Assembly (NCBI GenBank): GCA_964473815.1
Contig: CAYYQK010000002.1
Location: 41,128-105,127, forward strand
Direction: 5' to 3'
DNA from: an uncultured Candidatus Saccharibacteria bacterium
Lineage (GTDB): Bacteria > Patescibacteriota > Doudnabacteria > UBA920
DNA: 64,000 bases
Below, one piece after another: positions 1 to 64,000 of this stretch. The position numbers were made by a program, and so were the translations under genes. The notes beneath the pieces were generated by a model. That model saw only the letters and a list, made by a program, of their open reading frames with translations. It was not told the origin of the DNA and searched no databases. The stretch's first letter is position 1, and each line of letters opens with the position of its first letter.

Positions 1-785
1 CCACTCTTTAAGGTGTCACCCAAATAAGAAAGTACGTACCCACCTGAAGCATTTGTAGCTATAGTCATAGTTACCGCAGATGTGTCTGAACCTGAGCCCC
101 CCGCAGTATAGGTACCATTAGCGGTTGCATATCTTGCACTGCCAGTAAGCAATGAACCAAAACCAATTGTATTATCGGTAGAAGTTGCATCAATCAAAGT
201 AAAAGTAATAGTTGGGTCAACTGTAGCCTGCACTGTAATTTGATCGTTAGAAATAACTTCTACTGCGATTGTGCCAGTGTCTGCACCAGAGCCAACTGAT
301 AGTGCTACGGTATCGTTTGAGCCAATGGCACCATTAGAAATTTGGTTGGTTCCTGTAGTCCCAAAAGTTGCGTTTGTTCCAATTTCAATTTGGACACAAT
401 TTGTTGCTGCAATAGTTCCTGTACCAGAAGTAATGGTCACGACCTGGCCGGATGAGCTCACCCCCCAAGTTGCACCTGAAGGAGATGCTGCCAAAGTCTT
501 ATCGCTAAAGCCTGAACAAGATGCAGCCGAGGCTAGATCAACATCCCCGAATGCGATGGAGCTAACGCCAGTAAAGCCAGAGGAAAAAGTCAATGTAATA
601 GTCTGGCCGGAACCAACACCAGTTGGAGTAACAAATTGAATAGTGTGATTAGAAGCTGTGCTAGCTTTTAAGCGGGACATTGTGTCCGACATTGAGGTCA
701 AAGAAGCTGCCTGTGCGGTTAAAGGACTCAATTGCATGGACACAGCTAAAAATGCCACAATTGCCAATTTGGCAATTGTGTTCAT
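1..785 (-). CDS. Secreted Thr/Ser/Gly-rich surface protein, N-terminal ~260 aa only (5' end at 785, 3' end beyond window start). Paralog of the proteins at 11047-11829 and 12857-13504.
   Basis: Open minus-strand frame from ATG (785-783) to the window edge. N-terminus MNTIAKLAIVAFLAVSMQLSPLTAQAA is a Sec signal peptide. Shares a ...T(N/A)(S/A)GGY(N/V)L... block with the neighbouring paralogs. The listed + ORF 271-639 is its antisense shadow. Confidence 0.55.
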   Translation of the reverse strand, partial: MNTIAKLAIVAFLAVSMQLSPLTAQAASLTSMSDTMSRLKASTASNHTIQFVTPTGVGSGQTITLTFSSGFTGVSSIAFGDVDLASAASCSGFSDKTLAASPSGATWGVSSSGQVVTITSGTGTIAATNCVQIEIGTNATFGTTGTNQISNGAIGSNDTVALSVGSGADTGTIAVEVISNDQITVQATVDPTITFTLIDATSTDNTIGFGSLLTGSARYATANGTYTAGGSGSDTSAVTMTIATNASGGYVLSYLGDTLKS

Positions 786-884
786 TTGGTTTTTAATTTG
801 AATAATCTTTTGTTTCATTATCTGCAGTTATTCTGCACAACCTCAATTACATTAATTATAGCACAATTTGTGCCTGCGAGCAAG

Positions 885-1493
885 CTATTTTTTAGTTGGG
901 GTTTTTGCGGTGTTAGTATTTGTAGTAGCCTTCGTAGAAGTATTAGTGTTGGTGGACTTTGTGCTGGTATTGGTATTTGTAGTGCTAGTATTAGTATTTG
1001 CTGGGGTTTTTGGCGCAGAATTACTATTTGTGTTCAAAGTATTATTGTCATCTAAGTTCACAGGAGCAACTTCTATAATCTTATTTGTGGACGGGCGGTA
1101 TAAAATCGCCTTTTTGTTTGTAGTAAATATCAACACCTTATCCCCAATTTGAGCATTGGCAAAGAAGGGCTGATCTTTCAAAGGAGCCAAATCGCTAACT
1201 GTAGCTATAGTAGGCTGTTCGCTTGGTAGATCAATTAATTGACCGACTTTGTCTAACAACGCTTTGGTTTCTTCTTCAGTAGCTTTCTGTGGGTTCTGCT
1301 TCAAATCTGAGATTTGTTTTTTTAGATCCTTGCTTTGCTTGTATTGCATGGCTGCAAACACCCCTGCTGCAATTAAGATTATTAACACAATAATCCAGGG
1401 TAGTTTGGAAAGAAATCCCTTTTTTTGACGGCTTGAACCAACTGATCTTTCTTCAGTCGCCATGTCGTCATCAATAAGTTTTAGTTTTGGCAT
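885..1493 (-). CDS. Single-pass membrane protein with an extracellular domain and a C-terminal Thr/Asn-rich repeat tail.
   Basis: ATG at 1493-1491. Hydrophobic segment LPWIIVLIILIAAGVFAAM after a charged N-terminus. C-terminus TNTNTSTKSTNTNTSTKATTNTNTAKTPTKK. Co-oriented with the giant surface-protein gene. Confidence 0.5.
   Translation of the reverse strand: MPKLKLIDDDMATEERSVGSSRQKKGFLSKLPWIIVLIILIAAGVFAAMQYKQSKDLKKQISDLKQNPQKATEEETKALLDKVGQLIDLPSEQPTIATVSDLAPLKDQPFFANAQIGDKVLIFTTNKKAILYRPSTNKIIEVAPVNLDDNNTLNTNSNSAPKTPANTNTSTTNTNTSTKSTNTNTSTKATTNTNTAKTPTKK
900..1035. repeat. Imperfect short-period (about 6 nt, GT-rich on +) tandem repeat encoding the Thr/Asn tail of the 885-1493 protein.
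   Basis: Repeated ggtattggtatttgtagtgctagtattagtatttg-type units are visible in the sequence. Confidence 0.5.
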
Positions 1494-1590
1494 TTGTTTC
1501 AGTAAGTTTAATACTTGAAATTATTATACAATATTTCTACTAAATTATAAAACCTACGCCAAACTTGCGAGCGGGGTTTTATAGAAATTT

Positions 1591-4500
1591 TTATTCTGAT
1601 GGAGAGCTATCACTGCTATCCGACGAATCTGGTGGCAACGACTGTTCAGTTGAGCTGTCAGACGGTGAGCTATCTGCAGGGGTTGCCTCTGTTTCAGTAC
1701 CGCTTGAGCCATCAGTAGTTGTTTCAGTCGCTGATCCTGAAGAAGTATCCGTGTTAGTATCAGATGAGGTACTATCCCCCGCGACAATTCCTGGTTCTGG
1801 GGTATCAGCTTTGCCATCAGACAAACTAATTTTGGCATCTTTGACTGCCAAAGCAATCCAACTAAACATTAAGTCGCGAGGAGCAGGCTTGTTCAAAATA
1901 ATTGTGAAGCCTTTTTCGTTTTTGTTGATGACTAAATATTGAACGTCAGCATCAAACAAAGACTGTGCTGCACCTTCTTGTTCCTTTTGGAGCTTGTCGA
2001 TAATTTTTGGATCAGTAGTCTTTGTGTACGATGGATCAGATTCCAATGTTGGGCCAATATTAATAATTGGTTGTGTTAAGTAAGCGGAATCAAAATTGAT
2101 TGTAACCTTGGAGTCACCTTCTTTGAACTTGGCAAAGCCGGCTGTGTCAGAATTGAAGTATGGACGACCAATGAAGTGCATGTCGCTTAGTACAGAAATA
2201 AATTTCCCGAGTGCGCCAATACTATCAATGGTTAATCCATTGGCAGTAATTTTAGGTGTCACAATTTCAGTCTTGGCTATTAAGCGGTCAAATTGTGTTT
2301 GCTCGATAGCAACAGCCTGAGTATTTGCAGAGGCTGTCTCTGGATCGGTTTGGGTCATTAACCCAGCCAAGAATTGTTTAGCATCAAATGTAGTATCTGG
2401 TGTTATATCGGCGACTTGTAGCGGATTTTCGACTACAGGGTCGATGCCACTTGCAGGAGTAGCCGGCTGATCAGGAGGGTCATCCTGCCAGACACGAACG
2501 TAGTCAATGTCTAAGATTGTAGTGACTGCGGCATTAGAGTTCACATTAGCGGCCAAAGTAAGACCTAAGGCAGTTGCTCCTGGACCCGCAGCTGTTACGC
2601 CTGATCCACACTCAGTTTCAACTATACCGTCAGAAGTATTAACATCAACAAAGAAATGGATATCACTATTTGAACGCACTTCAATGCGCAAGTATGCATA
2701 TGCTGTTGTAGTGAGAGTTCCGGAACAGATTTGAACCGAACCGACAAGCGCGCCGCCCGAGGCAACATAACCCTGCCAAGAGTTCGAACTCGTAGGACAA
2801 GTCGGTGCTGTTGTGGAATATGTTGTACAGTTACTAAAGAATACGCCATTAGAAGGCATGCCATTTTGGCCAGCACCCAAGTCACTTAAACCAACTATTA
2901 CTTCGGAGTTTGCATTGGCGTTTAAGCCTGTACCTGCAGCTTTTACTTTAGCTGTAAACACCGGCAAGTTATTTGCTGCAAATGGTTTGTATGGAGCACC
3001 GGCAGTAGTACCACCACTAAGGTACTCTAAACAGTTAGCTTTTGTTGATGCGGTGGCAATTCCAGTAGCTAAAATTTCTTCGACACCATATTGAGTGGTG
3101 TTGCTTGGTTGCCACATTTTACAGGTGCCACCGAGAGTAGTACCCCCAACAATACTAACACCCAATTCTCCAGTGTTTGCAGCTTGTGGGCCGGTGGTTG
3201 GCGCACAAGCAGCCACAGCTCCACCGCCTCCTTGCCAGTCACCGCGAGCAAAAACTGAACCAATGGTATTTGCTGTCGCAGCTGGGGCACAGTTAGTAGT
3301 TTTAAAGACGTTAAATTCTTCACCAAAATAAGAGTTCTTATCCATGAACGCTCCAGTAATTGCCAAACCACCAAAGTTACTGCCCATGTGCTTGATGTTG
3401 AAGATGCTGTTGGAGCTTGAGTTATTAACATTGAATACGTTTTGGCCTAATACTGCACTCACAGCATTTAAGTTAATAACACTGTCTACAGTTAGGCCGT
3501 TATTGAGATCGGCGAAACCGTCAACACGTAAGTCACCAACCACTCGGGTATTACCCGCAGTTAAAGCACCACCGCCAGAATAGTCAGTTAATGTTTGAGA
3601 GGTTAGACCAAGTAAATCGAGGCCTCCAAAGATTGACACTCTTGCTCCGCTGGCAAAGAAAGCCGAAGCCGGGAGAGTAGTAGTGCCATCATAACCATTA
3701 AAGTTATATAAATATGTATTAACGTACAAAGATGTTGCCTGCTGACGAGCTGCAGGTAAAGGATTGGTACTAGTTGCCCAAGCTCCTAATGGTCCCACAC
3801 TATTTACCTTTGCATAATAAACAGTTGCAACTGGAGCGCCGGCTTGTCGTCCCCCCATGTTAAATAAATAGCCATTCAAGATCCCTGTTGTATGAAACCC
3901 AGTAGCAACAGGCAAAGAGGTAGCAGCTGTCCAAGCTCCTAAAGTACCATCATTGGCAGGGGTTGCGTATTCAACAGTAGTAAGAGCTGTATTACATAGA
4001 CCACCGGCGTCGCTACAACCGCCAATTGAATAAATTTTTCCATTAACGTTCATAGTACTTTGCCCGTAACGACCGCTTCCTAAAGCGGTTACCCCGGTCG
4101 TGGTCCAACCTGAAATGCTACCATCTGCATTTAAACGACCTGAATATACGGTGGTTTGAGCAGTAGCGTTATACCCACCAATGTAGTAGACGTAGCCATT
4201 AGAGAAAATTGCGGTACCATATCCTCTTGCAGCAGGTATACCAGTTGCATTAGTCTGCCAAGACCCCAAAGAACCATCGCTGTTAAGCTTGCTATATTTA
4301 ACTGTAGATATCGGTGTAGTACAAGCTGCAGTAGCTGAAGTATCAGTGCAACCACCAATTACATATAAGTAACCATTAGCTACAAAACTAGCATGGCCAT
4401 AAACTCCTGGTAATAAGTTATTATTTGCTTCTTGAGTCCATGACCCGGGAGTTAAAGATCCGTCAGCGTTAATACGACCATATAATATGGTTGTGTAAGC

Positions 4501-7500
4501 TCCTCCGCTTGTACCGTTAGCTGTAGTTCCACCAATCATATAAGCAAAACCATTTGCGGTTACTGATGCGGACGCACGACGAGCAGTTGGTACGGGCGTG
4601 GAGTTTGATTGCCATGGCTGGATATCAGCATTTTGCGCAGCGTTTAAAGTAATGTTTCCATAGTTGGCATCAACTTGAATGTTATTTCCAGGTGCAGTGT
4701 AATCCATTGTAGAAGAGCCTGGAATAAGGGTAAATCCATCAATATAAACAGTAGGGGTACCGGCAGCATTTTGTTTAATAAATATGTTGCTGGTTGAAGT
4801 GTTAATAGTGGCACCAGTAGTGAAGGTACAAGTAAATTCTGTCCATGTGGTAGTGACAGCAGAGTCTGAACAACCACCTACGTCACTGCCGTTGTCCTGG
4901 CGGTCAAGTCTTAGAGTGGCAGTACCACTGGCGGTCTTCGCCCAGAAAGTTGCAGCGTAAGGAGCATTTGCCGCAAAAGGATAACTGTATTGTGCGCCAT
5001 CACCTACTGCATCACCGGAAAACTTCAAAGTACCAGAACCGTACTTGGCGTTGCTTGCTGCATTATCCCAAACTGGCCCAGTAGTTGGAGTACCTTTAGC
5101 AACCCAATTATGAATGTTTTGTTCAAAGGATGCATTGTAGATTTGGTTTGTAGTGGTACGGCCATCAACTTTTAATCTCACTGCTGTATCCTTGAGAACA
5201 AAGGTATGATCACCTAAAGAAGACAGCATACCCATAGTCCAAGTAGTATAGTTAGGTTGGTTAAATGTAATCGCCGCTGTATTACTCGAAGTAGAAGTGA
5301 CTTGAATATTTGTATCCGCAGAGGAAGAAACTTCCAAAGTATCGGTTGGGGTTGCAGTACCAATACCCACGCGTCCACCGCCAGCAGGAACAATGATGGC
5401 ATAGTTAGCTGTCGTGGCTCCGGACGCTGACACAGTAAGCCCCACGTTAGTTGCAGTAGCTCCTGTGTGGGTGTTGCTAATTTGAGCGCCATAAGTTGTT
5501 GAAGCTCCAGCTACTGCACCGGAAGTAGAAATATTTAGAGCTGTTTGATTGCCAAGAGCATTGCCGCCTGAGACGGTTAAGTCAGCCAAGGAACCAGATG
5601 TAAGAGTCGAGGAAGCAAGAGAAAGACCTGCAGTTGTACCAGTCCCGGTAGTTGTTCCTAAAGTCATTTTTACTGATCCAGTTGAGGCTGGTGCAAATGT
5701 AATGTTCCCAGATGTTGTAGTAGATAAAGCCAAATCCGCACTAGTACTCGAAATGTTATTTCCTGCCGCAGAAGTAATAGTCAAAGCACCGGAAGTGGTT
5801 TTCCAAAGAGATGCACCATTACCAGTAATATTAACTGCGCCCGTGCCGCCGCCGTTTAATGTTAAGGCGCCGGTTCCTGTAGCTGAAATGGTTAAGGCTT
5901 TGTTGGTGTCAGTAGAAGTAATATCTGTACCGATTGTGCCGTTAAAGACCAAGCCGTTAGTTAATGTACCCGCGGTTCTGGTTACATTCAAACCACTTGT
6001 AGTAGTGCCAGCGCCAGTTTGTTCAAACACCAACCCATTGGTCACTGTACCAGAAGCATTGTTACCTGAAATATACAAAGCTTTGGATGCAGAAACGTGG
6101 TTATTAGTAACAGTAAAGGCGGTTGCTGTGCCCAAACCCGACGCCAAAGTGATTGCCACATCGTTACCAGAAGTAGTGGTAATGGTATTGCCTGATCCGT
6201 AAGCAGTTTGCAAAGTTCCCCCACCTCCACCACAACCAGAACAAGATGATACTGTCAAAGCACCAGCACGAGAAATTTTCCAGGTTGAACCTGTACCCAC
6301 AATATCATTTAAGTTTGTTCCGGATGCGTTAGACAAGTTGAATTGCAAACCTGTCTGGTCAAATGCACCCGTCCCTGAAAGTGTAATAGATTGACCAACT
6401 AATGCACCGGTTTGTGCAGTTGAATCGGTAAGGGCATTTAATGTTCCTGTTGTGGTTGTGGATGTTACGGATGAAGTTCCAAATCCTGTTAGGGCAATGG
6501 ATCCGGAAGTACCAGTTAAGTTAAGCGCACCAGTAGACAATGTTAAGCCATTGCTGGCAGTTAAGGTTGAAGCCGAAGTAATAGTTCCGGAACTTGTGGT
6601 AGCAATTGTTCCGGTAGTGGAAATATTGATATTAGAAGCCAAGTCCCCACCTACTACTGAAGAGAAAGATGGAGCACCACTGGCATTACCATGCAATATT
6701 GTGGTTGAAGTTCCAAGACTCCCTAGCACACTTGGGGCAACACCAGTACCACCTCCAAGCAAAAGAGCGTTAGCGGTAAGAAGTCCTGAAGAAGCCATGG
6801 TGCCAGTACCGGAAAAGTAAGGAATGCCACCACTGGTACCGCTCGCTATTCCGGTGCCTCCCTGAGCTACAGTCACTGCGGCGTTACTGGTTAGAATAGT
6901 CGCGCTAGCATCAGGCAAGGTAAAAGTTTTTTCTGCAGTAGTAGGACCAGAGAATTTAGTGAAACCGTTTCCAGTGCCACCATTGGCACTACCTAATATG
7001 CCTGTGATAGTTGAAGTACCTAAAGCAACTGTGAATCCGCTCCCGGTTGCGCCGGCAGTAAGAGTGCCAGTACCAGTGAGTGAACCATAGGTCCCAACAA
7101 TTGAACCACTTGGCACTGTACCAGTTAACTGAGCAGCATTAATCAAACCTGCAGCACTAATTAAAGATGTGCCGTTGTAATTTAACAAGTCTGTCCAGTT
7201 GTTACCACTACCAGCGTAAATTGCGTACTTCGGACAAGTTCCTGCTGCACAAGTATTAGTAGCTACAGTGCCGAGGTTGATACCAAATGTATTGTGGGTG
7301 CCAGTGCCGGAAGAAACATTTAGAGTAGGGTTTAAAGTCAAACCAGCAATACTCGAAGTGTTTGGACTGGCAATTGTCGAAGCATTTGTATAAGTTAGAT
7401 TTAAAATTGAGTTTGCTGAACCCGAAGACGGATTTAACACCGCATTGCTAAATGTCACTAAATCAGTTCCTGTCTCCGAAGAAGATCCAGTCACAGTTAA

Positions 7501-9153
7501 GCCGGCTGCATTAGATGTTTGGGCTACTGCAATTTTGCCTGCGGACCCTGTGGTGCCAATTCCCAATCCTCCGAACTGAGGATTAGAAGTAGTAGCAATA
7601 TCCTGAACTGTTCCAATTTGAATCGTACCATGACCATTGGTCACTGTGGTTTGGTTAGCTGTATTAGAGATTGTTCCCAAAGTAAGCGTGTTGCCGGTGG
7701 TGTTACCAATAAGTAATTGACCATCGGTGTAGGAAGTTTGACCAGTACCACCTTTGTTTACGGCGATTGTGCTAGCCGACCAAGTACCAGTAGCAACTGT
7801 ACCTAGTGTGGTAATATTAGCTGAACCAGCCCAGGTAGAAAGCGCGGTGTTTTCCACATTGCCCAATCCTACATCTGTAGAAGACAAAGTTGTCCACGCA
7901 GGGACAGCACCATTAACACCCGTTCCTGTTTGGCTTAAGAATTTCTTAGTTGAGGAAGTATTTGGAGAAAGTAGGGTTGTAGTATCAGTATTGGACTGAT
8001 ACGGAATTGATCCAAGCAAGGTTGTATTGTTACCCCCTACCAAGTTTGTGGCTTTGCCCGATGTTAACCCGGAAGCCGTACCGGTTAAGTTGGTAGCAAC
8101 ACCAGAACTTGGTGTTCCCAACGCTCCCCCGTCATATAGCAAAGTAGCGGAGGAGTTAGGCAGAGTGAATGTTTTTTCTGAAGTAGTAGGACCAGAGAAT
8201 TTAGTGAAACCGTTTCCAGTGCCACCATAGGTGCTACTTAGAATTCCAGTGATAGTCGATGTTCCTAGGGCAATAGTAAATCCTGCACCAGTTGATCCTG
8301 CGGTCAATACACCGGAAGTATTAACATTAAATGCATTCCCTGTTCCTGCTGTTAAAGCACCAGAGACATCAACATTCCCAGTCACATTTAAGTCACCACC
8401 AGACGGGGCAATGGTCAAATCACCACCGGAATCTGCGGTAAAACTAGAATAATTTGAGCCGTCATAAGAAACGCGGAATTGTTCAGTGGTCGCAGTAACT
8501 TGCAGCTTGGCAGAAATACTAGAGGTGTTAATGCCAACATTGCCACCAGTTAAGTTAAGCCCTGGCGCGCTTCCTGCAACTGTTAAAGTGGTAAAGCCAT
8601 TTGAAGCTACGCCAACAGTTAATTTGTCGGAAGTGTCATAACTTAGCGAAGCTTGTGGTGTTGTTGTATTAGTAATATCAATTGAACCAGTTCCTACCAA
8701 ACTATTAGCAACGAATGCGGCCGGTACAGCACCCACTTTTTTACGTGGGGCCATTTCCCCATCCCAACTCGGACTACCAGTTCCACCGATGTTTACAGAT
8801 AAGAATAAAGTTTTATTAAAATCAACGCCCGACAAAGAGGTTACTTCACCTAACATTACATTGAATAAGCCGTTTGTGACCTGAACTTTGTTGGCACCGG
8901 TCCGAGTTTCAGTCCACAGCAAATTACCACCAGTTGGTGGGCTGCCACTACCTAAAGCATCGTAAAGCTTAAATTCCATATTGTAGGTACCATCAGCCAC
9001 TGCTACATAACTACCATTGGTTAATTTACCCTGATAGTTAAAGACCGGATTAAAGGCTGCCTGCGCCAATTGTTTTGGCTGATTTGCGACTAAAACAATC
9101 CCAGAAATCAACAAAATTACAATAATTCCCAATTTTTGCATTAGAGATCTCAT
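1591..9153 (-). CDS. Giant (~2520 aa) secreted cell-surface protein or adhesin. Signal peptide, long Thr/Gly/Ser/Asn-rich beta-type repeats, Kelch-like beta-propeller blades, a Cys-containing C-terminal globular region and an acidic Ser/Asp/Thr tail.
   Basis: 7.6 kb open frame. Likely start is the ATG at 9153 (MRSLMQKLGIIVILLISGIVLVANQ...), with GGAGG 7 nt upstream. The ORF track extends to 9198. Repeated (Y/F)xIGG motifs (YMIGG, YVIGG, YYIGG, YSIGG, FNMGG) are typical of Kelch blades. C-terminal tail is ...DSSDSSDSSPSE. The five plus-strand ORFs listed inside it are antisense shadows. Confidence 0.85.
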   Translation of the reverse strand: MRSLMQKLGIIVILLISGIVLVANQPKQLAQAAFNPVFNYQGKLTNGSYVAVADGTYNMEFKLYDALGSGSPPTGGNLLWTETRTGANKVQVTNGLFNVMLGEVTSLSGVDFNKTLFLSVNIGGTGSPSWDGEMAPRKKVGAVPAAFVANSLVGTGSIDITNTTTPQASLSYDTSDKLTVGVASNGFTTLTVAGSAPGLNLTGGNVGINTSSISAKLQVTATTEQFRVSYDGSNYSSFTADSGGDLTIAPSGGDLNVTGNVDVSGALTAGTGNAFNVNTSGVLTAGSTGAGFTIALGTSTITGILSSTYGGTGNGFTKFSGPTTSEKTFTLPNSSATLLYDGGALGTPSSGVATNLTGTASGLTSGKATNLVGGNNTTLLGSIPYQSNTDTTTLLSPNTSSTKKFLSQTGTGVNGAVPAWTTLSSTDVGLGNVENTALSTWAGSANITTLGTVATGTWSASTIAVNKGGTGQTSYTDGQLLIGNTTGNTLTLGTISNTANQTTVTNGHGTIQIGTVQDIATTSNPQFGGLGIGTTGSAGKIAVAQTSNAAGLTVTGSSSETGTDLVTFSNAVLNPSSGSANSILNLTYTNASTIASPNTSSIAGLTLNPTLNVSSGTGTHNTFGINLGTVATNTCAAGTCPKYAIYAGSGNNWTDLLNYNGTSLISAAGLINAAQLTGTVPSGSIVGTYGSLTGTGTLTAGATGSGFTVALGTSTITGILGSANGGTGNGFTKFSGPTTAEKTFTLPDASATILTSNAAVTVAQGGTGIASGTSGGIPYFSGTGTMASSGLLTANALLLGGGTGVAPSVLGSLGTSTTILHGNASGAPSFSSVVGGDLASNINISTTGTIATTSSGTITSASTLTASNGLTLSTGALNLTGTSGSIALTGFGTSSVTSTTTTGTLNALTDSTAQTGALVGQSITLSGTGAFDQTGLQFNLSNASGTNLNDIVGTGSTWKISRAGALTVSSCSGCGGGGGTLQTAYGSGNTITTTSGNDVAITLASGLGTATAFTVTNNHVSASKALYISGNNASGTVTNGLVFEQTGAGTTTSGLNVTRTAGTLTNGLVFNGTIGTDITSTDTNKALTISATGTGALTLNGGGTGAVNITGNGASLWKTTSGALTITSAAGNNISSTSADLALSTTTSGNITFAPASTGSVKMTLGTTTGTGTTAGLSLASSTLTSGSLADLTVSGGNALGNQTALNISTSGAVAGASTTYGAQISNTHTGATATNVGLTVSASGATTANYAIIVPAGGGRVGIGTATPTDTLEVSSSADTNIQVTSTSSNTAAITFNQPNYTTWTMGMLSSLGDHTFVLKDTAVRLKVDGRTTTNQIYNASFEQNIHNWVAKGTPTTGPVWDNAASNAKYGSGTLKFSGDAVGDGAQYSYPFAANAPYAATFWAKTASGTATLRLDRQDNGSDVGGCSDSAVTTTWTEFTCTFTTGATINTSTSNIFIKQNAAGTPTVYIDGFTLIPGSSTMDYTAPGNNIQVDANYGNITLNAAQNADIQPWQSNSTPVPTARRASASVTANGFAYMIGGTTANGTSGGAYTTILYGRINADGSLTPGSWTQEANNNLLPGVYGHASFVANGYLYVIGGCTDTSATAACTTPISTVKYSKLNSDGSLGSWQTNATGIPAARGYGTAIFSNGYVYYIGGYNATAQTTVYSGRLNADGSISGWTTTGVTALGSGRYGQSTMNVNGKIYSIGGCSDAGGLCNTALTTVEYATPANDGTLGAWTAATSLPVATGFHTTGILNGYLFNMGGRQAGAPVATVYYAKVNSVGPLGAWATSTNPLPAARQQATSLYVNTYLYNFNGYDGTTTLPASAFFASGARVSIFGGLDLLGLTSQTLTDYSGGGALTAGNTRVVGDLRVDGFADLNNGLTVDSVINLNAVSAVLGQNVFNVNNSSSNSIFNIKHMGSNFGGLAITGAFMDKNSYFGEEFNVFKTTNCAPAATANTIGSVFARGDWQGGGGAVAACAPTTGPQAANTGELGVSIVGGTTLGGTCKMWQPSNTTQYGVEEILATGIATASTKANCLEYLSGGTTAGAPYKPFAANNLPVFTAKVKAAGTGLNANANSEVIVGLSDLGAGQNGMPSNGVFFSNCTTYSTTAPTCPTSSNSWQGYVASGGALVGSVQICSGTLTTTAYAYLRIEVRSNSDIHFFVDVNTSDGIVETECGSGVTAAGPGATALGLTLAANVNSNAAVTTILDIDYVRVWQDDPPDQPATPASGIDPVVENPLQVADITPDTTFDAKQFLAGLMTQTDPETASANTQAVAIEQTQFDRLIAKTEIVTPKITANGLTIDSIGALGKFISVLSDMHFIGRPYFNSDTAGFAKFKEGDSKVTINFDSAYLTQPIINIGPTLESDPSYTKTTDPKIIDKLQKEQEGAAQSLFDADVQYLVINKNEKGFTIILNKPAPRDLMFSWIALAVKDAKISLSDGKADTPEPGIVAGDSTSSDTNTDTSSGSATETTTDGSSGTETEATPADSSPSDSSTEQSLPPDSSDSSDSSPSE
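6926..7060. repeat. Intragenic direct repeat, copy A (about 130 nt, roughly 46 nt identical then diverging), within the giant surface-protein gene.
   Basis: ttttttctgcagtagtaggaccagagaatttagtgaaaccgtttccagtgccacca... recurs at 8172-8306. It encodes the duplicated segment G(F)TKFSGPTT(S/A)EKTFTLP. Confidence 0.7.
8172..8306. repeat. Intragenic direct repeat, copy B, of the 6926-7060 segment.
   Basis: Same ~46-nt identical core followed by a diverged but protein-level similar sequence. Confidence 0.7.
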
Positions 9154-9401
9154 AGTGCAGCCTCCTTCTGATGAGTTTCGCGTTCTTCCAGTCGCCAATG
9201 CTTAGCTTTTTGCTCAGTCAGATATGACAAAACCGCATCACTTGTAGTGAGCCAGTTTCGGGCAATTTTTATTGCTTTGAGGTGGCCGGTCCTAGCGCGC
9301 AAACTGAGATACTCCGCTGAATACGGAGTGAACTTAGCTGCCTCGTGAATTGAGATCAGTTTACCTGATGCGAGAAAGGACTGTTGCTCCTTGTCTGACA
9401 T
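9150..9401 (-). CDS. Small helix-turn-helix DNA-binding protein (excisionase/MerR-type HTH_17-like), 83 aa.
   Basis: LISIHEAAKFTPYSAEYLSLRARTGHLKAIKIARNWLTTSDAVLSYL fits the HTH_17 pattern (..EAA......L..L.R.G.L.A.KIGR.W.........YL). Its stop overlaps the start of the giant gene in an ATGA arrangement. Confidence 0.55.
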   Translation of the reverse strand: MSDKEQQSFLASGKLISIHEAAKFTPYSAEYLSLRARTGHLKAIKIARNWLTTSDAVLSYLTEQKAKHWRLEERETHQKEAAL

Positions 9402-9689
9402 ATTGTGGTTTTGTTTTTTGTTTTTGTTTCGCTGCGTCCGGAGGGAATAAAAATTCCCAGGAACAAAACTCCGTTCAATTTCTTGAACAAGGTTTAGTCT
9501 CTGGGAAATATCCGGTCAAATTGTCTTTTTGTTTCTTTGATGACGACCGCTAATTTTGGCGAGTCGACTTCAATATGCGCTATCCAATATTTCTTAACTT
9601 AATTATAGCAAAAATTTCATATCTCGTCAACAACAAATAATGGGTATCCGATACTTTTTTGTTAGTGAGTTTTGTTAATTATTGTTAAC

Positions 9690-11021
9690 TTAAGTTTTAA
9701 ATTTTGTTTTTGGTTTAGTTCTAACCCTTCGTGGCTTCTGAGGCATGATGACATTCACCGGCCCTGCATGTCTATAGTGCATCCGAACGAGAAAATAGAT
9801 TGGGACAAACACTACCACCGAAAATATAAAGGCCCACCAAGGAATTGGATTTTTAGCTGTCCCCCCTACGCCCTTAGCATTTACGGAGAAGATTTCAAAA
9901 CTCCCAGCTACTGTGGATATAACTTGGCCTAAATTATTGAAAATCGTTACAGAAACATGATATAACTGAGCCAAAATTGCTGGAGGGATTGTGGCGAAGA
10001 ATTCTTTGGTCGTTTTATCAAAGGAGAATAAATATGAAGCTAATACGTTATTTTGATCCTTTACCCCCAAAACAATCAATTTAGTCCCTTCGGGTAGTAA
10101 CGCATAAGGAATACGCAAAGTAATATCTGAACCTGCGGGGATCTTTGGATTATTTGCGTCTACTGTGGCTGAGCCATGATTGTAAACTATGGTAAAATCG
10201 CGAAAATTCACTATTTTGCTTGGCGGTTGAGGGGCTTGAGGAAATTGAAAATCCACCACAGGTGCATCAGAATAGGAATTTTGATTTTGTCCTATTTGTT
10301 GACTGTAAGGCAGAATTCTGGCAATTACGATTGCTCCCGGGGAATAATTCCCTGATCTATCAGCTGCGAAAATGCTGTAATAGTATGTAATCCCAGGGTT
10401 TACTGCCCCATCGGAGGTTTCTTGAACCGTACCTTCGTAAATTACCAACCCACTGCCTGGATCCGGTGGGAAAAACCGTTCCGACCGCACAATTCGGACT
10501 TTAGCAAAATCTTTATCTGCCGGATTTTGCCATGATAAAATTATCCGACCGTGATTTGGTGTGGCTGTAAAATTAGTAACATTTTGTGGTGCGGTTAAAT
10601 CTGGTTCAGCTAAAGTCACAAAAGTTCCCTGGTAAACTCTTTGATTCCCAGCCTGATCGATAGCTGTAATTGTGAAATGATAATTTGCCTGTGGCTCCAA
10701 ATTCAGAATTTCGGCACTGTGCTTTTTGTCGTATTTTTCAACAGTAATTTGCCCATCACCAACATCATCGCTTTTACCCCAGGCGACTTTGCCCAAACTA
10801 ATTTCGTCTGTTTGCCAAAAAACTACTGCACTTTTTGCATTGGTTTTTACTGAAACATTAAATATTAACGGGGCAATATGATCAGCAAATTGTGATTGGC
10901 TACCATGAATATCAACTGGCTGTTCAACATTTAAGCTACTTGTCTGAGCCAAAGCTAAATTCGGCAACATCAACATGCTGATCAAAAAAATCAAACAGTA
11001 TTTTCGACCGGTCGTAAACAT
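9690..11021 (-). CDS. Surface-anchored protein with tandem fibronectin type III-like domains, an N-terminal signal peptide and a C-terminal transmembrane anchor with a basic tail.
   Basis: ATG at 11021. Signal MLMLPNLALAQT. Two segments with FN3-like hallmarks (AVVFWQTDE...G...Y.F...A.D.AGN; P.NV.NFTATP..GRIILSWQNP.D.DF..V.IVR). C-terminus WWAFIFSVVVFVPIYFLVRMHYRH...KPKTKFKT. Confidence 0.65.
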   Translation of the reverse strand: MFTTGRKYCLIFLISMLMLPNLALAQTSSLNVEQPVDIHGSQSQFADHIAPLIFNVSVKTNAKSAVVFWQTDEISLGKVAWGKSDDVGDGQITVEKYDKKHSAEILNLEPQANYHFTITAIDQAGNQRVYQGTFVTLAEPDLTAPQNVTNFTATPNHGRIILSWQNPADKDFAKVRIVRSERFFPPDPGSGLVIYEGTVQETSDGAVNPGITYYYSIFAADRSGNYSPGAIVIARILPYSQQIGQNQNSYSDAPVVDFQFPQAPQPPSKIVNFRDFTIVYNHGSATVDANNPKIPAGSDITLRIPYALLPEGTKLIVLGVKDQNNVLASYLFSFDKTTKEFFATIPPAILAQLYHVSVTIFNNLGQVISTVAGSFEIFSVNAKGVGGTAKNPIPWWAFIFSVVVFVPIYFLVRMHYRHAGPVNVIMPQKPRRVRTKPKTKFKT

Positions 11022-11046
11022 TGATTAACAAAAGTTAATTTGTGAA

Positions 11047-11829
11047 TTAATTCGGGACTGCAGTGACTAAAACCGTGGCAGCATAAGTACCGTTCGGTTG
11101 AATATGACTAGAACCCGATTCTGCCCGAATTTTAACAGTAGTGCCTGTCCCACTAGGGTGATTGCCAGTGGTACGTTTGGCAATTAAAGTATCAGAAGTA
11201 GTTAATGCGTCCCAACAATGCAATGACGCATCTGCAGAACCGGTGTTACAAGCACTGCCATTGTCTTTGTATCTTTGAATGATATCAGTGCCTTCCGGAG
11301 TAAATCCGAATTCGCTGTCTGTAGATAAAACGGACCAGTTATAATCGGGGTCACTAGTTGCTGGAGTGTAATTGTTAAAATCGCCGTTGGCGCTACGCAT
11401 GGCCGGATTAGTACTGGAGTGCACAAACATACTATAACCAGACTGGCTATCAGTAGTTACTGTCCAGGACATACTACCGTCCCCTGTCCCTCCAGAAATA
11501 CCACTAATCGAAGGGGACATTGAAACACTACCGTTGGAAGTAATGGCAATATAAACTTGTTGGGAACCCAAAAAACCAGCATCAATTTTATAACTACCGC
11601 TTGAGGAAGGACCAGTCCCTACTTCCCCCAAACTGTTCAATTCTTTGTATGAACCCGAAGATGATTGCTGACCACTAGCATTAAGTGAATCAATCGGTAT
11701 ACGGTAAGTGCCGCTACTCATCTGAGCCCAAGCTTGCGGGGTGTTGAATATAAAAAGCAAGAGTGCAATCACAGCGGATTTGCACCATTTGCTTTCCCTC
11801 CACGATTTGTAGTTTAGAGGATTGCGCAT
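11047..11829 (-). CDS. Small secreted surface protein, WxL-like (W-x-V motifs). Paralog of 12857-13504 and of the partial gene at 1-785.
   Basis: Signal peptide (...ALLLFIFNTPQAWAQ). Shares with 12857-13504 the blocks SWTVTT(D/N)S, YTPA.S(D/E), (N/T)WSV(L/S)S..EFG(F/Y)...GTD and a C-terminal GTY(A/S)AT(V/I)..TA. Confidence 0.55.
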   Translation of the reverse strand: MRNPLNYKSWRESKWCKSAVIALLLFIFNTPQAWAQMSSGTYRIPIDSLNASGQQSSSGSYKELNSLGEVGTGPSSSGSYKIDAGFLGSQQVYIAITSNGSVSMSPSISGISGGTGDGSMSWTVTTDSQSGYSMFVHSSTNPAMRSANGDFNNYTPATSDPDYNWSVLSTDSEFGFTPEGTDIIQRYKDNGSACNTGSADASLHCWDALTTSDTLIAKRTTGNHPSGTGTTVKIRAESGSSHIQPNGTYAATVLVTAVPN

Positions 11830-11850
11830 TGCTATTTACGGTTGCTAACG

Positions 11851-12849
11851 TTATTTCTTGCGTTTGATTTCAAACGAACCGGTCACTTTGCGCAAAATGA
11901 AGAATACAATAATTATCGCTAAGATTATTCCGACTAAGATTTTCCAAGGCAAAACCCAGAAAGCAATGGTTTTGGTGTCAGTTACATCCGGATTTTCCTG
12001 ATACCCACGGTCAATCACGGCAGTTGCAGTATAACGCCCAAGCGCGAAACCACTGTCCCATGTCACAGTTGCGCTACGCAAAGATGCTGGCAAACTGAAG
12101 AACGGTGGAATATCTAAGTCTTTCACTTTATGCCCAAACATGTTCTTAACCTCAATGTGACCCTGAGGAATCAAGTGGACACTACTATTATTCTCAAATA
12201 ATGCTTCAAAAGTAAACGGACCCTTTTCATAAAAAGGCTTACTGCTGCCGGAAAGCCGGAAATCCTTTAAATCAGCATCTTCTTTAACATGGCCAGCAAC
12301 ACGGACAAAGTACAATGCACCAAGACGAGAAATGGTCCGGGCTTCATTATCATTAGTATCAGCGGAAGTATTAGATGGTTGTGAAGAAACCAATACTGAT
12401 GCAAATTTACCGCCTGGTTCAGCATCAGCAGGGATATTAATAGCTACATTAATAGTAGCGGTTTGCTTTGAACCGAGCTTGAAAGTACTGACTTCAGGTT
12501 TGATGTAATCTTTTAAAGAGTAAGGGCCTTTATCATTACCAAGTAAAACTACAACCCGACCGGGATCTTTAGATCCTTGAAAATCTTCGATACTAACAGT
12601 AAAAGTTTGTTGACGGTCGGTTCGGTTAGTGACAGAAAGTGTCTTCGTAGTTTTTTCGCCAGGTTTTAATATGACCTCTTGCTTTGCTGGCTCCAATACA
12701 AAATCATTCCGAATTTCAACCGGAGCATCTTTGATTTCAATTGCGCGAGCCGCGTTGGGAATTACAAGCATGCCAATAACAGGCAGCAGAGCGAAAGTGC
12801 GGCGTAGAAGACGACGATGTAACGAAACAGTTTGTTTAAATAAAGTCAT
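11851..12849 (-). CDS. Cell-surface protein with DUF916/DUF3324-like (CscA-like) architecture: signal peptide, extracellular domains, C-terminal TM anchor.
   Basis: Preferred start is the ATG at 12849 (MTLFKQTVSLHRRLLRRTFALLPVIGMLVIPNAARA). The ORF track extends to 12903, overlapping the upstream gene. C-terminus WKILVGIILAIIIVFFILRKVTGSFEIKRKK. Family assignment is by architecture and context only. Confidence 0.5.
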   Translation of the reverse strand: MTLFKQTVSLHRRLLRRTFALLPVIGMLVIPNAARAIEIKDAPVEIRNDFVLEPAKQEVILKPGEKTTKTLSVTNRTDRQQTFTVSIEDFQGSKDPGRVVVLLGNDKGPYSLKDYIKPEVSTFKLGSKQTATINVAINIPADAEPGGKFASVLVSSQPSNTSADTNDNEARTISRLGALYFVRVAGHVKEDADLKDFRLSGSSKPFYEKGPFTFEALFENNSSVHLIPQGHIEVKNMFGHKVKDLDIPPFFSLPASLRSATVTWDSGFALGRYTATAVIDRGYQENPDVTDTKTIAFWVLPWKILVGIILAIIIVFFILRKVTGSFEIKRKK

Positions 12850-12856
12850 TTTTGTT

Positions 12857-13504
12857 TTACTGGGCAGTCGCTGTAGCTGTAATAGTAGCGCTGTAAGTAC
12901 CACTGGCTGCGAAAATACCAGCTTGTTCTGTGGCTACACACATAGTTGAAGCAGTTCCAGAAGTACCTGTTGGAGCAGTAGCGTTAGCAATTTGGTCAGC
13001 GCTACCTGTTAGGTCAAAATCACGCCACTTAAGAGTCGTGCTTGGAACATCAGCACCAGCAATACAGTCTGCATCTGTTTCCCAAGTTCCTGTTGGAACA
13101 TCTGTACCTCGAGCTGAGTAGCCAAATTCAGCAGCACTAGAAACTGACCATGTTTCTGGAGTTTCAGAGACCGCTGGCGTGTAATCAGCAATGTTACCGC
13201 CGCCGCCGCTTCGGGAAAGAGCAGGAGCTGTAGAAGCATATAAGGTCAAATTGTACCCACCGGCACTATTCGTTGTAACTGTCCAAGAGGCACTACCTAC
13301 AGCAGTATTCTGCGAAGTACTCAAGTGAGTCATGGTAATGTCAGATGGTGCAGAAATTGTAATTCCGCTATCTACAACCTGACTTACGTTAACACTATCG
13401 GTAACTGATTGGGCAACTAATCCTTCTGGATGAAGGATAACAAAACCACCTGCGACTATAATAATGCTGGCCAAACCGGTGATTAAGTTTTGTTTTAATT
13501 TCAT
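12857..13504 (-). CDS. Small secreted surface protein, WxL-like. First gene of the surface cluster.
   Basis: ATG at 13504. Signal-anchor LITGLASIIIVAGGFVIL. Motifs SWTVTTNSAGGYNL, YTPAVSE, TWSVSSAAEFGYSARGTD. C-terminus GTYSATITATATAQ. Confidence 0.55.
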   Translation of the reverse strand: MKLKQNLITGLASIIIVAGGFVILHPEGLVAQSVTDSVNVSQVVDSGITISAPSDITMTHLSTSQNTAVGSASWTVTTNSAGGYNLTLYASTAPALSRSGGGGNIADYTPAVSETPETWSVSSAAEFGYSARGTDVPTGTWETDADCIAGADVPSTTLKWRDFDLTGSADQIANATAPTGTSGTASTMCVATEQAGIFAASGTYSATITATATAQ

Positions 13505-13532
13505 TTTCTTAAAAGGATTATTAACTGCATAA

Positions 13533-13563
13533 ATTATACCACATTTTTACCAAGCTGTGGAAA
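13533..13563 (-). promoter_or_regulatory. Candidate sigma70-type promoter with extended -10 (TGgTATAAT) and TTCCAC -35 at 18-nt spacing, driving the surface-protein cluster.
   Basis: Minus-sense ttccacagcttggtaaaaatgtggtataat lies about 30 nt upstream of the ATG at 13504. Confidence 0.45.
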
Positions 13564-13598
13564 ACTTTGTGCCGATTGCAGAATAATTGCCAAAATTT

Positions 13599-13622
13599 AA
13601 AACCACTCGTTAGAGTGGTTTT
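13599..13622. terminator. Bidirectional intrinsic terminator downstream of rpoC.
   Basis: aaaACCACTCgttaGAGTGGTtttt: 7-bp stem, 4-nt loop, A-run 5' and T-run 3'. Confidence 0.6.
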
Positions 13623-13628
13623 AAAAAG

Positions 13629-16600
13629 CTAGAACAACGGAGCTGGGGTTTTTAAATTTTCTTCAGCGATTTCATCGGAGAAACCAGTTCCAGCAGGAAT
13701 GAGTTTACCAATAATTACATTTTCTTTTAACCCACGAAGGTAGTCAGTCTTGCCGGTTACCGCAGCTTCAATTAACACACGCGTGGTTTCTTGGAAAGAT
13801 GCCGCTGCAAGGAAACTTTCAGTAGACAGGGAGATTTTTGTAATACCCATTAACAGCTGTTCGGCCTGCGCTGGAGCGCGACCTTCGGTTACAAGTTGTT
13901 CGTTGACTTCCTGCATACGAGATTTATCAACCATGTCCCCCAGTACAAATTCGCTGTCGCCACTGTCGGTGATGCGCATCTTACTAAACATTTGACGCGC
14001 GATAACTTCAACGTGCTTGTCGTGAATCTGCTGACCCTGAGATACGTAAATATCTTGTACTTCTTTCACAATATATTTTTGTGCGGCTTCTGGTCCTTGC
14101 AAATCGAGCACCTGGTTTGGATTCAAATTACCTTCTGTAAGCGGTTGACCAGGGTAAACCAAGTCACCATCTTTAACTGTAAGGGAGAACCCACGAGGGA
14201 TGATGTATTCGCGCAAGTCATCACCTTCGTGAACGAGGCGCATGCTTTCACCTTCGACATTCACAATTCCAGCAGCCTGAGCCTTAACCAAAGCACCAGA
14301 ACTGTCAGTATACAGAGAGTCCCCGATTGCAACGTGAGTACCATTCTTAATTACAGCTTCGGACCCGCTAGGTAATTGTAAATGTTCGGTTTCAACATTC
14401 TGTCCCTCAATGCGAATGATTTGTTCTTTAGTTGGAGCAATGCTTACCGAAACTTTGCCAGCGATTTCAGCAACTGTTGCCATACCTTTTGGTTCTCGAG
14501 CTTCGAACAATTCTTCTACACGAGGCAAACCTTGAGTAATATCTTTTTCAGATGCAGAACCTCCACTGTGGAAGGTACGCATTGTAAGCTGGGTTCCTGG
14601 TTCACCAATTGCCTGGGCAGCCACAATACCTACTGCTGCACCGAGTTCCACCATGGCGTTGAAACCAAGGTCATAACCGTAACACAACTGACAAATACCA
14701 CGAACTAATTTACACTTCAAAACTGAACGACACTTTACTTCGGTAATCCCAGCATCAACAATTTGTTTTGCAGTTTGTTCATCAAGACCCTGATTTTTCT
14801 TAGCCAAAACTGTGCCATCGGCTGCCTTTACTTCTGCAGCTGCCACACGACCAAACAAACGATTTTCGAATGCTTGGTTCATGGCTTCGCTTTCTTCTGC
14901 AGTAATAATGTCAAAATCTTTGGTGCCGCAATCTACAGCATTTACCACTACGTCCTGAGCAACATCGACAAGACGGCGGGTCAAGTACCCAGCGTCAGCA
15001 GTACGGAGCGCAGTGTCAGACATACCTTTACGTGAACCGTGAGTGGAGATGAAATATTCAAGTACGCCCAAACCTTCTTTAAAGGACGCGCGAACTGGAA
15101 GCTCAATAACGTCACCAGCCGGGTTTACCACAAGACCTTTCATACCAGACATCGCGTTAATCTGTGACATAGAGCCACGACCACCGGAGTTAAAGATATA
15201 GTTTACAGAGCTGTGATCAACTACATTTGAAGATACATCCTTCGCTAACTTTTCACCCGCATCTGCCCAAATTTCAACAATACGATTTTTACGTTCATCA
15301 TCAGTTAGCAAACCTTCTTGGAACTGATTATAAATTGCCTTCACTTGTTCATCAGCTTTTTCGAGCAATAGATGCTTTTCTTGTGGTACAGCCAAGTCGT
15401 CCATGCCCCAAGAAATTCCAGAGCGCTTCATATAAGTAAAGCCGGTGCGCTTAATGTCGTCAATTAATTGCGCAGTGCGTTCGCTGCCAAATAAACGGTA
15501 AGCTTCGCGAACCAAAGTTTGTAATTTTTTCTTGTCGAAGTTTTCATCGCGGTAACCCATTTCTTCAGGGACAACGCGGTTGAAGATCAATCGACCAACA
15601 GAAGTTTCTCGCATTTCACCATTTGGCATGCGCACTTTAATCTTCGCTTGAATGTGAACGTGCTTGTTATTATAAGCAAGGACAGCTTCTTGTTGATCAG
15701 AGAAAATTTTGCCTTCGCCTTGTAAGCCATCGCGAATTTTAGTGATGTAGTAGCAACCCACCACCACGTCTTTATCTGGAGTCATCACTGGTTGACCTGA
15801 CGCAGGCTTCAACAAGTTGTGAGAAGATACCATAATTTCGCGCGCTTCTTTTTGTGCAGCTTCAGTAAGAGGGACGTGCACAGCCATCTGGTCACCATCG
15901 AAGTCAGCGTTGAACGCTGCACAAACCATTGGGTGAAGCTGGATCGCCTTCCCTTCAATCAATACTGGTTGGAACGCCTGGAAACCCAAACGGTGGAGAG
16001 TAGGTGCACGGTTAAGAAGTACGAAGTGATCGGCAGTAACTTCTTCCAAAATGTCCCACACTTCAGTACGGCCTTGTTCAATTAAACGGTTTGCACTGCG
16101 TACGTTATGGGCGTATTCGCGGCCGATCAATTTAGAAATAACGAACGGCTTGAACAATTCCAATGCCATAGCTTTTGGCAGCCCACACTGGTGCAGCTTC
16201 AAAGTTGGGCCTACCACAATTACAGAACGACCGGAATAGTCTACACGTTTACCAAGCAAGTTCTGACGGAAGCGACCCTGCTTACCTTTGAGCATGTCTG
16301 CCAACGAACGGAGCTTGCGCTTTTGGCCAGTTGAAGCAGTTACTTCCTTACCATGACGAACACTGTTGTCGATCAAAGCATCAACTGCTTCCTGCAGCAT
16401 ACGCTTTTCGTTACGGGTAATAACTTCAGGCGATTTAATTTCCAAAAGTTTCTTCAAACGATTGTTACGGTTAATAACACGGCGATACAAGTCGTTCAAG
16501 TCAGAAGCAGCGAAACGACCACCATCTAATTGCACCATTGGACGCAAGTCAGGTGGGATAACTGGCAAGTGCGTGATCAACATCCATTCCGGACGAAGAC

Positions 16601-17501
16601 CAGACTTAATCAACGACTTCACAAGCTTTAAGCGACGCATCATTTTCTTAGCAGCTTGCCCTTCGGTGTTAGCAAGTTGCGCTTCAATATCCTGGGCAAG
16701 TTCTTCAAGATTCAATTCTTCCAAAAGACTCTTCACGGCTTCGGCACCAATTCCAGCTGTGAACACTGGACCGTACTTCAAAGACAAATCGCGGTAAGCG
16801 AGTTCAGAAATAATTTGATACTTCTTAATGCTCTTCAATTCGCTACGAGCCTGGTCGCGAATGCTCTCTAAAGCACTAACTTCTTGCTGCCACAAATCTT
16901 TGATGCGGGTTGTTTCTGCATCAATTTTTGCACCTGCAACATCTGCATCACCTTTTAATTCCTGACCCATTTCACTGCGAGTCTTTGCAATCAAAGTTTC
17001 GTAGCGATTTTCAATTTCTTTTTTCTTAGATTTAAATTCCGCTTCAATTTGTTCAAGTGTGCTAGCGCGCGCTTCTTCATCAACAGAAGTGATGATGTAC
17101 GCGGCAAAGTAAACACAGCGTTCCAGTTCCTGAACACCTAAATCTAAAATTAAACCTAGGCGGCTTGGAACCGAACGCAAAAACCAAATGTGTGCTACTG
17201 GTACGGCCAAAGTAATATGACCCATGCGTTCGCGACGAACACTGGACTTAGTTACTTCCACGCCACACTTATCACAAACAATATTTTTGTAGCGAATACG
17301 CTTGTATTTACCACAGTAACATTCCCAGTCCTTAATCGGCCCGAAAATCTTTTCATCGAACAAGCCATCTTTTTCCGGACGTTGAGTACGATAGTTAATG
17401 GTTTCTGGCTTGGTAACTTCACCGTAAGACCAGTCTAAAATGGTTTCCGGAGAAGCCAATTTGATCTTTACGCCTTTAAATTCTTCAGTTTGAGTTAACA
17501 T
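13629..17501 (-). CDS. rpoC: DNA-directed RNA polymerase subunit beta' (1290 aa).
   Basis: NADFDGDQMAVHVPL catalytic motif, zinc-binding CYCGKYKRIRYKNIVCDKCG, full-length collinear ORF. Confidence 0.97.
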   Translation of the reverse strand: MLTQTEEFKGVKIKLASPETILDWSYGEVTKPETINYRTQRPEKDGLFDEKIFGPIKDWECYCGKYKRIRYKNIVCDKCGVEVTKSSVRRERMGHITLAVPVAHIWFLRSVPSRLGLILDLGVQELERCVYFAAYIITSVDEEARASTLEQIEAEFKSKKKEIENRYETLIAKTRSEMGQELKGDADVAGAKIDAETTRIKDLWQQEVSALESIRDQARSELKSIKKYQIISELAYRDLSLKYGPVFTAGIGAEAVKSLLEELNLEELAQDIEAQLANTEGQAAKKMMRRLKLVKSLIKSGLRPEWMLITHLPVIPPDLRPMVQLDGGRFAASDLNDLYRRVINRNNRLKKLLEIKSPEVITRNEKRMLQEAVDALIDNSVRHGKEVTASTGQKRKLRSLADMLKGKQGRFRQNLLGKRVDYSGRSVIVVGPTLKLHQCGLPKAMALELFKPFVISKLIGREYAHNVRSANRLIEQGRTEVWDILEEVTADHFVLLNRAPTLHRLGFQAFQPVLIEGKAIQLHPMVCAAFNADFDGDQMAVHVPLTEAAQKEAREIMVSSHNLLKPASGQPVMTPDKDVVVGCYYITKIRDGLQGEGKIFSDQQEAVLAYNNKHVHIQAKIKVRMPNGEMRETSVGRLIFNRVVPEEMGYRDENFDKKKLQTLVREAYRLFGSERTAQLIDDIKRTGFTYMKRSGISWGMDDLAVPQEKHLLLEKADEQVKAIYNQFQEGLLTDDERKNRIVEIWADAGEKLAKDVSSNVVDHSSVNYIFNSGGRGSMSQINAMSGMKGLVVNPAGDVIELPVRASFKEGLGVLEYFISTHGSRKGMSDTALRTADAGYLTRRLVDVAQDVVVNAVDCGTKDFDIITAEESEAMNQAFENRLFGRVAAAEVKAADGTVLAKKNQGLDEQTAKQIVDAGITEVKCRSVLKCKLVRGICQLCYGYDLGFNAMVELGAAVGIVAAQAIGEPGTQLTMRTFHSGGSASEKDITQGLPRVEELFEAREPKGMATVAEIAGKVSVSIAPTKEQIIRIEGQNVETEHLQLPSGSEAVIKNGTHVAIGDSLYTDSSGALVKAQAAGIVNVEGESMRLVHEGDDLREYIIPRGFSLTVKDGDLVYPGQPLTEGNLNPNQVLDLQGPEAAQKYIVKEVQDIYVSQGQQIHDKHVEVIARQMFSKMRITDSGDSEFVLGDMVDKSRMQEVNEQLVTEGRAPAQAEQLLMGITKISLSTESFLAAASFQETTRVLIEAAVTGKTDYLRGLKENVIIGKLIPAGTGFSDEIAEENLKTPAPLF

Positions 17502-17523
17502 AGTTCTCTATATATTAGTTACC

Positions 17524-20500
17524 TTATTCCTTCTTGGCCTTTTTCTCTTTTTTCTTCTTCACTGGATCATCAAAGAGAGAAGGTCCTTCAGGTGCTACGA
17601 CCACAGCAGCCTGGTTTGGTTGTTCGCCATCTTCCATATCAACTGGAATGGCATCTTGCATACTCATTGATCCGTTCACGCCGAGCAAGTCAACGTCGAG
17701 ACCAAGAGATTGTAATTCTTTAATCAGTACGCGGAAAGATTCTGGTACGTTCGGTTTCTTAATCGCTTCACCTTTTACAATCGCTTCGTAAGTTTTACTG
17801 CGACCCACAACGTCATCTGACTTGATAGTCAACATTTCTTGTAGAGTATGAGCTGCGCCATAACCTTCAAGCGCCCATACTTCCATTTCCCCGAAACGCT
17901 GTCCACCCATTTGGGCTTTACCACCGAGCGGCTGTTGGGTAATTAAACTGTAAGGACCAGTGGAACGCGCGTGCATCTTGTCATCAACTAAGTGGTGAAG
18001 TTTCAGGAAGTACTTCACACCAACAGTTACTGGCTCATCAAATCGTTCGCCGGTTTTACCATCGTACAAAACTGATTTACCATTTGTGTTAATGCCAGCC
18101 TTTTCTAGTTCGCCTTTAATTTGTTCTTCTGTGATTCCGTCAAGCACTGGAGTAGCAACATGATAACCAAGTTTGCGTGCAGCGAAACCTAAGTGAGTTT
18201 CCAAAACCTGACCCAAGTTCATACGAGATACAATACCGAGTGGGTTTAAGATTACATCAACTGGAGTACCGTCAGCTAGGAATGGCATATCTTCTTGAGG
18301 AATGATACGAGAGATAACACCCTTGTTACCGTGACGACCAGCCATCTTGTCACCAACCTGAATCTTGCGAAGCACAGCAACAGAAACTTGGATAGAACGG
18401 ATAACACCGCTCTGCAATTTGTCGCCGTTGTCGCGAGAGAATTCGCGAATGTTTACAACCTTACCGTATTCGCCATGAGGAAGTGTCAAAGAAGTATCTT
18501 TTACATCGCGAGATTTTTCACCAAAGATAACACGCAGCAATTTTTCTTCAGCCGTTAAATCAGTTTCACCTTTAGGAGTAATTTTACCAACTAGAATGTC
18601 GCCGGCTTTTACTTGTGCACCAATACGCACTACACCGTTTTCATCTAGGTTCTTAAGTTTTTCTTCACCAACATTTGGAATGTCGCGAGTAACAACTTCT
18701 GGACCGAGTTTGGTGTCGCGGATATCAATTTTGAAATCTTCAATGTGAACAGAAGTGTAGTAGTCATCTTGTACTAAGCGAGAAGAAAGCAAAATCGCGT
18801 CTTCATAGTTGCCGCCTTCCCAAGACATGAACGCAACTAACACGTTTTGTCCTAGAGCAAGTTCACCGCGTTCTGTAGAAGCACCATCTGCAAGAACATC
18901 ACCAGCTTTAACTTTCTGACCTTTTTCAACACGGTTAATTTGGTTCATCGAAGTACCACTGTTGGTACGAATGAATTTCAATAATGGATATTCTTTAGTC
19001 TTACCACTGTCACCTTTAATAGTGATCTTGTCACCAACAACAGAAGTTACTTCCCCATCTTCTTCAGCAATAATTACTTGCCCAGAATCGCGAGCTGCTT
19101 TTGCTTCCATACCAGTTCCAACAATTGGCGCGCGAGGAACAATACAAGATACCGCCTGACGTTGCATGTTCGATCCCATCAAAGCACGGTTAGCGTCATC
19201 GTGTTCAAGGAAAGGAATAAGAGAAGTAGATACAGAAATAATTTGTTTAGGAGATACGTCGATTGCGTCGATTTCATTGGTGTCAGCCATTGTTGGCACG
19301 CCATGCACACGCACGCTGGCACGTTCATCAGCAAAGAAACCATCGTCAGTAATATTCAAATTTGCCGGACCAATGGTCAATTTTTCTTCTTCGTAGGCAT
19401 CCATGTGTTCTACTTTTTTAGTCACACGACCCTTAATGCGAATTTGTTCTAAATCGGGAACGCTTTGCAATTTCTTCGCATCAGCTTCTGTCATTTTTGT
19501 TCCTGCTGCTACAACTACTTCACCATCTTTCTTTACATCGAACAAAGCAATTTCATCAATTGCATCTTTACCATCATTCTTCGCGAACTTCTTAACAATG
19601 CGGTACGGAGTTTCAATGAAACCAAAATCATTCAAACGAGCGTAAGAAGCTAAGTGAGCAACCAAACCAATGTTGGGACCTTCAGGTGTAGAAATAGGAC
19701 AAAGACGACCGTAGTGAGAACGGTGTACGTCACGAACTTCGAAACCTGCGCGTTCACGAGACAAACCACCAGGGCCCATTGCAGACAAACGACGCTTGTG
19801 TTCAAGTTCTGCCAATGGATTGGTTTGGTCCATGAACTGTGAAAGTTGTGAAGATGAGAAGAATTCCTGCATCGCTGCAACAATCGGACGAACGTGGATT
19901 AACTGAGCAGGTGTTACTGTTTCAAGGTCTGCTAAAGACATACGGTCTTTGGCAATACGAGACATACGAGCCAAACCAACGCGGTAACGAGTTTGGATAA
20001 GTTCACCAGCGGCACGAATACGGCGGTTGGCTAAGTGGTCAATATCATCTGGTTCACCTTGCACATTGTTCAAGCGGATAACTTCTTTTACAACTGCAAC
20101 CAAATCTTCCAAAGTCAACATGTGACTGTCTTGCTTTTGGTCTACATATTCATCTAAGCGTTGGTTAAATTTGTAACGACCAACTTCGGAAAGATCATAA
20201 CGTTCAAAGTTAAAGAACATTGCAGTAATTAAAGAACGCGCGTTATCTACTGTTGCAAGATCGCCTGGACGAATACGCTTGTAAACTTCCTTGAAACCTT
20301 CATCAGCATTTGTTGAAGCATCTTTTTCTAAAGTTGTGTTGATGAACTTTAATTCAGGGTTTGTATCAACGTCTTTAAACATTTCCAAAATTTGGTCATT
20401 GCTGCTTAAGCCGAATACGCGAAGCAATGCAGTAATTGGAATACGGCGCTTGCGATCAATCTTTACACCAATCACACCAGCGTTGTCAGTGTCGAGTTCT

Positions 20501-21090
20501 AACCACGCGCCGCGGTTAGGAACGATTTTCGCACCGAAGTTATATTTACCGCGAGAAAATTCGGACGTGAAGAAAACGCCCGGCGATTTAATCAGCTGGG
20601 ATACCACAACACGTTCCACGCCATTGATAACGAAAGTACCGCGCGGAGTAAGCAATGGAAAATCACCAAAGTACACATCTTGTGTTTTGGTTTTACCAGT
20701 AACTTTATTTACCAACTTCGCACTTACATATAGAGGAGCTTCGTAAGTGGTGTTACGTTCACGGGAAGTCATCTCATCGTACTTTGGCTTGTCGAAGAAA
20801 TAATCTCCGAAAGAAAGTTCAAGATTCTTTCCGGTGAAATCTTTAATAGGATTAATTTCTGCAAGTAACTCTTTGAGACCGTTTTCAAAGAACCATTTGT
20901 AGGAATTAAGTTGCACCTCGATGAGGTTAGGCACCGCAGACACTTCGTGTTGTTTGCGGAAAAACTTGCGCTGAATAGGTGCTTGACCTGGCACAGCAAC
21001 GCTGCCAATCGGCTTTGGCTTGTTTTGCATGTATGAACCTTTGGGCCACAAGAACTTCCCGCTACGCCATCCGCAGCAGTTCTTGGCCAT
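17524..21090 (-). CDS. rpoB: DNA-directed RNA polymerase subunit beta (1188 aa by the longest ORF). An alternative start at the ATG at 21030 (MQNKPKP...) is possible.
   Basis: The N-terminal block RKFFRKQHEVSAVPNLIEVQLNSYKWF aligns with the E. coli RpoB N-terminus. Rif-region and C-terminal motifs are present. 22-nt gap to rpoC. Confidence 0.95.
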   Translation of the reverse strand: MAKNCCGWRSGKFLWPKGSYMQNKPKPIGSVAVPGQAPIQRKFFRKQHEVSAVPNLIEVQLNSYKWFFENGLKELLAEINPIKDFTGKNLELSFGDYFFDKPKYDEMTSRERNTTYEAPLYVSAKLVNKVTGKTKTQDVYFGDFPLLTPRGTFVINGVERVVVSQLIKSPGVFFTSEFSRGKYNFGAKIVPNRGAWLELDTDNAGVIGVKIDRKRRIPITALLRVFGLSSNDQILEMFKDVDTNPELKFINTTLEKDASTNADEGFKEVYKRIRPGDLATVDNARSLITAMFFNFERYDLSEVGRYKFNQRLDEYVDQKQDSHMLTLEDLVAVVKEVIRLNNVQGEPDDIDHLANRRIRAAGELIQTRYRVGLARMSRIAKDRMSLADLETVTPAQLIHVRPIVAAMQEFFSSSQLSQFMDQTNPLAELEHKRRLSAMGPGGLSRERAGFEVRDVHRSHYGRLCPISTPEGPNIGLVAHLASYARLNDFGFIETPYRIVKKFAKNDGKDAIDEIALFDVKKDGEVVVAAGTKMTEADAKKLQSVPDLEQIRIKGRVTKKVEHMDAYEEEKLTIGPANLNITDDGFFADERASVRVHGVPTMADTNEIDAIDVSPKQIISVSTSLIPFLEHDDANRALMGSNMQRQAVSCIVPRAPIVGTGMEAKAARDSGQVIIAEEDGEVTSVVGDKITIKGDSGKTKEYPLLKFIRTNSGTSMNQINRVEKGQKVKAGDVLADGASTERGELALGQNVLVAFMSWEGGNYEDAILLSSRLVQDDYYTSVHIEDFKIDIRDTKLGPEVVTRDIPNVGEEKLKNLDENGVVRIGAQVKAGDILVGKITPKGETDLTAEEKLLRVIFGEKSRDVKDTSLTLPHGEYGKVVNIREFSRDNGDKLQSGVIRSIQVSVAVLRKIQVGDKMAGRHGNKGVISRIIPQEDMPFLADGTPVDVILNPLGIVSRMNLGQVLETHLGFAARKLGYHVATPVLDGITEEQIKGELEKAGINTNGKSVLYDGKTGERFDEPVTVGVKYFLKLHHLVDDKMHARSTGPYSLITQQPLGGKAQMGGQRFGEMEVWALEGYGAAHTLQEMLTIKSDDVVGRSKTYEAIVKGEAIKKPNVPESFRVLIKELQSLGLDVDLLGVNGSMSMQDAIPVDMEDGEQPNQAAVVVAPEGPSLFDDPVKKKKEKKAKKE

Positions 21091-21507
21091 TATTAATGAT
21101 GAGTTGGCTTAGATCTCGGAAAATGTAGGTAACCGGGACCTGATTTTAGCTTATTTAAAAGGGTTTTGTTTTATCACAAACTGCGTCTGGACGACGCTTA
21201 AAGCATTAAAAAGTGAGATTTCAGCCAACAATCGGGAGGTTCAAGAACAAAAAAGACCGCTTTCTCGCATACGCAAAAAAGGGCTATTGATTTCGCCTTA
21301 TTTTATATGTAATTTGTGCACATATTCATTATAGCGGTCAAGGAAATTATGTCAAATAGATCTGAGGATAAGTTGATAATTTTAATTCCTTTGGTTTTAT
21401 TGCCTAAGAAAGGATCTGGCCACAGCCTGCCGAGCACGAAGTGGTCGTAGCAGGCGTAGGACATCTGCTTTCGTGGCAAAAAACCATAGGAATTATTAAC
21501 ATTATGA

Positions 21508-21513
21508 TACAAT
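21508..21513 (+). promoter_or_regulatory. TACAAT -10 box ending 7 nt upstream of the ruvA ATG. This implies a leaderless or near-leaderless transcript.
   Basis: cattatgaTACAATaaagcatATG. Confidence 0.35.
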
Positions 21514-21520
21514 AAAGCAT

Positions 21521-22081
21521 ATGATTGCTTACTTAAAAGGCCAAATATTGCAGAAAACTGTTAATTATATAGTGCTGGAGAACGGCGGGATTGGGTATAA
21601 GGTGTTCACAACTCCGGAAATCCTTGAAAAACCGCTTAACTCTGAGGTAAATTTATACATTTATCATAAATCCGGAGATGATGGCCAGACTTTATTCGGA
21701 ATGACTGACTTTGATAGCTTACTTTTCTTCGAAATGCTCGTATCAGTTACAGGAGTTGGGCCAAAAATGGCATTAACCATAGTTTCGGCAGCAAAAATCG
21801 AGCTTTTGCAGCAGGCAATAATGACTGGTGACACCGAAATCTTCACTAGAATGTCTGGAGTTGGTAAAAAAACCGCAGAACGTATCATTTTAGAGCTGAA
21901 AAACAAGGTAGATGGCGGTGGTTTGTTGGTTAGTAGCAATGCGGCCGGCAGCGAAGTTTACGATGCTTTGACTAGTTTGGGCTATAATCCACGGGAAATC
22001 CGTGACACTCTCCCCCAATTAGACGCCACTGCCGATACCGCTACCCAATTAAAACAAGCTTTAAAGATTTTGAGTCGTTAA
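21521..22081 (+). CDS. ruvA: Holliday junction branch-migration complex subunit RuvA.
   Basis: MIAYLKGQIL...YKVF... N-terminus, HhH region GVGPKMALTI, 186 aa. Confidence 0.9.
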   Translation: MIAYLKGQILQKTVNYIVLENGGIGYKVFTTPEILEKPLNSEVNLYIYHKSGDDGQTLFGMTDFDSLLFFEMLVSVTGVGPKMALTIVSAAKIELLQQAIMTGDTEIFTRMSGVGKKTAERIILELKNKVDGGGLLVSSNAAGSEVYDALTSLGYNPREIRDTLPQLDATADTATQLKQALKILSR

Positions 22082-22096
22082 TTTCGAGAGAATTTC

Positions 22097-23074
22097 ATGA
22101 AAGTTGTTCGTTTAACCGAAGTTGATCAATCTATATATAGTGAATTTGTGGCCGCCCAGCCGAGCGGTTCTTTTTTGCAATCGTGGGGGTGGGGTGAGTT
22201 CCAAATAGGCCAGGGACGAAAAGTTTCTCGTTTTGGTGTTTTTAATAATGAAGCATTGATTGCAGCCGTGCAATTAATAGAAACCAAAGTTCCGCACATG
22301 CCGGGTTTTTATATTTATGCACCGTATGGTCCTGTTGTATCAGAAGATACAAACAAAGAAGAAGTTGTCGCAGAGTTATTACAATTTTTACGAAGTGAAT
22401 TTAAAACTGCTTGGTTCATACGATTTGAACCGAAAAGCGATTTTAAGTTTATCGGCAAACCAACCTTGCACATTCAACCTGGTGCAACACTGATTACAGA
22501 TTTAAGCTTAAACGAGGAAGAACTGCTGGCAGGGATGCATCAAAAGACTCGTTACAATATTAAAGTTGCAGAAAAGCATAAAGTTGAAGTTAAAGTTGGC
22601 AGCTCGAATGATGCGCTTGAATTACTTATTAAAACAAGCAATCGTCAAGGATACAAATCACAATCACAAAAATATTTTTCTGAATTAGTAGAATTTTTTG
22701 CAAACCAAAATTTTGATTGCAAAGTTGCTGTGTATCGCACTGAACAATCTGGCGAATGTATTGCATCAGCAATTATGATTGATTTTGGAAACACTCGAAC
22801 ATACTTGTTTGGTGGGAGCGAAAACAACAAAAGAAATTTAATGGCGCCGTATGCGCTTCACTGGCAAGCGATGCGTGATGCAAAAAGTGCAGGTTTAACA
22901 AATTACGATTGGTGGGGTACTGAAACATCAACGGGAGCAACACCAGGATTCGTGCAATTCAAATTACGTTGGGGTGGCGAACAAGTTTCCTATCCAGAAC
23001 CTCACGACATCGTGCTCAACAGCAAATGGTACTTAGCATACAAAGCGTTTCGTAAACTTAATCGGATGGTCTAA
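22097..23074 (+). CDS. FemAB/FemX-family peptidoglycan interpeptide-bridge aminoacyltransferase.
   Basis: 325 aa. N-terminal FVAAQPSGSFLQSWGWGEFQ motif characteristic of FemABX. Its stop overlaps the next gene (TAATG). Confidence 0.65.
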   Translation: MKVVRLTEVDQSIYSEFVAAQPSGSFLQSWGWGEFQIGQGRKVSRFGVFNNEALIAAVQLIETKVPHMPGFYIYAPYGPVVSEDTNKEEVVAELLQFLRSEFKTAWFIRFEPKSDFKFIGKPTLHIQPGATLITDLSLNEEELLAGMHQKTRYNIKVAEKHKVEVKVGSSNDALELLIKTSNRQGYKSQSQKYFSELVEFFANQNFDCKVAVYRTEQSGECIASAIMIDFGNTRTYLFGGSENNKRNLMAPYALHWQAMRDAKSAGLTNYDWWGTETSTGATPGFVQFKLRWGGEQVSYPEPHDIVLNSKWYLAYKAFRKLNRMV

Positions 23075-24387
23075 TGTTAGAAGGTTTAAAAAATACAATT
23101 CGCCCACTAATTCCAAAGTTTTTGTTTAAAATGTTACAACCGCCTTACCATGGCACGATGGCTTTGATCGCGTCTATGTATTACGGCAACCCAAGCAACA
23201 AAATGTACGTGATTGGCGTGACTGGTACTGCAGGGAAATCTACAACAACAATTATGTGTGCGCAAATTTTGCAACACGCAGGTTTCCGAACTGGTTACAT
23301 TACAACTGCTGGTTCGCATGATGGCAATAAGGCCTCTACCAATATGCATGGTTTATCTATGCCAGGCGGATGGATGCTACAGCGCCAACTTGCAGAAATG
23401 GTAAAAAATGGCTGTAAATACGCAGTAGTTGAAGCAACTAGTGAAGGCCTGGCGCAAAATCGTCATTTGGGAATCAAGTTTCAAACCGCGTTGTTTACGA
23501 GTTTGTCCCCCGCTCATTTGGACACCCATGGTAGTTTTGAAAATTACCGCGCTGCCAAGGGCCGGTTGTTTGGCACATTGCGAGGTGTTAAAGGAAGTAT
23601 GATTGGCACCAATTTAGATGACCCGAACAAAAACTTTTTTATGGACTTCCCTGCTGACAAAAAATTTGGCGTAAGCATGCGGCCGGATTTACCTAAGCCA
23701 GATAACATCAATGTGTACGCTGCTGACAATGTTGAAGTGAGTGATAAAATTTCTTTTTCTTTGAACGGCGTAGAGTTTCATTTGCGCATGTTTGGTACTT
23801 TTAACGTTACAAATGCACTGCTGGCAACTGGTTGTGCAAACATGTTAGGCGTACCGTTACAAACCGCGAGCGATGCATTGGCTCTTGCAGATAATGTCCC
23901 CGGCCGCATGGAAGTTATTGAAGCACAAAATGGTGCGACCATCGTAGTCGACTACGCGCCAGAACCGAGTGCAATGGAAGCAAGTTTGCGTTCGATTATG
24001 TTACTGCCACACGAAAAAATAATTCATGTGTTTGGTTCAACTGGCGGTCACCGTGATGTGCGCAAACGTTTTGAGTTTGGTGAAATTTCTGCAAAACTTT
24101 CCGATACGATCATTATTACCAACGACGATGTCTATGATTCTGACGAAGAAGAAATTGCACACAACGTCCAAGAAGGAATTGATCGCGTTACAGACAAGAA
24201 AAAAGTTACTAAAGTTGAAAAGATTTTAGACCGCCGAGAAGCAATTGCTAAGGCAATTAAAATGGCTGGCCCCAAAGATATTGTGTTGATCACAGGAAAA
24301 GGTTCGGAACAATTCTTGGTTTTGCCACACAACAAACGCATTGCGTGGGATGAGCCAAAAGTAGTGAGAGAGTTGTTAAAGAAATAG
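23074..24387 (+). CDS. Mur ligase family protein (MurE/MurT-like), lacking the usual N-terminal domain.
   Basis: P-loop VIGVTGTAGKSTTT; VVEATSEGL...AHLDTHGSFENYRAAKGRLF resembles the MurE MEVSSH/DHLDYHG region; GSTGGHRDVRKR resembles GCGGDRDKGKR. Confidence 0.65.
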   Translation: MLEGLKNTIRPLIPKFLFKMLQPPYHGTMALIASMYYGNPSNKMYVIGVTGTAGKSTTTIMCAQILQHAGFRTGYITTAGSHDGNKASTNMHGLSMPGGWMLQRQLAEMVKNGCKYAVVEATSEGLAQNRHLGIKFQTALFTSLSPAHLDTHGSFENYRAAKGRLFGTLRGVKGSMIGTNLDDPNKNFFMDFPADKKFGVSMRPDLPKPDNINVYAADNVEVSDKISFSLNGVEFHLRMFGTFNVTNALLATGCANMLGVPLQTASDALALADNVPGRMEVIEAQNGATIVVDYAPEPSAMEASLRSIMLLPHEKIIHVFGSTGGHRDVRKRFEFGEISAKLSDTIIITNDDVYDSDEEEIAHNVQEGIDRVTDKKKVTKVEKILDRREAIAKAIKMAGPKDIVLITGKGSEQFLVLPHNKRIAWDEPKVVRELLKK

Positions 24388-24390
24388 TTT

Positions 24391-24780
24391 ATGATTTTAT
24401 TTATTGATACAAGTGATTATAATGCATTAAGTTTGACCGTTGTAGATCAAAATATGTTTAAAAAGTTTTCTAGTAAAGTAGAGTTCAATGAAAACTACAA
24501 AACAAATGAATTTCTACAAAAGTTTTTAAAGCGTGAAAAAATTGAATTAGCAAAGTTAGAAAAGATTATTGTTTGCTCAGGGCCAGGTTCATTTACGGGA
24601 TTAAGAGTCGGGGTTTCATTAGCTCAGGCGCTGGGATATGGATTAGAAATTCCGGTAATCGCAATTCCAAAAAATAAAGTTCCAACTGACCCATCGAAGC
24701 TATTAACAGTTCGGGGTGGTAAACACTTAGTGATGAATTATGGGCAAAAGCCTAACATTACTAAAGCAAAAAAGAAATAA
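24391..24780 (+). CDS. tsaB: TsaB (YeaZ)-like tRNA t6A biosynthesis protein, short form (129 aa).
   Basis: MILFIDTSD...IIVCSGPGSFTGLRVGVSLAQALGYGLEIPVIAIP matches the TsaB N-terminal domain. The C-terminal half is absent. Confidence 0.55.
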   Translation: MILFIDTSDYNALSLTVVDQNMFKKFSSKVEFNENYKTNEFLQKFLKREKIELAKLEKIIVCSGPGSFTGLRVGVSLAQALGYGLEIPVIAIPKNKVPTDPSKLLTVRGGKHLVMNYGQKPNITKAKKK

Positions 24781-24790
24781 ATAGATGGGT

Positions 24791-24838
24791 AAAAGAAAAG
24801 AACGCGTTTGGCACCGTATTGGTAACGCGTCCTTTTTT
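24791..24838. terminator. Bidirectional terminator-like hairpin between tsaB (+) and the minus-strand ABC operon.
   Basis: ACGCGTT...(16-nt loop)...AACGCGT followed by ccTTTTTT. On the other strand it is followed by cttttctttt. Confidence 0.4.
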
Positions 24839-24927
24839 CGTAACCCTGCCTAGAGTCGGCCGTTGCTGGTCGTTTCAATTTCAGGTTGCGAAATTTGTTC
24901 CTGGGATATGCAACGCCGTACGCTGCT

Positions 24928-25128
24928 TTAAGTTGGAACTTGGACTTGGTCCGAGCTTATCCACTCCGGACCCATGACGAAGGCGAGAATTCCGACGCCT
25001 ATTCCGAGGGCGGCCCACATCGGGACCCTCATCAAGAACCAAACAAGTTTTCCTATCATTTTCTTAACCCTCCGAACAGATTGGATTTCAGACTTTGGTA
25101 TTATACAGAAAAAGCATGGTTTTGTCAA
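24928..25128 (-). CDS. Possible small single-TM membrane protein, last gene of the ABC operon.
   Basis: 66-aa ORF with hydrophobic core MIGKLVWFLMRVPMWAALGIGVGILAFVMG, co-oriented 36 nt downstream of the permease. No homology recognised. Confidence 0.25.
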   Translation of the reverse strand: MTKPCFFCIIPKSEIQSVRRVKKMIGKLVWFLMRVPMWAALGIGVGILAFVMGPEWISSDQVQVPT

Positions 25129-25164
25129 CCCATGCTTTTTACAAATATTTTTAGTTTTATTTAA

Positions 25165-25911
25165 CTATTCCTTTAGGCGGAACTTCCAAAGAGTAAAAGC
25201 CAGAATGACTACAAACCAACCCAGTAATATGGCCGAGTCAGTCCATACTTTTGCTGGCACAGTAGTAGTAAGGAAAACTGAGCGCACCGCATCTGCTAAA
25301 TAAGTGATAGGCAAAATATTAGCCACCGCTTTTAAGACTTTTGGTAAACTATCTACTGCGAAGAAAATGTTTCCCAAAAATGTAAGTGGTAAACCAACTG
25401 CAGTAGTAATTGGCGCAGCGGCTTCATAGCTATCAGCGAATGTTGAGATCAACAAACCCATCAATAAGAATATTCCCCCACCAACCACAGTCAACGGAAT
25501 AATTAACAAAGCCGAGACAGAAACATGTACATGGAAGAAAATAACTCCAACTAAACCTAAAAATACCGCTTGGCAAATTGCCACTATAATGCGACTGAGT
25601 AACACGCTCAAAACTAATTCACTTTGTTTTATTGGTGTGGCAAGGAATCTTTTAATTACGCCTTTGGCTTTCATGTCGATCATCCAATAAGCTAAGCCAT
25701 AGATGCCGCCTTGCATAATTGTCATCGCCATTATTCCAGGCAATACGAATTGAGAATAACTTACTTTACCACCCAACACACCACCGATTGGCAAAACGGA
25801 AAGTGCAACATAAATAATCGCCGGCATCACAAGTGTGAAAAATATGCCAGACGGATTCCGATACAACTGCCGGAAATTCATTAAAAATAATTGTGAAAAT
25901 GATGAATTCAT
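25165..25911 (-). CDS. ABC-2 type transporter permease.
   Basis: Six predicted TM helices. Preferred ATG at 25911 (MNSSFSQ...), 4 nt after the ATPase stop. The ORF track uses TTG at 25926. Confidence 0.75.
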   Translation of the reverse strand: MNSSFSQLFLMNFRQLYRNPSGIFFTLVMPAIIYVALSVLPIGGVLGGKVSYSQFVLPGIMAMTIMQGGIYGLAYWMIDMKAKGVIKRFLATPIKQSELVLSVLLSRIIVAICQAVFLGLVGVIFFHVHVSVSALLIIPLTVVGGGIFLLMGLLISTFADSYEAAAPITTAVGLPLTFLGNIFFAVDSLPKVLKAVANILPITYLADAVRSVFLTTTVPAKVWTDSAILLGWFVVILAFTLWKFRLKE

Positions 25912-25915
25912 ATTT

Positions 25916-26863
25916 TTATTCCTCAAAGGCCTTGCCTGTTAAATCTAAGTACACATCTTCTAACGTGGCAGTTTTTACTGTAAACGAACTGAAGCTAATT
26001 TTTTGCTCACGCAGCCGATTTACTATAGCAGCAATTACATCAAGATTTTTAATTTCGAGAATCACTTTGGGTTTAGTGCTGTACATCTTCTCGATCCCAT
26101 CAATGCCTTGCCAAAGTGAATCCGAAATTTCTGAATCAGTTAAGAAAGTCACCTGGGTGGTGTGCGACAGATCTTCAATTAGTTTTTTCGGGTCATTTAT
26201 GGCCAAAATTTGGCCCGCGTCCATAATGGCCACGCGGTTACACAAGTATTCAGCTTCTTCCATGTAGTGTGTGGTCAACACGACTGTGATGCCGCGCTCG
26301 TTAATTTTGCGTACAAGTTCCCACACATCGCGGCGCGCGCGTGGATCTAAACCTGTTGTCGGTTCATCTAAAAATAAAATTTCTGGTTCGTTTACTAATG
26401 CTGATGCTAAAGTGAAGCGTTGTTTTTGCCCGCCGGACAAATCTTTGACTTGAGCATTTTTCTTATCTACTAAATTAACAAAACCAAGCAATTCGTCCAC
26501 ATTAGCTTTCTTACCGTACAAAGATGCAAACAATTCAAGTAATTCTGACAACGACATTAAGTTCATGTACTGGCTCGACTGCAATTGCACGCCAATGCGT
26601 CGCTTGATTTCATCTTGATCTTTGGTGTTGTCGAGACCTAAAACCATCACGCTACCAGAAGTTTGTTTGTTCAGCCCTTCGATAATTTCTAAAGTTGTTG
26701 TTTTACCAGCACCATTCGGACCGAGAATACCAAAAATCTCTCCTTTGCCGACCGAGAAATTTGTACCTTTAACTGCTTCGAAAGTACTCTCCCCTGCCTT
26801 ACGCGATTTTCGCGGCAAGTCGTAAACTTTCTTTAAATTAGATATTTCAATTACGTTTTCCAT
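25916..26863 (-). CDS. ABC transporter ATP-binding protein.
   Basis: Walker A GPNGAGKTTT, signature LSGGQKQR, Walker B LFLDEPTTGLD. Preferred ATG at 26863 (MENVIEISNLKKVY). The ORF track uses TTG at 26887. Confidence 0.9.
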   Translation of the reverse strand: MENVIEISNLKKVYDLPRKSRKAGESTFEAVKGTNFSVGKGEIFGILGPNGAGKTTTLEIIEGLNKQTSGSVMVLGLDNTKDQDEIKRRIGVQLQSSQYMNLMSLSELLELFASLYGKKANVDELLGFVNLVDKKNAQVKDLSGGQKQRFTLASALVNEPEILFLDEPTTGLDPRARRDVWELVRKINERGITVVLTTHYMEEAEYLCNRVAIMDAGQILAINDPKKLIEDLSHTTQVTFLTDSEISDSLWQGIDGIEKMYSTKPKVILEIKNLDVIAAIVNRLREQKISFSSFTVKTATLEDVYLDLTGKAFEE

Positions 26864-26869
26864 TTCCGT

Positions 26870-26875
26870 AGTATA
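26870..26875 (-). promoter_or_regulatory. TATACT -10 box 6 nt upstream of the ABC ATPase ATG (leaderless-type promoter).
   Basis: Minus-sense gcTATACTacggaaATG. Confidence 0.3.
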
Positions 26876-26890
26876 GCAATTTTGCAATAA

Positions 26891-26927
26891 ATAAAAAATG
26901 AGGCGGGCTCTAAAAGAACCCGGCCCA
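26891..26927 (-). terminator. Probable terminator of the 26949-27542 membrane-protein gene.
   Basis: GC hairpin ggcggg...cccggcc followed on the minus strand by cattttttattt. Confidence 0.35.
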
Positions 26928-26948
26928 AGAAACCTGCTGGGCAGAATT

Positions 26949-27542
26949 TCAAAATTCAGATCTGGAATGCATCATACGAGTTTCTTTTTTCGGCAGAGTG
27001 TTGTTTTTCCGCACCTGCTCTTTTACTTCTTCATGTCCTTTAGCGCAAACCAAAGGGATCATCACCGCAGATGCAACTAGCAGTATTCCATTAACCAGAA
27101 ATATCCAGTCAACGGAAAACGAAAACATCCATACCCGAGAGATAATCACATTGGCTATAATCGCTAGAAAAAGTCCGGCTGGCAAAAGTCCGACTACATC
27201 GGGCAAGAAATTTAGCCACTGCTTACGATGTAGCGAACGCAAATGTTCGTGGTAATCGCCAAGCTGAAGCATTTCTTCGCCGAGAACATGAATCGGATAA
27301 TCGGCCTTAGGAATTAAGCCGCCCAACAGGCCGGCAAAAATTAACACCCCGAACTCTGCCGAAGTGAATGCGGCCAATTGAGCATTGGGCCAGAGAGTAA
27401 ATACCGCTCCCAACATTACGGCTGCGGCCATGATACAAACCACAATCACAGCCAGAATCCATTGCATGTGCGTGTGACGCAATTGATGGTCCTTTGCCAA
27501 ATCAAAGTTAAATTTGTTCGGCTCAACTTTATATGGTTCCAT
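26949..27542 (-). CDS. Hypothetical integral membrane protein (about 4 TM), 197 aa.
   Basis: ATG at 27542 with GGAGGGG 8 nt upstream. Hydrophobic segments. No family recognised. Confidence 0.5.
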   Translation of the reverse strand: MEPYKVEPNKFNFDLAKDHQLRHTHMQWILAVIVVCIMAAAVMLGAVFTLWPNAQLAAFTSAEFGVLIFAGLLGGLIPKADYPIHVLGEEMLQLGDYHEHLRSLHRKQWLNFLPDVVGLLPAGLFLAIIANVIISRVWMFSFSVDWIFLVNGILLVASAVMIPLVCAKGHEEVKEQVRKNNTLPKKETRMMHSRSEF

Positions 27543-27604
27543 TTAAAACCCCTCCATTCAGATAATTCTCTACATATGAGATCTCGTACTATATAATAAA
27601 CTCT

Positions 27605-27633
27605 TGATTTTGTCAATCAGTCTCGGTACAATG
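27605..27633 (+). promoter_or_regulatory. Candidate uvrB promoter: TTGATT -35, 17-nt spacer, TACAAT -10.
   Basis: ttgattttgtcaatcagtctcggtacaat. It is divergent from the 26949-27542 gene. Confidence 0.4.
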
Positions 27634-27657
27634 AAAGTTGATACATTTTTAATTGAT

Positions 27658-29709
27658 ATGAAGTTCAAACTCCACACTAATTTCCCACCGGCTGGGGACC
27701 AACCTGGTGCCATAAATGGTTTGGTGAAATCTTTGCAAAAAGGTTATCGACACCAAACGCTTTTAGGCGTAACCGGTTCTGGAAAGACCTACACAATGGC
27801 GCAAGTAATTGGTGAGATTCAAAAACCAACTTTGATAATGTGTCACAACAAAACTTTGGCTGCACAACTCGCTTCTGAGTTTCAAGAATTTTTTCCTGAC
27901 AATGCCGTGCACTATTTTGTGTCCTACTATGACTATTACCAGCCGGAAGCGTACATCCCCCGCTCTGATACCTACATTGAGAAAGATACACAAGTAAATG
28001 AAGAGATTGACCGCCTGCGTAACGCTGCGACAACTTCGCTAATGTCACGCAAAGATGTTTTGATTGTTGCATCAGTATCTTGTATTTATGGTTTGGGTAA
28101 TCCAGCTAACTATTTAGAACTTTCTATGGAAATTAAAAAAGGAGAAAGTTTTAAGCGCGACAAATTGTTGCGAAGACTGACTGACATGCAGTATGCCCGC
28201 AATGATTTTGATTTGCATCGTGGTTCATATCGCGTGCAAGGCGACACAATTGAAATTGTTTTGGCATCGGAAGATACAATTATTCGTCTAAAGTTTTTTG
28301 GCGATGAAGTTGAAGGGATTGAACGCCTACACATGATCACTGGCGAAACTTTGGAAAAAATGGACGAAGTGAAAGTTTTCCCAGCCAAACACTTCGTTAC
28401 CCCGGAAGATAAAGTGCAGGCAGCCATGGAAAATATCCGTTTTGAACTTGGTGAACGCATGAAGGAATTAAAGGGCCAAGGAAAAATTTTGGAAGCTGCG
28501 CGTTTGGATCAGCGCACTAATTTTGATTTGGAAATGTTAACCAACACCGGTTTTGTTGCTGGTATTGAAAACTATTCGCGTCATTTGGACGGTCGCAATG
28601 CCGGTGATCCACCTTCGACTTTAATTGACTATTTCCCTGACGATTTCCTGATGATGATCGATGAGTCACACCAGACCATTCCACAAATTGGCGCCATGTA
28701 CGAAGGCGACCGCTCGCGTAAATCCACTTTAATTGATTACGGTTTTCGCTTACCTTCTGCTTTGGACAATCGTCCTTTGCAGTTCACTGAGTTTGAAGGA
28801 AAGATAAATCAAGTTGTGTTTGTGTCAGCAACGCCAGGACCTTATGAAATCCGTAAATCTTTAGAGGAAAATTATTTAGTAACAGATCGCAAACACAAGA
28901 TCATTAAAGATGACTTGCGCGGTGAAGTTGTTGTTGAACAAATTAATCGCCCCACTGGATTGCTTGACCCAACAATTGAAATCCAGCCGATTAAAAATCA
29001 GGTGGATCATTTGCTGGGACAAATTAGTGAGCGAGTTGGTCGTGGTGAGCGCGTGCTGGTTACGACCTTAACCAAACGCATGGCCGAAGAACTTTCCGAA
29101 TACATTAAGGAAGCTGGAATTAAGGCGCAGTATTTGCACAGTGAAGTGGAAACTTTTGAACGCTTGGAAATTTTACGCGATTTGCGTTTAGGAATTTACG
29201 ATGTGTTAATTGGCATTAACTTGTTGCGTGAAGGCTTAGACTTGCCCGAAGTTTCTTTAGTTGCAATTTTGGATGCAGACAAAGAAGGTTTCTTGCGTAG
29301 CGAAACTGCTTTCATGCAGATCATGGGTCGAGCCGCGCGCCACCTTAACGGTCATGTAATTATGTACGCCGACCGAATGACTGGCAGCATGCAACGCGCG
29401 ATAACAGAAACCGAACGTCGCCGTAAACTCCAGGAAGCATTCAACAAAAAACATGGCATTACACCTGCGGGAATCAAAAAGAAAATTGCAGATACTCGCC
29501 TGGCCGGTAGTCATGAAGCCTTACCCGCTGCTGATATTGAAGAAGTGGATGTAGCTAAACTCGATCCAAAAGCATTAAAAATGTATATGGATGAACTCAG
29601 CGATCAAATGGATTTGGCTGCAAAGAATTTGGAATTCGAATTAGCTGCAAAAATCCGCGATCGTCTCTCTGAAATTACCCAAATGCGACGCTTGCAAAAA
29701 AAGCGCTAA
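27658..29709 (+). CDS. uvrB: Excinuclease ABC subunit B.
   Basis: Start chosen at the ATG at 27658 because [22 protein letters not shown] aligns with the E. coli UvrB N-terminus. The ORF track starts at TTG 27604. Walker [16 protein letters not shown], helicase motifs, C-terminal UVR domain. Confidence 0.93.
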
Positions 29710-29817
29710 ACCCTTATAATACCTAGGCTTTAAGCAGTTCCCTGTCTTCCGTGTCAAATTAGATAAGGGTGTAACAAGCAAACAGTTTAACAATTTAAAT
29801 TTAAGAATCTATAATAG

Positions 29818-40101: not shown

Positions 40102-40308
40102 ATGGACACTAACACTTTCAAGTCAATCGCGCAGCTAGTTTTTCTGGTAGTAATTACTTTCTTTGTGATTGTATCGATTTTAGCTGCATATGTTTTTATT
40201 CGTTACGGTCGCACCCCGGGAATTACTGTTTTAACAACCCTCGTCTTTGTAGGGTTGTTCTTTTTGGGAACACTAAGTGCTTACTTACGATTGTTAAATT
40301 TATTTTAA
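40102..40308 (+). CDS. Small two-TM membrane protein (68 aa), possibly a YdbS-like partner of the next gene.
   Basis: Two hydrophobic helices. 6 nt after ruvB, 18 nt before the next ORF. Confidence 0.4.
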   Translation: MDTNTFKSIAQLVFLVVITFFVIVSILAAYVFIRYGRTPGITVLTTLVFVGLFFLGTLSAYLRLLNLF

Positions 40309-40326
40309 TTTTTGATTTAGATAAAA

Positions 40327-40923
40327 ATGGCGGAACAAGAAATTCCTTACGAAAAATTATTTCCTAGTCAGCAACCAAATGAGAAGGTATTGATTATTGT
40401 ACGCGAGCACTGGTTTCGCTTAGCTTTCAAAATCGTTGCAATTTTTGTGTTGTCATTGTTGCCAGCAGTATTAAAACTCTTCATGAACAACATTCCGTTG
40501 TTCCAACGTAGCGAAACTGCTGACGCAATTGTACAAACAATCATCGGGGTTTACTATTTGGCTTTGTTGGTGGCACTATTTGTTATATTTGTTCTCTACT
40601 ATTTAAATGTACATATTGTAAGCGAGGAGCGCGTGGTAGATATTGATCAGGTTGGCTTGTTGTTCCACCAAGTCTCTGAATTGAATATTGAAACTGTGGA
40701 AGATGTTACCAGCCAAACCTCGGGGGTGTTTGGTAACTTACTCAATTACGGAACTGTGTATGTGCAAACTGCCGGCGCTCATGAACGCTTTGAGTTCGAC
40801 AATGTTCCTGACCCACAAAAAATCGCTAGTGTAATTTTAGAGCTTTATGAAAAGCGTGATCGTGCACCAAGAGCAGTGATGGAAGTTCAATCGCCAAAGC
40901 CCAGATCGACTACTATCAATTAG
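40327..40923 (+). CDS. Membrane protein with a bacterial PH-like (DUF304/bPH_2, YdbT-like) domain.
   Basis: EKVLIIVREHWFRLAFKIVAIFVL start of the domain, TM hairpin, then a PH-like region ...VYVQTAGAHERFEFDNVPDPQKI. Confidence 0.45.
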   Translation: MAEQEIPYEKLFPSQQPNEKVLIIVREHWFRLAFKIVAIFVLSLLPAVLKLFMNNIPLFQRSETADAIVQTIIGVYYLALLVALFVIFVLYYLNVHIVSEERVVDIDQVGLLFHQVSELNIETVEDVTSQTSGVFGNLLNYGTVYVQTAGAHERFEFDNVPDPQKIASVILELYEKRDRAPRAVMEVQSPKPRSTTIN

Positions 40924-40941
40924 AGTTACTCTTACCCAAAC

Positions 40942-42039
40942 ATGAATATTTTAATTTTTGCAGGCGGGTCTGGTACCCGTCTTTGGCCAGCCAGTCGTAA
41001 ATCGAAACCGAAACAGTTACTCAAACTGATTGGCAACAAAACCTTGCTACAGAACACTTATGAGCGTTGTTTGACTTGGACAACTAAGAACAAAGTTTTC
41101 ATAGCCACGCTTAGTGAATACAAAGATGGAGTGCGCAGACAATTACCTGGCATTCCTGTAACACATTACTCCTTGGAGCCAGTGCTACGCGACCGTGGCC
41201 CAGCTATTGCTTTAGCCGCGCTAATTATGAATCATCAGGATCCAAATTCGATGTTCATGACTATGTGGAGTGATCACAATATTAACGAGAAGTCTGGCTA
41301 CTTTAAAAAGTTGTTAGCCAATGCCGAAAAGTATTTGTATGATCATCCGGAAGCAACTTTAACAATTGGTGTTCCCCCAACATTTGCCCACACCGGATTT
41401 GGCTATATCAAGAAAGGTGCGAAAGTTGAAAACAAATATAATTTGCCTCTATACAAAGTTGTTACCTTCACAGAAAAACCAAATTTAAAAACTGCCGAAA
41501 AATTTGTGCAGTCAGGGCAACAACTTTGGAATAGTGGCTACTTCATTTGGAAAACTTCTACCTTACTAGAACTTTACAAGCAGCATTTACCGGAAGTTTA
41601 TAAAATCTTGATGAAGATTCAGCCGCATCTGGGCACTAAGAATCAACAGAAAGAAATCGATCGCTGGTATCCTAAGATGCCAAAAGTGGAAATTGAGACC
41701 GGCATTATTGAGAAAGTAAAAGATAAACTGTTCACCATTGAAGCGAAGTTTGACTGGATCGATGTTGGTAGCTGGAAAATTATCAAGGAAGCACAAAGTA
41801 AGGGCGGCGCGAAGTCTATTGAAAATATAACTCAAGGTTTACACGTAGACCATGACAGTAAAAACTCACTGGTGTACAACTATAACCCTAAGCAACTTGT
41901 CACAACATTGAGTACAAAAGATTTAGTTGTAGTTGTTACGGAAGATGCTATTCTCGTTGCCGACAAAGACAGTAGCGTGGATCTAAAAAAACTGACTGCG
42001 AAATTGAAAGAAGATAAAAAACTAAATAAGTATTTGTAA
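40942..42039 (+). CDS. Mannose-1-phosphate guanylyltransferase-like nucleotidyltransferase.
   Basis: MNILIFAGGSGTRLWPASRKSKPKQLLKL nucleotidyltransferase G-x-G-T-R motif. 365 aa. Confidence 0.7.
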   Translation: MNILIFAGGSGTRLWPASRKSKPKQLLKLIGNKTLLQNTYERCLTWTTKNKVFIATLSEYKDGVRRQLPGIPVTHYSLEPVLRDRGPAIALAALIMNHQDPNSMFMTMWSDHNINEKSGYFKKLLANAEKYLYDHPEATLTIGVPPTFAHTGFGYIKKGAKVENKYNLPLYKVVTFTEKPNLKTAEKFVQSGQQLWNSGYFIWKTSTLLELYKQHLPEVYKILMKIQPHLGTKNQQKEIDRWYPKMPKVEIETGIIEKVKDKLFTIEAKFDWIDVGSWKIIKEAQSKGGAKSIENITQGLHVDHDSKNSLVYNYNPKQLVTTLSTKDLVVVVTEDAILVADKDSSVDLKKLTAKLKEDKKLNKYL

Positions 42040-42043
42040 AAGC

Positions 42044-42075
42044 AAAAACCGCGCTTCTCACGAGGCGCGGTTTTC
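42044..42075. terminator. Bidirectional terminator between convergent genes.
   Basis: aaaACCGCGCttctcacgagGCGCGGTtttt. Confidence 0.6.
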
Positions 42076-42105
42076 TGATTCGAATCTTTAAACAACGTGA
42101 ATTGT

Positions 42106-42483
42106 TTACATTGCTGGCATCGAAGAAGAGGAGGAACTGCTCTTCGAAAAGCCAACAAACAAGAACACAACTGTAAGCACCAAGTGCAAGAAGTTATCAG
42201 CAGAGTTTGATACGATCAAACCAAGGATATGACCGCCACCAATGAAACCAAGAATGGTTACAAGCGCGTATACAATACCAAGGATCATAGCAAATTTGCG
42301 AGCCTGGCTTTCGCCTTGACTTGCAAATACAAATGCCAAAACACCTGACACAATGTGTACCAAGTTATGCAATGTATCGACTGCAAAAATTCCCAAGATT
42401 GGGTTATTAAAGAAGCCGAGAATGCCGATGACGACGAATACGACGCCAGCGACCATCATTATAGTTTTTGCCATATTAATCAA
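42106..42483 (-). CDS. Small integral membrane protein (DUF4383-like), 125 aa.
   Basis: MAKTIMMVAGVVFVVIGILGFF... four hydrophobic helices, Ser-rich C-terminus. Confidence 0.45.
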   Translation of the reverse strand: MINMAKTIMMVAGVVFVVIGILGFFNNPILGIFAVDTLHNLVHIVSGVLAFVFASQGESQARKFAMILGIVYALVTILGFIGGGHILGLIVSNSADNFLHLVLTVVFLFVGFSKSSSSSSSMPAM

Positions 42484-42612
42484 ATTATATATAAAATTAT
42501 TCGAATAATTTCATATTCTAGGTATCGACCAAGTCCTAAAATATATCTAAAGTATATACCTTTTTGGCTTGAATAAAAGTTAATTATCCACCAATGTCAA
42601 TGGCTCTGTGAA

Positions 42613-42648
42613 CAAAAAGCCCTAGCTGGCTTCTTGTGCGCTAGGGCT
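42613..42648 (-). terminator. recF terminator whose hairpin overlaps the recF stop codon.
   Basis: AGCCCTAGCtggcttcttgtgcGCTAGGGCT. On the minus strand it is followed by ctttttgttc. The TAG at 42622-42624 is inside the 5' arm. Confidence 0.5.
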
Positions 42649-43704
42649 TAGAGTGACGTGTTGTCCGATCATTTCGAGCGGATGAGTTGTAGTGATAAAC
42701 GTTTGGAATTTCCCTTGCAAGTATTTCAGTAAGAAGGTTCGGCGAGTATCATCGAGTTCAGAAAGCACATCGTCGAGAAGTAGAATTGGCTTGTCGTCTT
42801 CTGTGCTCAAGTATTCCAATTCCAGAATTTTTAGAGCGAGCACCTGACTGCGTTGCTCACCCCTGGAGGAGAAGGACACAAGATAAATTCCTTCGCTCTG
42901 GAGATCAAAATCGTCGCGGTGTGGGCCGATTAACGATGTGCCCGCGGCAATCTCTCGCGGCTGTAATTTTTCTAGTGCCGATTTGAAACCTTCTTGAATT
43001 TCTTCTAACGTATCGCCTGGCAAGGTTTCGTAAACTACTTCAATGGTTCTGTGGAATTGAGAAATGCCTGCGTAGACTTCGGAAATGTTTTGGTTTAGGA
43101 ATTTAATAAATGCCTTACGTTCCATGATGATTTGCGAACCTATGTCGACAAGTTGTTCATTCCAAGATGACAATGCTTCAGAAGTTGCCTGACCAGCTTT
43201 AATGTCTTGCAGCAAGCGATTCTTCTGAGACAATACTTTTTTGTAATTGGCTAAGTTATCGCCGTAGTCCATGGTCTTCTGAGACAATACCATGTTCAAA
43301 TATTTGCGGCGCGCTTCTGGTTGTTGTGTAAACAAATCTACATCAGTTGGTTCAAAAATTACTACTCGCACATAACCTTGTGCATCTTTTCGTTTTTTCT
43401 TTACACCATCGATTTTAAAGTTTGCAAAAATGCGTTCACGCTTCTCCAAAAAAACTTCAAGCAAATGTTCCTGTCCACCACGTTCAATCTCAACTTTAAT
43501 TTCCGCATTGTTTGAACCCTGTAAAAAAATAAAATCTGCATCATCGCGGAAAGATTTAAACAAAGAGCCGAAATAAATCGATTCCATTAAATTAGTTTTG
43601 CCCACGGCGTTTGGTCCGGACAAAACCACCATGTCGCTGGTGATTGGTAAATCCAAGCTTGGATAGTTGCGGAAGTTTTTGATTTGGAGATTTGTGATTT
43701 TCAT
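42622..43704 (-). CDS. recF: DNA replication and repair protein RecF.
   Basis: MKITNLQIKNFRNY...LSGPNAVGKTNLMESIYF. 360 aa. Downstream of dnaN. Confidence 0.9.
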   Translation of the reverse strand: MKITNLQIKNFRNYPSLDLPITSDMVVLSGPNAVGKTNLMESIYFGSLFKSFRDDADFIFLQGSNNAEIKVEIERGGQEHLLEVFLEKRERIFANFKIDGVKKKRKDAQGYVRVVIFEPTDVDLFTQQPEARRKYLNMVLSQKTMDYGDNLANYKKVLSQKNRLLQDIKAGQATSEALSSWNEQLVDIGSQIIMERKAFIKFLNQNISEVYAGISQFHRTIEVVYETLPGDTLEEIQEGFKSALEKLQPREIAAGTSLIGPHRDDFDLQSEGIYLVSFSSRGEQRSQVLALKILELEYLSTEDDKPILLLDDVLSELDDTRRTFLLKYLQGKFQTFITTTHPLEMIGQHVTLSPSAQEAS

Positions 43705-43714
43705 GTGTGTCTGT

Positions 43715-44809
43715 TTACAGCCGGATCGGCATAATTAGATATAAATAATTTGGATTTCCTTGTGGCCTAAATACTACTGGTAAGGTGTCGTTGATTACGC
43801 TAATGTCGAGAATTGCCGCTTGGGTATTGGTCAGCAGATCCAGCATATATCGATAGTTCAGGATGACTGATATAGCTGTTCCTTTCACTTCGCATGGAAT
43901 ATCAACATTACTTTCTCCCACTCCCTGCGACTGCGACATTATCCGGACAACTTGTTTCTCTGGGTCTATCTCCATAGTAACACTTCCTGCGCCTCGAGAG
44001 AATATCCCACTGGTTTTTAGGGCTGAAAGTAAATCTGAATGCTGGATACTGGCAATTGTTCCGGTTTCAGTTGGAATAATTTGATTATATTCAGGGTATT
44101 GGCCATCGATTAACCTGGTTACCAGGTATGTACCGCCAACCTGCATAGACATTTGAGTGGCGCTAATATTTAGATTAACTGGATTTTCTGCAAGGCTCAG
44201 CAGGCGGGAAATTTCTTGGATGCTTCGCTGCGGAACGATTATCGATCTTCCTGCCTGAGTTTTTATACCCAAATTCATTTCTGCTAGGCGGTAACGATCA
44301 GTGGCTGTGATAACGACCTTAGCATCTTCGAATTTCAGGGAGATACCGGAAATTTCTGGCTGGGTTTCACTGGTACTGGCTGCAAAGGCAGTTGAGTCTA
44401 AGGCCAGTTTCATGTCCCCTGCAGCAACCTCGACTATACTTGCATCATCAACTGTAGGAATTAGCGGGAAGTCTTCAGCAGGTAAATGTTTAATCTTGGT
44501 TTGATACCGTTCAGTTGTTACTGCTGTTTCTGATACACCTGCTTCCAAAGTAATGTTTTCGTTCGGCAAGTTGTTTACCAGATCCAACAAAACTTTTGCT
44601 GCAACACAGACTCCGCCTTCTGCTTCGATTTTACATCGTACCAAAGTACTGATTCCCATCTCCAAGTTTGTTGCCGAAATTTTTAACTGCCCGTTCTCGG
44701 TTTGCAACAACACGTTGTTCAAAATTGGTAACGTGGAACTTGAACCAACAATTCGAGAAACTTGCGTTAGTCCGTTGCGTAAATTTTCTTGGGTACAGAT
44801 TATCTTCAT
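43715..44809 (-). CDS. dnaN: DNA polymerase III beta sliding clamp.
   Basis: MKIICTQENLRNGLTQVSRIV...LQTENGQLKISATNLEMGI. 364 aa, three-domain length. Confidence 0.9.
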   Translation of the reverse strand: MKIICTQENLRNGLTQVSRIVGSSSTLPILNNVLLQTENGQLKISATNLEMGISTLVRCKIEAEGGVCVAAKVLLDLVNNLPNENITLEAGVSETAVTTERYQTKIKHLPAEDFPLIPTVDDASIVEVAAGDMKLALDSTAFAASTSETQPEISGISLKFEDAKVVITATDRYRLAEMNLGIKTQAGRSIIVPQRSIQEISRLLSLAENPVNLNISATQMSMQVGGTYLVTRLIDGQYPEYNQIIPTETGTIASIQHSDLLSALKTSGIFSRGAGSVTMEIDPEKQVVRIMSQSQGVGESNVDIPCEVKGTAISVILNYRYMLDLLTNTQAAILDISVINDTLPVVFRPQGNPNYLYLIMPIRL

Positions 44810-45099
44810 TACTGTAATTATAAATTAATTAAATCTAGTAATACATAATAATAAGCGCTGGGGATTTCTGGATAACTGATTTTTTTCGGTCAAAGCGCTT
44901 ATTATTAAAGGGAATATTTTTTCGGAAGGCTGTGGGTTACTTGCAGATAAAGTTCAAATAAAGATTGGATAAATATTTTCTAAAATGTTGATAAAGTATT
45001 TCTTAATATTTCCGTTGTGGGTAACTGGTAGTTTATACACACTTTATTATTTCTTTATCAATTCTTTATAAACATTTTATCCACGGAGTTATACATTGT
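44810..45099. promoter_or_regulatory. Candidate oriC segment (dnaA-dnaN spacer). AT-rich, with DnaA-box-like 9-mers.
   Basis: TTATCCACg (45077-45085), TTACCCACA (rc of 45016-45024), TAACCCACA (rc of 44931-44939), plus TTATCCA-type half matches at about 44865 and 44975. Confidence 0.5.
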
Positions 45100-46455
45100 T
45101 TATGCGTAGATTTTTTCCAGAATTAATTCGATTTCTTGCTTAATTCCATCATTAGATTCTACCGCCTTTTCTACCTTTTCTACTCCGTGCATTACAGTGG
45201 TATGGTCTCGGCCACCAAAGAACTCTCCAATCGACGGGAATGAGCTTTCTAGCTCTTTACGGGCAATATACATGGCAGTTTGGCGAGGTTTAACGAACTC
45301 TTTACGGCGTGACTGCTTCAACAAGTCATCAATTGTGATGCTGTAGAAACTGGCAACACTTTCGGCGATCTTACTTAGAGTAACGGCTTTCTTCTTTGAG
45401 TTAACAATACTGGCAAGAATGTTCTTGGCTTGCTCTAAGTTAATCGGTTTATTTTCAATTTGCTGGTAGATTAACAATTTGTTAAGCGCCCCTTCCAACT
45501 CGCGAATGTTGTTAACAACATTTTCTGCAATAAAGTTTACAACATCGTCCGGAACCTCAATGCCCTTCTTTTGAAGTTTGGTTCGGAGAATCGCAATTCG
45601 AGTTTCTAAGGTCGGCGCACCAATGTCAGCCACCATCCCCCATTCGAACCTAGATACTAGTCGCTGCTCAATAGCAGGGATATCTCTCGGTAAACGGTCA
45701 GCTGTTAAAATAATTTGCTTACCTTTGTCTCGTAGTTCGTTAAACGTATGGAAAAATTCTTCTTGAGTTTGTTCTTTTCCAGCAATGAACTGCACATCAT
45801 CTATTAACAGCATATCAATATTCCGGTAAAGGCGCTTGAATTCATCAATGCGTTTTTGTTGAATGGCCGAAACATAGTCATTAGTGAATTTTTCACTGGT
45901 CACATATAAAACTTTCAAGTTTGGATTCGCAGCCAGTAGTTTATTTCCTACTGCATGCATAAGATGAGTTTTGCCCAAACCAACTCCACCATAGATAAAC
46001 AGCGGATTATATTGAGAACCAGGATTTTTAGCTACTGCGGTGCTGGCTGCATGGGCTAATTCATTGTTCTGCCCAACCACAAAAGTTTCAAAAATATATT
46101 GTGAATTTAACCCACCAACTTTTGAGGCTGCTGCTGGCTGCTGTTCAGTGGTGGTTTTCTTGGCTGGGTCTTTGACCGCCAAAGGCTGCTGAGGCTGCTC
46201 ATCAGCCTTAAAATGGCCCACATAATAGCGAATAGTCTTCACTTCGGGGGCTATGGACTTCAGTGCCTTAAGCAAATTAGCCTGATATTTACTCGAAATC
46301 CAGTTTTTAACGAAATCGCTAGGCACTCCAACGACAATATAGTCGTCTGATTTCTCAATAATGCCAGTGTTTTTGAACCAAGTGATAAAATTTCCCTTAC
46401 TTAAGGTTACTTCTAGGTCACCGATAATAGCTTGCCAGAGTTGTTGGTTCGTCAT
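45100..46455 (-). CDS. dnaA: Chromosomal replication initiator protein DnaA.
   Basis: AAA+ Walker [17 protein letters not shown] and C-terminal DNA-binding domain. 451 aa. Confidence 0.95.
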
Positions 46456-46761
46456 GATAATTCATTCTAACAGCAGAGTTATCAACATGTAAAATAGGCC
46501 ATTTTCCCTTGCATTTAAGCCATATTTATACTTTTGTGTTCATAACTTGGGGACAACTTGTGCTTAAGTTTCTATTTATTCGAAAATTCAGAAAAATTTT
46601 AGAATATACCCTGTGGATTACTGGGGCGGGTCCTGCCAGGAGGTAATTTTTTTCTTCCCAGCCGCAGCCCGGCTGGATCAGAAAATAAATTACCATCCTG
46701 TCACCCGCCTTAAAATCCTCAAGATATTGACTAAAATCTAGTCTTTTAGTATAATTCTGGA
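46456..46761. promoter_or_regulatory. dnaA-rpmH spacer: second candidate oriC or DnaA-box region, dnaA promoter, and a GC-rich nested hairpin at 46623-46710.
   Basis: TTATCAACA (46479-46487), TAATCCACA (rc of 46612-46620). TAGAAT -10 lies 8 nt before the dnaA ATG. Nested stems GGCGGGT/ACCCGCC, GGTAAT/ATTACC, CCAGCCG/CGGCTGG. Confidence 0.45.
46750..46755 (+). promoter_or_regulatory. TATAAT -10 box 6 nt upstream of the rpmH ATG (leaderless-type promoter).
   Basis: agTATAATtctggaATG. Confidence 0.4.
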
Positions 46762-46896
46762 ATGAAAAGAACTTACCAGCCAAAGGTTAAACGCCGCAAA
46801 AGAGTACACGGATTCATGAAACGCATGCTTACCCGAACCGGTCGCGCCGTATTAGCCCGCCGCCGCCTCAAAGGCCGCAAAAAACTAACTGTATAA
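46762..46896 (+). CDS. rpmH: 50S ribosomal protein L34 (44 aa). Not in the supplied ORF track.
   Basis: [44 protein letters not shown]. 9 nt upstream of rnpA. Confidence 0.9.
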
Positions 46897-46905
46897 TCAA
46901 ATACT

Positions 46906-47250
46906 ATGTTACCCCGAAAACACCGCCTCTCTAAGTCAGCTGAAGTTCGCAAAACAACAGCCCAGGGGCGGAGTTTTTTTAGCCCATTTTTTATCCTTAA
47001 GCTTTTGCCAAACAAAACCGAGGCCAAGATTACACTAATTGCATCAGTGAGGGCTTCAAAGAAAGCAGTGGAGCGCAACCGGGCGAAACGAATCATTCGT
47101 GATGAGCTACGCAAGCATGTCTCACAATTCAAACCCGGTGATTACGTATTTATAGTTAGGCACGCAGCAGTAACTGCGACGCCTGCCGAACTTCGCGAAA
47201 CACTTGTGAAAAGTTTAACCTCTGCGAAAATCATCAAACTAGTAAAATAG
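46906..47250 (+). CDS. rnpA: Ribonuclease P protein component.
   Basis: RLSKSAEVRKTTAQGRSF...RNRAKRIIRDELRK RNase P protein motif. 114 aa. Confidence 0.9.
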   Translation: MLPRKHRLSKSAEVRKTTAQGRSFFSPFFILKLLPNKTEAKITLIASVRASKKAVERNRAKRIIRDELRKHVSQFKPGDYVFIVRHAAVTATPAELRETLVKSLTSAKIIKLVK

Positions 47251-47253
47251 AAA

Positions 47254-47493
47254 ATGAAGTACGCACTAATTTACATAATTAAAATTTATCAAAAGACATT
47301 GTCGCCGGACCATGGTTGGTTTAAAGCAAAGTGGCCAGCTGGATACTGCCGTTACTATCCTACTTGCAGTCAATATGCAATTGAGGCGCTGCAAGCTCAC
47401 GGCGGCTTAAAAGGCTCCGTTCTTGCGGCTAAAAGAATTGTTCGTTGTAACCCATTTGCACAGCCTGGCGTTGATCCTGTTCCTAAACTATAA
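47254..47493 (+). CDS. yidD: Membrane protein insertion efficiency factor YidD.
   Basis: IKIYQKTLSP...CRYYPTCSQYAIEALQAHG. 79 aa. Confidence 0.85.
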   Translation: MKYALIYIIKIYQKTLSPDHGWFKAKWPAGYCRYYPTCSQYAIEALQAHGGLKGSVLAAKRIVRCNPFAQPGVDPVPKL

Positions 47494-47514
47494 TAATAGA
47501 AATCAATAAAACTT

Positions 47515-48264
47515 ATGTGGCATCTTATTACTCAAATTTACGATCTCATTATTTACCACCCAATACTTAACTTATTGGTGGCAATTTACAATCACATTCC
47601 GGGTCATGACTTTGGTGTGGTTATTATTGTGGTAACAGTTGTTATTCGTCTCATCCTCGCGCCATTCATGCACAAATCGCTTAAGGGCCAGCGTGCAATG
47701 TCTGCACTACAACCAAAACTTGCCGAGCTTAAAGAAATCCACAAGGGTGATTCCATGGCGCACCAAAAAGCAACAATGGATTTGTACAAAGAACACAACA
47801 TTAATCCGTTCTCGTCTTGTTTACCAATGTTGATTCAGTTGCCAGTGTTGATTGCTTTGTATCAGGTGTTTCGCAAAGCGCTGCACATGGACCTAACTGG
47901 TCTGTATAGTTTTGTTCACAACCCCGGCACTATTAATCCAATGATGTTTGGACATTTTGATCTTTCGCACCCAAACATCGCTTTCGCAATTATAGCCGGT
48001 GTGGTACAGTTCTTGCAGTCTTGGATGATGACCCGCTGGCAAAACGGCCCAGTAGACGGAACTGCCAAAGCTATGAATGCGCAAATGATGTACTTGCTGC
48101 CAGCTGTTTCCGTGTATATTGCTTGGAAACTGCCAGCTGGTTTACCGCTTTACTGGATTGTGACAACTTTGTTTGCCATCGCCCAGCAAGTTTATATTAA
48201 TTATCGACACCCAATGACTCCGGCTAAGCCCGCTGTTATCGAAGGCTCAGCAACCGTAAAATAA
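47515..48264 (+). CDS. yidC: Membrane protein insertase YidC (short, Gram-positive-type).
   Basis: 249 aa, 5 TM. YidC/Oxa1 core motifs (...SCLPMLIQLPVLIALYQVF...). Confidence 0.85.
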   Translation: MWHLITQIYDLIIYHPILNLLVAIYNHIPGHDFGVVIIVVTVVIRLILAPFMHKSLKGQRAMSALQPKLAELKEIHKGDSMAHQKATMDLYKEHNINPFSSCLPMLIQLPVLIALYQVFRKALHMDLTGLYSFVHNPGTINPMMFGHFDLSHPNIAFAIIAGVVQFLQSWMMTRWQNGPVDGTAKAMNAQMMYLLPAVSVYIAWKLPAGLPLYWIVTTLFAIAQQVYINYRHPMTPAKPAVIEGSATVK

Positions 48265-48271
48265 CTAACTC

Positions 48272-48742
48272 ATGGCAGATTACGAAACAATTGAATATAT
48301 CCAGTCTGTGATCCTTGATGTGCTTGAACGAGCAGGGGTACAGGCGCGTGTAGACTATGAAGACAGCCTGGTGAGCGGGTTAGTCTTTAATATTCGCTCG
48401 CGCGATGCCAAGTTGCTGATTGGTCACCAAGGCAGCACTTTATATTCTTTGGAACACATTATTCATTCAATGGTGTCCCGTCATCTAGCTACTAAATCTG
48501 ACAACCGCATTTACTTTTCCATTGATGTTGACGACTACAAACGTAACCGCCAGTATCAAATTAAACAAATGATCAAAGAAGATATTAGTGAAATGAAAAA
48601 GAGTGGCAAGTCCATTAGCCTGCCACCAATGCCAAAGTACGAACGCAAATTTGTGCACATGTACATTCAGGAACAATTCCCTCATGTGTCTACTGAGAGT
48701 GCTGGCAATGAACCAAACCGTTACATAAAATTATCTCTCTAA
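48272..48742 (+). CDS. jag: Jag/KhpB-type RNA-binding protein (KH + R3H).
   Basis: C-terminal R3H motif YERKFVHMYIQEQ...STESAGNEPNRYIKL. Conserved position after yidC. Confidence 0.8.
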   Translation: MADYETIEYIQSVILDVLERAGVQARVDYEDSLVSGLVFNIRSRDAKLLIGHQGSTLYSLEHIIHSMVSRHLATKSDNRIYFSIDVDDYKRNRQYQIKQMIKEDISEMKKSGKSISLPPMPKYERKFVHMYIQEQFPHVSTESAGNEPNRYIKLSL

Positions 48743-48813
48743 ATTCCTGCTCAAAAATAAAACCGCCGCGCATATAGCGAAGCGGTTTTTAAATTTTCTA
48801 TATAGATTAGAGA

Positions 48814-64000: not shown

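Follow-up and report, generated by a model that had tools for sequence, protein, structure and literature searches.

The closest described system to the locus reported here is the Pam pilus of Candidatus Mycosynbacter amalyticus (Troman et al., bioRxiv 10.64898/2026.03.03.709456), whose proteins form filaments seen by cryo-EM. The pam operon encodes pilins, a PamT of one domain only, PapD/FimC-like chaperones held by a TM helix, and an RbmA-like anchor with FnIII, a TM helix and an N-terminal strand. The pilins PamA and PamB have two domains and an internal linker strand, and the anchor, PamR, is a tandem FnIII protein. A tail-fibre-like protein is consistently co-localized with pam operons, and the preprint places its emphasis on Saccharimonadia and Microgenomatia. 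The csc/WxL clusters of Lactobacillales and Listeria combine a WxLIP (DUF916, DUF3324 and a TM helix) with WxL proteins (Siezen 2006; Hassan & Williamson 2022, 2023; PDB 9i1y, 9i25), which fall into small and large ones (PMC9772566). In AlphaFold models of the WxLIP-WxL pair, a strand of WxLIP completes the WxL sandwich (PMC10599100).

The present locus likely encodes a variant of the Pam pilus, a surface filament of donor-strand type that a monoderm CPR bacterium would assemble with the help of chaperones and without an usher. A first-pass annotation of the same DNA had read it as a surface cluster with a candidate role in attachment, and had judged its family links too weak to assign it to a described system. 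The former reading holds, whereas the latter statement is outdated, since the 2026 preprint describes a Pam pilus in CPR bacteria and the NCBIfam Pam models match proteins of the locus.

Layout and conservation of the locus

We analysed a stretch of 64,000 nucleotides, hereafter the window. Downstream of rpoBC, its minus strand carries the eight co-oriented ORFs that the first-pass annotation had reported (Table 1), with lengths equal to those of the public gene calls wherever the locus on the source contig overlaps. The rpoC terminator that had also been claimed is present as a terminator-like hairpin directly past the rpoC stop codon, where it forms the upstream limit of the cluster, although the consensus scan did not flag it. 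The claimed promoter with an extended -10 was likewise located, upstream of p215, the first pilin gene, as a consensus match only; the promoter scan consisted of consensus matching, and sites in the region occur at about chance expectation. In front of the HTH gene, a strong promoter-like site (9630-9602) is followed by a leader with a hairpin and a U-run (MFE -46.2 kcal/mol, z -3.57), the promoter-proximal part of which is kept in four close relatives. This site suggests that the cluster consists of two transcription units, the second being HTH-giant-m202. An Rfam scan of the cluster, this leader included, gave no match to a riboswitch or to any other family of RNAs.

The cluster is flanked by housekeeping genes (rpoBC, ruvA, a mur ligase gene, uvrB and polA), and the GC content is uniform over the whole region. 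In the flank examined, we found neither rpsL-rpsG-fusA or rplJL near rpoBC nor ATP synthase genes. The extent given in the first-pass annotation stood for the eight genes but not for the end at base 1, where the window edge cuts the cluster and more genes follow on the source contig.

Table 1. Features of the cluster in window coordinates
Feature	Position	Strand	Characteristics
Terminator-like hairpin	13599..13622	-	inverted repeat AAAACCACTC-taac-GAGTGGTTTT and A/T-rich run, read directly
Promoter-like site, extended -10	13533..13561	-	TCCACA-17-TG-TATAAT, 10/12 positions, TG present
p215 (215 aa), small secreted single-domain pilin-like protein	12857..13504	-	signal peptide, N-terminal strand VTDSVNVSQVVDSGI
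c332 (332 aa), membrane-anchored two-Ig DUF916/WxLIP protein	11851..12849	-	PapD/FimC-like fold, C-terminal TM helix 294-326
p260 (260 aa), PamT-like pilin	11047..11829	-	signal peptide, C-terminal chaperone-usher-pilin-like Ig domain
r443 (443 aa), FN3-repeat protein	9690..11021	-	C-terminal TM helix 393-415, N-terminal strand TSSLNVEQPVDI
Second promoter-like site and structured 5' leader	9402..9630	-	TTGACG-17-TG-TATAAT at 9630-9602, 11/12 positions
h83 (83 aa), small HTH-only protein	9150..9401	-	excisionase/MerR-like HTH_17 (Pfam E 0.022, weak)
g2520 (2520 aa), secreted giant	1591..9153	-	Kelch propeller, CBM-like module
m202 (202 aa), single-pass membrane protein	885..1493	-	TM 25-52, extracellular domain, Thr/Asn-rich tail
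369-aa two-domain Pam pilin, N-terminal 272 residues	1..818	-	start 818 per public gene call

The gene order p215, c332, p260, r443, (HTH), giant is kept in most of 80 CPR loci. Most of the 80, from distant CPR lineages, have next after the anchor gene a gene for a giant with a conserved N-terminal domain. Many of the homologs carry Parcubacteria/Paceibacteria-type names. Of the loci checked, only two lay next to rpoBC, and the post-rpoBC position thus looks lineage-specific.

Components of the cassette

The pilin-like protein p215 has a C-terminal Ig-like domain of about 160 aa with one Cys pair (147/189), while p260 contains three S-x-(N/S)-Y-x-(I/L) repeats, predicted to be disordered, and a Cys pair at 194/205. 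The two proved to be paralogs, 38% identical across 149 aa (BLASTP E 1.7e-16), and their families align across the entire C-terminal domain. For p215, 241 homologs were obtained, none of them annotated, and the few named ones belong to CPR bacteria; in the representatives listed, of 898 found, the pilin domain lies at the extreme C-terminus. The structural matches listed for p215/p260-type proteins are the chaperone-usher pilins CsuA/B and the pilin domains of FimH and PapG, a likeness that, as for the chaperone below, is one of fold only, with 6-16% sequence identity. No Pam, WxL or Pfam model matched p215. In contrast, p260 matched the NCBIfam PamT model NF058579 (43.9 bits, E 1.8e-11), in an alignment confined to model positions 8-129 and far under the 240-bit equivalog cut-off, and the same model matched all 17 tested members of the p260-type family. 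Neither protein matched NCBIfam CPR_Pam_pilin_C. We propose p215 as the shaft subunit of the pilus and p260 as its tip or adaptor subunit, the tip role being uncertain because the N-terminal repeats of p260 also alternate hydrophobic residues.

These small secreted proteins had been likened in the first-pass annotation to WxL-domain proteins, with a repeated W-[ST]-V taken as reminiscent of W-x-L. We rejected this assignment: not one of 57 family members was matched by Pfam PF13731, a comparison by hhalign with eight WxL domains, taken from four plasmid loci of Firmicutes, yielded a probability of 0.2%, the W-x-L tripeptide is absent from all of the small secreted proteins, and the motif likeness is without statistical support. 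The solved WxL chain 9i25_A is absent among the structural matches listed, and a search of PDB sequences with the small-protein profile found nothing. A csc/WxL cluster would be recognized by two or more WxL-domain proteins (PF13731, with a pair of W-x-L motifs) beside the WxLIP, and none was found here.

The chaperone-like c332 scored 26.1 bits against Pfam PF06030 (DUF916; cut-off 27.3). An off-window paralog passes with 39.1 bits, the model matches 38 of the 46 c332 orthologs, and NCBI names one ortholog DUF916, all of which bears out the DUF916 part of the earlier call. Its DUF3324 part was undetected by sequence, as PF11797 gave no match to c332 at E<=1 and none among the 46 orthologs at E<=0.01. 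The best structural match of c332 is the solved WxLIP of E. faecium, followed by PapD/FimC-type chaperones (the resembling folds being CfaA, FimC, SafB, CsuC and PapD); 193 residues superpose on EfmWxLIP1, and c332 also has a second Ig domain and the TM helix. Thus c332 is homologous to WxLIP in sequence and structure, and the csc analogy drawn in the first-pass annotation stands for the chaperone and fails for the subunits. Although c332 matched no Pam-specific model, we propose it as a pilin chaperone of PamC/PamD type. C-terminal TM helices are found in all four chaperone paralogs and in r443.

The anchor candidate r443 matched Pfam fn3 (25 bits at 55-127), with further FN3-like matches at 139-178, and together with its TM helix this agrees with the FN3-repeat anchored protein annotated before. 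The strand V-x-V-x-(Q/L)-x-V is common to the N-termini of r443 and p215. When orthologs were inspected directly past the signal peptide, the motif [VILF]x[VI]x[QL]x[VIL] was present in 41 of 43 for p215 and 33 of 56 for the anchor, and in only 2 of 63 for p260 and 0 of 52 for the giant. Furthermore, a pilin and an anchor from one locus tend to have the same residue at the Q/L position (QQ 9, LL 9, LQ 2, QL 0; kinship ignored and some motif extractions noisy). We propose r443 as the pilus terminator and membrane anchor, similar to PamR.

The stop of h83 overlaps the start of the giant gene by 4 nt, and many loci have a homolog of h83 in this place or further upstream. The earlier HTH call agrees with its weak HTH_17 match, the match to a PHROG excisionase family being weak as well (E 0.007), and we propose h83 as a local regulator. 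The giant g2520 begins with its conserved N-terminal domain (mature end AFNPVFNYQGKLT), followed by a G/T/S-rich fibre region of about 1100 aa, a CBM-like module at about 1357-1477 (xylanase CBM match, E 0.022), six Kelch blades about 55 aa apart at roughly 1536-1870 (propeller about 1520-1870), and a C-terminal region that closes in DYVRVW before an acidic Ser-rich tail. The Kelch propeller, already named in the first-pass annotation, is backed by Pfam Kelch_1 (20.9 bits, cut-off 20.1) and by the designed Kelch propeller PDB 7onh (E 8.5e-11). We found no pilin domain, TM anchor or LPXTG motif in g2520, and we propose it as an adhesin of sugar-binding type. Homologs of m202, which itself showed no significant match to a Pfam or NCBIfam family, adjoin giant genes in four loci (L008, L010, L051 and L064).

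Finally, the gene at the window edge, given as 1-785 in the first-pass annotation and therefore incomplete, encodes a 369-aa pilin (L001:10676-11785 on the source contig) and is the start of a second Pam-like cassette running past the window edge. After it, the source contig carries genes for proteins of 379, 340, 364, 337, 354, 66 and 3161 aa. The cluster thereby gains at least eight genes from the contig, comprising three pilins, three chaperone-like proteins, an HTH protein (h66, an excisionase/MerR-type HTH) and a second giant. The 369-aa pilin passes NCBIfam CPR_Pam_pilin_C NF058581 (58.4 bits, cut-off 55); its 379-aa neighbour, 70% identical to it, scored 53.8 bits and the 364-aa protein 27.7 bits. 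This pilin had been counted as a third paralog beside p215 and p260, a claim that stood for the latter pair but not for the third member, for which BLASTP gave an E of about 1.4 and hhalign 56% but out of register. An hmmsearch gave a collinear, and non-significant, alignment to the off-window 364-aa protein alone; through this protein and the NCBIfam Pam models only is the 369-aa pilin linked to the two paralogs.

A proposed assembly pathway and its alternatives

In the pathway that we propose, all of the components would be exported by Sec, and c332, as a membrane-anchored two-Ig chaperone, would cap the incomplete Ig fold of the newly exported subunits. With a groove domain and no p215-type donor strand, p260 would start the fibre at its distal end. 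Subsequently, p215, which combines the N-terminal strand V-x-V-x-Q-x-V with a groove domain, would polymerize head to tail into the shaft, until r443, bearing the same strand, no pilin domain and a TM helix, occupies the last groove, so that growth stops and the fibre is held at the membrane. The shared and covarying N-terminal motif and the chaperone-usher-like pilin fold would indirectly support assembly of the subunits by donor-strand exchange. The HTH-giant-m202 unit, under its own putative promoter, may supply the lectin-rich giant adhesin (CBM-like module and Kelch) as a partner genetically coupled to the pilus, and the second cassette beyond the window would provide canonical two-domain Pam pilins and three more chaperones.

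Given the homology of c332 to WxLIP in sequence and structure, the locus might instead be a non-filamentous surface complex of csc/WxL type, as proposed for Firmicutes, in which c332 holds one or two of the small secreted proteins and the giant adhesin on the wall and no polymer is formed. The coexistence of small and large proteins with the same C-terminal domain mirrors the small and large WxL proteins, and the modelled strand complementation between WxLIP and WxL would fit such a complex. Nevertheless, this reading is improbable: the subunits failed every WxL test run and are nearer to chaperone-usher pilins than to the solved WxL chain, the N-terminal strand common to pilin and TM anchor argues for a chain that forms and is then terminated, the related Pam proteins form filaments, and the cluster genes include neither an LPXTG protein nor a sortase gene. 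Indeed, no LPXTG-like motif occurs near the C-terminus of any cluster protein and no sortase family was found among their Pfam/NCBIfam matches, and on this ground we rejected a sortase pilus as well. A different possibility is that the small proteins, chaperone and anchor do constitute a pilus and that HTH-giant-m202 is an independent neighbouring adhesin operon, as its own strong promoter-like site and structured leader, and the lack of a pilin domain or p215-type strand in the giant, would allow. We consider this rather unlikely, because most of the 80 loci, which span distant CPR lineages, have a giant gene next after that of the anchor and the preprint likewise finds its tail-fibre-like protein consistently beside pam operons.

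The excisionase-like HTH proteins (h83, weakly matched, and h66), the tail-fibre-like giants and the FN3 proteins could also be of phage origin and the locus a prophage or tail-fibre remnant; the FN3 region of r443 matches PHROG tail-fiber-J (E 3.8e-11). However, the giant and the pilins have no PHROG family match, on which ground a phage origin was rejected, and no capsid, portal, terminase or integrase family was found among the cluster proteins scanned. The housekeeping flanks, the uniform GC content and the cassette order conserved over most of the 80 CPR loci speak against it as well, leaving a prophage extremely unlikely.

CPR bacteria depend on attachment to host cells, and we know of very few surface structures identified in them. 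A Pam-like cassette of pilin, tethered chaperone, adaptor, anchor and giant lectin-type protein is widespread well past the organism in which Pam pili were seen, and the present locus gives concrete candidates for shaft, terminator and adhesin. To our knowledge, the function of csc/WxL clusters has been unclear since 2006. The homology of c332 to DUF916/WxLIP suggests a mechanistic role for this family, namely that in Lactobacillales, Enterococcus and Listeria its members act as assembly chaperones by strand complementation, which is testable. We tentatively suggest, as a possibility short of a probable one, that Pam pili and csc/WxL are branches of one ancient monoderm pathway, in which a membrane-tethered DUF916/WxLIP protein would be the PapD-like chaperone that donates a strand to incomplete-Ig subunits, and that the in-window cassette is a minimal, widespread, undescribed giant-presenting Pam subtype. 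If so, WxLIP would serve as a chaperone in assembly, and binding to the host or to peptidoglycan would not be its role. We found no report linking WxL/WxLIP to donor-strand or CPR systems in the literature searched.

Comparison with known systems

The locus shares with the Pam pilus its restriction to CPR bacteria, Sec signal peptides on all parts, the absence of an usher, a single-domain protein related to PamT (here p260, far under the equivalog cut-off) and a co-localized tail-fibre-like giant. In addition, c332 resembles PamC/PamD, as they are described in the preprint, in its PapD/FimC-like fold and C-terminal TM helix; r443 resembles PamR at the level of architecture only (FnIII, TM helix, N-terminal strand); and the 369-aa pilin running past the window edge scores above the cut-off of the NCBIfam domain model. 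It differs in that the in-window cassette uses a single-domain 215-aa pilin with an N-terminal strand, whereas PamA and PamB have two domains; in that p215 is recognized by no Pam model and p260 reaches only 44 bits on PamT; in the Parcubacteria/Paceibacteria-type homologs, as against the Saccharimonadia and Microgenomatia of the preprint; and in the lack of ATP synthase genes in the flank examined. The kinship of the chaperones with DUF916/WxLIP is unmentioned in the preprint.

With the csc/WxL clusters, the locus has in common a WxLIP homolog (two Ig domains, C-terminal TM helix), small secreted proteins with a conserved C-terminal domain in which related large proteins also end, and the predicted completion of a partner's sandwich by a WxLIP strand (PMC10599100). 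In contrast, the subunits here are not WxL domains, DUF3324 is without a sequence match, both an LPXTG (CscD) protein and a sortase are missing, the locus has a proposed FN3 terminator held by a TM helix, and the host is a CPR bacterium instead of a Firmicute.

As for the chaperone-usher pili (Fim, Pap, Csu and CFA/I; classical and archaic), no usher family was found among 16 cluster proteins, a PapC_C match of one relative (E 0.18) being noise, and there is no detectable sequence similarity. The likeness lies in the pilin and chaperone folds, in an N-terminal extension with alternating hydrophobic residues and in the pilin domain at the extreme C-terminus. Unlike those systems, the locus lacks an usher gene and belongs to a cell without an outer membrane; its chaperone is anchored in the cytoplasmic membrane, and a TM-anchored FN3 protein, instead of a PapH-like subunit, would end the fibre.

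Layout and conservation of the cluster

Eight open reading frames occupy the minus strand of window positions 1-13563, as the first-pass annotation had placed them, and those within the source-contig locus have the same lengths in the public gene calls for identical contigs. The hairpin directly after the rpoC stop and the extended -10 site that it described were all found in place (Table), and its reading of the architecture proved good. A stronger promoter-like site precedes the gene for the HTH protein, and the leader between the two folds at -46.2 kcal/mol (z -3.57) and has a long hairpin with a U-run behind it, resembling a terminator or attenuator. Four close relatives keep the stretch of this leader nearest the promoter, and Rfam gives no match to it. 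The second promoter-like site and the folded leader thus suggest two transcription units.

Coordinates of features in the window
Feature	Position	Strand	Remark
rpoB	17524-21090		upstream of cluster
rpoC	13629-17501		upstream of cluster
hairpin AAAACCACTC-taac-GAGTGGTTTT	13622-13599		directly after rpoC stop
promoter-like site, extended -10	13561-13533		TCCACA-17-TG-TATAAT, consensus match
p215	12857-13504	-	small secreted protein
c332	11851-12849	-	anchored DUF916/WxLIP-type protein
p260	11047-11829	-	small secreted protein
r443	9690-11021	-	FN3 anchor protein
second promoter-like site	9630-9602		TTGACG-17-TG-TATAAT, precedes HTH gene
leader	9402-9630	-	second promoter-like site to HTH gene
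g2520	1591-9153	-	2520-aa giant
m202	885-1493	-	single-pass membrane protein, Thr/Asn-rich C-terminal tail
p369	1-785	-	gene at left edge
FemAB-family and Mur-ligase genes	22097-24387	+	adjoin ruvA
tRNA-Ile, anticodon UAU	55674-55750	-	
tRNA-Leu(UAA) and tRNA-Cys(GCA)	61899-62070		

The window edge cuts the cluster, and more genes lie on the source contig, L001 (an ENA scaffold of 103 kb), where the gene at the left edge encodes a 369-aa protein (p369) with its start at window 818, followed in order by proteins of 379, 340, 364, 337, 354, 66, and 3161 aa. A second Pam-like cassette was observed here (L001:10676-20609), beyond the left edge, with two-domain pilins p369 and p379 (70% identical to each other), p364, a pilin of 364 aa whose N-terminus is PamT-like, three further TM-anchored chaperone paralogs (340, 337, and 354 aa), the 66-aa HTH protein of MerR/excisionase type, and the 3161-aa protein, a second giant.

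The order p215, c332, p260, r443, (HTH), giant N-domain was found in most of 80 loci, the closest of which (58-65% identity) are labelled Ca. Saccharibacteria and others Yonath-, Taylor-, Nomura-, Kaiser-, Falkow-, Campbell-, Zambryskii-, Nealson-, Jacksonbacteria, or Paceibacterota. Among them, rpoB-rpoC lies upstream of the cassette only in L009 and L010 (rpoB 90-92% identical), so that on this evidence the post-rpoBC position looks lineage-specific. In the stretch examined, rplJL does not precede rpoBC and rpsL-rpsG-fusA does not follow it; the other flank carries ruvA, femAB, a Mur ligase, an ABC transporter, uvrB, and polA, and the GC content is uniform. In this small genome, the FemAB-family and Mur-ligase genes by ruvA indicate that peptidoglycan cross-bridges are made. 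Four contigs with the CPR cassette (L036, L067, L071, and L077) are filed as Nanoarchaeia, 'uncultured archaeon', Burkholderiales, and Azotimanducaceae MAGs, and are probably CPR contigs that were mis-binned.

The proposed anchored chaperone and the WxL reading

The AF2 model of c332 (pLDDT 90.6) comprises two beta-sandwich domains and a C-terminal TM helix, with a low-confidence hairpin loop at about 159-173. Its best structural match, the solved E. faecium WxLIP (EfmWxLIP1), is followed in order by CfaA, FimC, SafB, YadV, CsuC, EcpB, PapD, CupB2, and FaeE. PF06030 (DUF916; cut-off 27.3 bits) scored c332 at 26.1 bits, its paralog c337 passed at 39.1 bits, and 38 of 46 c332 orthologs gave a match; one ortholog carries the name DUF916 at NCBI. 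The family profile also matched EfmWxLIP1 (E 6e-7) and, by hhalign, four Firmicute WxLIPs (93.9%). The proposed DUF916 assignment is thus upheld; DUF3324, proposed with it, was detected by sequence in neither c332 nor its orthologs. PDB 9i25 and 9i1y give the solved structure of a complex between a WxL domain surface protein (chain A) and EfmWxLIP1 (chain C), for which the literature searched yielded no describing paper.

The small secreted proteins had been taken for WxL proteins, a reading we rejected: PF13731 (WxL) matched 0 of 57 family members, hhalign against eight WxL domains gave 0.2%, the W-x-L tripeptide is absent from p215, p260, p369, and p379, and the solved WxL chain 9i25_A is absent from the structural matches listed. 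Of the csc/WxL interpretation, the DUF916 half therefore stands and the WxL half falls. As an analogy, it keeps mechanistic content. Hassan & Williamson report that WxL domains are always C-terminal, their N-terminal strand being carried by a long unstructured tether (PMC9772566), and that prediction has a WxLIP strand completing the WxL sandwich (PMC10599100). In the literature searched, neither these papers nor the Pam preprint ties csc/WxL to Pam.

Pilin candidates and a proposed assembly order

By alignment, p215 is a true paralog of p260, the two sharing 38% identity over 149 aa (E 1.7e-16), and their families align across the entire C-terminal domain. Their relatives (241 and 171, respectively) are nearly all unnamed, the few named ones being Patescibacteria, and none has a Pfam domain. 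The third proposed paralog, p369, showed no significant direct similarity to either, and is linked to them only via p364, whose N-terminus resembles that of p260 (E 0.002) and whose C-terminal domain resembles those of p369 and p379 (E about 1e-4). p260 matched the NCBIfam model "CPR-type pilus protein PamT" (E 1.8e-11, 43.9 bits vs a cut-off of 240), as did 17/17 p260-type relatives tested, and p369 passed CPR_Pam_pilin_C ("Pam pilus system pilin subunit"; 58.4 bits vs 55); no p215-type relative tested matched any of the Pam models. In the AF2 model of p260 (pLDDT 79 overall), residues 90-260 reach 85-97 and residues 34-88 are disordered, and Foldseek retrieved a PapG pilin domain (probability 0.98). 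Residues 37-90, predicted disordered, carry three family-conserved S-x-(N/S)-Y-x-(I/L) repeats, which may serve as additional strands or as a site where the giant docks; the mature N-terminal QINYQGKLT of the giant is near-invariant in >50 loci.

With orthologs taken from the 80 loci, the motif [VILF]x[VI]x[QL]x[VIL] was found directly after the signal peptide in 41/43 p215 and 33/56 r443 orthologs (VTDSVNVSQVVD and TSSLNVEQPVDI in the window), and in only 2/63 p260 and 0/52 giant orthologs. At its Q/L position, pilin and anchor of one locus covary (QQ 9, LL 9, LQ 2, QL 0; Fisher p 3e-4, a statistic ignoring phylogeny). Moreover, the representatives listed of 898 found, which include proteins of 1365-2461 aa, carry the p215-type domain at their very C-terminal end. 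Together, these observations fit the order tip, shaft, terminator/anchor. We thus infer assembly in the order p260, p215, r443: p260, with a groove and without the p215-type strand, would be the tip; p215, with strand plus groove, the shaft; r443, with strand, FN3 domains, and TM helix, the terminator and anchor; and c332 the tethered chaperone.

The giant protein and comparison with the Pam pilus

Following a cleaved signal peptide, g2520 begins with the near-invariant A(F/I)NxQINYQGKLT and continues with a G/T/S-rich fibre region about 1100 aa long. Next come a CBM-like module, matching a xylanase CBM at E 0.022, and six Kelch blades, which match a designed Kelch propeller at E 8.5e-11 and bear out the propeller proposed earlier. 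Its C-terminal region ends in 'DYVRVW', and an acidic Ser-rich tail follows. g2520 lacks a pilin domain, a TM anchor, and an LPXTG motif, and no PHROG family matches it. Homologs of m202 adjoin giant genes in L008, L010, L051, and L064.

A 2026 preprint reports solved structures for two Ca. Mycosynbacter amalyticus filaments and defines the pam operon, comprising the single-domain tip pilin PamT, the FimC/PapD-like chaperones PamC and PamD with a C-terminal TM helix, and PamR, which combines two FnIII domains with a C-terminal TM helix and an N-terminal strand and is proposed as fibre end and anchor; a tail-fibre-like protein is consistently co-localised with the operon (10.64898/2026.03.03.709456). 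This parts list corresponds one for one to the window locus. The locus is real and coherent, codes for a surface filament, and is best read as a variant of the Pam pilus, itself only recently described. Three findings are new here: a minimal cassette built on a single-domain pilin, which is widely spread; a strand that pilin and anchor share and in which they co-vary; and the homology to WxLIP that can be demonstrated for the tethered chaperone.
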